A stretch of DNA of 64,000 nt from Eledone cirrhosa. Its lineage: Eukaryota. The stretch's first letter is position 1; each line of letters starts with the position of its first letter. Location of the stretch: positions 137,206,001 through 137,270,000 of the forward strand of contig OZ024742.1 of assembly GCA_964016885.1 (NCBI GenBank), in the 5' to 3' direction. A program made the translations under genes and the position numbers. Positions 1 to 64,000 of this stretch are shown here, in pieces. The notes under the pieces are model-generated. The model saw nothing but the letters and a program-made list of their open reading frames with translations, did no database searches and was not told the origin of the DNA.

Positions 1-1179
1 ATAATAGGAGCACTCAGAATAATAACCACAATAAACCAGTGAGGGAGCCTCTATGCTCTTGTTGCCAAATAATTTGCTCCCGTCTAAAAACAAAATCAAT
101 GTAAGATATATAATGTCTGAAAAACGGTGCCATCGATATGGAACACCTATAATCATAGTGTTGCTCGACCAAATTAAATAACGTAGTCTTAGATATATCG
201 AAAAAGTGCCATAGACACCGTTGCCCTACCTATGATCATAGGTCTGCTTGATCAAATCTAATTTGGGTCTAAACAACAACTCACAACTTACTAATTTGAT
301 CACCAATAAGTATGTCAATAACATTCCTTTCTTCACACGCTATTTTCCTTGTTGATTCTATCAGTACATTGCTTCATCATTTCGACTGTCAGGCGTACCA
401 TAGTGTTTCACACATGATTTCTTTAAATTAACAGCAAAATCCTTCTTAAATAAAGCTCTATTGATTTCACACATTGCTAAAATTAGCAGCAAAGGCTTTC
501 TTAAATAAAGCTCTATTGATTTCAAACAGGAAGGATATGCTGGATAATGTAGTGCTAGATGCATTATACCTTGCAAAAGGTTAGGGAAGTAACGTCCTTG
601 ATTATTTATCTGCTCAATTTGTACTGAATTTGAAGTAAACAATACACATTTCAAAACTTTTTTTTTTTGCTGGTTAGTTTGATCAGATTTGATGTGAACT
701 TCTCAGAACATTGATATTTGAAATTATATCTACACGCTAAAGTATATAGTACATTTCGTTACGCTAGCGGATATTCAACTGATGGATCGATTGCTTGCAT
801 CCTGTCAGCGGTAATGTGGTTATGTCTGTCACTGCGTGAAGGATTTCTCAAATGTACCATTAGAACTAGTTGAAAATAGTTAATACTGATGAGGCATGTG
901 TATGTCTGTTATATCTCCGTCGATTCTGAGGACGCATGCTCCAGTTGTGTGTGTGTGTGTGTGTGTGTGTAGTGTGTGTGTGTGTCTAGTGTGTGGGTGC
1001 GTGCGTTTAAGAATGTGTATGTATACGTGCCTGTGTGTGTTTTAGGCCGCCGTCTATTCTAACAACGGGTGTTCTAGTGCTTCAAACAGGGGAGACAACT
1101 GCAAATGAAATTAACGTGCAAGTGACCGAGCATTCTTGATAAATGGCATCTACAGCATAGTTCTCGGGAATATTTAGGG

Positions 1180-1338
1180 TGATATAGAGAGTAACAAGGC
1201 TTGCATTTGGACCTGTAAGTATAACTTAGTTTCAGTAACTCAGTGAACTGGAGCAACGGGAAGGAATACGATGGACCACAAGGAGTGAAACTTGAAATCT
1301 TACGATTGTTAGTTGAACACCCTAACCACTAAGCCACA
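1180..1338 (-). mobile_element. Degraded tRNA-derived SINE (family B, CORE-like body)
   Basis: Minus strand reads GTGGCTTAGTGGTTAGGGTGTTC (A-box-like head), then TTGCTCCAGTTCACTGAG; similar copy at 51230-51375. Confidence 0.45.
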
Positions 1339-1439
1339 TGTCATCACTTGATTATGAACAACTCATGACTATAATCAATATCCAGGAAGTGGTTTTTTAC
1401 TTGTCTGTACGGAGTTCAGTTATTCTTGTGGATATAGCC

Positions 1440-1970
1440 CGTCGAATAATGATACTTTACACTGGTTAATTAATGAAGATGGAGAATACATGAGGAAGGA
1501 ATCAAAGCGAAACACTGTACAATATCTTTTTGAAATCAACATCTTCCTTGGTGCCGGAAGGAAAAGCCACAGTCTGCAAATTCTCTAGATAACTCCTTTC
1601 GTCTATTTGAAGGTCTGCTTCTGTTTTCGGTATAGAAATCATAGGGAAAAGTCTTAAACCTTATAGAATCACAAGGATCGATAAGACAAAGAGAACCACT
1701 TCGGTTTAATTGCCTTATGTTGATTATAGCTAAAATCCAATGTTCTTTATACAGTCCAGAAAAAATTCAATTTCTGCACTGAAAAATGTTGGATAGTTGA
1801 AATTATATTATTCATTAAACAACATGGGATGAAAATGCAGACCAATCGTATTCACAGGGACATATAATGAGGAATGCATCACTTGTGGTGCCTGGTATGT
1901 TATTGAAGCAATCACGAAACAAAAGCGACAAAATAGAGTGAAAGGTGCTGTTATCGGAATGTTAGAAAAA
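1440..1970 (+). pseudogene. Possible highly degraded RTE-like reverse transcriptase relic
   Basis: Only scattered peptide remnants (YVDY, ALKNVG) in broken frames. Confidence 0.25.
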
Positions 1971-2034
1971 TGATTATATATATATACATATATATGTGCG
2001 TATGTGTAAACTCAAACACAGGGACAAACATATG

Positions 2035-2121
<87 letters not shown>

Positions 2122-3170
2122 CTTTGTGTAATCTAAAACTTGTTTCTATTGGATTCTATGCCATAGGCGTTCATCTCCCCAACTCCGTTCTACAACACGT
2201 AAGTCCTCTGCAGTATTCTTCACAGCTAAGCTTCGAGACAAACATATATCTGCGTGCCACAATGGGATTATCTTATTCTTGCTCTAGCGCCACGTTGTTT
2301 GTGTTGTTTCTATTTGTTTTCCAAGTCTAAGTATCCGTTATGTGATTAGGGTATCAAAACCCATTTGTTCCGACCTGAACATGAATATATCCCAGGTATA
2401 TATTTACAATTTTTCTGTTCGTCTAAGTTGCTTGTTTGTCTGCCTGTGCGTCGTGTACACATAGTATTCTATCCCTTGAGCTCGCCATCACATCCGTACA
2501 ACGCCTTCCCAATTTGAGTATTATCGATGAAGGACTCACACTAAGGTTCCCAAACTACCAAACAACCGCGAGTTTAAAGGAGTTTACAGAAGAATAATTA
2601 CCGAGATTGACGTGATTGACCAAATCTCTTCCAGACACTACCTAAATATTTAGGGAGAGCTGCAACATGCTTTCACCATGTTTAAACATCATGACTTTGT
2701 GAAGTGGGTAATGTAGTCTCCAAGTTAATTTTCAACTTCTCTTCTTCACATTTCTATTCGTGTCGGATGCAAAATATTTTCATCTTTCAATCTTTATTTC
2801 TGTTTCTCATATAAACTAGCAATAGCATGAATACAGTTTGTTTCGTAATAGAAATGTATATTAAATCACGTATAGTGAGATATGTTTATGAATAATAAAA
2901 TCCGTATGAGTATTTTAAGCTGTAATCCTGTTACAGTTTTCTTACCTGACTACTGATATAAATGAGACATAATCACAGATTTAACGACACATATCGGGAC
3001 TTATATAAGCCTATCATATATGCCTTCTGATACAACACTCTTACGCCCCCTCCCCCCACACACAAACACACATATAGAAGCACACATACACACACATATA
3101 TATAAATATATATGTACGTATATATATCTATATATATATATCTATATATCTATATATATATATCTATATA

Positions 3171-3292
<122 letters not shown>

Positions 3293-4739
3293 ACATATCA
3301 GTTGATCGTTTTCTATTGCGAGTAAAACATGAAATATGCAACTTCCTTTGATTTTTGAAGGGATTTATTTTTGAAGGACTGTTTTAATTTCACAGCATTT
3401 GCTGAGAACAGAAGTGCATCACACGCCATGGATTTTGTAATAGCTCTGAGAGAAAAGAGCCTTCCTTTTCATTTGTTGCCGTCGTAGTTACAAAAAGGGC
3501 TGCTATTGTTTCTATTTTACATATTGTTTTTATTGCTATCTTCTCTTTTCTTTTTAGGCGATGTACATTTTATTTATTTGTGTTTATTACCCTTGCTACT
3601 GTTGTTTCTAGCTGTGTGCACCTGTTATCAATACTAGATCTAATGTTTAATATTCTCTTGTTATTATTTCAGAAGTCCGTTTTTACTGACAACGTTCTGA
3701 TAATGTCTACGTGTATTTCTTGATAGCCTGCTGGAATAGAATGATTTCAGTATATGGGAAATCAGAAGACAAAAAAAACCAATAAAATGAGCAACATTAG
3801 ATTCAAAAGAAAATACAATAAAAAGTTATTAACAAAAATGGTAGAAATCCTTATTACTATAAGACATGTAAAAATCAGTTCAAATATATAATAACAATAA
3901 TAATAATGATAATGATAATAATAATATATTTTATTATTATTATCATTATTATCATCATCATCAGCTTCACCTCCTCTGCAACTAGCTTCCTCCTCCTATT
4001 CCTCATCATCATTTTCAGAATCATCATTATCATTATCATCGTTGTTATTCGCTGTAATAAAGAAACCAAAAAAGTCAATATTGAATGATGAATCTAATCA
4101 ATGTTATTAAACTAGAAAATTAATATTGATTTTACACGAAGAGCCACAGCAATAACAGTATCAAAGATGGTAACAAAAACCGACAGAATCAGAATACTGT
4201 ATATGTGGGGTATCTAAGTGAGTCCGTATGTGAGTGTATATGCGTGCGATTATGCTATAAACATCACTTGACGTATGGCGTTGATGATTTTGCTGTGTTT
4301 AAATTACCAATTTATTCCGTGTTAATTAACATTTATTACTTTTGTTCAGCGTTCTATAAACATAATTTCAGTACCTATGATATTTCACATTTCACGAAGA
4401 CAAATATAATAGCGTGTTAATCACTCCGGCTTGTCGCTCACGTCGAATAATTACTTTATATCTCTTTTTTTTTTTAGTTTCCATTCTTCTTTTTTTTTAG
4501 TATGTTGCACTCGTTCAGACATTAAGAAAGTTTTAGTAACCTCGTGTTTATAGCAACTATCTAGTATGTGACTTAAATGAGACGGCACCCTAATGTGCTT
4601 TGTATTCAGACAAATACCCTATTGGATATATACTTTTTTAAAAGATATATCCATGTTGAAAAATAATGTTTACTCTGGCAAAATGAGGACTTTAATTATC
4701 TCCTTGTTTACATATTATCAGTTTTAACGTCCTCTCTAC

Positions 4740-4927
4740 GGATTGTCAATATCGGTAGAGCCTCAGACAGCGTGCTTTGCGGCATAGAGTTATGGCCCTT
4801 CACGTTGTAAGTCCAAATCCCGCTGAGGTTAACTTTGCCTTTCATCCTTACGGGGTCGATAAAATAAAGCTCCAGTAATGCACTTAGATAAATGATGGCC
4901 TTGTGCCAAAAGTAGAAACAATTATTA
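4740..4927 (+). mobile_element. tRNA-derived SINE family A (Meta/Nin-like central domain, ATT tail)
   Basis: A-box-like TGTCAATATCGG, B-box-like AGTCCAAATCC, core GCCTTTCATCCTTACGGGGTCGATAAAATAAAG, 3' GGCCTTGTGCCAAAAGTAGAAACAATTATT; many copies in window. Confidence 0.85.
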
Positions 4928-5084
4928 GCAATACATTCAAGAAATACCTGAAATGTACTTCTCAAATTTACTCGAAAAATTCATTGAACGATTGCCGAAT
5001 TGAGTAAAGAGGGAAAAAAAGGCCTCTTTGTTGATGAATGGCCACGGAATGAGGATCTAGAAAGTTTCATTCCACGGAACATGA

Positions 5085-5335
5085 CCTGGCAAAGTGTTGT
5101 TACGGAAGACCAGCAGTCACATATGCATACAAGAATCCCCTTTCCACACCATCAATGTCGTCGAAGCGAAAGGGCATATACCGATACAACATGGCACCAG
5201 TGATCCGCAACGAATTTCTACAGATGAATTGAAATAAAGTGTCTTGTTCAAGGTCATAAACCATCGTCCAGTTCAAAAATTGAACTCAAAATCCCACGCT
5301 TGCGAATCCAACTCTATAAATACTACACCATCCAG
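5085..5335 (-). mobile_element. Degraded tRNA-derived SINE (family C, resembling a common octopod repeat)
   Basis: Minus strand has B-box-like GAGTTCAATT and CORE-like CTTGAACAAGACACTTTATTTC; body GTTACGGAAGACCAGCAGTC recalled from octopus repeats (not searched). Confidence 0.5.
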
Positions 5336-5389
5336 CAAAATATTACGATGAATAGTTGTTGCTTACCTTTCTCAAAACCCTTTACTTAC

Positions 5390-5456
<67 letters not shown>

Positions 5457-6039
5457 TTGTATTAATATATACATCTATATTCACATAGTCATTTTACTCA
5501 TAAATAAACACACATACACACACATTTATATATATGCATATGTATTTATAGATGTATTTATTCATTTATTCATTGCTTTATTATTGCATCATATGTGTAT
5601 GGGGATATGTTTGTGTATGTGTATATGAAATCATGTATGTATATCATAAGTAAGGAGAGTGCAGAAGTGGGAAGAGTAAGGGATAGAGAGGGGAAATGAG
5701 GGAGAAAGTAGGTAGGGGTTGTATTGATAGAAATAAATATAACGTGATGGTAATATTTAGAAAAGGAAATAAAAGCAAAAACAGAGGGAGGTTAGTTTCA
5801 CTGGATTGTATCTCACTGCGGTATTTGTGTATTGTATTAGATTATGGAAGAATTTTGCTGACAAGAATCTGTCGAAAAACAATAAATCGCCACCAAAGAT
5901 ATTAGAAAGCCATCACTGTAAATTAAAGAAGACAGTAAAGGGATATAAAGCTGCAAAGGCAGTAAATGTTTTTGGACAGTTTGACTCCAACGGCAGGACC
6001 GACCAATAACAATTTCTAATTTAGATACACAGTCAACTA

Positions 6040-6150
6040 TTATTGGAGAAAGGAAATGTTGATTGTATCGACCCCAGTACTTGACTGGTACATTATTTAA
6101 TCGACCTCGGAAGGAGGAAAAGCAAAATTAAGGTTGACGGGACTTAAGAC
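6040..6150 (-). mobile_element. Older SINE family A-like fragment
   Basis: ATCGACCCCAGTACTTGACTGGTAC...ATCGACCTCGGAAGGAGGAAAAGC matches the reverse complement of the family A core. Confidence 0.5.
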
Positions 6151-6498
6151 GTGATTAAATAGAAATAAAACTGATAAAGCAGCAAATGTTATGGGAAAGG
6201 AAGACTCCGATGATAGGAAACGCTAATAATGAAATGGTAATATAATTACGCTACGTAGAATTTATTTACCAACAGTCAATCAATTGTCAATTTATCTTCA
6301 CTAAACAAGTTTCTACAATATGCAAATTACCATATCCAATCGATGATTCTGTCGCAAAAATATATGTAAGCTCTAGTTTGTTATAGTCACAGATAACAGA
6401 TAAACATCTTGAAACACGTATTCGTATTTCTCACACGGCTACAGAGATATCTGTAACATGTAATTGCTCCAAGCTGATATATATGTATGCATGTGTGT

Positions 6499-6574
<76 letters not shown>

Positions 6575-6779
6575 AAATTTTTATATTTGATAATCTCCCA
6601 TAAGGTTGAGATGCAACTTGGGCAATATTAGGCTGCGCTTTCTAGCAACCAGCCTACTAGCCATAAGGCACCAATCACATTCTTTCTGACTTGACCACTG
6701 CCACGTCACACTTCTTAGCCACTTTGAATTCGTTTCTGGCGGGGATCATTTAAGAAAAATCTTTGTCCAAGTGAGGTTG

Positions 6780-6858
6780 TTTCCTGATGAGTTCGAAACT
6801 CGAGAATTTATGCTTGATAGGATATTTCCGAAAGTGAACGAAACCCTAAGGGTAGAAA
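6780..6858 (+). ncRNA. Type I hammerhead ribozyme motif
   Basis: Stem I TTTC/GAAA; core CTGATGA (6784-6790); stem II GTTC/GAAC; GAAA (6840-6843); stem III ACCC-TAA-GGGT; cleavage triplet GUA (after 6854). Confidence 0.75.
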
Positions 6859-7152
6859 GGTAATCCTGGTATGTGTATATGCATTTTTTCTTCTAACTTT
6901 AATTTTATACCTAATTGTGTATGGTTGACGATATATTTAATCGATTTCCACGTGCTATTGAAATGATGGGTAAATATTCTATGGCTGTTGATCGCGAATA
7001 AATGGCTATCGCTTATTTATCTATTATTTCTGCACAGGTGCCTTTTAATCTTATAGCCTGGTTTAATTGGTTTTTTGTGTGGTTGATTATGCTAATTGGG
7101 AGAGGAAATTGAGTATATATCTTATCAAATGATTCTAAGGACATAATTTATA

Positions 7153-7203
<51 letters not shown>

Positions 7204-7206
<3 letters not shown>

Positions 7207-7432
7207 GGTGTGGACGATATTTGTTCGCAATTTTCAACTGCTAATTTTATGCAAATATTTTTTAATTCCGTTGTCACTCTTGTCTTCATAAAAAGAGTGA
7301 CTATATTTCCATTATTTATTTTCAGAATAATTGATTATGAATAATTTTAAACCTCCAAATTTGTGGAAGAGACACGGAGTTCTTCTTGGAATCCGCGCTG
7401 GGAGGACAAATAAGGAAATTTCAGACTTTCTG
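7204..7432 (+). mobile_element. Tc1/mariner-like transposon 5' end with transposase N-terminus (truncated)
   Basis: TA|CAGGGTG start typical of Tc1/mariner TIRs; ATG at 7337 gives MNNFKPPNLWKRHGVLLGIRAGRTNKEISDFL (HTH-like), then breaks into (TA)n. Confidence 0.6.
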
Positions 7433-7681
7433 TATATATATATATATATATATTATTATTATTATTATTGAATGCTATGGTTGACGGAGGCTCGGCTCTG
7501 TAAGGTATTGTAAATATTGACCGCTATATCAATTGTAAATTGTTTAAAACTTTAACCAAATTGTAGACAAAAACACCCTCCTCCTCATGAGAGGGGTCTT
7601 TCTGCCCGTTATTTGGCCCTTCGGTGTTAAATAACCGCTTATAGGGGTTTTGTGCCCAATATTTATTTAAAAAAAAAAAAA

Positions 7682-9814
7682 ATGGCTACGAAAAAGAATT
7701 TTCATAAGTCACTCCCACTCATACCGTCTTCTTCTTCCTCAATCGTCACTACAGCAGAGAGAAGATTGTCTCTCTCCCTCCCTTCTCTAAATGTGTCTCT
7801 CTCCCTCCCTTCTCTTTCGCATGCGACGCCAGAAAAGAAAAATCACGTGCAAAGCGTGCAAGATTTCTCCACGACGACAACGACAACGACGAAAAAGGTG
7901 TGCGGGAAATACGAAAACCCATTTCATTTGTCTGACGTCAGGAATAATAGCTGTAGCAGCCGTAATAACAGGAGTCGTAATAACAGCAGCAACAGCAACA
8001 GTGACAAGGAAAACAACAGTAGCAGCCGCAACAGCATCAGCAGCAGCATAAACAACAACAGCATTAGCAGCAATAACAACAAAAACCACAGCAACAGCGG
8101 CGGCGGCAGTAGTCGTAGTACCTGCAGCAACAACAAAAGTAACAGCAGCTCTGACGACAACAACAACAGCAGCAATGAAAAAACAATCTCGTTTGCAGGT
8201 ATCGCAAAGAACCTGGAAACCATCCTCATAACAAATGAGGAATTAGAGGAAGCGAAGAAGAGGGTGACGAATACCGGACACCGAGCAATCTGAAAGGCAG
8301 CCGAACATTTTTTCGAAACCCAACAGCACTGTACGGTCAAGTACCGTACAGTAAGCACAAAATCCCGTAGGGTTGAAAGAGCCACAGAGGCTCAAATACA
8401 AAAGTCCTGAGGGTCTGTGTGGCAGCGGAAAACGCACATCACCCGAGGCAAGAAATATGCCACCGTAAACGTGCTTTTTGCCACACCCCAGGAGGCAAAG
8501 GCTCAATCCTTAGTGACCCTAAGGAGCGAGGAAATGGTGTTGGTGCCCTCCTACAGCGGGCAAAAAATTGTGAGTGTCAAACTGACCCACGCCCCCCCCC
8601 CCCCCCCCGGGATGTCCCCTTCTTGGCTGGCCGCGTCTGTCCTCGTCGGAAACGAGGACAAAACAACTGTACTGCAAGTACAGAAAAAAGTAAGAGAAGA
8701 TTGGGTCGGCAAGTCCATTGAGATGTTAATCCAAACCAACCAGGAGTGCATCGAAGCTATCCCGGATGTGATAGACTTCGATAACGGCACTCAACTGCCC
8801 ATAAGTGTTGAGGGCAAATGCCCGAAATGCTTTCGCTATGGATCGAAGACTCACCTCAGGGCCTTCTGCAACGAGAAGACCCTGAGAAAGGAAAATAAAA
8901 ACTTCCTTCCGAAACCGGCTCCACGGCTACCAGCAACAGGACATGCAGCAACCAGGAACGATAGGTCCGTGGCACCCTTACCCACGGCACGGAAATCAAG
9001 AACAGCAGCAGCAGTGGAAGTATTAATAACAACAACAGCAATACCAAATGCAGCTGAAACAGAGACTCCACTGCAAACATCACCAACAACAACAAGTGAA
9101 AGAGTGGAGCTGGTACCCCTCCCCGACCTCACAGAATCAGACATGGAGTGGGAAGTGGGAAAGGGATGGCAAAAGGTCGTAAGAAGGCACAAACGCAGAA
9201 GCAGCGCATCATCGCCTTCGAAAAGGGAGGGAAGAAATGAAAAAAGGGTAAAGGCTACTGCAAAGAGACTCACAGCAGCAACACCACCAACACCATCACC
9301 ACCCACACTAGCACCACCATCACCACCGGCGACAACCCCGCCGCCAACAACAACAACACCTTCAACACCACCACCACAATAACCAACATCGCAAACACAA
9401 CAACAAAACACGCACACTCAGCAACAACGACAAGAAAATAGCAGAACCACACCCCACCCCCAGAAAAACAAATGCACGGCAATAAATACACACAACAAGA
9501 AACTAATGACTTACATAATTGAACACACAGACATTTCACAGCACGACTACATAATACCAGCACCAATGAAAACGCCAACGAACATAAGACTGCTAAAAAT
9601 AGCACAGAAACAACACACAAACATTAAAACGAAATTCCCCAACGCAGTTGGTAATTTCAGAGACCTAGGAGGGACTCTCAACCGGAGAGTATATTCGGAC
9701 ATACTCATAGAAGAGCCGACGACCAACCGAAGGGACGATTCAACGGTCCCTTCACCAGACGATCAAGTGAAAAGGGATGGAGAAACCATCCTTCCTCTAC
9801 GAAAAGTATGGTAA
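7682..9814 (+). pseudogene. Tx1 copy 1 ORF1 (gag-like; degenerate CCHC knuckle; Asn/Ser- and Pro/Thr-rich tracts)
   Basis: ORFs 7652-8293, 8417-9382 and 9506-9814 share one frame, interrupted by stops at 8291, 8408 and 9380; CFRYGSKTHLRAFC knuckle remnant. Confidence 0.8.
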
Positions 9815-9849
9815 GTGGTCTTTCCCATCTTTTCCACTCTATTTTAAAC

Positions 9850-12800
9850 ATGACCTCACTCAGAATAGGCAGCATAAATGCGCGTGGCTTGGGGTCGTCA
9901 TGGAAGCAGGGTCACCTGCTCAACGACCTCAGGTCACTAAACATAGATGTAGTGGCCATCAGCGAGACCAGAATCTCCGAAGCCCGGGCCTTCACATCGA
10001 TCTTCGGCGGCTACGATGTAAACGCATCTCCCTGCCGTCCTGGATCGGGGGGAGGAGTTGCTGTGTTTTTCGGAGAGGTTTGGATATCGACATACGGGCC
10101 ATCTTCCTGGACCCAGAGGGTAAGTTGGTGGTGCTGGACGTGACCAGCGGAGACGGGCAAGCTTTCAGGCTAGTGGTCGTCTATGCCCCGACAGGAGCAG
10201 GGCGGCCTGATTTCTTCCGACGTCTGCTGAACTTTTTTGGAACGTCCCGCTATATAGTGTTAGTGGGCGACTGGAACGAGATCTTAGATGCACACTAGGA
10301 CTGTGTGGGATTAACGGATAGGGGTGGAGAGTGCAAGAGCCTCACCAACCTGCTCAGGCGTTTTGAACTGTCTGACAGGTACCGATTGGATTTCCCGAAT
10401 GTGCCAATGTGGACTTGGACAAATCGCATAGGGTCATCCAGATCATATCTAGATAGAGTATTTTGTCGGGAAATAGATAGGTCTAGCATAGGTTGTCCAC
10501 AATTCAAGATAGTCAGCTACACGGACCACAAATTCGTGATCTGTGTGCTTGACTTAGATAGGCTTCATAGACGAGGACCCTGCTACTGGAAGCTAAACGC
10601 GTCCTTACCTGCGCGCAAGGCCTACAGAGACCGGATTAGCTAACTAGTTAAGCGGGCGTTGACGGGGGCCATCGTCAACAACAAGTGGTGGTTTGCTCTG
10701 AAAAGAGCGATTAGAATTAAATCCATTAGGTTTAGTAAGGCTTTAGCAATAAAGAAAAATAAGCAGAGGGAGAATTAGTTAGAAAATTAGACGAGGCGCT
10801 TAGCAAAGGCATCGCGACCGACGTGCTTGCGGCGAAATTGGCCCTTGACCAATTCTTCAATGCAAAGCACGAAGGCTGCGTTGTCAGAGCTAGGGTGCGT
10901 GCTCTCAGACACGAGGGGACGAAAGCCGTTCAATGGGCCCGAGTGGCGGAGGCGCATCATGGCAACAAAGCCACGATCCGGTCTTTGGTGGAACACGACA
11001 GGCGCATGCTACTCGATCCCGGGCAAATGTGTGAAGCTGTTCAGCGACACTACGCTCAGCTGTTCGGGGGCAGCAGTGGGCCGGGTCGAGGGATGGACTT
11101 TAGTGTCTACCTCGACGGACTGCCGCGGCACTCGGCCACTGAAGCGGAGTGTTGCAAAAAGTCGATAACAGCCGCTGAAGTACGGGAGGCAATGACTGGC
11201 TGCACAAGTGGTAAATCGCCTGATTTGGATGGTCTGCCCTATGAACTTTACGTACAGATGCCAGACTTGTTCAGAGGCCTGTTGGCGGACGTCTACTGCA
11301 ACTGGCAACAGAATGGGAGAATTCCCAGCTCTGTGAGCCGAGGAGCGGTGGCACTGCTGAGAAAGGAGCGAACAAGGGGGATAACATAGATAATTTCAGG
11401 CCCATAACTCTGCTAAACACAGAGTTCCAGATTTTGGCCAAGGTGCTAGCAAAGAGGTTGGCGCTTGTCGTCGGTGGTCTGGTGGGAGAGGCGCAGACAT
11501 GCGCCATTCCCGACAGATCCATCCACGACAACCTCCACCTCATGCGATACATCGTAGAGAGGGTAGCTAGGGAACCTGGCACGGGTGGGTCCTTGATCAA
11601 TTTAGATCAGTCGAAAGCTTTCGATAGGGTCGACCATCGTTACCTAGCAGCAGTCCTGAGGGCGGCTGGCTTTGGGCCCGTCTTCAGAAGCTGGATCGCT
11701 GCCATGCACAGCGACATTTGCTCTGTGGTGAGAGTGAACGGTCACCTTTCGGAACCGTTCAACATCATGCGCTCGGTCCGCCAAGGATGTCCCCTCTCGT
11801 CCCTCTTGTACGTATTGACTCTCGAGCCATTACTGCACAAACTGGAGACGTTGAGGGACATCCCACGCGAACTAGGATGCGGAAGATCCGTGTCAGCATA
11901 TGCGGACGATGTCACCGTAGTGGTGTCGAACGCCAAATACATCGAGGCGATCGGCACTACACTAAGAGAATACGAAGCGGTGACAGGAGCAATGATCAAC
12001 CAGGAAAAGTCAGTGGGCCTGCAGCTCGGCACCTGGAGAGGCAGGTCCATGCCGTCCAACAGCGTCGTCGGACGCTGGACGGACGGACCGGTTAAATTGC
12101 TAGGGATCTGGTTCGGTCCAGACCTCCAGACGGACAAAAACTGGGATGAGGTGACGAGCAGGGTGGTTTCTCTCACCCAGAAATGGGCGGAGAGGAAGCT
12201 ATCCCTGAAAGGTCGAGCGGAGGTGGCTAACGCGTACATCGCGTCTGTCATCTGCTACCGCCTGACCGTCGTACCTTGTCCTAAGCCCCGCCTGACTGCG
12301 CTGGAGCGGTTGCTCTTTCGCTTTTTGTGGAAGGGACGCGCTCCGAAGGTGAGGCGGTCTATCTGCTGTCAACACTCGCTACGTGGAATGCTGGGAATGC
12401 CGTGGCTGATGATGCGCAGACACGCGCTCAGGCTACGACATCTTCATCTCTTCCTCGACGGTGATCAGGTGTGGTCGCTGTTTGCTAGACACGTATTTCC
12501 CCAGCTCGTTTCCTTGACGGAGCTGCAGTCCTGGGTCAAGCGAAGACCGAGAGGGAGCGCCTGGAGACTGGAATGTCTTCAGGCGCTCACAGCCCTCGAC
12601 CAATCGGGCAATGTGATCGGTGGAAACTCCACCTCGTCGTTCTATAGAGGATTAGTGGAGGGGAAGAGCGACGACGTACCTGGGGAAACTCTAGGCGTCA
12701 ACGAAAATCAACTAGCCAATCTCTTCGGAAGAACTTTCCGGCCGGGGCCTATGGACACCTTCCAGAAATCTCTGGCCTGGCAGTGCTACCGAGGAGCCTT

Positions 12801-13267
12801 GCCAGTTCGGGATAAACTCTACAAGCATGGAGGTGCCGTCAGCCGGGCATGTCCGAGATGCGTGCAGGGCGACGAAACCGTCCTGCACGCACTCGTCCAG
12901 TGTCCGAAAATTTGTTGACTTGTGGGTTTATGTCGAACACCTGCTGTCGCGTGTAGGACGGATCCGGCTATCAGCAGAATCCATTGTGACGATTGCCCCG
13001 CCCTCCTTCTTTAGCCGGGAAGGGCAGGCAGTTTTTATCTGTCTGGTGGCCATGGCGAAAGAGATAGTATGGTGGACACGTTTGAAAGGGCTGAAGACGA
13101 GCACTTACCTCTTCGGTGATGCCCTGATTGACTTTTTCAAATTTCATTTGAAAAGGAAAATCAGAGTAGAGAGGGAAGTGCTCTCTTCCCAGCATTTTGT
13201 TGAAAGATGGGTGAGAGAAGCAAGAATGGCCCGAGTGAATGGGCCTACTCTGAATATATATCTGTAA
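9850..13267 (+). pseudogene. Tx1 copy 1 ORF2: APE endonuclease, reverse transcriptase, C-terminal zinc-binding region (frameshifted)
   Basis: SINARG, AISETR, VYAP, GDWN, YLDR, TDH (APE); LDQSKAFDRVDH, VRQGCPLS, AYADD (RT); CPRC...ETVLHALVQC. Confidence 0.92.
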
Positions 13268-13773
13268 ATTAAAGGTGGAAAACTGGGACAGGACACTTGC
13301 CTTGGTGGTCAGGGTCATTGTGGCCTTTTTACTGGGCTTTCTCAACAAATGTCCCTCCGAAGTCCCCCCCCCCCCTATTGGGGAATTTTTCATTTTTATT
13401 TTTTGTTACATCCTCTGTTTTTGTTTTTTACACGCAGAAATGCCCATTTGTACCGTCCTGTATTGTCCTGCACTGTCCTTAATGTCTACTTTATGTAAAC
13501 CCATGTGGTTAATAAAGAAATCATTATTATTATTATTACTATTATTATTATAAAAGAACAGGAGGCTGGACTGGTGTAGGAGATGTAGGAGGTAGGTGAG
13601 TATGTTGCTCGGAGGAACACCAAAAGTGTGAAACGGAATCTGTCAGCTTCTCTCCCTTCCTTTGCTGAAAAAAGGTGTAAGTGACATAGTCACTACTTTA
13701 AAATAATAGCGCAAGGTCTACAAAATGTTTTTAATTAAACATACAGTATATTACCAAATATATAATACATACA

Positions 13774-13827
<54 letters not shown>

Positions 13828-14406
13828 AGCAAATTTGGCACCAAATGTTCCTGTGTCTATAATAACAGTCTACAGACTACAATATAATTTCTACAATCAA
13901 TACTTAATCTCACACTTCCTCAGAAAGCTGAAGGTTTCAATGTTTGGGTGAAGTTTTCAATGTTTGCCAAAGGTCATATATGGTCAAAATGGCAGATAGG
14001 GTAGAAAGCGAAGGACATAAAAGGAAAGGGTGAAAGTTAGGATAGAATGGAAAAGGAGAAAGAATTAAGAAATTAAGAATGTTTGGAAAACTATTGAATT
14101 CGTAGCGTGAAAAGTTCAAATGGCACAGGTTAAATGTAATAAATAGGATGTAGTAAATTATAGGTATTAGAGATCGAATCCTGTTCTAGTCTAGTTTGCA
14201 TTTAGCGAAAGTGTTTATAATGTTATGTTTGCAATTAAATGCCCTATCATGCCGTGAAATTAGAAGGTCCTTTAGGGTTGTTATTTCAATAACTCCAGAT
14301 ATAATTCACAGGCATCTTTCATTCCGGTACGGACAGGCGAATTTCGACAGCAATGATTTTGGTGTGTATTCAATATTGGCGCGCTTCAGGTCCAAGACTT
14401 TTACAC

Positions 14407-14725
14407 CTTGGAAGCTTTAGCTGTGGCGCTGTGGCTATAGATTATTTCGGCTTCACTGTCATAAAACACCGCTCGCCTTGGAAGCTCTAGCTGTAAGTCT
14501 GAGGCGATAGCTTTCTCCGACTTCACTGTGCTAAAGAACCCCTCACATTGGAAGCTCTAAATGTGGCTCAGTGGCTATAGCTTTTCCCGGCTTCGCTGTG
14601 CTAAAGCATCGCTCACCTAGGAAGCTCTAGATGTGGTACTATAGCTAATACTTCCTTCGGCTTCGCTGTGATAAAGCCCCGTTTACCTAGGAAGCTCTAG
14701 CTGTGGGTCTGCGGCTATAGCTTCC
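14407..14725 (+). repeat. Minisatellite, ~70-bp unit x ~4.5
   Basis: GGAAGCTCTAGCTGTGG...GGCTATAGC...CGGCTTCGCTGTG recurs at ~14407, 14477, 14547, 14617, 14687. Confidence 0.85.
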
Positions 14726-14755
14726 ATTGGCTATAGCAGCCTTCATCACCATCAT

Positions 14756-14841
<86 letters not shown>

Positions 14842-14859
14842 AAACACACACACACATAT

Positions 14860-17600
14860 ATTTGGAACACCTTGGATTTGAAATTGAACCTTCTTAGGTC
14901 AAAGATCCTTCCCGTAGTTCTAACTTGTAAGAGAACACCCTTTACACATTCCTGGAATGCATGAGTCAGCATCACAGCAAAAAATATTGAAAACTGTGTG
15001 GGAGCCGGGACATCTCCCTGCATCACGCCATTATCAACTGCGATTTCATTGGACAATTATCCATTAAAGACAACCCGAGCCTTCATATTTCTGTGTAATC
15101 GGACGAACATATCAATAAACTTTGATGGGAACCCTATTTTCGTTAATATTTTCCTCGGTGCACCTTTCTTCACGTATCAAGTCCTTTGACAGATCAACAA
15201 AAACCTGATACTGAGGAATCCGCTGCTCAATACATTTCTCATGAATCTGCCTTGCAGTGAAGATTATACCAATCCTCCCTCTTCCAAATCTAAAGCCATT
15301 TTGTGATTCAGGGACTACTGTAGGACAAATGATCTCCATCAACCTGTTCAACAATAATCTACCAAGAAATTTGCCCACAGACTCCAACAGAGTGATGACA
15401 CGATAGTGATCGCAAATTCCTTTATTCCCTTTACCTTAAAACAAGATCACCAAGATACCTTCTCTCCAATCTGGTTGTATAGGATCTCCAGAACAGCACT
15501 CTGTGATGAGATGGAATATTGTTTGTGTTATGTTCTTATTACCAACCTTTAACAATTACACAGAGATTCCATCTGATCAAGGTACTTACACGTGTTTAAC
15601 TGGTTGATGGCCATTTTCACCTCATTATAATCTGGTATTCGATCAATTTTAAAATTTGAAACACATTGGGGATGTCATCTAGCACATCATTATCAAGCAG
15701 TGAAATATTCTTGGCAACGCTTAAGGGTTTTCTCTGATTCCTTGATGATGGCAATGTTATCTTTGTACCTTATGGGAACAATAGACGAAGTTGCTGGACT
15801 ATATACTGCACGCAAAGACGATAAAACAGTTTTGAACCCTTTTCGTTATAAGCACTTTCAATATCTTCAACCACCATTTATTTTTAAGCTTTCTCAGCTC
15901 ACGTTGTAAGCTTATATTGTTTATATGTCTTTTTAATATCAGTTAAATTCGTAGGGCACTCTCCCAAAAGCTTTTCATGAAGAAAATGTTTTTTCTTTGG
16001 CTGATAACCAGATTATTGTCATCAAACCAGTCTTTCTTTTTTCACCCTAAATCCAAGTTCTTCTGCTCCTGCTGTATACAATTGATCCCTGAAGTTTATC
16101 CACGTTCCATCGAAGTCAATATTATTCAAACGTTTATTCAAAGCCTCACGTACTGTTTTAACTTTCCAATATCAATACGCTTCAGTGTTTTGACCCCACA
16201 CATTCGAGATTTTTTCCGAACACGTAATTTAAACTTCCCCCAAACCATCTTATGGACTGTGTTGCATTCTGTACTACGCATGATATGTACATTACATGCA
16301 TCATTCAGGTCGCATCTCCGGGTTACTTTGAAATCTATTATAAGACCATCTTTTGACATTGGGTGTATCCAGGTAATTTTATGCTTCTTCTTTTGGCGGA
16401 AGAATGTATTGCAAATTGCTAGATTGAGTTTCGAACAGAGCTCAAGTAGCTTCAACCCATTGGCATTCATATTACCAATGCCATAATGGGCTAGTGCATA
16501 CCATGTCTCATGGTCTCTACCAACTCGGGCATTGAAATCACCAAGAATGATCACTTTTTCTTCGACTGGAGTAGATGCAATTGTAGCACAAAGGGATTCA
16601 TAGAATACTTTCATCACTGGCCTGGAGAGTTGCACATTGCCCACGTGCAAGTGGAATGTGCAATTTCATTATATGGTCACTGATTCTAGAGGGACACTCT
16701 AAATGTTGTGCTAGAATCTCTCGCACTGAAAAACCTACACAACCTTCTCGCCATTCTCTTTTTGATTTCCATATCCAGAAAAGTATGAAACCTGATGATG
16801 TTTCAGACAGCTGATCACACCTTGATAGACGTGTTTCTGACAAGGCTGCAATACCTATACTTAATCTTTGAAGTACCTTTGTTACCAGTGCGGTTCTTCT
16901 TTCTGGTTGGTTTGATGAATTTCCGTCCTGAAGGGTTCTGACATTCCAGCAGCAAATATTTAGTTTGATTCGATTTCTCATAAATGCTTTACTTTGCAAT
17001 TCACTTCTTTCTTTTCCTGCTTGAAAGAACCGCCAATAGCCGCAGTAAACTACGTAACGTTGATGTGACAGGCAATTTTCAATGCACCTTTTCTAGCACC
17101 TTCCTAAGAATGTGGGTGAGCAGTGCTCTCCGTGATAGGGCTACTCAGATACAGGCGTCTCCACCGGAGTTAGCCCCTGTCACATAATCGGAAGGCATAA
17201 CAACGATGTTATTATAAGACCCCTGACACCTCTGAGTAAATTTGCAACTATCTGCTTCCAACTGGTCAGGTCTGAACACTTCGCCACTCCTCATCACCAT
17301 AGTGCTTTCAGCTGTAAAAATGAAAAGATCACAAAAGAGACATCTGTGCATCATTGGATTATCGTGTCAAAGACTTGTATTAGACAAGCACCACTCTCTA
17401 AGATTCAGTGATTATTGTCTGGTGACAAGCCTAACTCAGATGACCAGTAATCACATCAATCACAGGTTTTATTTCAAAGTTTCCCGCTTAAAGAAAGATA
17501 CTGTAACAACAGATCGGGATCCTTCACTCCCAGTGGATTTATTTTTACCCATCTGTGGGCCACCACACCTGCAAACGAATTACAATGATTCGCTAAGTCT
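14860..17600 (-). mobile_element. RTE-clade LINE (BovB-like), degraded, 3' part lost
   Basis: CWNVRTL, AALSETR, ILGDFNARVG, NTFF, TWIHP (APE); PESQNGFR, FVDLSK, NGVMQGDVPAPTQFSIFF (RT); 5' boundary approximate. Confidence 0.85.
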
Positions 17601-17685
17601 TTCAAAACTTAGACCAGGGACTTGATACCATTTGAAAGTAAACAAAAAAAAGATTTTTAAAACGGTTTTAAAAGTTTTAAAGGGG

Positions 17686-17750
<65 letters not shown>

Positions 17751-18185
17751 AATGGCGTGCTGCGTGTTTACACATGGGTTACATATCTCTCTCGGCTGGC
17801 CACCTCCTCACTCTTTCACTCACTCACCGCTTCTATCCCTCTTTCACTTCCTCCCGTTTGACCTGTGTGAAATCCTTTTCTCGCTCACATCTCACACAGG
17901 TCGGATGGTCTTTGCCTCTCGTCTATGATTTCACCGAACTTAAGTTCATAGATATCTCGGACTTGTTTCTCCTATTCCTATCTTTCCGTTGCATTACCAT
18001 CTCCGTTTGTTTAAATTTCTCGCTCGCTTCAGCATAATTTTCGTGTCCAAAATAACCTTTTTTTAGTTATTGCTCGAACCAACCAGAGGTATATGATCTT
18101 TAACGCGAAGAAATACCAATGAAGGTTGGAAGATCACTGATGAAGGACTAATTTTATTCATATATATATATATATATATATCCAT

Positions 18186-18245
<60 letters not shown>

Positions 18246-18513
18246 GTATATAAGTACGTTATATAAAAACAACTGCGGCTTCGGAATCATCCGATGATGT
18301 TGACCAGTTCTCCTTTTCGAGTAGTGTTTTCGATGGTCAGAGAGTTGGATTGGTCGAGTGCAAGGCCTTTCCCCACTTCAAAAATCTTCAAAGCACAGGC
18401 ATTGCTTGTTCAGGATACGTTACAGTTAAGTGTGGCGAGCCGTAGCCTAAAAGTGCACCAAACTCTATAATCTGATAAGCGATTGCAATACTCTCAGCAG
18501 AGTTCGCAGCCAT

Positions 18514-18604
<91 letters not shown>

Positions 18605-18690
18605 TATTATTATTATTATTACTATATATATATATATATATTCTTTTACCTGTTTATATATATATATTTATTTAATATTATTATTATTAT

Positions 18691-18736
<46 letters not shown>

Positions 18737-18858
18737 CTACGGTCTTGATGGTTAAATTCCTTCCAATACAGGAATTGAACTATATATATATATATATATA
18801 TACAGTATATATTTATATATATATATATATATATATAGTAATAATAATAAATAAATAA

Positions 18859-18894
<36 letters not shown>

Positions 18895-18964
18895 ATGTAC
18901 GTGTGCATACTTACATGTATGTATGAGCTGTGCTCGAGCGAGAAATAATAAGTCTAATTTTATT

Positions 18965-19085
<121 letters not shown>

Positions 19086-19450
19086 TTCAGATCTCCCTTT
19101 CATAATAATTGTTTCCGAACTTGCAACATAATAACAACAGGATCACTCATACATCCTGCTTACAACAATGGACTAGACTAACTGAAGCCACCATACATAT
19201 TAATGTACCCTTACACACAAATACAAATAGGGGTGTAGAATCTCAGTTTAAAATGCTGTTATGAATAGCAACACTTAATATATTGAGATTTCCTATCATT
19301 TGTGTATACGCATATATATATATGTACATGGATATTTACATGTATCTATGTATAAATAAATACAGAGATTCTATCTAATGACAGATAAACATAGATACAT
19401 ACATACACACACATACATACATACTTACACACAAACACACACACATATAC

Positions 19451-19500
<50 letters not shown>

Positions 19501-19502
<2 letters not shown>

Positions 19503-20210
19503 TAGACCTCCAGTAGACAACTGATGAGGCAAACTCCCCCCCCCCCCGCTCACCGTTCTTGCTTTCTTCGTATTCCCACTGCATTTTAAGTTACCTTAAA
19601 TAGCAACTACACACCCATTTCTATTCTCCAAATATTACATCATGTTTTTCGCTGTGACCATTCTTCTCTCCCCTTCTACCTACCTATTTGGCCCCTTTCT
19701 ACTCTCACCCCTCTTTCTCCCTATCTACTCTTACCACACTTTCTTCCTCTCCCTTTCTCCCTCTCCCTTTCTCACTCTCACTTTCACCCCCTCGTCTGTC
19801 CGTTTACCAGTTCTCTTTTCACTTACAACTGCGGCCATCAGACGTGTGTCTTCTTTCTCTCGATTACTCGGTCTCGAACTTAAGTTCTTTTATCGAGTGG
19901 TCTTGGATTTCCTACCTATAGTTGCTCGCACATTGCTCGGTTTGTGTTTTTTTTTTCGGTGTTTCGTTACCGTTTCTCTTTTCTTCCCCTTTGTTTTCCT
20001 TCCCCCCTTCCTTCGTTTTCCCAATAACTTATCCAGTTATTGACGCCCTGGGGTGAAGTGGTATATCGTCTTTAAAGCGTAGAAATATCCTAGACCCCCC
20101 AGTAGACAACTGATGAGGAAAGCTCCCCCCCCCCCTGTTCTTGCTGTCTTCGTATTCCCACTGCATTTTACGTTACCTTAAATAGCAACTACACGGCCAT
20201 TTCAATTCTC
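19501..20210. mobile_element. ~700-bp non-coding element with ~120-bp terminal direct repeats, inside (TA)n (pLTR-like)
   Basis: CCTAGACC..CAGTAGACAACTGATGAGG...AAATAGCAACTACAC..CCATTTC at 19501-19627 and ~20089-20209. Confidence 0.65.
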
Positions 20211-20221
20211 TCTCTCTCTCT

Positions 20222-20297
<76 letters not shown>

Positions 20298-20835
20298 CAC
20301 ACATACATACATATACATACATACATGCAAACATACATGAAATGCATACATAAATATATACAGGGAAAGACAATCATTCATGAATAACTGTTCACATTTA
20401 GACACCGATTAACATATAGTGTGGCAGACAGTCGGCGCCAAAATGTCGGAAATTTTCCATAAATAAGTTGTTGTTCAAACGTTCGTCTTCTCTAATATAA
20501 TGTGAGTTACAGTGCCAATGTCCAGGGATTAACACAACTGACGGTTAGATAAACCGTATATAGCCAGAGACAATCTAGTCTTTTTATCTTAATTCTCCCC
20601 CAACAATACTATTAGCTACAATTGCTAAGTATGGTTTTACATGGTACTAGGCATATTGGAGGATGTAAGTGCACCAAATTACCCCTTATTGAAAGGAAAT
20701 ATTGCCGAGGAAACATTTTGTGTAGCTGCATCTTGTCTATATATGCTGACTATATGCTAGATGTACTAGTTGTGATAGTCGTGGTGGTGATAACGGCAGT
20801 GTTTCTGTAAGTGTTGTGATTGTATTGTTAATACT

Positions 20836-21028
20836 AATAATAATTGTTTCTACTTTAGGCACAAGGCCAGCAATTACCCAGTGCGTTACTGGTACTTTAT
20901 TTTATCGACCCCGTAAGGATGAAAGGCAAAGTCAACCTCGGCGGGATTTGAACTCAGGTCGTAAAGGGACGTAACTATGCTGGAAAGCATGGTGTCTGAC
21001 CCTCTACCGATACTGCCAATCCACCGCC
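20836..21028 (-). mobile_element. SINE family A, full length
   Basis: Minus strand GGCGGTGGATTGGCAGTATCGG (A box) ... GAGTTCAAATCC (B box) ... core ... ATT tail; 18-bp TSD GTTAATACTAATAATAAT at 20827 and 21141. Confidence 0.9.
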
Positions 21029-21523
21029 CAATCTAGCATATAGTCAGCATATATAGACAAGATGCAGCTACACAAAATGTTTCCTCGGCAATATTTCCTT
21101 TAAATAAGGGGTAAGTTGGTGCACTTACAGCCAATACACCGTTAATACTAATAATAATGCTTGTGGTTTGTTAATGTGATGGTTGGAAGTCATGTGCGTC
21201 CTACTTTGTTACTGTAAATGTAATTTTGGTAGTATTGCGCAGATGATTGTTGATATTGGCAAAGAGTTGTTCTTAATGACCTCAATAGATATTATATTAA
21301 GTCATACTAATTGTAACGGCTTTAGGGGAGTTAAAATAATAGCGAACCCAGTGGGGATACAGGCTATTAGACATGATATATGATGCAGGTGTTTCTGGTG
21401 TTGTCCACTCTACAAGTCATGCAGGCTTATGATGAAAAGTATTCAATTCACAGCTTATGATCTATCCGTATTTTTTGAAGACGGGAGGTTGTAATGAGGG
21501 TTTATGGTTGTCATATCCAGAAA

Positions 21524-21711
21524 ATAATTGTTTCTACTTTTGGCACAAGGCCAGCAATTACCCAGTGTATTACTGGTACTTTATTTTATCGACCCCGTAA
21601 GGATGAAACGCAAAGTTAACCTCGGAGGGATTTGAACTCAGAATGGAAAGGGCCGTAACTCTATGCGTCAAAGCATGGCGTCCGACCCTCTACCGATACT
21701 GCCAATCCACC
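21524..21711 (-). mobile_element. SINE family A
   Basis: Near-identical to the 20836-21028 copy. Confidence 0.9.
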
Positions 21712-22003
21712 ATGACCACGTTCAGGCTCCTTCATTGGCCACCCATGCTTCCTTCCCTTCAAAGAAGCTATGGGCTTGTGTCCCCTGTACGTTAATACCC
21801 ATCCTTTTTTTCCATTCAGAGGTTTTCTTTTAAATGCCAACTAACATACTAATTCTATGTAGTCAAATACGGCATAAGCACATGTTTCTTCCAAATTCGC
21901 CAGCCGTTTGTAAACAAAGCCAGTTTTGTATCTCCTTATTTTTATAGATACATATAGCTGCTATGGTCATATAGCTTCTAATTTAACGGAAGGAAGCATG
22001 GTT

Positions 22004-22075
22004 GACGTGCTGGTGTAATGGTAATACATTCATCCGGCAACCCAAAGATGTAGGTTCCTGTCCCATGTACGTCCA
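22004..22075 (+). pseudogene. tRNA-like sequence (pseudo-tRNA or SINE head)
   Basis: 7-bp acceptor stem GACGTGC/GTACGTC, D-arm GTGT/ATAC with TGGTGTAATGG A box, T-arm GTAGG-TTCCTGT-CCCAT; anticodon stem does not pair. Confidence 0.55.
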
Positions 22076-22214
22076 TGTTCATCTTTTTTTCCCATTCAGA
22101 AGCTTTTTTTTTTAAATCGCAACTAATTCTATGTAGTCAAATACGGCGTAAGCACCTGCTACTACCTAATTTTCAAATTTGCTAGCCATATGTTAACAAA
22201 GCTTGTTTTGTGAC

Positions 22215-22250
<36 letters not shown>

Positions 22251-22622
22251 TAGATATATACGTCAGGCATAACATCATGCCCCAAAAGTGACGATGTCCA
22301 ATTATTTCCGTCTGTATAGGCTTATATAACAAAATTGTTAAACAATATTTCATGTTCAAAACCCCGCATTGAAAAACTTTAATTCTCTCAGCTCTTCTAA
22401 ATATAAGATTGTTTATTTACCAACTGGTCAGTAGATGCAGCTAATATAACAGAACATTCTTCAGTCCACTTTGATGAAATAGGTTGCACTGTCTTCAGGT
22501 AGACAGCAAGTGAGAGTTTGAGTAACACAGGCAAGGCTGGTAATGATTTACTGTCTCTAGGTACTTATTTCGTCGATACTGTAAAATATAAGGTAATATA
22601 CATTAATATACATGTATATAAA

Positions 22623-22673
<51 letters not shown>

Positions 22674-22677
<4 letters not shown>

Positions 22678-23130
22678 AAATAGTAGTAAGAAAAAAGATT
22701 CTTTCAGTGGAAAATGTTGAAGAGATTATTATCAGTGAGATATCAAAACATTGATTATTTACAATACCGGTTTCAGCATTAAATACATTGCCAATTGAGG
22801 ATATACAGAATGTTTTTAAGTTGCATCATTTTTCTTCCGCATTTTATTTTCATTGTTTTCATTATTATTATTATCACTATTTGTGATAATAATAATAATG
22901 AATAATAGTAATACACTGGGTAGTTGCTGGCCTTGTGCCTAACGTAGAAACAATTATTATCACTATTTGTACAAATATGCAACTTAACAATATTCTACAT
23001 ATCCGCAATTGACAATGAATTTAATGCTGAAACCGTTATTGTAAATAAATTAATATTTTGATATCTCACTGAAAAGAATCTCTTCAACATTTTCTACTGA
23101 AATAATATTTTTCCTTTCTACTATTTGTTT
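22674..23130. repeat. Foldback element (~150-bp inverted arms) in (TA)n, with a SINE A 3' fragment in the spacer
   Basis: 22674-22826 is a diverged reverse complement of 22977-23130; SINE tail 22905-22958 with TSD ATTATTATCACTATTTGT. Confidence 0.8.
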
Positions 23131-23177
23131 TTATATATATCAACTCGTGTGTTACTTTTCTACATTCGATATATATA

Positions 23178-23345
23178 TAGGAAAATGTTCAAGATCCCGA
23201 CGGCAGAGCTCAAGCCGTTGAAACGGGTTGAGCTCTGCCGTCGGGGTCTTGAACATTTTCCTATTACCCACTCTACTACCCAAATTATCGAGGACTCTGG
23301 TGCGTTATGGTCCGCCTGGTCGCTTACCACACTTCCTTCGTTGTA
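23178..23345. mobile_element. Hairpin-ended short element related to the PLE terminus at 58108
   Basis: Near-perfect hairpin 23178-23263 (TAGGAAAATGTTCAAGATCCCGACGGCAGAGCTCAA and its reverse complement); same sequence at 58108 and 59745. Confidence 0.75.
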
Positions 23346-23710
23346 TATATATAGTATGTGTATGTATGTGTGATTAGTTTGATGTATATGAAAATATATC
23401 ACTATTTTTTTTTCCAGATTAGAGATTTGCACTTACCCCAATACGCCTCTCCGTGTGTGGTCTTAGCATGTGTTCTGTCAAAGCATAATACGTAGATCTG
23501 TTAGATAAATAATACAGCTACATACAATGTACATTCTAGAACAGAGGAGAGCTCTTTACGAACCAGATATGTGACATGAATTCAGTGCCAGAATATTGTC
23601 GCATCAATTCATTTATTCTTGAAAATGCATGCCATATACTGCATATTATTTCGCATACTATTTATTTATCTGTTATTTGTATTAAGTTACTGTTAACTTA
23701 TTTCATACAG

Positions 23711-23934
23711 GGAGCATTGCAAACGAAAGTAGAAATAATCATAATTTGACGAATAACAATATTAGTAACCTTGTCGCTTCTTCCACAATTCCGGGCTCCG
23801 CTGCCCACAATGCAGAGAATGTAGTTGACTACCGGAGTCTGACTGACCGCTTCGTATCTGCACCGATATTCGTCGAGACCTCTGTTGCACTGTTGATTTC
23901 TTCCATTAAATCGGAAAGACGGCGGTTCACTTGA
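23711..23934 (+). CDS. Possible 3'-terminal coding exon of an unidentified host gene
   Basis: Acceptor-like TTAACTTATTTCATACAG|G at 23710; open frame SIANESRNNH...SIKSERRRFT*; relatively GC-rich and non-repetitive in window; AATAAA at ~24145 and 24181; no domain recognised. Confidence 0.3.
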
Positions 23935-26100
23935 GAAGGGAGCCCCCTGAGATTGCTTGGCTCTTGCACGGATGTCTTTGGCTGTTTTTCGCGACAATGC
24001 CCTCGCCATATTGTCCGTGAGGCGCAGCAGAAGCACCGTTCAGACTGGGGTGCATTTTATGTCCCTCTCGCTCTACTTTTCTTTCGTTGATTGATTCTTT
24101 TTTTCATTTTCTTCTTTTCCTTCCCTTTAATAGAGTGTTTTCTTAATAAACGTTTTTTTTTTACTATAGAATAACTTTATAATAAAAAAACCCCACTACT
24201 TATACAGTCGGGTATAATCTGATTAAATTAACTAACAGTAAATTTTAGTCACACATATAGGTTACCTAATCTATTCTCATAAACATCCTATTGTTGAACA
24301 CCAACCACTTTACAATGATTTATATTTACATATTTATTCTTCTATACACGAGGTTTTCAGTCGTGGTGGAGTCTATAATTCATTGATGAATTTATAATAC
24401 GGCGGTTACGATGTTGTCCTCCCCACACTTTCCAAATCATTGAACATATTAATACTCATTTGCAAATAATTATTTTCCTTCCCGTATAATTATTTCTAGA
24501 TCAGGTTTAAATATGTCCTGCGTCGAATATTCTAACACGAACTTAACATTTTATTTTCGTTTACGAAGATGCTGTCTTTAAATGGCATATTAATTAATTA
24601 TTTAATTCGATTTAGCATACTCTGCTAAGAACCGACTGAACTACCACATTGTATTTTAAAATATTTTACGTTTTGATGTAGTTCGATTTGGCATCTTTCG
24701 TTTTCAATGATTAGAAAGGATAGGTTTTAACATAAGACATCAAAGTAGATTTAATAAAATTCTTCAGAGAAATAAAATGAATATTATTTCCATGAATACC
24801 ATTTCAAAGCGAGTGACTTTACTAATACAACAGTGCGACAAGTATAACAGCAGAGTCAGTGAGGTCATTTTAGTTCTAAAATTTGTTCGTGGCTTTTTTT
24901 AAAGATATGAACAATTTATAATATCATTTCGCTTCATATAAAACACCGAGAATACTCTTTTGAGACCACAAATAATCAGTTTCGTTTCCGGCGGTGTTTA
25001 TTTCATTATAACTTTACCGATATCAAAAGAGTGTGCACCGTCACAAAACACAGCACATCATACAACATGCTTTTACTATCATCAACATTTTGCTTTAAAA
25101 TAAAGATAGCTTTTACAGCAGCAAGGCTAGTAATGTCCTGCTTCAGATTTAATCAAATATTTTCTCTCTGCCGTGGACATGAAAGGAATTTAGAAATCAG
25201 TGGTGTGCACCATACAGTCAGAGATGAGCAAGTGAAAACCGCATTTCAGTCACATTATTGTTGAAACGTTGTCTTAAATTTTGAACAGAATGAAATCCTT
25301 TTATAGTGCACAATATCACAATCAGTGTTCTTTACTACAATAGACTGTTTTATGCCTTCAACATTAATACATGTATAGATAGATTAAACACACATACACA
25401 CATAAGTATATGTATGCGTGCTTGCACGTGTGTGTGTATTTGTGTGTGAGTGTGTGAGCATGTGTGCATATTTCCATTGCTAATTGACATTAGATTAAAC
25501 ACAATAGGTATTCATATAGCGCCTGGTGAGGGTAGAAACTAATAGTTATTGTCGCGCCTAAAAAGAGCTTACAGATGGACTCCGACTTCATCAATTTTTC
25601 AATATTAATGAAGATAAAAGTACGTGCTGTATTTGTTTATGTTTTACGTATAGTAATTTAATACAGTAGTCTAGAAACCTTCCGGAATTTCTGAAGTTCC
25701 ATGGCCTAAGGAAGTTTTTATTTTACATCTGAGATATTTTACATGTATATGTATAAATATTTCATGAGTAGTTGAATGAGTTTTCCTTTCAATGAGGACG
25801 TTTTCAATCCAGTTTCACTACTCAGCAGTTTGGGCAGATTTCTACTAAGTCATTTGAATGAAACTGGTAGCATGTAACTGCACCGAGTTGAATGTATTTG
25901 TAAATTAGACATAGAGATTTGTAGCTCAATGCGACTCTGTGTATTTCTTGATTAGGTTGGAAGCCTGATCGGATTTAGATGTCACGATATCACATACAGA
26001 AAGGTTGAGAGAGGGGAGGGTGAGAGGGAGCGAGTAAAAGAGAAAAATGATGGAATTAAAATAAAGAGCCGTATACATACTGAACCACGTGGTAGGCAAA

Positions 26101-26685
26101 CAATTATTTCTACATTTGGCACAAGGCCAGCAATTACTGGTGCATTACTGGTGCTTCATTTTATCGACCCCGTAAGGGTGAAAGGAAAAGTTAACCTCGG
26201 CGGAATTTGAACTCAGACCGTAAAGGGCTGTAACTATATGCTGCAACTCATGGCGCCCAACCCTCTACCGATACTGCCAATCCACCAGGCAAATAATTGT
26301 TTCTGCTTTTGGCACAAGGCCAGCAATTAACCAGTGCATTACTGGTACTTTATTTTATCGATCCCGTAAGGATGAAAAGTAAAGTTAACCTAGGCAGGAT
26401 TTGAACTCAGACTTTAAAGGGAGGTAACTATGCTGGAAAGCATGACGTCCTACTCTCTATCGATACTGACAGGAAAATAATGATTTCTTGTAAAGACACA
26501 AGGCCAGTAAATTGTGGGGAGGGGAAAGTCGTTAAAATCGATCCCAGTACGTTACCGGTGCTTTATTTTATCGACCCCGTAAGGATGAGAAGCAAAGTTA
26601 ACCTCGGCGGGATTTGAACTCAGACATTAAAGGGAGGTAACTATGCTGGAAAGCATGACGTCCGACTCTCTACCGATATTGACAG
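26101..26685 (-). mobile_element. Three head-to-tail SINE family A copies
   Basis: Copies at ~26101-26287, 26292-26470 and 26477-26683; the third carries the longer GGGGAGGGGAAAGTCG subfamily insert. Confidence 0.88.
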
Positions 26686-27139
26686 GCAAAGAGAGGACAA
26701 AAGCTAGAGAGAGCACGTGTACACAAACTCACACGTTAAGTAATTGTGGTTTCCTGAGATCATGCACAATATTACTATCTTTTCATCGTTATAGGAAAAC
26801 ATACATGAAAACCATCATTTAATTCTAAAATGTTTTCCCTTCCTTGTTCTCAAACGTCTGTTACCTTTTCATCATTTGTGCAATCTCCGGGTTAATAAGT
26901 CAATTTGACATGTTTAGATGTGTATATACTTGATCTGATTATATACAAACTTATATATTTTAGAGCAAAGGGAATTGCATATTGTCATATTCATGATTTC
27001 TCCAATGGTTTGAAAACAAAATACGAACAAACGAATTTAATAATAGATCACTTGTTAGGTTAGCTGAAAATGCTCGCCGCTTCTTTCATACTACCCCATA
27101 ATTCCCCCCCCCCCTCTCTCTCTCTCTTACTCTCTTTCC

Positions 27140-27170
<31 letters not shown>

Positions 27171-27179
27171 AATACATAC

Positions 27180-27220
<41 letters not shown>

Positions 27221-27259
27221 CATACATATACATATATATATATATACATATATATATAC

Positions 27260-27291
<32 letters not shown>

Positions 27292-27292
27292 C

Positions 27293-27324
<32 letters not shown>

Positions 27325-27713
27325 CTGTATATATGCATATATATATATATATATATAGGTGTGTATGAATGGGTGATAGTCTGTGTATATATGAGTGCAA
27401 GCTAGCGATGCACTCTAAATTATATTGAAATTTTGCTGGCACATCGTATTTACACCTGAAACAAAAATATCTTTAAATTATTCAATATTATTCGCTTACG
27501 CACAGCCCTCTACAAATGCCAACTACTAATACAGGCTAAATAAATGGTCAAACTTCTTCAAATGTTCCTCTGGCAAGTAGTTCCGACTAAACTACTGCGA
27601 TATTTTACACTTGGTAGATTCTCGCCTAGTGCTCGTTGGTCGTTTGCAGGTATGCATATATATATATACACATATATATATACATATATATATAGATAGA
27701 TAGATATATGTAC

Positions 27714-27895
<182 letters not shown>

Positions 27896-27913
27896 ATATT
27901 TATATATATATGT

Positions 27914-27986
<73 letters not shown>

Positions 27987-29139
27987 CGTGTGTGTATGTG
28001 TGTGAGTGTATTGGTTATTGGCAATTCGTTTATGTTTATGGAAGACGCAATAAAATTTTCTGGATTTTTCTTCCATAGCAACAACGAGATTGCATTATTA
28101 CTTTCCACATGAACGAGATTAATTACAGAACGGGAAGTAATGTGAGAGTTTATTATTAATCGGAGAAAAAGAAAGCGCTGGAGTGGCAGAAATGTGAGAG
28201 TCTCCATTTAAATGACTTGCGATATTTTGTTACGCCCGTCTGCGCTTCTTAGTTCAAATCCCACCGCTGTGTCGAACTAGTTTGACTTTAGTTCCTTCTT
28301 GGTCGATAAATTAATATAAATTTGGTCGTTTCAGACAACTGTGTATTGTGTTTCATAGCAATATATGTGTGTGTGTTGGTGCAATTGTATGTGATTGAGT
28401 TTGTGTGCGTGTAGCTGCATGGAAGAACAAAATGTGTTAGAAATATGAAAACCTTACAGCACCGGACCTTACCCCAGTTTCATTTTCCTTACGTTCTAGA
28501 TTTAAATCCCACCTGGGATAATCGTCTTTACTTTTTATTTCTCTTGGTGGTTAAAAAAGTAATTGCAAATAATGCCCATGCGTCGCTTCATTCGATTATA
28601 TACCTACTAAACAAATGTCTGACATTGTATATCAGAACATGTTATTTTCTTTATCAATTTTATGTAAAATGAAAAATAAATGAATTACCTTCAACTGGGA
28701 ATTGAAATCAGATTAAGTACTTGACTCGTCAGCATCTTGATTACATCTTGCTGTGAAGCATTCGTTTAGTATATTAGCTTATTTTCAAAGGGGCAAATGG
28801 CCTATATTTTCTGGACGCAAAGGAATGAAAAGTGCGATCTTGACGCCTTATGATAGGTCATTAGGGTTAAGAAATGGTGTTTGTGCTAAATTGATCCCGA
28901 TGGGAATTCAAATAACAATGTGTTATCGACTACAAATGACTTACATCTATGTCTAGGAAACTCTGCAACAGGTTGAAAATGATTATATATTTCTTAACAT
29001 TTGAAAGTTATCTTTATAGGAGTTTAATCATTTTCTCCTCCACTATGTGATTGTCAGTAACTGCTCCTATTCTCTGGGTGATATTAAACACATTGGGGTT
29101 GGAGTCTGGAGGCTTCACTGTATCTGCCAATATATCACA

Positions 29140-29345
29140 CAATAATTTTCCAAGCACACAGTATAGTTAAAGAGAAAGAGGTTGCCGTCGATAGAATCGA
29201 TTAGTCAGTGTATACAGGTATATATTTTATCAACATTAGATGAGCGAAAGACAAAGCTGATCTCAACAAATTTGAAATTAAAATGTATCTAAATATAATA
29301 AAGCATTTAGTCTGGCACTGCAAAATTTTGCAATTCCACTATCCT
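29140..29345 (-). mobile_element. Old degraded SINE family A-like copy
   Basis: GTCGATAGAATCGA...ATTTTATCAAC...GAAAGACAAAGCTGATCTCAACAAATTTGAA aligns loosely to family A. Confidence 0.45.
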
Positions 29346-31082
29346 TCATTTGGAAAATAATTACTGATTATTGAAAAGATTTTAGGATATTGGATCATTG
29401 TTTAGAAAGTACCTACAACATTATTGAAAGTTATGATACTAAATATGCGTGAAAGTAGAAAAAGCAAATCCTCTTGTTGTTTATCACTGATGTGATGCTG
29501 GTCAAACAGTTCATGTCGTCATTTATTCAAATATTTTATGGATGACTTTATTTTTCCATGTGCAGTTTCTAAAATCGGTAAGATATGAATTTAGGAAGAA
29601 ATCGATATTTATATTAAGCCTGTATGTACATAATAATTGCTTTGCAAAGCTCTGATTCTAGATTTGATATCACGTTCGGCTCCTTGAATACATTGTAGTC
29701 TCTTAGACCTGCATCAAACAAAGTCCTTCAAAATAAACCCAGATAGACATACAATTTGTAGTAAACCATCGATTTAATAGTATATGCTATAGGTCGCTAG
29801 GCTTAATGCAGCAATTAATTTAATAAGACAATGCTGCCTTTTAGCAACTTTAGTGCAGTCCACAGATGTGCAAGGTTTCAGAGTATTTTTCCTCTCTGTG
29901 TAAATTTATTTACTCCATTCTTCAACCAGATATGAAAACCCTATGATAAATAATAGATTTTGCTCATATTTAATTTACTATCAAGCTGGGGGAAAAAATG
30001 CCCAGCAACTTTGTTAAGATTCTGACTTACGCCGATAATATTTGTTCATGGAGCTCATACATTTTGCTCGTTCATATATATTTCAGAGCTCTTGTTATGT
30101 CTCTAAAACCATGTCGTGCCAATTCACTGTCAGGAATATCTCCCACATCCTCTGAATAATGTACACGAGATCGTTTAGTACTCTATATTGAGGGAGAACT
30201 TACTTTGAAAGGTTTTATTCTATATTTGTGTAAGATTGCATGCATTAGAAAACTGATTAATTTAGAAACGTAACAGATCATTACTTGTTGAAGCAAGTTA
30301 CATTTTCGAAGAAGTTGGGAAAATAATAGACAACGGAATATACAACAGAGGATAGTGATATAAAATGTTAAATATACAAATATGTTTTGGAATGATTTGG
30401 TTTAAAGACAGATATACCTCTTATTAGTAGAAAGCATGCTTTCGAATTTGTGGTCGTTGCATGACAATGATACCTATTTATATTTATTTGTTTTCATTGA
30501 TAACATAGACTTCTGACTCTTGGTAAAAAAAATACGATGAATGTGTCAACAAGAGAACTAATGTTACTAATAGAAATAAAACAAAAAACACAACAGCAAA
30601 TAAAGAAACGTTTCTTTTATTATGCGCTTTGAAATAATAAAAACGAGAAGCACAAACATAAAATACCCTTGAAAAAAAAATATTCAGCCTTATGCATTGA
30701 AATGTATCTTCGAAGTAGGAAAATTTATCAAACTGTTTATTGTGACTTATTGAATACGGGCATGCTTTCTGGGTGGGCTATATGATGTATATGGTGGTGC
30801 CTTAGTGCTTCTAGAAGAACAATGCCAGTGTATCTATTAACCAGTATCATTTGAACAAGAAATACACACTAAAATATCACACAGTAAAAGAAACTTAATA
30901 AAATTGTTTTAGCTAAAATATATTCATTACATTTCAACAACTTAAAACTAAGATTTAAATGAGTCAAAAGAGATAAGAAAACATAACGGAGGGTTTGACT
31001 AACATTCTAGGCTATGACGTAGATGGGAAATAAAATAAGTGTTACCCAAGTTGACAATATATGATAGAATGTGCCACTACCA

Positions 31083-31611
31083 TAATTGTTTCTACTTTAG
31101 GCACAAGGGCAGCAATTACTGGTACTTTATTTTATAGACCCCGTAAGGATGAAAGGCAAAGTTGACCTCGGCGGGATTTGAACTCAGAATGGAAAGGGCC
31201 GTAACTCTATGCGTCAAAGCATGACGTCCGACCCTCTACCGATACGGCCAATCCAATGCCTCTACCATAATAATTGTTTCTACTTTTGGCACAAGGCCAG
31301 CAATTACCCAGTGCATTACTGGTACTTTATTTTATCGACCCCGTAAGGATGAAAGGCAAAGTTAACCCCGGCGGGATTTGAACTCAGAATGGCAATGGTT
31401 TCTAATATAGGCACACGGCCATTAATTTTTTGGGGAGGGGAAAGTCGATTAAATCGGCCCCAGTGTGTGAGTGGTACTTTATTTTATCGACGCCGTGGGG
31501 ATGAAAGGCAAAGTTAACCTCGGCGGGATTTCAACTCGGATCATAAAGGGCCGTAACTCTATGCTGCAAAGCATGGTATTCGATTCTCTACCGATACTGC
31601 CAATCCACCGC
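31083..31611 (-). mobile_element. Three stacked SINE family A copies
   Basis: Copies ~31083-31260, 31268-31390 and 31396-31611; flank TGTGCCACTACCATAAT repeated at 31070 and 31615, with a variant at 31257. Confidence 0.88.
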
Positions 31612-31776
31612 CCTTGTGCCACTACCATAATAATGATGGCGGTTCATTCTGTCGCCATGAATATTAAAAGAAGTGAAGTTATTAATGTATTACCGTGCGG
31701 GATCTACATGTCTGTTGGTTCTATCGCAGCTGTTAAAAAACAATGCCAAAAGAGTGTAAAATTATTATTATTATTA

Positions 31777-32224
31777 CAGGCCCATAACTATGCTCAACAC
31801 AGAGTTTAAAGTGTTGGCCAAGGTGTTAGCAAAGAGATTGGCGCTTGTCGTCGAGGATTTGGTTGGGGAGACGCAAACTTGTGCAATCCCAGCCAGGTCC
31901 ATACACGACAATCTCCTCCTCATGCGATACATCATAGAGAGGGTAGGGTGTAAACTTGGCTTCGGTGAGGCAATGATCAATCAAAAGCATTCAATAGGGT
32001 CGACCATCGGTATCTGGAGTTTGTCCTCAAAGCAGCTGGCTTCGGCCCTGTTTTCAGAAGCTGGATCGCTACAATGCACAGCTGCACAGGCTCGGTGATC
32101 AAGGTTTATGGCCACCTCTCGGAACCATTTCAGCTCTCCCTATCGGTCCGTCTAGGGTGCCCTCTCTCTTCCCTTCTGTACGTATTGACTCTTGAGCCTT
32201 TACTGCGGAAGCTAATAAATGAAA
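31777..32224 (+). mobile_element. Tx1 RT fragment after (ATT)n, internally deleted
   Basis: RPITMLNTEFKVLAKVLAKRL...SIHDNLLLMRYI; ends GCTAATAAATGAAA like the 3' end of copy 4. Confidence 0.85.
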
Positions 32225-32228
32225 AAAG

Positions 32229-32610
32229 GGCGGTGGATTGGCAGTATCGGTAGAGAGTTGGACGCCATGCTTTCCAGCATAGTTACGTCCCTTTACGATC
32301 TGTGTTCAAATCCCGCCGAGGGTGACTTTGCCTATCATCCTTACGGGGTCGATAAAATAAAGTACCAGTAATACACTGGGTAATTTCTGGCCTTGTCCCT
32401 AAAGTAGAAACAATTATATTATTATTATTATAAAGGCGTTGGATTGGCGGTATCAGTAGCGGGTTGGACACCATACTTTCGCGCAAAGAGTTACGTCCCT
32501 TTAAGATCTGAGTTCAAATCCCGCCGAGGTTAACTTTGCCTTTCAGCCTTACGGGATCGATAAAATAAGGTACCAGTAATGAGCCAAAAATAGAAACAAT
32601 TATAATTATT
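32229..32610 (+). mobile_element. Two tandem SINE family A copies with ATT tails
   Basis: GGCGGTGGATTGGCAGTATCGG at 32229 and GGCGTTGGATTGGCGGTATC at 32435; tails ACAATTAT(T). Confidence 0.9.
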
Positions 32611-32625
32611 ATTATTATTATTATT

Positions 32626-35600
32626 GTTCTTTGAGTCTCAGTCATTGATGTTATTTAACTAGATAGTTTGTTGAAATGAATATCAAGCCACTACCTGCAG
32701 CCTCAGATATTCAGGACGTATCGGAGGGTTCTTGCTGTTCCTAGCAAGTATGCCTTTTTAAGTGTTCCAAAAAGCGGGGCTAATTTTCTTTAACCATCCC
32801 TGGAAACTCTTTGAGATAGTACCTAGTGCGCCTATGACAATCGCGACCACGTTGACTTCATGGCAGTTCGAAATCCTTTTTACCTCCCACTTTAAGTCCT
32901 GGTATCGATTAATTTTCTCCCTCTCCTTCTCTTGCACTCTGGTGTCGAATGGGCAGGCCACATCCACAATCAGGCACGATCTTTTTTCCTTCTCCAAAAC
33001 CACCAGGTCAGGTCTATTGTGTTCCAGTTTCTTGTCCGTCTGTATCCTAAAATCCCACAGCACCTTCACCTAATCGTTTTCTATCACCGACTCTGGCTTA
33101 TGCTCATACCACTTCTCAGAATGTGGTAAATTGTTAACTTTGCATAGGTGTTTACACTCGGAATCAATGTGAGCCACAGTCTCCTCTCTCTCTCCACATA
33201 TCTTGCACTGCACAGTGGGCTAGCCTCCTCCTTGTAAATATGGTGTTCAGCCACTTCGTTTTGAGGGCCTGCTCTGGCGCAGCCATTAGCATTCCTTCTG
33301 TAGCCTTTTTAAGGTCTCCTCTTTCCAACCAGTTCCATGTCTGTGGATCTCTGAATTCAGTTTTCTCAAAGAAGGTACTATGAAGGGATTTTTCATGAAG
33401 GTTGCTCTTTCTCCTTGTTGTTATTTCCTCTTTGGACATCCTCTGGTCTATTGTCCTCTCCTTCAGTACAATTCTGAGCATTGGCTCCCTACTATCAGTC
33501 ACGTATTTGTGTAGGTTGTTTTTCTCCATCTGAACACAGTCCTCAATGCTGATAAGACCTCTTCCACCTTCAGATCTCCTTAAGTAGAGTCTATCGACAT
33601 CCTCCTCTTGTGGAACATGGTGTAGATACTCAATAGCCTCCTAGTCTTCCTATCCATTTCTTTTTGTTCAGCAACATTCCATCTCAGAATTCCCGCACTG
33701 TACATAATAATAGACACAACTCGGGAATTTACTGCACTTATGGCATTCCAACTGTTCAGATGTGATTTTAATACGCTCCTTACTCACCAAATGTATTCAG
33801 ATCTTATCAATTCCTTCATTTTTTTCTTCTTGATGTCATCAGCCTCCAGAACACCCAAATACTTGTATCCTTCTTCAGTGTCAATTTCATTTATAATCTC
33901 ACCTGTTGGTACCTGGATTCCGTTGCTTCTGCTCAATTTACCCCTCTTCATCACAAGGACTCCACACTTAATAATACCAAATTGCATACATATATCATTG
34001 CTGAAAATACGGATAGTGTCAAAAAGCATATCCAACTCCTTCTCACTCTTCCCGAAGAGCTTAAGATCGTCCATGAAGAGGAGGTGATTGATGGTAAGCT
34101 CTCCCTTTCTCAACTTATATCCTGCTCTCACTTTTCGCAGTATAATGGTCAGGGGCATCAGGGCAAGGACAAATAAAAAGATACGTCTCTTGATCTTCAC
34201 GCCTCCCAATGATTCTCCAGCTGATTTTAACTCTGTTTTCCAGGACTTCATAATTTTGCTCAACAACTGTCTGATGTTATCTGCCACCTTGAAGATCTCT
34301 AGGCTTTTGGTGATCAAAGAATGAGGCACCATGTCAAATGCCTTTTTTGTAGTCTATCCATCCCATGGCAAGACCAGTGTGTCTCCTCTTGCAATTCCTC
34401 ATTACCATCTTATCAATAAGTAACTGGTCATTTGTACCACGGGACTTCTTTCGGCCTCCTTTCTGTTCGTCCTGTAACAAGTTGTTTGTGTGGAAGTGAT
34501 GGTATATTTCCGCAGACACAATGCTTGTCAACAGTTCCCACATTACGGATAGACATGTGTTAGGTCTATAGTTGGTAACATCATTACCCTTTATTCGGTC
34601 TTTCATTACCAGAACTGTGGTACCTTTTGTCAACCACTCTGGTACCCCACCTGACATCAAGCATTCATTGAACATGGTTGTCAGTTTCGGGTGGAGGAAT
34701 GTTATATGTTTTATCCAATACCCCTGCACACCATCTGGGCCTGGTGATTTCTAGTTGGTTAGTCTTTTGGCCTGCCCCTTAAGAGTTTCAACTGTGATAC
34801 ACAAATCAGTTTGTTGGTGTGCCTGTTCACTAATCTCCTTTTGTACTATCTCAATCCACACTGCCTGGTCATTATGTTTAACATCCTGCTCCCATATTCC
34901 TCTCCAGAATGTCTTAGTCTGTTCCGTCCTAGGGATCAAGTCGTTGCCTCTTTCTTTCCCTTCAAGCTGTCCAAACAGTATCTTCTGCTTGTTGTCAAAT
35001 ATGCCGTTCTGTCTATACTGACTGACTCTGATCTCGTATCGCCTAAGTGTTGCACTCTTTGCTACAATGCATTGCTTCAGTTCCTCTATGATAATATTTA
35101 CCTTTTTCCTCCTAGTTTTGTACTTTATTTCCAGTCTATTTTTAGTGTCTATGTCTTTTAGTGTCCCATTCAGTAGGGACCCAAGCTTTCCAATGTCATT
35201 TCTCATTTCTCTGATTTGACCATTCAGTCGTTTCTTCCACCAAGGCTCTGATCTTTCTTGTTCGTTGTTTCCTCTCGATGTTATGCCAAGTAATTTCCTC
35301 ACCGCATTTGCTGTTGCTTTGAGGATATTGTTGCACTGGTGAAGGCTCCTCGCCTCAAGATATGGGATGACTTTGTTTACCTTAGCTGTTGTTTCTTTTA
35401 ACTTTTTCCTTTCTACAAATCTTAGGTTCATGGTTTTCCCACTATCATCGTTCAATTCATCTACCACTAAGTTTAGGATATCAACCAAATATTGTCCTAG
35501 CCCGCCAGCATTCATCTCCGCAATGGCCGAATCTTTGTTCGAGGTATTATTTATTTCAGCATTCAGATCACTGTCTGCTTCGGATAGTTCCTCCGTTCTC

Positions 35601-35890
35601 TCAACCTCTTAATTTCCCACTGGCTCGTTTGCCTGGCATACTCCACCCTCCATTTCCAACCTAATATCTCTGCTTAGTTCCTCCAGTTCCAGCTCGCTTA
35701 TCCACCCATTAGTTCTTATTACCCGAGCCTGCCTGACCAATTTTTGTTCATCTAATTTAAATAGACCAATCTTGTTCCAGATGTTATGCATCCGTTTCCT
35801 ATAGCCTCTTTCCTTGGGGTTACTCGTCGGGTAACGTTGCATAACAGCTCTATTCATTTCTTTCGTCCAGTTAGTTCTGGTCCCTTTCCT
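32626..35890 (-). mobile_element. R4/Dong-clade non-LTR retrotransposon (RT + CCHC + restriction-like endonuclease), degraded
   Basis: MNRAVMQ..SNPKERGYRKRM N-terminus, PWWKKRL, GYWIK, DQLLIDK, WIDYKK, HLLFMDDLKLF, YKYLGV, KVLWDFRIQTD...RPDLVV...IVDVACPFD...EKINRYQDL; 3' end runs into (TAA)n. Confidence 0.9.
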
Positions 35891-35891
35891 T

Positions 35892-38800
35892 CGGCCAAAA
35901 TGTTATCTCTGTGGGTCGAAGGGTCACCTCAGGTCCTTTTCCCCGCAGAAGACAGCGAAGAAGGCCCCTCTCCTTCCAATACCTGATCCGCTGCTACCAA
36001 GAGCAGGGCAGGGAACAAACGCAGAAGCCCCTTCCACGGTGAGTAGGAGGGCAACGTCCGCAGCACCCGTACCAAGGCCACGGATAACTAAAGCAGCATC
36101 ATCAGTGGCGGCAACACCAATAGCTACATTTGAAGTAGCTACACCAGCAACAAAATTGCCGAAGCGGGCTCCACTACCACCACCAACACCGTGGAGCACA
36201 TACCCCTCCCAGACGCCACAGAATCCGACATGGAGCTTGAAGCGGGAGTGAAGTGGCAAACGGTTTTCCACATAAAACAAAAAAAAAAACCCTTAGATTC
36301 ACCTTCCAAAAGCGAAGGCATAAAAAGAGGGGTAAAGGCAGCAAGGAAACTTGCAGCAACACCACCACCATCACCACCACAAATACCACTGACAACAACA
36401 ACCACACCACCACCAGCATCACCCAAAACACCAACAACGAAAACACAACAAGACACACACACCAAACAGCAACAAAATCACCCCTTGCCCAAAAAGTACA
36501 CAGCCATAAACATGGTAAAAAAAGAACTCATACAATATATAATGCAGCACACAAACATCACAGAAAAAAACTACTACAGCCCACCAATACGAAGAACTCT
36601 CCCGACAAACATAAGCATCATCGAAATCTCAATATAACAGTACAAACTTTTAAAACAAAAATTCCACAACGCATTGGAATCTTCAGAAGGTCGGTTACCA
36701 AGAGGATATACACTGACATCCTCTTGGAAACACGCATAACCAGCGAAAGGGACGGTTCTACTGTCCCTTCACCACATGATCAAGGTAATTGACCCTTTCT
36801 CACTTGCCCCGTTTCTAATCCAACATGGCCTTACTCAGAATAGGCAGTATAAATGTACGTGGCCTGGTGTCATCTTGGAAGCAGGGTCACCTGCTCAACG
36901 ACCACAGGTCACTAAACGTAGATGTGGTGGCCATCAGTGAAACCAGAATCTCCGAAACACAAGTCTTCGCACCGATCTTCGGCGGCTACGATGTATACGC
37001 ATCTCCCAGCCGTCCAGGGTCGGGGGAAGGAGTTGCCGTCCTTTTTCGGAGAGGCTTAGATCTCGCGATACGGGCCATCTTCCTAGACCCAGAAGGCAAG
37101 TCGGTGGTGCTGGACGTGACCGGCTGCGAAGGCAATGATTTCAGGCTAATAGCCGTCTATGCCCCAGCAGGGGCAGGACGGCCAGATTTCAACAGACGTC
37201 TAGAGACCTTTCATGGAACGTCCCGCTCTTTAGTTCCAGTGGAACGGTATCTTAGATGCACGCTGGGATCGTGTGCGGCTAGTGGATAGGGGAGGAGGGT
37301 GCAAGAGCCTCACCAACCTGCTCAGACGTTTTGAACTGTCTAACAGGTATAGACTGGATCACTCGAATGTGCCAATGTGGACATGGACAAACCGCATCGG
37401 GTCATCCAGATCGTATCTCGGTAGGGTATTCTGCAGAGAACTAGATAAGGCTAGTATAAGTTCTCCACAATTTAAAATAGTCGACTACACATACCACACA
37501 TTTGTGATCTGTGAGATCGACATAGACAGACTTCATAGACAAGGGCCTGGTTACTGGAAGCTGAACGCGTTTTTCCCTGCGCGCAAAGCCTACAGAGACC
37601 GGTTTAGCATATTAGTTAAGCAGGCGTTGACGGGAGCGGACGTCAACATCAGGTGGTGGTTCGCCCTGAAAAGGGCAATTAAAGTAGAGTCGATTAGGTT
37701 TAGCAAAGGAGTAGTGATAGAAGAAAATAGAGTAGAGGGAGAGCTAGTCAGAAAGCTAGAAGAGGCGTTTAGGATAGGCATCGCAACCGACGTGCTTGCG
37801 GCGAGATTGGCACTCGACCAATTCTTCAACGCAAAACACGAAGGCTGCGTTATCAGAGTTAGAGCGCGTGCTCTGAAACACGAGGGGACAAAAGCCGTCC
37901 AATGGGCCCGGGTGGCAGAGGCGCGACATGACAACAAAGCCACAATTCGGTCTTTGTCTAACCAAAACGGGTGCGTGATGCTCGAACCCGAGCGGATGTG
38001 TGAAGCTTTTCAGCAGCACTTTGCTGAACTGTTCGGGAGCGGCGGCGGCCAGGATAGGGGCATGGACTTCAGTGTATACCTCGACAGACTGCCTCGGCTC
38101 TCGACAACCGCAGCACAGAGTTGCGAAAAGCCAATAACAGCCGGTGAAATAAGGGAAGCGATGGCTAACTGCACAAGGGGTAAATGCCAGGTTTGGATGA
38201 TCTCACCTACGAGTTTTATGCATTTATGCCAGACTTGTTCGGTGACCTCTTGGCAGACGTCTACTGCAACTGGCAGCAGAACGGGAGCATTCCCAGTTTT
38301 GTGAGCCGGGGAGCAGTGGCGCTGCTGAGAAAAGACCCGAACAAGGGGGATGTTATCGATAATTTCAGGCCCATAACCTTGCTAAACGCAGAGTTCAAGA
38401 TTTTGGCCAAGGTGTCGTCGTCAAGGGTCTGGTGGGAGAGGCGCAGACATGCGCCATTCCGGACAGATCCATACACGACAAACTCCACCTCATGCGTTAC
38501 ATCATAGAGAGGGTGGTTAAGGAACCTGGCACGGGTGGGGCCCTGATCAACTTGGATCAATCCAAATCATTCGATAGGGTCGACCACCGGTACCTGGCGG
38601 CGGTCCTCGAGGCAGCCGGTTTCGGGCCCGTTTTTAGGGGTTGGATCACAGCAATGTACAGCGACATCTGCTCAGTTGTGAGGGTGAACGGTCACCTGTC
38701 GCAGCCGTTCAGCATCATGCGCTCAGTCCACCAGGGTTGTCCCCTCTCGTCCCTCTTGTACGTATTGGCTCTCGAACCATTACTGCACAAACTGGGGGCA

Positions 38801-40540
38801 ATGATGGGCGTCCCACGCGAACTAGGATGCAGGAAATCCGAGTCGGCTTACGCTGACGACGTCACCGTGGTGGTGTCGAGCACCAGACACGTCCATATGC
38901 TCGGCACCGCTCTCAAGGAATACGAAGCGGTGACAGGAGCAAAGATAAACTAGGAAAAGTCGGTGGGCTTGCAGCTCGTCACCTGGAGAGGCAAATCGAT
39001 GCCGTCCGACAGCATCGTGGGGCGTTGGACGGACAGACAGGTTAAATTGCTCGGGGTCTGGTTCGTACCGGACCTCCAGATGGAGAAAAGCTGGAACGAG
39101 ATGAGGAGCAGGGTGGCCTCTCTCACCCAGAAATGGGCCGAGAGGAAGCTGTACCTGAAAGGCCGGGCGGAGGTGGCGAATGAGTACATCGCATCCATCA
39201 TCTGCTACCGCCTCACCGTCGTCCCTTGCTCCAGCCCAACTCTCACCAAAATGGAGCGCCACCTCTTCCGCTTTTTGTGGAAGGGACGCGCTCCCATGGT
39301 CAGACGATCCATCTGCTGGCAACACCCGTTGCGTGGGGGAATTGGCATGCCATGGCTGATGATGCGCAAACATGCGCTGAGGCTGCGACATCTCTGGTGC
39401 ATCCTTGATGTTGAACAGGTGTGGTCGCCGTTCGCCAGGCACGTTTTCCCACAGCTCGTCTCCTTGACAGAGCTGCAGTCCTGGGTCAGAAAAATCCCGA
39501 GGGATAGCGCTTGGAAACTGGAATGTCTCCAGGCGCTCACTGCCCTCTGCCAGCTGGGCACCAGTATCAGTAGAACATCCACCTCGGCGTTCTATAGAGG
39601 ATTAGTGGAGGGGAAGAGTGACGACATTCTCGGAGAGATCCTGGGCGTCGAAGAAGATCAGCTCTTTGCTCTATTCCGGAGAACTTTCAGCCCGGGGCCT
39701 ATGGATAACTACCAAAATCCCTGAACTGGCAGTGCTACCGGGGAGCGCTGCCGGTTCGAGATAACTCTACAGGCACGGAAGTGCCGTCAGCCGAGCCTGT
39801 TCGAGATGCGCGCAGAGCGACGAAACCGTCGTTCACGCAATCCTTCAGTGCCCGAGCATTGCTGACTTGTGGAGCTATGTCGAACAGTTGCTGTCGCGTG
39901 TAGGACTGATCCGGTTGTCGACTGAGTCCATTGTGCAGATGGTCTCGCCGTCTTCCTTCGAGGAGGAATGGCATGTGGTTTTCATCTGCCTGGTGGCCAT
40001 GGCGAAAGATATTGTGGTGGACAAGGTTAAAAGGCTTAAAGACAGACACTTTCCACTTCGGCGAATCCTTAATTAACTTTTTCAGGTTTCACTTGAAGAG
40101 GAAAATCAGGGTGGAGAGGCAAGTGCTGCTTTCTAGCAAGTTTGTTGAAAGGTGGGTTAATGTAGCGAGAATGGTCCGAGTGAACGGGACCACTCTGAAT
40201 ATACGTCTGTAGTTTGAAAGATGGAAAAATTGAGAGAGGGCGCTTGCCCTGGTGGTCAGGGTGGCCGTGGTCTTTTGTGAGGTTTTCGCCACAAGTAACT
40301 CTCGGAGGTTTCCCCCCTATTGGGGAATTTTTCATTGTTTCAATTTTCATTTTCTTGTTTATATATATATGTTTCTATGTCTTTTTCTTTTTCCTTTCTT
40401 ATATAAATAATAAAAATTGTTACACGCACAAAAGTCCACATCGTACCGTCCTGTACCGCACTGTGCCGTCTGTAATGTTTTTCTTGATGTCAGCCCTTGT
40501 GGCCAATAAAGAAATCATTATTATTATTATTATTATTATT
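35892..40540 (+). mobile_element. Tx1 copy 2, 5'-truncated at the ORF1 zinc knuckle, (ATT)n tail
   Basis: Starts RPKCYLCGSKGHLRSF; ORF2 36825-40212 with APE/RT (AYADD) motifs and frameshifts; AATAAAGAAATC(ATT)8. Confidence 0.92.
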
Positions 40541-43500
40541 GGCGTCCTACGTAGTAAATCCTATCATCGTGAGCTCCGCAAAGGTTTGTTATTTTCAGTT
40601 GTTTAAAATTGCTATTCATGGAAAAGTTTTATTGTTAACTGTATATAAGTGCACATACATGGTTTTCCGAAAAGAACACTCAAAACGATTAGGGACTTGA
40701 GCCCAAAATTTAAACTTTAATAATCATAAATAAAAACTTTCTTTGAAAAAAACATGGATGACTCACAGCCACACGAAGCTGACAGCCTTCCTCACAAACT
40801 AACACCTCACACCGACACCACCATTGTAAATATTACTACGTTTGCCAACACGAAAAATATAAGCAGTAGCAATATTTTAAATTTGTCTCAGGCAGACATT
40901 CATTTCCCGCCATTACCAATGACTGCAGGTGTTAAAGCCGCCACCACCACCACCACCAGCAGAAACAAAAGAAAAAAATAAATTAACTCATGATATCGAA
41001 ATGAATTCAACCAAAATAAACTCTTCCACACCGAACACCACTGACGCCACCACCACCACAAATGAAACTAAAATTAGCAATAACAAAAATAACGATAACA
41101 ACAACAGCAACAATGAAATTAATAAAACTACCCTGAGTTTTGACAGAGTAGCAAAAACGTGCGAAGCGATACAGGTAACTCAGGAGGAATTAGAAGAGGC
41201 CAAAAAAAATGGTAAAGAAAGATGGGTACAGGGTCAGCCTCCCCTCACCACCACCTAATAAAATGGAGCATCGGCGCCTATGCACCGTGTCTTATCATAC
41301 AATATATAAAATCGCGCCGAGTGGAACGGGCATCAGAGTCCCAAATCCAAAATCTTTGGGACATGTGTGGGCAAAATAAATCCACATACGACGTGAGCAG
41401 AAGTATGGAACCGGGGACGTGTTCTTTGAAACACCACAGGAGGCTAAAGAACACTCCATGGCTCCATAAAGAAGTGACAACTTCACACTCGTCCCAAGCT
41501 ATTGTGGCCAGAGACTCGTAAAGATCAGGGTCACCCACGTTCCACCGGCCATCGAATTCCCTGGCTAATAGCTGCCGTCCTCACCGGCATCGAAGCCAAT
41601 ACCAAGATAATAGAAATAGCGAAAGAAAAGCAGGAGAACTGGTCCGGATCTGGGATGGAGCTCCTGATCCAAGCGGACCAAAAAAGAATTGAGGAGATCA
41701 CAGAGGTAATAGACCTCACTGACGGCAGCCACCTCACCGTAATTGTCGAGGGCAGAAGGCCTAGGTGTGTCGTTTGTGGTGAAGGAACCCACCTAAGGGC
41801 TTTCTGCCCTCAGGCTAAAAGGTTGAGGCCACCTCTCCTACCCACCCCAGTGACTCAACCATCAACACCACCAGCAGCAGAAATGGCAGCAACAACTGTA
41901 GCAGCAACAACAGAAACAACTGTAATAGCAACAACCCCAGCAACAGTAGCAAAACCAACACCACCACCACCCAAAGCGCCAGAACTAGCACCAGCGCCTA
42001 CACCATCCACCACGCCACAACCAAAACTAACGCCTGTGGAGGATTTTCCACTCCCCGGCCTATCACAACTGGAGACAGATTGTGACGGCGAGGAGTGGGA
42101 AACGCTATCAGGAAAAAAGAAAATAAGAAACCAAAAAAGAAAAAATTCTCTTCCTTCCCCCACCAAAAACAAAATACAGAGGGAAACAAATAAACTATCA
42201 AACAAAAAAGTTAGGAGAGACATGCCACCTTACACACCAGCATCACCAACCCTATCACCCCAAACACCAACACCATCACCATCATTAACCTCAACACCAC
42301 CATCACCAACACCACAAAAGTCACCAAAATGCGAAACAGAAACAAACCCACAACAAACGCAAACAAAACAAAACAACCAAAACGATACACACTACACAGC
42401 ATTAAATTTGAACAACAACCAATTATTACACTACATCCAACACAACACCAGCATCACAGAAAAAGACTACACAACAACCCAAAAGATCACACCACCTCCA
42501 CACATACAAATCACTCGCATCACACAGAAAACGTACATGACACTAAAACAAAAAATTCCCCAAAGACATCGGAGACTTCCGACAAGCACTCTCCAGGAGG
42601 ATTTATAAGGACATCCTTCCTGAGGAGGCCACAAGCAGTTAAAAGGATGGACACACCATCCTTCCTCTACGAGAAGTAAGGTAAGTGGTCTTTCCCATCT
42701 TTTCCACTCCATTTCAACATGACCTCACTCAGAATAGGCAACATAAATGCGCGTGGCTTGGGGTCGTCATGGAAGCAGGGTCACCTGCTCAACGACCTCA
42801 GGTCACTAAACATAGATGTATAGGCCATCTAAGTCGATCTACGGCGGCTACGATGTGTACGCACCTCCCAGCCGTCCGGGATCGGGGGGAGGAGTTGCTG
42901 TGCTTTTTCGGAGACGTTTGGATCTTGCCATACGGGCCATCTTCCTGGACTCAGAAGGTAAGTTGGTGGTGCTGGACGTGACCAGCGGAGACGGGCAAGC
43001 TTTCAGGTTAGTGGACGTCTATGTCCCGACAGGAGCAGGGCGGCCTGATTTCTTCCGGCGTCTGGAGACCTTTCTTGGAACGTACCGCTCTTTAGTGTTA
43101 GTGGGCGACTGGAACGGGATCTTAGATGCACGCTGGGACTGTGTCGGATTAGTGGATAGGGGAGGAGGGTGCAAGAGTCTCACCAACCTACTCAGGCGTT
43201 TTGAACTGTCTGACAGGTACCGATTGGATTTCCCGAATGTGCCAATGTGGACTTGGACAAATCGCATAGGGTCATCAAGATCATATCTAGATAGAGTATT
43301 TTGTAGGGAAATAGATAGGTCTAGCATAGGCTTTCCACAATTCAAGATAGTCAGCTACACGGACCACAAATTCCTGATTTGTGTGCTTGAATTAGATAGG
43401 GCTACTGGAAGCTAAACGGGTCCTTACCAGCGCGCAAGGCCTAGAGAGACCGGATTAGCGAACTGCGTTGTCAGAGCTAGGGTGCGTCCTCTCAGACACG

Positions 43501-46033
43501 AGGGGACGAAAGCCGTTCAATGGGCCCGAGTGGCGGAGGCGCGTCGTGGCAACAAAGCCACGATCCGGTCTTTGGTGGACCACGACGGGCGCATGCCACT
43601 CGATCCCGGGCAAATGTGTGAAGCTTTTCAGCGACACTTCGCACAGCTGTTCGGGGGCAGCGGCGGGCCGGATCGAGGGATGGACTTTAGTGTCTACCTC
43701 GACGGACTGCCGCGGCTCTCGGCCACTGAGGCGGAGTGTTGCGAAAAGCCGCACAAGTGGTAAATCGCTTATGTTTGGATGGGCTGCCCTATGAACTTTA
43801 CGTACAGATGCCAGACTTGTTCGGAGGCCTCTTGTCGGACGTCTACTGCAACTGGCAACAGAACGGGAGAATACCCAGCTCTGTGAGCCGAGGAGCTGTG
43901 GCGCTGCTTAGAAAGGATCCGAAAAAAGGGGTTACATAGATAATTTCAGCCCCATAACTCTGCTAAACACTGAGTTCAAGATTTTGGCCAAGGTGCTAGC
44001 AAAGAGGTTGGCGCTTGTCGTTGGTGGTCTGGTTGGAGAGGCGCAGACGTGCACCATTTCTGACAGATCCATCCACAACAACCTCCACCTCATGCGATAC
44101 ATCGTAGAGAGGGTAGCTAGGGAACCTGGCACGGGTGTGTCCTTGATCAATTTAGATCAGTCTAAAGCTTACGATAGGGTCGACCATCGTTACCTAGCGG
44201 CAGTCCTGAGAGCGGCTGGCTTTGGGCCCGTCTTCAGAGGCTGGATCGCTGCCATGCACAGCGACATCTGCTCTGTGGTGAGAGTGAACGGTCACATTTC
44301 GGAACAGTTCAACATCATGCGCTCGGTCCGCCAAGGATGTCCCCTCTCATCCCTCTTGTACGTATTGACTCTCGAGCCATTATTGCACAAACTGGAGACG
44401 TTGAGGGGCGTCCCGCGCGAACTAGGATGCGGAAGATCCGTGTCAGCATATGCCGACGATGTCACCGTAGTGGTGTCGAACGCCAAACACATCGAGGCGA
44501 TCGGCACTACACTAAGAGAATACGAAGCGGTGACAGGAGCAATGATCAACCAGGAAAAGTCAGTGGGCCTGCAGCTCGGCACCTGGAGAGGCAGGTCCAT
44601 GCCGTCCAACATCGTCGTCGGACGCTGGATGGACGGACCGGTTAAATTGCTAGGGGTCTGGTTCGGTCCGCACCTCCAGACGGACAAAAACTGGGACGAG
44701 GTGACGAGCAGGGTGGTTTCTCTCACCCAGAAATGAACCGAGAGGAAGTTATCCCTGAAAGGTCGAGCGGAGGTGGCTAACGCGTACATCGCGTCCGTCA
44801 TCTACTACCGCCTGACCGTTGTACCTTGTCCTAAGCCCCGCCTGACTGCGCTGGAGCGTTTGCTCTTTCGCTTTTTGTGGAAGGGACGCGCTCCGATGAT
44901 CAGGCTATCATTCTGCTGTCAACACCCGCTACGTGGTAGGCTGGGCAAGCCGTGGTTGATGATGCGGAGATGCGCTCACCTCTTCCTCGACGGTGATCAG
45001 GTGTGGTCGCCGTTTGCTAGACACGTCTTTCCCCAGCTCGTCTCCTTGACAGAGCTGCAGTCCTGGGTCAAGCGAAGACCGAGAGGGAGCGCTTGGAGAC
45101 TGGAATGTCTTCTGGCGCTCCCAGCCCTCGACCAATCGGGCAATGTGATCGGTGGAAACTCCACTTTGCCGTTCTGTAGAGGATTAGTGGAGGGGAAGAG
45201 CGACGACGTACTTGGAGAAACTCTAGGCGTCGGCGAAAATCAACTAGCCAATCTCTTCGGAAGGAATTTCGGGCCGGGGCCTATGGACAACTTCCAGAAA
45301 TCCTTGGCCTGGCAATGCTACTGAGGAGTTTTGCCAGTTCGGGATAAACTCTAAAGGCATGGAGGTGCCATCAGCCGGGCATGTCCGGGATCCGCGCAGG
45401 GCGTCGAAACCGTCCTGCGCGCATTCAGCTAGTGTCCGAGCATTGCCGACTTGTGGGACTATCTCGAACACCTGCTGTCACGTGTGGGACGGATCCAGCT
45501 ATCATCTGAGTCCATAGTGAGGATTTCCCCGCCCTCTTCCTTTAGCCGGTGGCCATGGTGAAAGAGATAGTATGGTGGACACGTTTGAAAGGGCTGAAGA
45601 CGACCACTTACCTCTTCGGTGATGCCCTGATTAACTTTTTCAAATTTCATTTGAAAAGGTAAATCAGGGTAGAGAGGGAAGTGCTCTCTTCCCAGCATTT
45701 TGTTGAAAGATGGGTGAGAGAAGCAACAATGGTCCGAGTGAATGGGCCTACTCTGAGTATGTGTCTGTAAATTAAAGGTGGAAAACTGGGAGAGGGCACT
45801 TGCCCTGGTGGTCAGGGTCACTGTGGCCTTTTAATGGGCTTTCTCCACAAATGTCCCTCGGAAGTCTCCTCCCTATTGGGGAATTTTTCATTGTTATTTT
45901 TTTATTACATCCTCTGTTTTTTTTTACACGCAGAAATGCCCATTTGTACCGTCCTGTATTGTCCTGTACTGTCCTTAATGTCTACTTTATGTTAACCCTT
46001 GTGGTTAATAAAGAAAGCATTATCATTATTATT
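40541..46033 (+). mobile_element. Tx1 copy 3, apparently full length, directly after the (ATT)n tail of copy 2
   Basis: 5'UTR from 40541; ORF1 ~40754-42684 with intact CVVCGEGTHLRAFC knuckle; ORF2 42719-45770 nearly identical to copy 1 but with deletions and stops. Confidence 0.92.
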
Positions 46034-47013
46034 AGCTGGCACCTGGAATGTTGCCAACCACTCACTGCCCTCTACCAAGCGGGCAATGCGATCAGTGGAA
46101 CTTCCACTCTCGAGTTCTATAGAGGATTAGTGGTGGGCAAGTGCGATGACGCACTCGGAGAAGCTTTGGGCCTCGACGAAGTCGAACTGACCCGTCTGTA
46201 CCGGAGGACTTTTGAGCCGGGGACGATGGACAATTTCCAGAAATCCCTCGCTTGGCAGTGTAACCGGGGGGTCACTGCCGGTTCGGGATAAACTCTACAG
46301 GCACGGAAGTGCTGTCAGACGGACCTGCCCAAGATGCGCACAGAACGACGAAACCGTTCTGCACGCACTTGTCCAATGTCCGTGCATTACTGACTTGTGG
46401 AGTTATGTCGAACAGCTACTGTCGCGTGTAGAACGATTCCGGCTATCGGCCGAGTCCATAGTGAGATCGATTCACCGCCTTCCTTAGGTCAGGAAGAGCA
46501 GGAAATGTTCCTCTATCTGGTGGCAGTTGCGAAAGAGATAATATGGTGGACCAGGTTGAAAGGACTAAAGACACTTTTCTCTTCGGCCAATCCCTCATCA
46601 ACTTCTTCAAGTTTCACCTGGAAAGGAAGGTGAGGGTGGAGAGAGAAGTGCTGCCCCCCAGTACATTTGCTAAAGGGTGGGTGAATCTGGCGAGAATGGC
46701 TCGTGTGAATGGGCCTACTCTGACCATGCGCCTATAGGCTAGCTAACTTGAGGAGAGGGGTGCGCTCCCTGGGTGCCCTAGAAGCGCAGGGTGGTTCAGG
46801 ATTGGTGGGGTACTCAAATCACCCCAGGGTCGTCCACCCCCTATCGGGGAATTTATTTTGTTATATTTATGAATAGTTTATTTTATATTTTTATATTTTC
46901 ATTGTTAATTAGTCTTGCCATTGTGCACTTTTACTCGATCTTATTGTAAACCCTCACTGTCCCTGTCTTTGTATTGTCCCCTACATGTCGGCCCTGGTGG
47001 CTAATAAATGAAA

Positions 47014-47045
<32 letters not shown>

Positions 47046-47046
47046 T
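46034..47046 (+). mobile_element. Tx1 copy 4, 5'-truncated 3' fragment of a distinct subfamily
   Basis: LPVRDKLYRHG...CPRC...ETVLHALVQC; ORF ends 46737; different 3'UTR; AATAAATGAAATC(ATT)n. Confidence 0.9.
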
Positions 47047-47676
47047 ACTTGATTTCTCAGTATTTGATGTTATTCAACCGGAATAATTGCCCTAATGAAT
47101 ATTAAGCTACTACCCGCTGGCTGAGATATTCAGAACATATCGGGGAGTTCTTGCTGTTCGCAACAAGCATACCCTTTGAAGTATTTCAAAAAAGGGGGCT
47201 GGACTAATGTTCTTTAACCAGCCTTGAAAACTCTTTGAGATAATACCTACTGCTTCTATGACAATCGGGACGACCTTAATCTCATGACAGTCCCAAATCC
47301 TTTTTAATTCCCACTTTAAATCCTGGTATCGGTTAATTTTTTCTCTTTCCTTTTCTTGCATTCTAGTGTCAATGAGGCAGGCTACATCTACAATCAGTCA
47401 CGATCTGTTTTTCTAGCCAAATACCACCAGGTCAGGCCTATTGCATTCTAATTTCTTGTCTGTCTGTAATCTGAAATCCCATAGCACCTTCTCTCGATCG
47501 ATTTCTATCAGCGACTCTGGCTTATACTCATACCACTTCTCAGAATGTAGTAAATTATTTAGTTTGCACACATGCCAGTGAATCACCTTTCCTATTATAT
47601 CGTGCCTCCATCCGTTATGGTGAGTCTGGGCTAGGTGTTTACACTCGGATACGATGTGAGCCTCAGTTTCCTCACT
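47047..47676 (-). mobile_element. R4/Dong 3' fragment (endonuclease domain), tail-to-tail with Tx1 copy 4
   Basis: EETEAHIVSECKHLA..WRHD..KVLWDFRLQTD..RPDLVV; 3'UTR homologous to 32626-32720. Confidence 0.9.
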
Positions 47677-47779
47677 ATTATAATTATGGTAATGGTGCTG
47701 GATTGGCACTATCGTTAGAATAGCGTACAAATTGTCTTGCAGTATTTAGTTACAGCACTTTACATTCTAATTATGTTTG

Positions 47780-48560
47780 TTGCCTGCTTTGGAATAGAAC
47801 GTCAACATCAGCTTCAACACACTACAAAGAAAGAAGAAAGTCTTTTCTAGATCACAGCAACACTTTTTCTAGAGCGCATCAACATCCAACATCTTTCAAA
47901 AGTCGATGAAATGTTTGGCCAATTAGGTAGACATTTCTAGACAGATCCTTTAGTAGTGTCCACCATACAACCACCTGCATTTCGCCAGGCTGGCGGAGGA
48001 ATATTTCATGCACATCACTAAACAAAGAAAGTAAAGCTTTGAAGAGACACGGTCGATGGCCAGATCATCCAAATACAAGAAAACAGCTGTTGGACAAATT
48101 ATGCAATGCAATGTACTCGTAGGTGACTTGTTGATCCAGCAACGAATACAAAAAAATAGGCCCACCCTACCCTGCACTACAGCATTCCAAAATATTACAT
48201 CTGAACATAGGTGACTGAGTAACTGTGACTGCCCTCACCTATAACACATCTCCCAAGTTGTGGAAACTATAGAAGTTAGGGTATTTGATTGACACAAATT
48301 CTTTTGACACACCTATACCCACAGTGGTTTCGTCAATGTTTGTGTGGCACCAATAATACAAAATCCTGTCCATCATTAGATGAATATTTAGAATGACAGA
48401 GGAGGGATTTTAAAAAAACAAGCATGGGTTATATTACCAAATGCGTGTACAACAGGAGTGCTACTCTCTATACCTCATCAGATGACAAGCCTAAGCTAAA
48501 TTACCAGTAATTTCGTAAGACACGGGCTTCACGTAAGATATTCCGTCTTTTAAAAGGAGG
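47780..48560 (-). mobile_element. Possible old RTE-like 5' relic
   Basis: TGACAAGCCTAA...ACCAGTAAT block at 48483 resembles 17423 in the 5' region of the RTE; weak APE-like remnants. Confidence 0.3.
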
Positions 48561-48772
48561 CTTTAGAAGCTACTCGGGGCGTTTGTGTTGCAGAGTACAT
48601 ATGGGTTGTCAAATTATGATTAAGCTGTCCCATGTACCTCGAATTTGAAATCAGAGTGAAACTTCTCCTTGATAGACTAACAGCGAAGATCATATGAAAT
48701 AAACCGTCTAAGGCATTTTAGTAGCGAGTAGATTCTCAGACATACTACCATTCCAGTCATAATAACCTAAGG

Positions 48773-50668
<1,896 letters not shown>

Positions 50669-51229
50669 CTATCTATCTGTCTCGCTGTCTAAATATCTAC
50701 ATATTTATCTATCTGTGTAGCTCTTTAGCTTTCAGTTTCTTTCTCGCCCCCCCCCCCCCCCACTCCCCTGTCCTCTTTATATATATATATGTGTGTATTT
50801 GTGTGTGTGTGTTTTTGTTTGTGTTGATCATTTTCTTGCGATTGGCGCCAATCGCTGTTGTTTTGTTATCGAAGCATGCTATATTATACTAGTTATATAC
50901 GAAACGTAAAAATAAAACGTCAAATGGACGCACACTTATAAAACGGTTGACTAAACATTAATCTCAAACAAGCCCACAGTCATGGATACATGCACAACTT
51001 TTCTGCTTATCTTCCTCGCATACACACAAATAAATATCATAATGTACATTTGGCACTGCCATTCTCCCATGTCATTGTTTATTTTTGGACCTCCGTCTCT
51101 TGCCACGATGAGTGTTCCAGTAGATCAAACATCGAAACATGGCGTGCATGTAATTAACGTATAATAGGCCGAACGCTTGAGAAACAGATGTTCCTTAACT
51201 TAATTCTTAGTCTGGCTCTTTCAATTATA

Positions 51230-51375
51230 AGGTACAATTTATTTTTATTACCAGCTGAGTGGACTGGAGCAACATGAAATATATTATATTTCTCCGGGAT
51301 ACAACTCACTGCCAGGAATCGAACTCACAACTTACGATCATGGACAGAACAACCTAACTTCTAAACGCACACACG
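51230..51375 (-). mobile_element. SINE family B (CORE-like) fragment
   Basis: Minus strand GAGTTCGATTCC (B box) and TTGCTCCAGTCCACTCAGCTGG. Confidence 0.65.
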
Positions 51376-51454
51376 CTTAGTGATTCAGGTGTTCTTTTAC
51401 GTTTTGTACCTTACTATGAAATATAGTATTTTGTTAGTTATTATTTTAACATGT

Positions 51455-51640
51455 GGATTGGCAGTATAGGTAGAGGGTCCGACGCCATGCTTTCCAGCAT
51501 AGTTACGTCCCTTTACGATCTGAGTTCAAATCCCACCGAGGTTGACTTTGCCTTTCATCCTTACGGGGTCCATAAAATAAAGTACCAGTAATGCACTGGG
51601 TAATTTCTGGCCCTGTGCCTAAAGTAGAAACAATTATTTT
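51455..51640 (+). mobile_element. SINE family A with TSD
   Basis: ATTATTTTAACATGTGGA at 51440 and 51633; another partial minus-strand copy at ~51925-52045. Confidence 0.9.
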
Positions 51641-52152
51641 AACATGTGGATACGGATGAAAAATTGAAATGTGAAATTGTTATCATTCGGAAATGCTATT
51701 TTATTGAGCTAACTAATACATGCATCACGAAGGAGTCTATCTGAATACAATAGATGTGTAACAGAGAAAGATAGAAATTGAGAGAATAGAAGTGAGAAAG
51801 ATATATAGAGGGGAAATGGATAACAGCAATAGACAAATCTCGCCGATTTTTGAACTAAGAGAACAGAGAGCCAGAACGATTACGGCAAAGCATTCCATCC
51901 GACGTTCTAACGAATCTGTCAAACCGCCGCCTGATCTAAACTAATAATTATTTTTACTTTTGGCACAAGGCGAGCAAATATCCAGTGTATTACTGGTACT
52001 ATATTTTATCGACCCCGTAAGGATGAAAGGTAAAGTTAACCTCAAACTAATAATAGCTACTAATAAGTACATGATGTAGTGCATTAAATAATTATATAGA
52101 TGTACAGGTAAGTAGCTTCATTGAAACACACACACACTTTCATATATGTATA

Positions 52153-52272
<120 letters not shown>

Positions 52273-52282
52273 AGTGTGTGTG

Positions 52283-53480
52283 TTAGGTAATTCCGAAGAA
52301 AAAGAAAAGGAAAAAAGAGTGCTCTATGTATAGAAAAGAGCTATTTAGTTAGAAAGTGAACAACACAACATATAACTACTCCATTACCAAAGGTTTCTGG
52401 ATCCCAGACAATAATAATATTCCGCTGGTAATGGAGTACTTATATTTTCTGTTGTTAACTTTCTAACTAAATATTTATATATATATATATACATACACAC
52501 ATATATATATTAAAGTGTTAAACAATCTTCGATGAGTATATCAAAGAATGAGTTTTACAGTAGATTGGAAGCACTCTACGAAAAATAATTTTCCGGAGTT
52601 ATTAATATTAAAATATTAATGAAATAGATGTCCTTTTGATCAATTACATTTTATTATACATATTTCGGATCTACAACAGTACGTCCTCATCAGACAAAAT
52701 ATAATGATACATGACATACCCTGAGATGTTAAATGGTTAAGATTTAATCAAGGTAGTGATTAACCTAAGAGAAAATTTAACATATATACCCTAATTATGA
52801 CAGAATGCGAAAACGTAATAAATTCAATAGAGAATGTGTGAGTAAGAAAAACGTTGCTTAATTCAACAGTTATAGAGATTTTAAAATGTATGAAACTACG
52901 ATTTATCTAGGAAAACATCTCATGAATCATAACAGCCAGTGATAGCCCCTGGAAAAGGATTTATAGAGAGGGAAAGATAAAGGGGGGGGGGGTGATATAT
53001 GCAGAAGGAGATTTTTCCATAAAGTTAAACGGTTAATTTTGAAAATATGTAATTTATAATTTTAGGGTGAAGAATAAAAATTACGGGATTTTTTTGCTGG
53101 TTATTTATATATTAGTTTTATAAATTCTATAAGTGTGTTATCATTTCTAAGCTTCTGAGTTTTATGAGGGTAACATTTAAAGGATTTAGCTGGCACATCA
53201 AGAATGACATTTTATACTGTTGATTATTTTCCTAAATTTAAACTTTAACATAGATACCAACATATTAGGTATGTAAAGCTTTTGAAGTACTTATTGTTAG
53301 ACATATTTAAATAACGATTATGTATATAGATATATATTAATGAGCCAGTATATGTTAGGTAAATAATAACGACGAAGATAAAAATAAAATAAAATAAGAG
53401 ATTGAGGCATGTTAAGATTAAATATACACCTATATATAAGCAATCGTTTTTTCCTTTTCTTATTCTTCGGAATTACCTAA
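52283..53480. mobile_element. Composite non-coding element bounded by ~50-bp inverted repeats, with internal foldback and hammerhead motif
   Basis: TTAGGTAATTCCGAAGAA... (52283) vs ...TTCTTCGGAATTACCTAA (53480); inner inverted pair 52342-52389/52426-52473; microsatellite on both sides. Confidence 0.6.
52648..52700 (-). ncRNA. Type I hammerhead ribozyme motif (minimal stem III)
   Basis: Minus strand: ATTTTGT CTGATGA GGA..TAC-TGTT-GTA..TCC GAAA TATGTA TA ATAAAAT; 7-bp stem I, AUA cleavage triplet. Confidence 0.65.
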
Positions 53481-53536
<56 letters not shown>

Positions 53537-54329
53537 AAAGACAGTTTGATTCGTACATCCCTATTTATTTTGTTATATCTATTTCAAAGAAGTTATATAA
53601 CAACTGCTCTACGTGTTCTCTGCAGATAAATATCCAAATGAGATGTAAAGTTCCATTGATATGTTACTGGTAATACGGGTTATTTACTTCCCCGACCAAT
53701 AAGCATATGTCCGAATTTCTCAAGTACCAGTTCTTATATGTGCAGGATATAATTGTTCTAATTGGCGTTGCTAATTGTAATCTGGCTGGGGTATTAAGTT
53801 ACCAGATTTGTCGCTTGATTCGTAGTAAGGCATGTAGGAACTGTTAGTCTTTTTTTTATATATGTATTCCTATATATTATTACTTCTGGACTAGATTTTA
53901 TTCATTTAGATAATGAGTTTAATTTTAGATATTCGTACTTTGCGCTGATGTTATAATATATCTATATATTTATGAATGTTCAATTACGTATTTGGTGGTC
54001 TATTTAACATTATTTACTGAAGTTTTAGCTATATATTCACCGAAATGTCTTAATGTTGTGTAAACAAAAATTTAAAATTTCAGAGCGTTTGTTAATATGA
54101 CAATTCCCAACTTGCTGTTCTCTTTCAACTTGCTATTCTCTTTCTCCTTTCCCTATGATCCATGATAAATATGGCTTCTACGTAACGATATTTGTCATTC
54201 TGTAGAAGTTGTCTGATGAGAACGCCGTTTCTTGCATCATAAATGGATGATGGAGCTGGGTCATTGAAATCTGTATAGTGATTTCACGGAATTAAAATTT
54301 AAGGCTTATCTTCCAGTCCGGCCTTCTGT

Positions 54330-55400
54330 TGTCGTATTAAATCTCTTGCTTTAAAGCGCGCCCGCAACCTTCGCGACCTCCTGGTTCACAGTTCCTTTTC
54401 GACCTCTCCCATGAATCCACTCGGCTCTCATCCTTGCTCCCTTTCCCGTTGCAACACTTGTCCCTTTATTTCCACCCTCACCACTCTTACAGGCCCAAAC
54501 GGGTCTTTCCATATCCGCCATTCCTTCACCTGCACATTCACCCACGTTGTCTATACCCTCCGGTGTTCCCTTTGCGAGTCTTTATATATCGGACAAACGG
54601 GACGCCGTATGGCGGACCGTTTTGCCGAAATTTTGAGGGACATACGACTCGGTTTGGATACTCCTGTCGCCCGTCATTTTTGTTCTCCTGGTCATTCTTC
54701 CCTACATGTTTCAGTCCTGGGTGTCCTTTTACATCATGGATCACAGGCCTCGCGCACCAAGACTGAACGAAGTCTGATTCACCGCCATGGGTCCTATTTC
54801 TCTCTTCGACTCAACTGACCTCCCCAATTTCTCTAATACCCCGTCCATTATCACACTCCTAGATTCCTATCGCTTTCTCTTGATCATTAGCAGCTTCTCT
54901 TACAACTAATACATGCCGACTATATATGCTCACTCCACTTTTCCCTTCACTGCTCTGTATACACACCCTTATATTAACATACGTTTGCCCATAGCTGCGT
55001 ACTTACATGTACACACACTCTTTAACTCATATATATACATACATTTCTTCTTAGCTTCGTACGGACGTATAATAACACACACACGCACGCACAAACACAC
55101 ACACACACAAACATGCTTACGCACGTGCTCAAATATAGCTCGTTTAATGAAATGTTTTTTTTTCCATTTCAGGTAGACGCGTTCCATCATCCACTTTTCT
55201 AAAATTTAAATCATACACAAAACGCCAGCACCAACAGTTTTGCAAGAGATATCAACATGAATGGACCTTTTATTTTTATCTAAAGACATTTTTTCCAATC
55301 CAATCCCGCCCATCCCCTCAATCTATCTTATTTCTCATTCTTTCTTCTGATGAAAGACTAGCGTCCGAAACGTTAACACCCTCTTCCTGCTATAACAAGT
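54330..55400 (+). mobile_element. Penelope-like element 3' part (Neptune-type Cys linker + GIY-YIG endonuclease) with 3' pLTR
   Basis: KRARNLRDLLVHS, CSLSRCNTCPF, FTCTFTHVVYTLRCSLCESLYIGQTGRRMADRFAE..PVARHF..GHS (ORF 54411-54818); hammerhead-like core downstream. Confidence 0.85.
55343..55378 (+). ncRNA. Degenerate minimal PLE-type hammerhead motif
   Basis: CTGATGA AA GAC-TAGC-GTC C GAAACGTTA; palindromic AACGTT stem III; stem I poorly paired. Confidence 0.5.
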
Positions 55401-55480
55401 GTTAACCTAATATATCCCTTCCATATACTGTACCGATTGCGTTGTTATTTCTGTTTACCTTTTACATATATATATATATA

Positions 55481-55885
55481 TTTGTTTTGTGAGGTGTTTG
55501 ATATGAAATCGTGTGTCGAAACAAATATTGTTATACTTGGGGAGGGTCATATTGTTGTAATAATATTGCCAGAAATAATAACAGAACATTGTATATCTAC
55601 GGCATTTTTCGTATATATACAATACAACAGGAGGAACATAACAGTACCACTGATGATGTTGAGATGTGCAACGAAAAAACCTTGTTAGACTATATATATG
55701 TGTTTATATCTATATTATATCTATATTTTTGACCGCTGGTCAGTCAATGGTAAACATTGAAGACCGGATGAATTAATTGTGGAGATATAAAAGATACAGA
55801 AGCGAAAACCAACCAAACAGTGAGTGTGTTCTGTTATATTTCTGGCAATATTATTACAACAATATGATCCTCCCCAAGTATAACA

Positions 55886-55890
<5 letters not shown>
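55481..55890. repeat. Element with ~62-bp inverted repeat, bounded by (TA)n
   Basis: 55526-55588 TATTGTTATACTTGGGGAGGGTCATATTGTTG... is the reverse complement of 55826-55888. Confidence 0.75.
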
Positions 55891-55943
<53 letters not shown>

Positions 55944-56671
55944 ATTTGCATATCCGCTATGTTAGAGCGACAGCTTATTTTTATTTTTAATTTTCGGCAA
56001 AGCCAGCTGTAAAAATGCTCAGTATGCTAATTAGGCTAATCGACCGATGTATTTTTTAGATAATACTATATATTCTCAAGAGGTTTAGGATGTGAGAGAG
56101 AAAAGAGATGCATAAACTTGAAAAAGGACAATTACCCAGAACAAATATCATTGTCCGTTGTTTCTGTCTGTCACCGCTAGAATAAAAGGAAGACACTGGT
56201 CGTCTAAAATACATATCGTAATGAAGCTGTTAGCTTGCAAACAAATCGAATATGATTATTACTCGGACACCAGTGATAAAGTAGTAAGCCTCAAAATATA
56301 TGTGACGCGTCACGTCACAATAATGGGGAGGTAAGCCATGCATAACAAATTTATACGATGGCACAGATACAAATTTAAAAAAATGGTGAAGCCAGGTATA
56401 CTCTACCAGGGTGTTTTCGTAGAGAAAACGAAGAGAGAATCGGAAACAATAAATAAATAAATCGAACTAGAGTAATCAAAGTGAGAAAGTTCAACTTACA
56501 ATTTAAATGTAGGAACTATAAATAGTTGTGGAACGAAGCTTATCGAATAGATTGGATACAGCTTCGGCCGTTTCTTCACTCACTCATTAATTTAATTAAA
56601 TCCGAATTATTAAAATTCGAACCCAACAATGATAGAGAGATAGAGAGATAGAGAGATAGAGAGATAGATGG

Positions 56672-56704
<33 letters not shown>

Positions 56705-56719
56705 TGAAAAGTGAGATAG

Positions 56720-57677
56720 ATATCTTTCTTTATTTGACACAGGGGCGTACAACAATAGGACATTGCAAGAGGTGACGGCGGGCGTTTTACATAAACATAA
56801 CTTTAACATTAATAAATAACAATAAACTATATATAATAAAATAACAATTCAAATCCCCAGTAGGGGGGAACGTTACAGCAGGGTTGTTTTACACCCCGTG
56901 GATAGAACAACCCTCAAAACCAGGAACACGTTTTGTAGGTGTTCCTCTCTGTCTTATCCCTCTGTTTATCTCCCTCAACCTACAGGCTTATATACAGAGA
57001 AGGCCCATTCACTCGGGCCAGTTTTGCCACAATCACCCACCTTTCAGCGAATTTACTGGTGTGTAGCACCTCTCTCTCCACTCTCACCTTCCTTCTGGAT
57101 AAGTTGTTGTCCGGAGAGAAAGGTGTTTGCTCACAGTCCTTTTAACCTCGTCCACCATATTACCTCTTTCGCCATAGCCACCGGACAGAGGAAAACCGCC
57201 TCTCCTTCGTTCTTAAATGAAGGCGGTGAGGTGATCCTCACGATGGACTCGGCTGACAACTGGATACGTCCCACACGTGACAGCAGCTGTTCGACATAAT
57301 TCCACAGATCGGTCACCCCTGGGCACTGAACAATTGCGTGCAGAACGGTTTCGATGTCCTGCTCGCATCTTGGACAGGTCCTTTTGGCAGGATCCCTGCC
57401 AGGGCATCGGTGCCTGTAGATTGTGTCTCGAACTGGTAGAGCTCCTCGGTAGCACTGCCAGGCCAGAAATATTTGGAAGTAATCCATAGGCCCTGGACGG
57501 AAAGTCCCCCCGAACATACTGGTCAGTTGTCCTCATCGATGCCTAGAGTTTCCCCGAGAACGTCGTTGCACTTATCCTCCACGAATCCACTATAGAATGT
57601 CGAAGTGGGTCTCCGCTGATTGCCGTTTCCGCTTGGTAGAGGGCTGTGAGCGCCTGTAGGCACTCGATGTGCCAGTG
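56720..57677 (-). mobile_element. Tx1 copy 5, 5'-truncated, flanked by (GATA)n
   Basis: LAWQCYRGALPVRD...CPRCEQDIETVLHAIVQC; 3' end AATAAAGAAAG; GATAGATGGATAGATAGA on both sides. Confidence 0.88.
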
Positions 57678-57736
57678 ATAGATAGATGGATAGATAGACA
57701 GAGAGAGAGGGGGGAGTTAATTTTTTAAAATTCATT

Positions 57737-57833
57737 AAACCTTACTTGAGAACACGCGTTTCATCTAAAAAGGATATTCAACACGTGTGTTGAAAATCCT
57801 TTGAGTTGAATCGCATGTTCTCAAATATGGTTT
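57737..57833. repeat. ~97-bp imperfect palindrome
   Basis: AAACCTTACTTGAGAACACGCG...TTCAACACGTGTGTTGAA...CGCATGTTCTCAAATATGGTTT. Confidence 0.75.
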
Positions 57834-57926
57834 GGTACTTGCTATGAAATTAACTCCTCACCTAACACGTCCTTTAGACTGAGTGTTCTACCAACTTTGA
57901 ATATAGCCTTCGGATTCTTCACTACA

Positions 57927-58002
<76 letters not shown>

Positions 58003-58014
58003 TTATATATACAT

Positions 58015-58083
<69 letters not shown>

Positions 58084-58107
58084 TATATATATATATATAT
58101 ATATATA

Positions 58108-58752
58108 TAGGAAACTGTTCAAGATCCCGACGGCAGAGCTCGAGCCGTTTCGACGGCTATTTCTGGATTAATTTAGAGTGGTAATAAATAGCCGAACTTT
58201 TCATGAGGTAATTCCTTATATGCGAAGATTCTAGTTGTCAAAAGGATTGGTCAAATTTTCTTGTAAATATATATTAAGTCTTTCATAGTGGTGGGTGGGG
58301 GGGGGGGGGCTGAACTTGCCTGTAGAATAATGAGGGAGTGGGTGGAGCCGGTCACGCGTTGAAAGTGAATTCTATATAGCAAATTCGAAGGAGTGTGGAA
58401 GAAAATAGGCTAGCTAATAAGCAGGCGAAAAAATAATTCTAGAGGAATCTGAGAGTGGGAAGCTGGGAGAAAGGAGATTACCTTCCAAAAGCCGCTTCGC
58501 TTGAGGGCTTGGTTGTAATAAGGCGCATATTCATCGAATATCTCCTCATTAGCAGACAAACGAGATATGCGGAGGGAGATGTTTTTAACCAGGTTATTGG
58601 TGATATTTCTAGAATGGTTAGAGCGGTGGTGGATATAGTGAAGGTTGTCGTTTGGTTTCCTGTATGGGTAGTACAGATCATTTTCGAGGTTGAGGGTAAC
58701 GTTCAGGAAATTGAATCGGGTTAGGGACGTCTGTAGGGTGATTTTAAATCCA
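58108..58752 (-). mobile_element. Penelope-like element fragment: RT palm end/thumb followed directly by 3' non-coding end (Naiad-like order)
   Basis: GFKITL..NFLNVTLNL..YYPYRKPNDNLHYIHHRSNHS..NISLRISRLSANEEIFD..YYNQALKRSGF, stop at 58410, no GIY-YIG seen downstream; (TA)n on both sides. Confidence 0.75.
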
Positions 58753-58909
58753 TATATATATATAAGCCAACACAAGAGCCAAAATGACGATGTCATTCTA
58801 CTGAAATGGGTTTCAAGTGGGTGTTTGCAAATTTTCAAACGAATTGAATATTAATATTCTAAAAATTAGACTACATTGTATTCAGCCATGTACAGCGATA
58901 CACTATTAG

Positions 58910-59010
<101 letters not shown>

Positions 59011-59571
59011 TAAATGATTGTATGGTAATAGTTATGGATGAACACAATTTGAAACTAGTAATTCGTCCGTTAGTTTTTTCGGGAAGGATGCGATTTATTT
59101 TTCTAACTTTAAAATATATTATATAAGCTGTAATTATTTTTATATAAGTTCAAATAAATTACTATATTCCATACTTTATATTTTTATGCACTGGCTATTC
59201 TAACACCATTTTCCCCCATAAACATCGGAAAGGAATCTTGCAGTACCCCATAGTTTATGTGATTATAGCCCACACATATTATATATCTTCTCATAGTTCT
59301 CGTGTACAACAAGACCATACTCATTTCCCAATCTTTTGATGAAAAGCTGGAACGAAGAAACAAACAAACCATGCCTGTGTTACTAAGAACAGCATGTGTA
59401 TTTTTCGTAGTAAACAAATTTTGCAGTGGTAATTTTTGTAACTTTTTAAAATCTCATATGTGCTCTAGCGAGCAATAATGTCAATAATATCTATATACTT
59501 ATATATTCATAAATATATGTATACACACACACACAGACACACATACATATATATATATTATATGTGTGTGT

Positions 59572-59620
<49 letters not shown>

Positions 59621-59665
59621 CGAATGTTTATCCGTATGTATATATGTATATACATATATATATAT

Positions 59666-59968
<303 letters not shown>

Positions 59969-60527
59969 ATATATATATATATACATGCACATACACACAC
60001 GCACAAGCACACACACACAGACACACATACATAAATATATATATATATATATAAATTCTTTCTGCTATCAATTACACATTCACATTCTACATTTGAAACA
60101 AAGAACCGCTTCTTATACGGGCGGCGTCGTTATCAGCAGTCACTGCTCTCCGAATTGGTCTGTAACCGCATGGCTACCCCAACTTCGAGAACTATACTCA
60201 TATTAATGTCCAAATTAAGTAAGAACTGAATCACATCGCTGAATAAAAGATATAATTCATTCACTAACCAGAAGAGATTCTGAGACGTGATATTTTCCAT
60301 CATCAACAGTACTGGTATCTTGTTCACTGTACAAAAGATGGACGCCGACCTGTCTGATTTCAACTTGCTACTTTGACCCGTTTCCAGATCCGATAATCCG
60401 TCAACATGATGAGTGAAATGGATTAAATGCATGTCTACATCTAACAAAACACACACGTACGAAACCTAACCTCACCTCAACCATATTCTGCGCACATATA
60501 ACATATCACTTGTTCTGTTATAATATG

Positions 60528-60702
<175 letters not shown>

Positions 60703-60723
60703 TATATATATATGTATGTATAT

Positions 60724-60789
<66 letters not shown>

Positions 60790-60850
60790 TGTACACACAA
60801 GCACACTTACAGATATACATACATGTATGTGTGAGTGTGTGAGTGGGGAA

Positions 60851-60888
<38 letters not shown>

Positions 60889-61029
60889 TGTCTTTTATTA
60901 TATAAATTATGAACACACAACCTTTGCAATCCCTAATGTGCAGATGTATATAATTTTCTTCACTGTTTTATCTTCTATCTCTGACTATTTTTTCACTATG
61001 ATACCACTCTTATTACTTATTCGTTTAGG

Positions 61030-61250
61030 GAGGTTGACTGGCAGTATCGGTTGAGCATCTGATACCATGACTCATGGCGTAGAGTTATATCCCTTTACGT
61101 TCTGATTTCAAATCTCATTGAGGTCCCCTTCGCATTTTATTCTTACGGAGTCGATAAAATAAAGTACCAGTGACACTCCGGAGTCGATTTAATCGACTTT
61201 CCACTCCCCACAAATTGTTGATCTTGTGTCTAAATCAGAAACTATTATAT
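61030..61250 (+). mobile_element. SINE family A (long subfamily), diverged
   Basis: TGGCAGTATCGG ... GATTTCAAATC ... GTCGATAAAATAAAGTACCAG ... GATCTTGTGTCTAAATCAGAAACTATT. Confidence 0.8.
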
Positions 61251-64000
61251 GTACCTTTATATGTTGTATTTGTATATGTTTGCAAAGAATTCATTTCAAG
61301 GTCACAAATGATAATTTTCTTTTGATTCGTGTACTATTTGGAACTAATTAAGCCTTGTATCGAAATGCAAACATTTTACATACATTATAATTCTCAAAAT
61401 AGCGCCAAATGAAAACTCATTACTAGGGCGCGGTATATCTCATATGATAAACAGGCTTCAAAATCAATTAACAATACAAACATATATGTTTGATAACAGG
61501 AGCAATAACGGCTGCCCAAGAAAAAACAGATATTTAGCACATGTACATAGTCAACATATAATGGCCTCCAGATGATTGCTATCGATTGTGTTCCTTCCAC
61601 CAAGCATTCTCTGTGCCTGTAGGTTTACCCCCAAATAATTTCTGAACATTGTAAATGATATTGAGATTGATGTCCTCTGGAATATTCTGTTAAGCTGATT
61701 TAAATCGACATCGATATGGGAAATATATACTTATATTTTTGTGGTAAGCGCGTGTAAACCTTTCCCTGGGGTCACTAGCATCTGACAATAAAACTTCCAT
61801 GATAAAACGTACGTGGAAATCTTTGTTTTCTAAACCTAAAGTTCCCGTATTTCATCAGAAATTCTAATATCTAGATTCTTAGTCTTTTTATTTAAAACTT
61901 TCTCCTATATTATATCTTTCATCATATCTCTGTACACTGCTCCAATCAATGTCTCCTTCAAACAGCCCCACCGCTTGTAGTTAAAAAAAGCCGGGAAGAA
62001 TGAGAACGAATATATAGAGCATACAGAGGATGTATTACTCATGAATTCTATTCATTAGGATAGCAATGTGGCCAGCTCTAACGGAACCACATCTAGCAAA
62101 GCTTTGTAGTTGACTCTCTTGTGGACACGGTAAGAAAGAAATAATTCGATTAGTAAAACTCTAGAGTTTAAATATCATTTTTTTTTTAGAATATTAAATC
62201 CAGAACCACCAACAGAACAGAAGAAAATAAATGATTTGAGACGCATTAGGTGATTAATAAGATAACACCTTCACGTACAATGGAGATTAATATTTTCATT
62301 GATTTTTCCACATTCATTTCTCGAAAATTGGGAAAAAGAAAATTACGTACTTCTAACGGTTCTATCTAATTGAAAGTAAATACATTCATACTATATCTGT
62401 TTCAACCTTTATGAGTGAAATATGTATGACAATTTTCATTGCAATCAGCGATATTTATGCTTAAATATTGCAACATACTTGCTGCAAGAGAATTACTTTT
62501 ACACAGCAAATTTTGGCGGAATTATTAAAAAGCAAGATAGATATTTTGCCTTAAAGAATTCCAGCTTATAATTTTTTATAAGGACATATTGTAACACATG
62601 TAGCAACCTCCAGAGATTTTACCATGTGTTCTGACATATCCAAACTGAAACTATCTTACAGATCATCAATAAGAAACATGCTTTTAATTCGAATACGTAT
62701 TACGTTTCGTTCATCGTGTTCATCTGAATGATTAGACGTGTGTTTTTATTCGTGTAAGTCATTATTTATTAATCTAAAACTATATAACTAACATAACGTA
62801 TTCAGTATTTTTATTTTATTTTGTATACATGTTAACATATTGGCTCCAAGCATTGTTGAGGGCAGTTTCTAGGAAAAATATTCAGCAAAATTTACTGAAG
62901 CATATCTATTCCATAGTCATTAGAAACCATACATATCCCATCTTGTAAACTGTGTATAGGAATAAAAGAACACTGAAATTCGAATAACATACTTCTCCGA
63001 GAACATGATCATTAGAACAGATACACACACAGACAGACAGACAGATTAAAACACCTAAGGTAGCACACAAAGGGAATTTTAATCCGACGCCTTCAATATA
63101 TAACAGGTAAAATATATGTATTGTAATACCCTCTCAAAAAGCCTTACCCAATTTCCCAATGCAGACATATGAAAGTTGGATGTCATAACTTATAATAGCT
63201 GTACATATATGTGAAATAGACACCACAAAATATAATAGATGTACATCGCCATGCTATCCCTTAAAGACTACAATCCCAACGTTTTATACAGCCCAAATTA
63301 TATATAAATTCAAATATATATAAATGCAATAAACCCCTTCAAACAGCAATTGCATGTAGGAAGTAAATGCATTTTGGTGACAGCAGTTTTATTGGATTGA
63401 TCTTTCTTGACCATTCCCCACCAGAAATGCGGGGCGCCCAACACCAGACGGTTGTACAGGGTGGATGTGTTGGTAGGCACATATCAAATGAAATCTCAAA
63501 CTATGGATACATTTAGAAAGGACCTCATAACCATGTGTAAGGTGTTTGTTTAAAATATAGCTAACGCCACTAACCTAACGACTAATAAGCCCTTAGACCT
63601 TACATTAGAAAACCAAATTACTCCCTCCTGGAATAATTCGGAAAATAGTTGCGTATATGAGCAGGTGAGTCTCCTACGTATTGGGAATTAGGGAAATGTT
63701 TTACTGTGTAGCCCCCTAGAGCTACTCTCCAAAATTAAATTAACTGAAAAGTTGGTATATTTAGGAAACCTCTGCTGAGAAGAAAAATATATGAATTAAT
63801 ATGTATAAAATTAGAATTTAGCTTCAGGCATAGTTGTATACAGATATGTATTGGAATTTTGTATTTCTAAAGAAATACAGTATGTTTAAAATAAATATTT
63901 ATACAGCCATAGCTAACAAAACACCAGGGAACACCGCCAGACGGCATTAGCCGGTGGTGTTTTGGCATAGCTACGACCCTCTAAATGTTTATTTTAAACA

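Follow-up and report, generated by a model that had tools for sequence, protein, structure and literature searches.

The element at this locus, copy 1, is a full-length, dead LINE of the L1/Tx1 group with an APE endonuclease and an RT. It occupies positions 7470-13522 of the window (the whole 64-kb stretch of Eledone cirrhosa DNA that was analysed) and is bordered by (ATT)n on both sides. Its parts are as follows.

7433-7452, (TA)n preceding the (ATT)6 tract of copy 1
7452-7469, plus strand, (ATT)6 tract 5' of copy 1, target repeat
7470-7681, plus strand, 5' UTR of copy 1, collinear with that of copy 3
7682-9814, plus strand, ORF1 of copy 1, about 710 codons with three in-frame stops
9850-13267, plus strand, ORF2 of copy 1, with APE endonuclease, RT and zf-RVT domains (Pfam)
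13498-13522, plus strand, 3' hairpin (4 bp stem, 5 nt loop), AATAAA signal and GAAATC terminus
13523-13551, plus strand, ATT tract 3' of copy 1, made up of a short encoded tail and target repeat

ORF2 is broken by four frameshifts and two or more stops, and Pfam recognizes in it the endonuclease (EN, PF03372), RVT_1 (PF00078) and zf-RVT (PF13966) domains; the 3' UTR runs to 13522. ORF1 contains linkers of low complexity, a single, degenerate CCHC knuckle near 8830-8870, and a C-terminal domain that is common to copies 2 and 3. This domain spans about 100 residues (9491-9811), is 42% identical to its equivalents in those two copies, and has neither a Pfam match nor a counterpart in the array-forming relatives described below. 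The 5' UTRs of copies 1 and 3 (about 215 nt) are collinear from their first bases, and none of 1000 mononucleotide shuffles matched their global alignment score, which supports the assignment of true 5' ends. A short GC-rich inverted repeat lies within the 5' UTR of copy 1 at 7578-7596.

BLAST and tBLASTn searches of the 64-kb window recovered five related pieces besides copy 1 and none further. These are a fragment at 31777, copies 2, 3 and 4, which are stacked over approximately 35890-47015, and copy 6 on the minus strand (57676-56724). They are listed here with the neighbouring elements.

26476-26510, minus strand, 3' end of a SINE that lies outside any microsatellite and shares its last 14 nt with the ends of copies 1 and 2
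31761-32224, plus strand, (ATT)5 followed by a 5'-truncated RT fragment with an internal deletion that leads to a copy-4-type 3' end (AATAAATGAAA)
32224-32625, plus strand, two tandem SINEs with ATT at the end of each, the second starting directly after the ATT tract of the first
32626-35890, minus strand, Dong/R4-like LINE with RT, CCHC and restriction-like nuclease, by translation
35890-40516, plus strand, copy 2, which starts within the ORF1 knuckle and is about 80% identical to copy 1 over ORF2
40517-40540, plus strand, (ATT)8 common to the 3' end of copy 2 and the 5' end of copy 3
40541-46018, plus strand, copy 3, full length with internal deletions
46019-46033, plus strand, ATT ATC (ATT)3 separating copies 3 and 4
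46034-47015, plus strand, copy 4, 5'-truncated, a separate subfamily 74-75% identical to the others
47016-47045, plus strand, (ATT)10 common to the 3' ends of copy 4 and a minus-strand Dong-like piece
47046 to about 47700, minus strand, second Dong-like piece
56724-57676, minus strand, copy 6, 5'-truncated, 72-74% identical to the ATT copies, with (TATC/ATCT)n on both flanks

Copies 1 and 3 constitute one ORF2 subfamily, and copies 2, 4 and 6 represent separate subfamilies that are 72-78% identical with an excess of third-position differences. Between copies 1 and 3 the 5' module has been exchanged: the 5' UTR and ORF1 (7470-9770 against 40541-42640) are 55-63% identical, and from the end of ORF1 on, through ORF2, identity is 89-96%. 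The array-forming relatives swap 5' modules likewise (ORF1 55%, ORF2 99.8% identical). We ruled out that copies 2-4 arose by tandem duplication, as their identity of 74-77% with third-position excess marks them as separate subfamilies. A single non-autonomous family comprising copies 4 and 6 was rejected because their differences are mostly at third positions (50/38/86), and further AATAAAGAAA sites at 4056 and 30599 were dismissed as extra copies. The truncations of copies 4 (46034) and 6 (57676) fall within a few bases of one ORF2 position, just before TGGCAC, and this common point may reflect a pause in reverse transcription or chance. In the 31777 fragment, the middle of the RT is joined to the 3' terminus through a 3 nt microhomology (32205-32224), a deletion that kept the poly(A) signal and lost the hairpin.

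The minus-strand LINE at 32626-35890 appears to belong to the Dong/R4-like family. Its RT has R2 as its nearest, weak PDB match, and an initial RTE label was dropped because a restriction-like endonuclease (RLE) motif is present. The (AAT)n end of this element, read on its own strand, lies in the same ATT tract as the end of the tandem SINEs. Single ATT tracts hold two element 3' ends, SINE or Tx1-type on one side and Dong-like on the other (32599-32625 and 47016-47045), and three element classes use one repeat type at these sites. Elsewhere the window carries an unrelated, decayed APE-type LINE piece (15300-17100, minus strand) with a weak Exo_endo_phos_2 match, and a minisatellite with a period of 70 nt and 4.6 copies (14404-14723).

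The first-pass annotation had described copy 1 as a Tx1-type LINE and had placed (ATT)n on both of its sides. An L1/Tx1-type element is supported by the Pfam matches to EN, RVT_1 and zf-RVT and by a higher score for L1 ORF2p than for R2, and the flanking (ATT)n is confirmed by the tracts at 7452-7469 and 13523-13551. With 110 bits for human L1 ORF2p against 47 bits for R2 (356 against 126 in the profile comparison), the RT is nearer to the L1 group than to the RLE elements. Copy 1 is not a Dong/R4 element, given that an APE is present and that the RLE-like motif is found solely in the neighbouring minus-strand element. Matches among named proteins are to a TX1-named coral protein and to lancelet and fish proteins at about 200-250 bits (single-element proteins), well above human L1, and the closest named relative is a protein of Argonauta hians with 68% identity. 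A protein entry of a Herbaspirillum MAG that matches a piece of ORF2 with 67% identity is likely to be host contamination.

Members of the Tx1 clade are distinguished by a Type I ORF1 with RRM and zf-CCHC rather than Transposase_22 (PMC5203782). Pfam gave no match to the ORF1s of the window. Copy 3 retains an intact CX2CX4HX4C knuckle, whose counterparts in copies 1 and 2 are degenerate; the knuckle aligns to that of one relative (L023). Among five intact ORF1s of relatives, all five have zf-CCHC, one of them weakly (E 0.07), and Pfam found neither RRM nor Transposase_22 in them. Membership of the Tx1 clade is likely.

The relatives derive from a scan of prokaryotic genome contigs, which returned 40 loci. 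One MAG supplied 39 of them and a second MAG the remaining one, and all appear to be eukaryotic DNA binned in error. The 39 loci of the bacterial MAG (L001-L039) have RTs 45-46% identical to those of the window and occur on contigs of up to 94 kb as largely intact, head-to-tail Tx1-like units of about 6.5 kb, with some 5'-truncated units inside the arrays. These contigs are probably mis-binned animal DNA, and the purity of the arrays points to self-targeting or to a role like that of a telomere or centromere. The units stop at AATAA(AG), with no tail and no repeat. Neither (ATT)3 nor (AAT)3 appears in any of 50 junction reads (33 distinct, from overlapping, non-independent loci in two records), and the 444 kb of sequence from these relatives contains no ATT or AAT run of four. 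The one dispersed relative, L040, has a 14 nt non-repeat target duplication directly after the element end.

In an RT tree of 48 rows (two dropped as too short; no L1, Repbase or named Kibi or Koshi rows), the window copies form a clade with support of 100 that is sister to the approximately 45%-identical array relatives, and the two groups are separate from the named fish (all five rows), lancelet and coral elements. On the strength of this one sister group, microsatellite targeting is likely to have arisen separately from that of Kibi and Koshi.

The association with ATT is evident at the junctions themselves. Four of the six copies begin directly after (ATT)n, namely copy 1 after (ATT)6, copy 3 after (ATT)8, copy 4 after ATC(ATT)3 and the 31777 fragment after (ATT)5, and copies 1-4 are followed by (ATT)n at their 3' ends. 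At all of these four 5' and four 3' junctions ATT is on the sense strand, so that there is one orientation. Copy 4 and the 31777 fragment are truncated inside ORF2, yet they too start directly after ATT. The exceptions are the 5' end of copy 2 (approximately 35890, inside ORF1), which abuts the minus-strand RLE LINE without ATT, and the 3' end of the 31777 fragment, which a SINE adjoins directly without ATT. For target-specific Tx1 families a cut-off of more than 20% of flanks of one type has been used (PMC4494074); within this window the copies exceed it, with ATT at four of six 5' flanks.

On a given strand, (ATT)3 precedes 0.2% of non-LINE positions of the window, and against this background the probability of at least four of six 5' junctions following ATT is 2e-10. 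Upstream of copies 3 and 4 the ATT doubles as the 3' tract of the copy before, which leaves copy 1 and the 31777 fragment as the only independent cases; when the stacked copies 3 and 4 are left out, two of four junctions follow ATT (P 2e-5). For these six copies from a single window, the enrichment is genuine and has firm statistical support. It bears out the first-pass view that copies 3 and 4 and the 31777 fragment follow (ATT)n even when 5'-truncated, and that the upstream ATT is genuine target sequence.

A passive origin, by random insertion into a microsatellite-rich genome with expansion of tails by slippage and better survival in repeat-rich regions, draws on the facts that 8% of non-LINE positions are preceded by some microsatellite, that the copies are old and broken, and that two of the four 5' tracts double as tails. 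However, ATT accounts for 2.5% of the microsatellite-preceded positions, and given insertion at a microsatellite the probability of four ATT junctions in five is 2e-6. Tail expansion, moreover, cannot place ATT upstream of isolated or 5'-truncated copies, and the repeat type agrees on both sides of each copy. Copy 1, the 31777 fragment and copy 6 all stand against it, and we regard a passive origin as very improbable.

The ATC(ATT)3 that lies 3' of copy 3 mirrors the ATC(ATT)n end of copy 2. The sequence at 46019-46033 could have arisen by duplication of the target, in which case it would fix where the nick was made; a point mutation would explain it just as well.

Copy 6 shares its AATAAAGAAA end with the other copies, yet both of its flanks are (TATC/ATCT)n instead of ATT. 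An imperfect tract of 19 nt is present on each side, the 3' one about 43 nt from the terminus, and terminus and both flanks have changed together to ATCT. A short CT run occurs near copy 6, away from the junction. This copy lacks an EN. It clusters with the ATT copies against Argonauta (support 98/97), with the fork among them unresolved, and a tree constrained to hold the ATT copies together gave a p-AU of 0.37, so that this grouping is neither rejected nor shown. The presence of copy 6 in (ATCT)n indicates that the group targets microsatellites of at least two repeat types, not ATT only. The proposal of an ATT-specific lineage consequently lacks support in that form, as an ATCT-flanked copy lies within the same tight cluster.

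Stacking of copies invites another explanation, in which new copies enter the 3' ends of earlier ones and ATT is incidental. Copies 2, 3 and 4 do lie head to tail, and 39 of the 40 loci of the relatives with 46%-identical RTs are in pure head-to-tail arrays of about 6.5 kb units. Against such self-targeting, no element lies upstream of the ATT that precedes copy 1 and the 31777 fragment, and copy 6 is alone in ATCT; we consider it improbable.

Copies 1, 2 and 4 end in GAAATCATT, and the LINE 3' terminus itself bears ATCATT(ATT). The 14-mer that ends copies 1 and 2 has three matches in the window where 0.01 would be expected, and the third is the SINE end at 26476-26510, which is outside any microsatellite. 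This location indicates that the short ATT tail is encoded by the element. A hairpin with a 5 nt loop is found approximately 15-19 nt upstream of the terminus in the window copies and SINEs, and further upstream in the relatives. At least three Watson-Crick pairs form in four of five LINE ends, eight of ten SINE ends and ten of ten relative ends, compared with a background of 34 of 2842 steps of 45 nt (1.2%); the hairpin is broken in copy 6 and in two SINEs. Across 18 hand-picked ends, 76.7% of cells are paired and four of the five pairs have changed on both sides, whereas slid controls reach at most 47.8% paired. Shuffled alignments equalled the observed values in 0 of 500 cases on three of five measures and in 68 and 415 of 500 on the others, counts that are not probabilities because the rows are related to one another and the motif had been selected visually. 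RNAalifold recovered the same stem unprompted in five window ends, and a search of Rfam gave no matches.

The SINE that shares this terminus and covarying hairpin with the LINE is abundant locally. Clear target duplications were found at two of 13 SINE ends (17 nt and 19 nt), each starting with ATTAT that overlaps the tail; the other 11 ends have no clear duplication. Only one of 12 near-complete SINE 5' ends (one of 11 in a second count) follows (ATT)3, compared with four of six for the LINE (Fisher p 0.03). Use of the SINE as an independent negative control was abandoned, as its terminus is common with the LINE.

The EN hairpin loop between the anchoring T and S comprises nine residues that are identical in copies 1-3. 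It has 11 residues in the array relatives, and among 69 pattern-matching hits it has 11 in 40 and nine in 15. A 68%-identical relative (P0241) carries a different nine-residue loop. A search of the PDB with the EN segment by itself brought no further insight. Published descriptions give 11 residues for Tx1L and TRAS1 and imply nine for L1 and seven for R1Bm (PMC1950540). As R1Bm is specific despite its short loop, loop length is weak evidence either way.

These observations bear on a further alternative, in which a sequence-specific APE alone recognizes (ATT)n, the tail is copied or read-through target, and the APE of the ATCT family has altered. Targeting led by the endonuclease is described as the default among Tx1 elements (PMC4494074), and Tx1L-EN nicks almost solely its own site (PMC1950540). 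Recognition by the APE alone better explains why the LINE keeps to long ATT tracts more than the SINE does, and the loop that is invariant in copies 1-3 and different in P0241 is in its favour. It accords less well with a nine-residue loop like that of the promiscuous human L1 where non-microsatellite relatives have 11, and with an ATCATT terminus that is conserved outside microsatellites. We judge it a possible explanation, albeit a somewhat doubtful one.

The reading to which we incline, with slightly more confidence than doubt, is target-primed reverse transcription to which nicking at short ATT motifs and pairing of the RNA tail both contribute. Target-primed reverse transcription would have placed these L1/Tx1-type copies in ATT and ATCT microsatellites. 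The endonuclease would cut the AAT strand wherever a short ATT motif occurs, and the RNA end, ...GAAAUCAUU(AUU), would pair with the freed strand through its AUCAUU segment and prime copying. Insertion would favour long (ATT)n tracts for the many in-register sites for nicking and pairing that they offer, and each insertion would leave a fresh tract, allowing copies 2, 3 and 4 to stack head to tail. The conserved 3' hairpin would be the RNA signal read by ORF2p, which the abundant local SINE would borrow, and one subfamily would have switched tail and target together to ATCT. The anatomy and flanks of the copies, the enrichment for ATT, the common termini and the covariation are observed; the nick position, the pairing, the function of the hairpin and the mobilization of the SINE we infer.

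Nicking combined with tail pairing would account for the fixed orientation, for the agreement in repeat type between the two sides of each copy, for the ATTAT starts of the SINE duplications, for the coupled ATCT change in copy 6, and for the lack of repeats around the tail-less relatives. As the tail ATCATT(ATT) is encoded, some of the specificity can come from its pairing with the target. By itself, tail pairing does not keep insertions within long tracts, as the single SINE 5' end of 12 after (ATT)3 indicates, and specificity led by the endonuclease fits equally well with a loop that is identical in copies 1-3 and different in the 68% relative.

The mechanism by which APE-type LINEs target microsatellites was described in a 2013 review as not well understood (PMC3812793). 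Subfamilies about 74% identical that reside on different repeats, together with a SINE that has the same end and relatives that have no tail, make a natural swap set, which would separate endonuclease specificity from pairing of the RNA tail. ATT and ATCT would join the list of Tx1 targets, APE and RLE elements would be seen to converge on one duplex from opposite orientations, and an abundant SINE would gain a candidate partner LINE; SINEs make up about 12% of Octopus vulgaris DNA (PMC13282606). In a broader account, an octopod Tx1 radiation, independent of the Kibi and Koshi elements of fish, would have arisen from tail-less, array-forming relatives, would retarget between ATT and ATCT mainly through a few RNA 3' tail bases that guide a loosely specific APE, and would be the unrecognized engine of a major octopus SINE family through the shared 3' hairpin. 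We offer this account tentatively and consider it unlikely as a whole.

Among known systems, Dong, an element of the R4 clade that is specific for TAA microsatellites (PMC3812793, PMC3774820), uses the same ATT/AAT duplex, and two Dong-like pieces lie in the tracts of the window copies. They differ from those copies in their C-terminal restriction-like nuclease motif and opposite orientation. The Dong-like RT is about 18% identical to that of copy 1.

Human L1 shares with the window elements the L1-group ORF2 architecture and a nine-residue EN loop. The L1 tail matches the start of its target duplication, and the Alu SINE uses L1 (in part PMC1950540, PMC3747384); here too the tail matches the duplication start and a SINE probably rides on a LINE. 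The window copies differ in that they have no poly(A) tail and in that their ORF1 has a CCHC knuckle and no Transposase_22 match. An ATT-type tail with a conserved 3' hairpin suggests, from the sequence, stringent 3' recognition.

Pairs in which a SINE shares the target preference or the 3' hairpin of a LINE are known from SINEU and Tx1-Mar of crocodilians and from maize SINE and L1, and the target preference of the SINE can be weaker than that of its partner (PMC4494074, PMC3747384). The difference is that here a short hairpin and an ATT terminus are shared and the target is a microsatellite. Annotations of octopus repeats list 80 L1-Tx1 families, 13 of them recently active (PMC13282606), and L1-Tx1 families are also recorded in PMC8967140 and PMC9115989; no target sites are given in the available parts of these annotations. 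The annotated families probably include the subfamilies of the window. In the literature we found no pairing of an octopus SINE with Tx1 and no Tx1 element that targets ATT or ATCT; Repbase and Dfam were outside this search, and prior cataloguing is quite possible.

Tx1 families resident in microsatellites include Kibi in (TC)n, Koshi in (TTC)n and crocodilian families in (TTCC)n and (TTTC)n (PMC4494074, PMC3812793), and a telomere-specific Tx1 element is cited in PMC10088271. Kibi, Koshi and the crocodilian families resemble the window copies as APE and RT elements of the Tx1 group that reside in microsatellites and whose related families occupy different repeats. They differ in occupying pyrimidine-rich repeats, whereas the window copies are on ATT or ATCT; with ATT or ATCT junctions rather than (TC)n or (TTC)n, these copies are not Kibi or Koshi by target. 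It is likely that they work as Kibi and Koshi do, and they add a new target to an established type of element.

Follow-up and report, generated by a model that had tools for sequence, protein, structure and literature searches.

A SINE and Tx1-type LINEs with a common 3' hairpin and ATT target sites: a candidate partner system

Introduction

Is a SINE that lies scattered among Tx1-type LINEs copied by their enzyme, and is a small hairpin at the 3' ends of both the signal that is read? The question is raised by a stretch of 64,000 nucleotides (the window) from an animal genome of 3.0 Gb, for which an original prediction had proposed a partnership between one SINE family and the resident Tx1 LINEs. 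Mammalian L1, the best-studied element of the group, needs only a poly(A) tail. The sharing of a tail by a SINE and a LINE is itself textbook knowledge, so that the surprise of a further case would be limited.

Tx1-type LINEs of the window and the genome

The Tx1 copies of the window (Table 1), together with one intact ORF of 1153 aa, match PF03372, PF00078 and PF13966 (endonuclease, RT and C-terminal zinc region), and ORF2 thus combines the APE endonuclease, RT and zinc region that characterise the L1 clade. The nearest solved structure to ORF2 is human L1 ORF2p (E 1e-30), with R2 behind it. Human L1 reaches 110 bits, and a protein named 'Transposon TX1 uncharacterized 149 kDa protein' reaches 205 bits, but the TX1 protein fell outside the 27-row group when a quick tree, rooted at the midpoint and built without the reference elements Tx1L, Keno, Kibi and Koshi, was drawn; the elements are putative members of the Tx1 clade in the strict sense. 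Upstream of ORF2 the window has open frames of 323 and 376 aa, both without a Pfam match, and an element of the sister clade described below has an ORF1 of 649 aa.

The intact Tx1 ends that were read follow a common design, consisting of a stem of 3-4 bp, a 5-nt loop (mostly CTTGT), AATAAA and GAAA, after which the target repeat begins directly, without poly(A). Pattern searches of the whole genome found at least 15,212 such ends on ATT (control 10) and 3,440 on TATC (control 0). A preference for target sequence, which is a trait of the Tx1 clade, is also seen at the other end of the elements, since the same repeat stands in the 5' flank of 26/60 ATT-type and 16/26 TATC-type copies. Further Tx1 families (L372-L401) have the same hairpin with longer spacers and end next to TA-rich or TGTC-type sites. 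The retention of the hairpin across families at different targets indicates that the target was switched several times under a constant 3' signal.

The LINE set of the genome (L1-Tx1, Dong-R4, CR1 and RTE) is the one listed for Octopus vulgaris in the available part of PMC13282606. R4/Dong-type LINEs, with an RT and a restriction-like endonuclease and with (AAT)n ends, occupy 32626-35923 (-) and 47046-47670 (-) of the window, tail-to-tail with Tx1 and SINE copies inside ATT arrays common to all three; long mixed clusters have thereby been built on one microsatellite by LINE groups that are unrelated and opposite in polarity. Degenerate endonuclease and RT fragments of one more LINE are found at about 14949-16605 (-). 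Long inverted repeats at 22664-23140, 58004-59981 and 55525-55889, with arms of about 170, 190 and 64 nt, may be MITE-like or palindromic elements. Rfam gave weak matches on the window, almost all of them to microsatellites.

Table 1. Positions of the SINE and Tx1-type copies in the window
Feature	Position	Strand	Details
SINE, short form	4740..4920	+	Hairpin GGC-CTTGT-GCC at 4897-4907
Tx1-type LINE copy 1, ATT-targeting family A, apparently full length	7470..13522	+	5' start directly after ATT run 7452-7469; ORF2 (endonuclease-RT-zf-RVT) frameshifted across ~9847-13264
Terminal hairpin of copy 1	13498..13510	+	AACC stem, CATGT loop, GGTT stem
Final 12 nt of copy 1	13511..13522	+	AATAAA and GAAATC
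Target array, (ATT)n, following the 3' end of copy 1	13523..13552	+	
SINE, full-length short form, 186 nt	20845..21030	-	A-box-like, B-box-like, body, Tx1-like tail
SINE, short form	21529..21711	-	
SINE, strongly 5'-truncated	22907..22952	+	18-nt TSD beginning ATTATTAT
Three SINEs, head-to-tail	26105..26684	-	26482-26684 long form with C-rich tract; 26298-26471 and 26105-26286 short form
Three SINEs, head-to-tail	31087..31614	-	31397-31614 long form; 31275-31387 truncated; 31087-31260
Tx1 family C, internal fragment	31770..32213	+	RT region, without 3' end
Two SINEs, head-to-tail	32228..32600	+	32228-32412; second from 32435, with tail deletion
Tx1 copy 2, family B, without 5' part	35892..40516	+	Hairpin GCC-CTTGT-GGC at 40493-40503; followed by ATT run 40517-40540
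Tx1 family A	40541..46018	+	Head-to-tail behind copy 2; internal deletion near 43463; hairpin AACC-CTTGT-GGTT at 45994-46006
Tx1 family C, 5'-truncated, 980 nt	46036..47015	+	ATT array on either side; hairpin GGCC-CTGGT-GGCT at 46990-47002
SINE	51453..51632	+	TSD beginning ATTATTTT
SINE, 5'-truncated	51949..52043	-	11-nt TSD
Tx1, TATC-targeting family, 5'-truncated	56723..57675	-	TATC repeats flanking; same terminal motif, mutated, GCC-CCTGT-GTC
SINE, old long form	61028..61250	+	

Structure and abundance of the SINE

The SINE occurs as a short, young form of about 186 nt and a long, older form of about 220 nt with a C-rich tract. It is short, non-coding, dispersed and numerous, with 5' truncations and TSDs, in agreement with the general description of SINE2 elements; the genome-wide search returned at least 229,172 pattern matches (control 446), and 120 matches were counted in a sample of 600 kb. 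The head carries an A-box-like stretch, TGGCAGTATCGG, found by pattern, and a B-box-like stretch, GAGTTCAAATCC, read by eye where the strict pattern missed it. On these motifs the head appears tRNA-like, with putative Pol III A and B boxes; ARAGORN and Rfam, applied to SINE copies, gave no tRNA match. The SINE may resemble the octopus OK family. OK, OR1 and OR2 are tRNA-derived SINEs of octopus (Ohshima and Okada 1994, as cited in the available parts of PMC4758252 and PMC4824008), and a partner LINE for them is not given in the open-licence literature searched.

At its 3' end the SINE reads GGC-CTTGT-GCC followed by 13 nt ending in GAAANN. The AATAAA is a feature of Tx1 alone, and the young form lacks the C-rich tract as well, but it keeps the loop, the stem, the spacing and the GAAA; variation per site in this tail is biased, the copies having been selected by motif.

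Empty insertion sites, sought at 50500-52100 in three contig sets of one sample, yielded no spanning contig; the contigs over this region contain many head-to-tail SINE joints. At locus L157 (848-1034) a SINE with a 15-nt TSD beginning ATTATTAC has a flank that reads as Tx1 coding sequence, which suggests insertion into a family B element. A separate tRNA-like sequence at 22004-22074 (+) of the window scores 27.3 bits against the Rfam cut-off of 29, and the body after it is repeated at 21779-21956; it may represent a further SINE family or the pseudogene of a tRNA.

The shared 3' end

The Tx1 ends at 13498, 40493, 45992 and 46990 and the SINE ends at 4897, 22929 and, on the reverse strand, 20836 read as originally described. 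The match of 22/30 terminal positions that had been counted between the SINE and copy 2 is reproduced only when the 6 nt of ATTATT are included, and falls to 19/30 if the count is made on the 30 nt that precede the repeat; over the last 25 nt, with ATTATT left out, 16/25 positions agree (p=0.0002 against shuffles). The distance from loop to end, said to be constant, measures 16 nt in Tx1 families A and B as well as in the SINE, while family C has 17 nt. The constancy of the 5-nt loop largely holds, CTTGT being present in about 92/100 listed ends, as counted by eye in a genome-wide search that left both stem and loop free; the CATGT (13502) and CTGGT (46994) of the window are copy or subfamily variants, that of copy 1 being confined to a single copy.

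In end-anchored comparisons over 25 nt, seven resident Tx1 ends matched five SINE copies at 10-17/25 positions, while twelve ends of CR1, RTE, R4-type and I-type LINEs matched the same copies at 2-10/25. A better match from another LINE family, which would have told against the partnership, was therefore not found among these twelve, which are a sample and not a census of the LINE ends. The SINE and the resident Tx1 elements thus share a tail in the manner of stringent-type SINE/LINE pairs.

The R4/Dong-type elements, with their restriction-like endonuclease, use the same microsatellite target and are abundant in the same ATT arrays, those of the window included, and for this reason they may be considered as mobilisers of the SINE. 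However, they end in (AAT)n, that is, in the opposite polarity, and agree with the SINE at 5-10/25 terminal positions; of all the explanations weighed here theirs is the most improbable.

None of the four window Tx1 copies has the SINE stem, for which sequence from outside was needed. A genome-wide pattern search for resident Tx1 elements with this stem returned seven matches, all seven of which are SINE variants. When the protein of the sister clade was used as the query, the best matches in the genome were 34-37% identical, and 30/30 of the ends read belonged to the resident clade.

A sister Tx1 clade with the SINE stem

A scan of genome contigs detected related Tx1 elements on contigs CAXXMW01, in head-to-tail arrays, with ORF2 40-43% identical to that of the resident clade; a quick tree placed them as its sister group (SH-aLRT 98/100). 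The record (L328-L363, L371) is labelled as an Arenicella MAG and contains intact two-ORF Tx1-type units, of about 6.4 kb on L337, between which no target repeat and no RNA gene was seen. It is almost certain that the arrays are eukaryotic DNA, presumably from an animal, that has entered the record of a bacterial genome. Searches for relatives in viral contigs found none, and in 87 remoter L1/Tx1 loci (24-43% identity), many of them without a complete 3' end, no hairpin was found before AATAAA.

The motif search recovered 18 distinct sister-clade ends, and in every one of them GGC-CTNGT-GCC stands behind a C-rich tract. The stem is exactly the GGC/GCC of the SINE, and the tract is like that of the older SINE form. 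In local alignments against four long-form SINEs, three of the four sister-clade ends tested gave z 4.0-9.3 and the fourth z 2.7-4.4, while the short form matched the sister clade weakly (z 0.8-2.1). The window containing the 3' end ranked first of 284 at locus L337 for 22/23 long-form copies, first of 194 at L358 for 18/23 and first of 232 at L328 for 13/23. Three of four SINE copies scored above all 10,060 background windows, and for the fourth 10/10,060 windows scored as high. The match to the sister clade was not picked up by a blind blastn search in which the SINE was compared with all outside loci.

In 10/11 distinct sister-clade ends a second hairpin of 5-8 bp and varying sequence lies between 'GCC+1 nt' and AATAAA; as it is inserted after 'GCC+1 nt', folding it out restores the 1-nt spacing of the resident clade. 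This hairpin appears in folding of single sequences and was not recovered by RNAalifold on the gapped alignment. Rfam reported nothing above the gathering score on four sister-clade loci.

Covariation and predicted stability of the hairpin

Covariation was assessed in 25 representative ends (18 resident, 5 sister and 2 SINE). In the family-level alignment 79.2% of the cells were paired, against 61.1% in shuffled alignments (0/500) and 20.8-47.2% when the stem was slid, and cells with double changes numbered 23, against 7.7 when shuffled. The two measures of covariation least inflated by kinship did not rise above shuffles (249/500 and 235/500). The innermost pair is invariant, pair 4 is broken in 7/25 ends and the outer pairs are often broken. 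On the quick tree the inner stem underwent about three independent events: one change at pair 2, between the resident and sister clades, and two at pair 3, where G-C was replaced by A-U in family A and independently, via G-U, in a TATC family. The 14 resident families form a consensus hairpin of 4 bp with double changes at two of the four pairs. A conserved 3' stem-loop with compensatory changes, as known from stringent pairs, is therefore present, with few independent events. The original expectation that the loop would be kept and the stems compensate in a larger sample is borne out by the 25 ends, with about three independent events behind the compensation.

The 3-bp hairpin is weak (-1.8 kcal/mol). 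Its predicted pairing in 67 full-length SINE copies has a median of 0.04, rising to 0.47 in the last 60 nt and 0.95 in the last 33 nt; in Tx1 it is 0.00 in one large group (29 copies) and 0.56-1.00 in most others. A longer lower stem, predicted in single copies of Tx1 A and B, is missing from the family alignment and was discarded.

Insertion sites and the choice of target

A TSD of at least 10 nt, starting at the first base after the SINE, was found in 72/173 copies with an intact 3' end, against 12.8 +/- 2.9 in shuffled pairs; the duplications at these ATT sites measure 10-22 nt. The 59 non-repeat TSDs have a median length of 16 nt and begin, as originally described, with ATTATT, the first six positions being conserved at 83-100%. 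The 'ATT tail' that the original prediction assigned to the SINE is in fact the start of the TSD: in 14/59 TSD pairs the two copies deviate from ATTATT in an identical way, for example as GTTAT or AATAT, which identifies the supposed tail as target DNA. The 5' flank contains ATTAT in 103/173 SINE copies, 26/60 ATT-type Tx1, 2/26 TATC-type Tx1 and 5/27 CR1 copies, against a background of 282/3320 (8.5%). For Tx1 itself TSDs were scored in 23/60 copies against 18.6 shuffled, which is no clear excess, because most of the sites consist of the repeat alone and the 5' junction is ambiguous in many copies; single cases of a unique TSD exist. The ATT arrays are longer around Tx1 than around the SINE.

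These data bear on a young CR1 family (L128-L132, L147), which has an ORF2 of 957 aa and in which some 130 nt at the end of the 3' UTR are often present as two or more tandem duplications. In molluscs CR1 elements commonly act as partners of SINEs, according to the available parts of PMC4758252 and PMC4824008, and this family, with at least 5,039 copies, is recently active and has a hairpin of its own and an (ATT)n end of the same polarity, so that it might mobilise the SINE while the likeness to Tx1 is coincidental. Nevertheless, its end-anchored identity to the SINE is 2-3/25, TSDs starting at the tail were found in 2/27 copies (shuffled 1.6), far from the proportion in the SINE, and the 5' flank does not repeat the ATT run of its 3' end. 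This explanation is very unlikely, and the role of CR1 as the mobiliser is largely refuted.

Genome-wide, the SINE end is followed by ATTATTAT (ATT) 51,147 times and by TATCTATC (TATC) 4 times. Since the TATC families share the hairpin, yet the SINE almost never ends on TATC, the hairpin alone is not sufficient for ATT targeting. This fits an alternative in which Tx1 mobilises the SINE and the SINE tail is Tx1-derived, but the hairpin is not read, the template being selected by pairing of its 3' AUU with the nicked target; the hairpin would then serve in 3'-end processing near AAUAAA or in RNA stability, or in the SINE would merely be inherited. The weakness of the stem, predicted to be unformed in full-length SINE RNA, and the direct contact of the Tx1 motif with AATAAA also speak for it. 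Against it, the SINE has dispensed with AATAAA, and its young form with the C-rich tract too, yet the hairpin, its spacing and GAAA have remained, and in both Tx1 clades the stems compensate while the loop they enclose stays constant. A pure AUU rule would moreover predict ATT sites for other RNAs ending in AUU, while (ATT)n-tailed CR1 has ATTAT in few 5' flanks, although CR1, using its own enzyme, is a weak control. We regard this alternative as a serious one, but as distinctly less probable than recognition of the hairpin by Tx1 ORF2p, which, by analogy with known stringent LINEs, we somewhat favour.

Age of the SINE and of the LINE families

Age was taken as divergence from the column majority, a rough measure in which subfamilies are pooled and copies sampled by pattern. 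On this scale the median divergence is 5.9% for the short SINE (54 copies, down to 1.7%) and 12.0% for the long form (37), while the Tx1 families stand at 3.5% (A, 24/27 copies kept), 2.9% (B, 8) and 4.3% (C, 16), TATC-1 Tx1 at 8.2% (17/21) and CR1 at 5.0% (33/34). The short SINE and Tx1 A-C thus overlap in age, which does not single out Tx1 as the partner, and the long SINE is older than the Tx1 families sampled.

The true partner of the SINE may instead be a LINE that is extinct or was missed by the sampling, in the first place an older lineage of Tx1 whose stem was GGC/GCC, and of which families A-C are mere relatives. The stem and C-rich tract of the SINE do fit the sister clade and not the resident one, and the long form, at about 12% divergence, predates the sampled Tx1 families. 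On the other hand, neither pattern nor protein search of the genome found such a family, the young SINE has the same target as families A-C and an age range that overlaps with theirs, and ATT-type Tx1 ends are present in their thousands. This possibility seems to us improbable.

Proposed mechanism

The shared terminal sequence, the spacing, the polarity of the target and the start of the TSD, together with a sister clade that has the SINE stem and tract, support the partnership originally proposed, and it is very likely that a Tx1 lineage mobilises the SINE. The hairpin and ATT sites shared with Tx1 make copying by Tx1 through a structured RNA signal likely; the tail is likely to stem from the 3' end of an ancestral Tx1, and the SINE to be copied by the ORF2p of the ATT-targeting families. 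As a whole, a tail derived from Tx1 and copying by ORF2p through both the hairpin and AUU pairing with the target is the best explanation, to which we assign a probability of roughly 0.6.

On this explanation Pol III would transcribe the SINE from its A and B boxes and read into the flanking AUUAUU. ORF2p would bind the CUUGU loop on a stem of 3-5 bp whose sequence is free, by analogy with L2 (available part of PMC4176376), and through this contact reverse transcription would be made to begin 16-17 nt downstream. A nick by the endonuclease in the AAT strand would free an AATAAT end, which could pair with the AUUAUU of the RNA and prime synthesis; cleavage of the second strand about 16 nt away would give rise to a TSD of 10-22 nt. 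Repeat pairing, or binding specific to the family, may be why the TATC-type families leave the SINE unmoved in spite of the same hairpin. In the simplest history the SINE would have captured its tail from a Tx1 ancestor; in the resident clade one stem pair would later have been flipped (G-C to C-G) and the C-rich tract lost, and the SINE may have kept the older state.

Comparison with known systems

The chances are about even that the system represents a stringent animal LINE of the L1/Tx1 clade, from an invertebrate lineage, with a SINE partner, in which the template is checked by two keys, a CUNGU-loop hairpin at a fixed distance from the end and pairing of the RNA with the target repeat, in which inserts are free of poly(A) and in which a SINE that ranks among the most abundant of the genome preserves the ancestral form of the signal, older than that of its present helpers. 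SINE insertions in the hundreds of thousands would thus have a likely driver, and their accumulation at ATT microsatellites an explanation. As two target classes go with one hairpin, RNA recognition and DNA targeting should be separable by swaps.

The stringent L2 pairs UnaL2 and ZfL2-1/2 (Hayashi 2014, PMC4176376) likewise have a short 3' stem-loop with a specific loop, an exchangeable stem and a short repeat. They belong to the L2 clade, and their binding is proven by experiment, while recognition is inferred here; in the available part of that paper the repeat is described as a tail of the element, whereas the ATT of the SINE is derived from the target.

Among L1-clade elements, the original contrast between stringent LINEs and a poly(A)-dependent L1 type was overstated, as stringent members have already been proposed in monocots and a green alga (PMC3472496), and structure recognition is assumed for non-mammalian L1 (PMC7245038), as stated in the available portions of both papers. 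ZmSINE2/3 with LINE1-1_ZM, and SINEX-3_CR with L1-1_CR, share a 3' hairpin with a kept loop and compensatory stems (PMC3472496, PMC3747384); unlike the present elements, these pairs are of plant and green-algal origin, terminate in poly(A) and lack specificity for microsatellites, as far as the available parts of these sources describe them. In the same parts L1-clade tails account for only 3/58 SINE/LINE pairs, all from plants and an alga, and the available text of the 2013 review by Ohshima (PMC3747384) mentions no octopus, mollusc, squid or cephalopod. An animal SINE with a Tx1 tail was not found in the open-licence literature searched, nor is one described in the available parts of PMC5786205, PMC4824008 and PMC4758252. 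That the L1 clade was stringent ancestrally and came to read poly(A) later is a standing hypothesis resting on the plant and algal cases (PMC3472496, available part), for which the SINE/Tx1 system offers an animal test case with intact ORF2 copies and natural stem variants.

Kibi, Koshi and the crocodilian (TTCC)n and (TTTC)n families are also microsatellite-specific Tx1 elements (PMC4494074), for which the available part of that paper mentions neither a SINE partner nor a 3' hairpin. Unlike theirs, the repeats targeted here are (ATT)n and (TATC)n, and other families lie at TA- or TGTC-rich sites. The one link between a SINE and Tx1 met with in the literature searched, described in the same paper, is SINEU with Tx1-Mar of crocodilians (Kojima 2015), likewise a target-specific Tx1 partner with tandem SINEs around the TSD. 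There, according to the available text, the link is one of target only, with no LINE carrying the 3' terminus of SINEU-1 and with poly(A) on all SINEU, and the heads are derived from U1 and U2; here the head is apparently tRNA-like, the target is a microsatellite, poly(A) was not seen, and the tail sequence, the hairpin and the spacing are common to the SINE and Tx1.

Follow-up and report, generated by a model that had tools for sequence, protein, structure and literature searches.

Several LINEs of the Tx1 type insert into microsatellites, among them Kibi into (TC)n, Koshi into (TTC)n and crocodilian elements into (TTCC)n and (TTTC)n (PMC4494074, PMC3812793). For Dong, the target in molluscs and other hosts is (TAA)n (PMC7998251), and its polarity at the target has been described (PMC3774820). 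Different LINEs may also occupy one target: Keno, a Tx1 element with an APE endonuclease, and Utopia, with a restriction-like endonuclease (RLE), use one U2 snRNA site (PMC4640811), and SART and TRAS enter the telomeric repeats of Bombyx in opposite orientations and form arrays (PMC10088271). The sections of PMC4494074 available to us link the crocodilian SINEU to Tx1-Mar through a common target and snRNA heads. Stringent SINE/LINE tail pairs have a common 3' stem-loop; the pair table of 2013 contains neither a Tx1 partner nor an octopus SINE (PMC3747384). In Octopus vulgaris, roughly one quarter of the genome consists of LINEs and SINEs, the recently active LINEs including Dong-R4 and L1-Tx1, and the accessible sections of the same paper do not address the targets of these two LINEs or the partner of the SINE (PMC13282606). 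Neither an ATT-aimed cephalopod Tx1 lineage nor a SINE-Tx1 tail pair was found in the literature covered, a scope outside which Repbase and key figures lay.

The window analysed here is a stretch of 64,000 nucleotides from Eledone cirrhosa (contig OZ024742.1). Between its positions 31761 and 47687, over about 15.9 kb, eight retrotransposon copies are stacked end to end: four Tx1-type LINEs and two SINEs on the plus strand and two Dong/R4-type LINEs on the minus strand. We consider it probable, for the explanation as a whole, that these eight arrived singly in one former short (ATT)n microsatellite. Two further Tx1 copies of the same window, both outside the nest, served as controls. The features are, with window coordinates and strand:

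7452..13551 (element 7470-13522), plus: Tx1-0, outside the nest, lone full-length copy with ATT tracts on both sides
31071..31634, minus: three tandem tRNA-type SINEs of two subfamilies, one copy 5'-truncated; separate site
31761..31775, plus: (ATT)5, where the ATT nest begins on the left
31776..32224, plus: Tx1-1, RT fragment, 5'-truncated, without ATT tail
32228..32597, plus: two tandem SINEs in the nest, separated by an ATT tract (32413-32429)
32598..32625, plus: ATT tract with (ATT)7, common to the SINE tail and the Dong-1 tail
32626..35892, minus: Dong-1, near full-length, with RT, CCHC and restriction-like endonuclease
35893..40516, plus: Tx1-2, begins at the ORF1 zinc knuckle; ORF2 APE-RT-zf, disrupted
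40517..40540, plus: (ATT)8 between Tx1-2 and Tx1-3
40541..46018, plus: Tx1-3, full-length in outline, with 5' UTR, ORF1 with CX2CX4HX4C knuckle, and ORF2
46019..46033, plus: imperfect ATT tract between Tx1-3 and Tx1-4
46034..47015, plus: Tx1-4, 5'-truncated, retaining zf-RVT and 3' UTR; its subfamily is more distant
47016..47045, plus: (ATT)10, common to the Tx1-4 tail and the Dong-2 tail
47046..47676, minus: Dong-2, 5'-truncated (endonuclease and 3' UTR), 80% identical to Dong-1
47677..47687, plus: degenerate ATT remnant at the right nest end, followed by a decayed SINE head at about 47691-47770
56631..57700 (element about 56723-57676), minus: Tx1-5, outside the nest, 5'-truncated, with TATC-type repeats on both sides

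Order, strands and coordinates of the elements matched the original prediction on re-examination. The nest it had described is real; its extent of 16.6 kb has to be reduced to the value given above, since the three left-hand SINEs (31082-31615) lie 126 bp from the first nest tract and have a target duplication of their own. Their tails comprise one or two ATT units, and the motif ATTATGGTAG(T/A)GGCA occurs three times, at both ends and between the copies; they were therefore rejected as members of the nest. An ATT tract is present at seven of the nine nest joints, five times with at least four perfect units and twice in imperfect form. From left to right the joints read: flank/(ATT)5/Tx1 fragment (joint 1); Tx1 fragment/SINE, without a tract (2); SINE/ATT tract/SINE (3); SINE/(ATT)7/Dong-1 (4); Dong-1/Tx1-2, head to head and without a tract (5); Tx1-2/(ATT)8/Tx1-3 (6); Tx1-3/ATTATCATTATTATT/Tx1-4 (7); Tx1-4/(ATT)10/Dong-2 (8); and Dong-2/ATTATAATTAT/flank (9). 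Neighbouring members meet at points, and their bodies are not broken into. Identity among the Tx1 copies is 72-91% over a common segment of 650-690 nt and that between the two Dong copies 80%, which indicates separate insertions and rules out tandem duplication as the origin of the nest. Every copy long enough to judge is disrupted by stops and frameshifts; as a guide to the order of insertion these were discarded, their counts being too small to rank the copies.

In ORF2 of the Tx1-type copies Pfam recognised Exo_endo_phos (APE), RVT_1 and zf-RVT, and the homologue P0243 aligns along Tx1-0, Tx1-2 and Tx1-3. ORF1 had no match in Pfam; its CCHC knuckle is intact in Tx1-3 and has lost one cysteine in Tx1-0 and Tx1-2. 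Tx1-3 carries internal deletions and stops, and in Tx1-1 the RT fragment is followed, across an internal deletion, by the same 14-nt 3' terminus as in Tx1-4. A tree-free comparison of the RT with the PDB (L1 ORF2p 1e-72, R2 6e-29) assigns the copies to the L1 group, and a match named 'Transposon TX1 uncharacterized 149 kDa protein' is one among the 120 homologues listed. When the APE piece was compared with the PDB by itself, the one match was a spurious one to titin, Atlas searches returned no clade name for these LINEs, and the pattern of the Tx1 3' end had 0 matches in metagenome contigs. By features, not by a tree, the copies can be likened to Kibi and Koshi, which are also APE-RT-zinc finger LINEs with a knuckle ORF1 and a microsatellite on both sides, and as in that group related families sit on different repeats. 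Unlike in Kibi and Koshi, the repeat is ATT, or TATC for a sister copy, and the host is a cephalopod.

The single ORF of Dong-1, which contains stops and frameshifts and is devoid of the 5' UTR and about 45 N-terminal codons, aligns with residues 51 to 1158 of the homologue P0121. Its restriction-like endonuclease matches solved R2 proteins in the PDB (E 2e-4), so that the presence of two endonuclease types, as originally claimed, is borne out. The CCHC and PD..D..K motifs are both present in all 44 long Dong homologues, and an N-terminal C2H2 pattern occurs in none of them (0/44), a trait of R4/Dong, unlike R2. The absence of N-terminal zinc fingers is a criterion for R4/Dong (PMC7998251). 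Together with the order RT/CCHC/restriction-like endonuclease and the TAA reading, this agrees with Dong of the R4 clade (PMC7998251, PMC3774820), from which the copies differ in nothing of kind; here Tx1 and SINE copies also have the tract as their tail or target. A named Dong was found neither among the 120 homologues listed nor in the Atlas, and of 110 pattern matches to the Dong endonuclease in metagenome contigs 0 were confirmed. The label 'Dong' presumably applies, given the architecture, the target and what we take to be R4-type motifs. Both 3' ends (2/2) read the tract as (TAA)n and are placed tail to tail with an ATT-tailed element (two junctions; chance 1 in 4), as had been noticed before, and the opposite polarity of the two LINE types on one repeat was seen again for both Dong copies and all four Tx1 copies of the nest.

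The SINEs appear to be of the tRNA type; of the hallmarks of tRNA-derived SINEs such as octopus OR/OK, CORE or Meta, namely a tRNA-like head with A and B boxes and a core that defines the family, a B-box-like GTTCAAATCC, read with a motif that we take to be that of the B box, is present. ARAGORN found no tRNA in the SINE, and the SINE core had 0 matches in viral and 0 in prokaryote contigs. SINE and Tx1 have the last 26 nt in common, in gapless register to the first tail base and with the same loop and the same ATT tail (15-18 identities over about 26 nt in the four pairs listed), and the AGAAATC-ATT terminus of one SINE subfamily is identical in three Tx1 copies. In likeness to the SINE, five of five Tx1 ends and neither of the two Dong ends rank in the top 7 of 6000 random 26-mers of the window. 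The hairpin in this end comprises 3-4 pairs and is unstable alone (z -2.4 to +1.1); over 19 rows, pair 4-12 shows apparently compensatory changes, being G-C in 10, C-G in 4, A-U in 2 and G-U in 1. Pairing covers 79% of the cells with 11 double changes, and 0 of 500 shuffles reach either value; pairs with change (112/500 shuffles) and pair types (137/500) make two of five measures that are not above shuffles, and the structure was derived from the same rows. Judged from the common 26-nt end with its hairpin, the SINE is likely a passenger of Tx1, moved via this hairpin. The 3' end and hairpin of the SINE are also those of Tx1, only two of 16 SINE copies stand at a tract of at least four units, and the three left-hand SINEs form a site apart, so the original view of three unrelated types converging on the repeat was not supported.

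A different LINE (RTE, CR1 or L2) may possibly have moved the SINE, the Tx1-like end having arisen by convergence on a hairpin-plus-repeat design, but we regard this as unlikely. It would agree with the shortness of the common region, with duplications of unique sequence found at the SINEs and not at the Tx1 copies, and with the pair table of 2013, in which L2, CR1 and RTE supply most of the animal partners and Tx1 supplies none (PMC3747384); the 3' ends compared included none from RTE, CR1 or L2. The gapless register with the same loop and tail argues against it, as do the terminus identical to that of three Tx1 copies and the precedent of SINEU, which is likely Tx1-driven, with looser targeting. 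As a Tx1 passenger the SINE would resemble SINEU, being likely Tx1-moved, often in tandem or beside Tx1 and more weakly targeted, and would differ from it, as SINEU is presented in the sections available, in being a tRNA-type SINE with a 3' hairpin common to Tx1. With stringent SINE/LINE tail pairs (PMC3747384) it shares a common 3'-terminal sequence in register, here short (26 nt).

In four of the six Tx1 copies in the window, or four of the five whose ends are of the ATT type, the start immediately follows three or more ATT units; of the other two, one starts behind TATC and one is fused to Dong. Such starts make up 0.17% of strand positions, giving a binomial value of about 7e-10 for 4/5, which is post hoc and treats related copies. 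For comparison, target-specific Tx1 elements have been defined by more than 20% of genome-wide copies being flanked by one repeat (PMC4494074). The regeneration of the target, proposed originally, predicts two-sided tracts, and these were found at the lone full-length Tx1-0. The TATC repeats on both sides of Tx1-5 suggest that target and tail change together. Twelve tracts of at least four units exist in the whole window, six of which adjoin no LINE. In a toy model, an occupancy of 0,0,0,0,1,6 favours a target-multiplying process 34 times over Poisson, with six analyst-defined sites in a window picked for its nest and an equally good fit of local permissiveness. It is conceivable, yet quite improbable, that Tx1 has no sequence targeting and that the ATT tracts are the elements' own tails in a permissive region, such as silent chromatin or a piRNA-cluster-like trap, of a genome crowded with these families. 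All the families occur in great numbers, the summed contig depth (not a copy number) reaching 3e4 to 3e6 over the elements and about 20 over flank bins; in octopus, Dong-R4, L1-Tx1 and SINEs rank among the major families, and TE hotspots have been reported; and the tracts at 40517, 46019 and 32598 could be tails of the preceding element. However, a tract also stands before Tx1-0 and Tx1-1, neither of which has an element in front of it to supply a tail, TATC flanks Tx1-5 on both sides, and the elements abut at points instead of lying inside each other's bodies.

Regarding the assembly, both outer flanks and the joint between Dong-2 and the right flank are matched by contigs with 0-3 differences, these contigs deriving from one public sample that may itself be the source of the assembly. 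The internal joints are spanned by none of the 24 pieces listed of 372,647. In a contig comparison at 85% likeness, none of the 15 joints listed of 9,491 is Tx1-tail/Dong-tail, the tracts 32588-32636 and 40505-40550 having been left out. Contig joints from 45072/45084 to 46036 were rejected as deletions; they are longer Tx1-4 relatives running upstream, which match Tx1-3 by homology. RAD-seq run X7 contains the same families in another individual (families, not the locus), and runs X1-X3 gave small shares of 0.07-0.10, not informative on the locus. Assembly error or recombination as the source of part of the nest, the assembler or an unequal exchange having switched between loci by way of ATT tracts, is very unlikely: high-copy repeats are joined by tracts of 15-30 nt, and the Tx1-1/SINE and Dong-1/Tx1-2 joints are odd, but the copies differ by 9-28% with many private stops and indels, an ATT remnant lies at both outer ends, as expected of one split site, and the contig matches cover both flanks and the Dong-2/flank joint. 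For the Dong-1/Tx1-2 joint alone, simultaneous copying from both strands of one cut tract by two different reverse transcriptases, with the cDNAs meeting head to head, would suit the arrangement, in which a tract lies outside Dong(-) and another outside Tx1(+) while both 5' ends are truncated and meet without one. It would also suit a contig of another organism that departs from Dong at 35892, but it is a single case at a joint without read support, and a deletion, whether at 5' joining or afterwards, would look the same and require no coincidence; we regard this reading as very improbable. Deletion at either of these times would probably also account for the tract missing from the other tract-less joint.

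The preferred explanation, serial arrival in one microsatellite, can be put in terms of target-primed reverse transcription. For Tx1, the nick made by the APE would fall in the (AAT)n strand and priming would take place on an (AUU)n RNA tail; for Dong, the nick would fall in the (ATT)n strand and the tail would be (AAU)n. With opposite strands nicked, the two could come to lie only in opposite orientations. Every new copy would end up with a tract at either end, so that one target would be added. The pile-up thus likely reflects two kinds of LINE directed at opposite strands of one repeat, of which more is present after every insertion. The SINE would borrow the Tx1 protein via the common 3' hairpin with looser targeting, for which a short ATTAT match may suffice. 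No host function would be required for nest formation. This mechanism is based on one locus with two Dong junctions. The idea of a shared landing site is supported at this locus and is not new, shared target and opposite polarity each having direct precedents. Like Keno and Utopia, two endonuclease classes evolved onto one target; that pair, however, sits in a gene with one 3' flank in common, whereas the present elements enter a trinucleotide repeat with opposite polarity, and this repeat would multiply. As with SART and TRAS, arrays are formed by two LINE families that face opposite ways in one short repeat; those two are both R1-clade and their repeat is telomeric, whereas here one is an APE and the other an RLE element in an interstitial microsatellite. 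As a tentative generalization, which we consider possible and somewhat doubtful, SINE and Tx1 may spread (ATT)n tails, a tiny 3' hairpin driving the SINE and Dong entering from the other strand, with self-extending nests genome-wide.

A tail pair of SINE and Tx1, if true, would extend the known pairs by one clade, identify the partner of a dominant octopus SINE and supply an animal case of stringent tail recognition by an L1-group LINE. The switching of targets by an APE could be followed in sister Tx1 lineages on ATT and TATC, which would form a natural series. If the generalization is true, one class of retrotransposon makes the landing sites of another, and if ATT tracts act as a common target that multiplies itself, the TE hotspots of cephalopods would arise partly from insertion chemistry, with no need for selection.

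The nest, a stack of LINEs and SINEs joined mostly by (ATT)n microsatellite tracts (TAA in the reading direction of Dong), was divided into its parts by probing with full-length homologues and by inspecting the sequence of each joint. Self-comparison, ORF lists and raw sequence confirmed the order of elements given in the original prediction:

from 31761, (ATT)5, left end of the nest
31776-32224, (+), Tx1-1, RT fragment of a Tx1-type LINE
32228-32597, (+), two tRNA-type SINEs
between the second SINE and Dong-1, tract containing (ATT)7
32626-35892, (-), Dong-1, R4/Dong-type LINE
35893-40516, (+), Tx1-2
between Tx1-2 and Tx1-3, (ATT)8
40541-46018, (+), Tx1-3
between Tx1-3 and Tx1-4, imperfect ATT tract
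46034-47015, (+), Tx1-4
between Tx1-4 and Dong-2, (ATT)10
47046-47676, (-), Dong-2
up to 47687, ATT remnant, right end of the nest

A tract is present at seven of the nine joints; it is missing from Tx1-1/SINE and from the head-to-head joint of Dong-1 and Tx1-2, where the Dong homology stops at about 35892 and Tx1-2 opens at its own ORF1 knuckle. This fusion (35865-35925) lies within both coding regions and may be due to deletion, joint priming or mis-assembly. Tx1-1 has lost well over 1 kb internally: at 32195-32230 its sequence switches, at a short shared GCT, from the middle of the RT to 14 terminal nt that are the same as in Tx1-4. Formerly counted as nest members, the three (-) SINEs at 31082-31615 stand outside the nest, separated by 126 bp from its first tract; one short target motif is present there three times, and the group is the record of another site used repeatedly.

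Contigs of four of nine sequencing runs were matched to the window at 85% likeness. Both flanks of the nest were matched with 0-3 differences by contigs of one sample, possibly the source of the assembly, and contigs of this same sample cross the joint between Dong-2 and the right flank. None of the 24 pieces listed, of 372,647, spanned an internal joint. Summed contig depth, which is not a copy number, was 3 × 10^4 to 3 × 10^6 over the elements versus about 20 in flank bins, and all families are therefore highly repeated.

The (+) LINEs encode APE, RT and zf-RVT domains and an ORF1 with knuckle, and the Tx1 RT has named homologues from a cuttlefish and Octopus bimaculoides, which makes a cephalopod the probable host. 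The assignment of these LINEs to Tx1 is putative and is drawn from their domains, L1-group affinity and one match named Tx1 among 120 matches listed. Tx1-0, a lone copy outside the nest, and Tx1-3 are about 90% identical in ORF2, whereas their 5' parts (7470-9850 versus 40541-42720), with 5' UTR and ORF1, barely align (blastn); for the ORF1 of Tx1-0, Tx1-2 is the better match (64% over 674 nt), which looks like a 5'-end exchange between subfamilies. The (-) LINEs consist of a single ORF with RT, CCHC and a restriction-like endonuclease (RLE) matching solved R2 proteins. CCHC and RLE motifs occurred in all 44 long homologues and an N-terminal C2H2 finger in none of them. This make-up fits R4/Dong as described in PMC7998251 and makes these LINEs putative members of that clade. 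PMC3812793 places Dong among APE elements, in conflict with the R2-like match found here and with PMC4640811.

Since the elements bring their own tails, which thus prove little, 5' junctions were scored. Four of six Tx1 copies lie directly behind at least three ATT units, one behind TATC repeats and one is fused to Dong. Such ATT units stand just upstream of 0.17% of strand positions in the window, so that four of five ATT-type copies have a post hoc probability of about 7 × 10^-10. The window contains 12 ATT/TAA tracts of at least four units, five of them inside the nest, and six of the 12 are in contact with a LINE. Two copies outside the nest served as controls: Tx1-0 is full-length and has ATT at both sides with no upstream element, and Tx1-5 (56631-57700, -) has TATC-type repeats at both sides and itself ends in TATC, which suggests that one genome harbors sister lineages aimed at different microsatellites.

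In target-primed reverse transcription the sense strand of the element reads as the target, while the opposite strand is nicked and primes. Tx1, reading ATT, would nick the AAT strand and Dong, reading TAA, the ATT strand; tail-to-tail joints would therefore arise even if the elements did not interact. Tracts would remain at both sides of every insertion, which would add one target. Anatomy, polarity (for Dong, n = 2), flanking tracts and the shared 3' end described below are direct observations. In a toy fit to six self-defined founder sites (0, 0, 0, 0, 1 and 6 LINEs), target growth was favored 34-fold over Poisson, which is weak because the window was chosen for its nest and a permissive region would give the same picture. 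Tandem duplication is ruled out, as five Tx1 copies with a common C-terminal segment are 72-91% and the two Dongs 80% identical.

The original prediction inferred a self-regenerating repeat used with opposite polarity, and the literature holds a precedent for each of its ideas. Insects, molluscs and cnidarians have Dong elements aimed at (TAA)n (PMC7998251, PMC3812793), the polarity being taken from primer design (PMC3774820); microsatellites are targets of Tx1 families, among which SINEU and Tx1 copies are found piled up at a target that they share (PMC4494074). Keno (APE) and Utopia (RLE) came in parallel to use one and the same U2 site (PMC4640811), SART and TRAS occupy telomeric repeats in opposite orientations (PMC10088271), and major octopus repeats include Dong-R4, L1-Tx1 and SINEs (PMC13282606, PMC8967140). 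In mainly open-access papers, neither a cephalopod Tx1 aimed at ATT nor a common target of Tx1 and Dong was found; the Tx1 target lists in figure 3 and supplements of PMC4494074 may already contain an ATT or AAT family.

Targeting by the SINE appears looser than that of Tx1: two of 16 copies, both in the nest, lie at a tract of at least four units, and four of 16 have a perfect 10-19-nt duplication whose first bases, at the tail, are ATTAT. An ATT-type consensus of low agreement (0.41-0.44) was obtained from the loose contig ends at a SINE tail (1,125 and 1,109 records). Tail-to-head SINE joints were found in 42-53 contigs per run, and because they are this common, the SINE seems to re-use a site regularly. 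Triple-SINE arrays lie at 26094-26690 and 31071-31634, with target-like motifs recurring between copies. A 5'-truncated SINE (22858-22970) with an 18-nt target duplication shows a perfect 17-bp inverted repeat at its 5' joint, an ATT tract opposite a TAA tract with a 5-nt loop, a possible product of fold-back when the ends were joined. Other repeats are a minisatellite (14404-14732; 70-bp units, 4.6 copies) and long inverted-repeat pairs around AT/TG microsatellites (59544-60053, 22664-23140 and 27140-27983), MITE-like or fold-back structures.

Up to the first tail base, the 3' ends of SINE and Tx1 can be aligned gap-free, except that Tx1-4 needs one gap. Compared with 13 SINE ends, five Tx1 ends gave scores that 7, 0, 1, 0 and 0 of 6000 26-mers drawn at random from the window could reach, and 0-1 of 1000 shuffled sequences; in the same random 26-mer comparison both Dong ends scored at background. 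Folding suggested a stem of 3-4 pairs that closes a five-base loop; its register was identical in all three Tx1 ends and one of two SINE ends folded, the other forming an overlapping stem instead. In 19 distinct rows, which are related to each other and from which the structure itself was read, 79% of cells are paired and 11 changes affect both sides of a pair, neither value being reached in 500 shuffles. One pair varies by family (G-C, C-G, A-U or G-U). Evidence against the hairpin is that two other measures were equalled by 112 and 137 of 500 shuffles and that 11 of the 19 rows do not form the outer pair. An RTE, CR1 or L2 LINE may be the partner instead of Tx1. No partner LINE of an octopus SINE was found in mostly open-access papers; in the portions available, the 2013 SINE/LINE pair table includes no Tx1 partner (PMC3747384) and two mollusc SINE papers name no partner LINE (PMC4758252, PMC4824008). 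The nest is real, and known chemistry probably explains it. The putative tail hairpin common to SINE and Tx1, unnoticed in the original prediction, is the best lead: judged from the aligned 3' ends, the SINE probably does not qualify as an independent third type.
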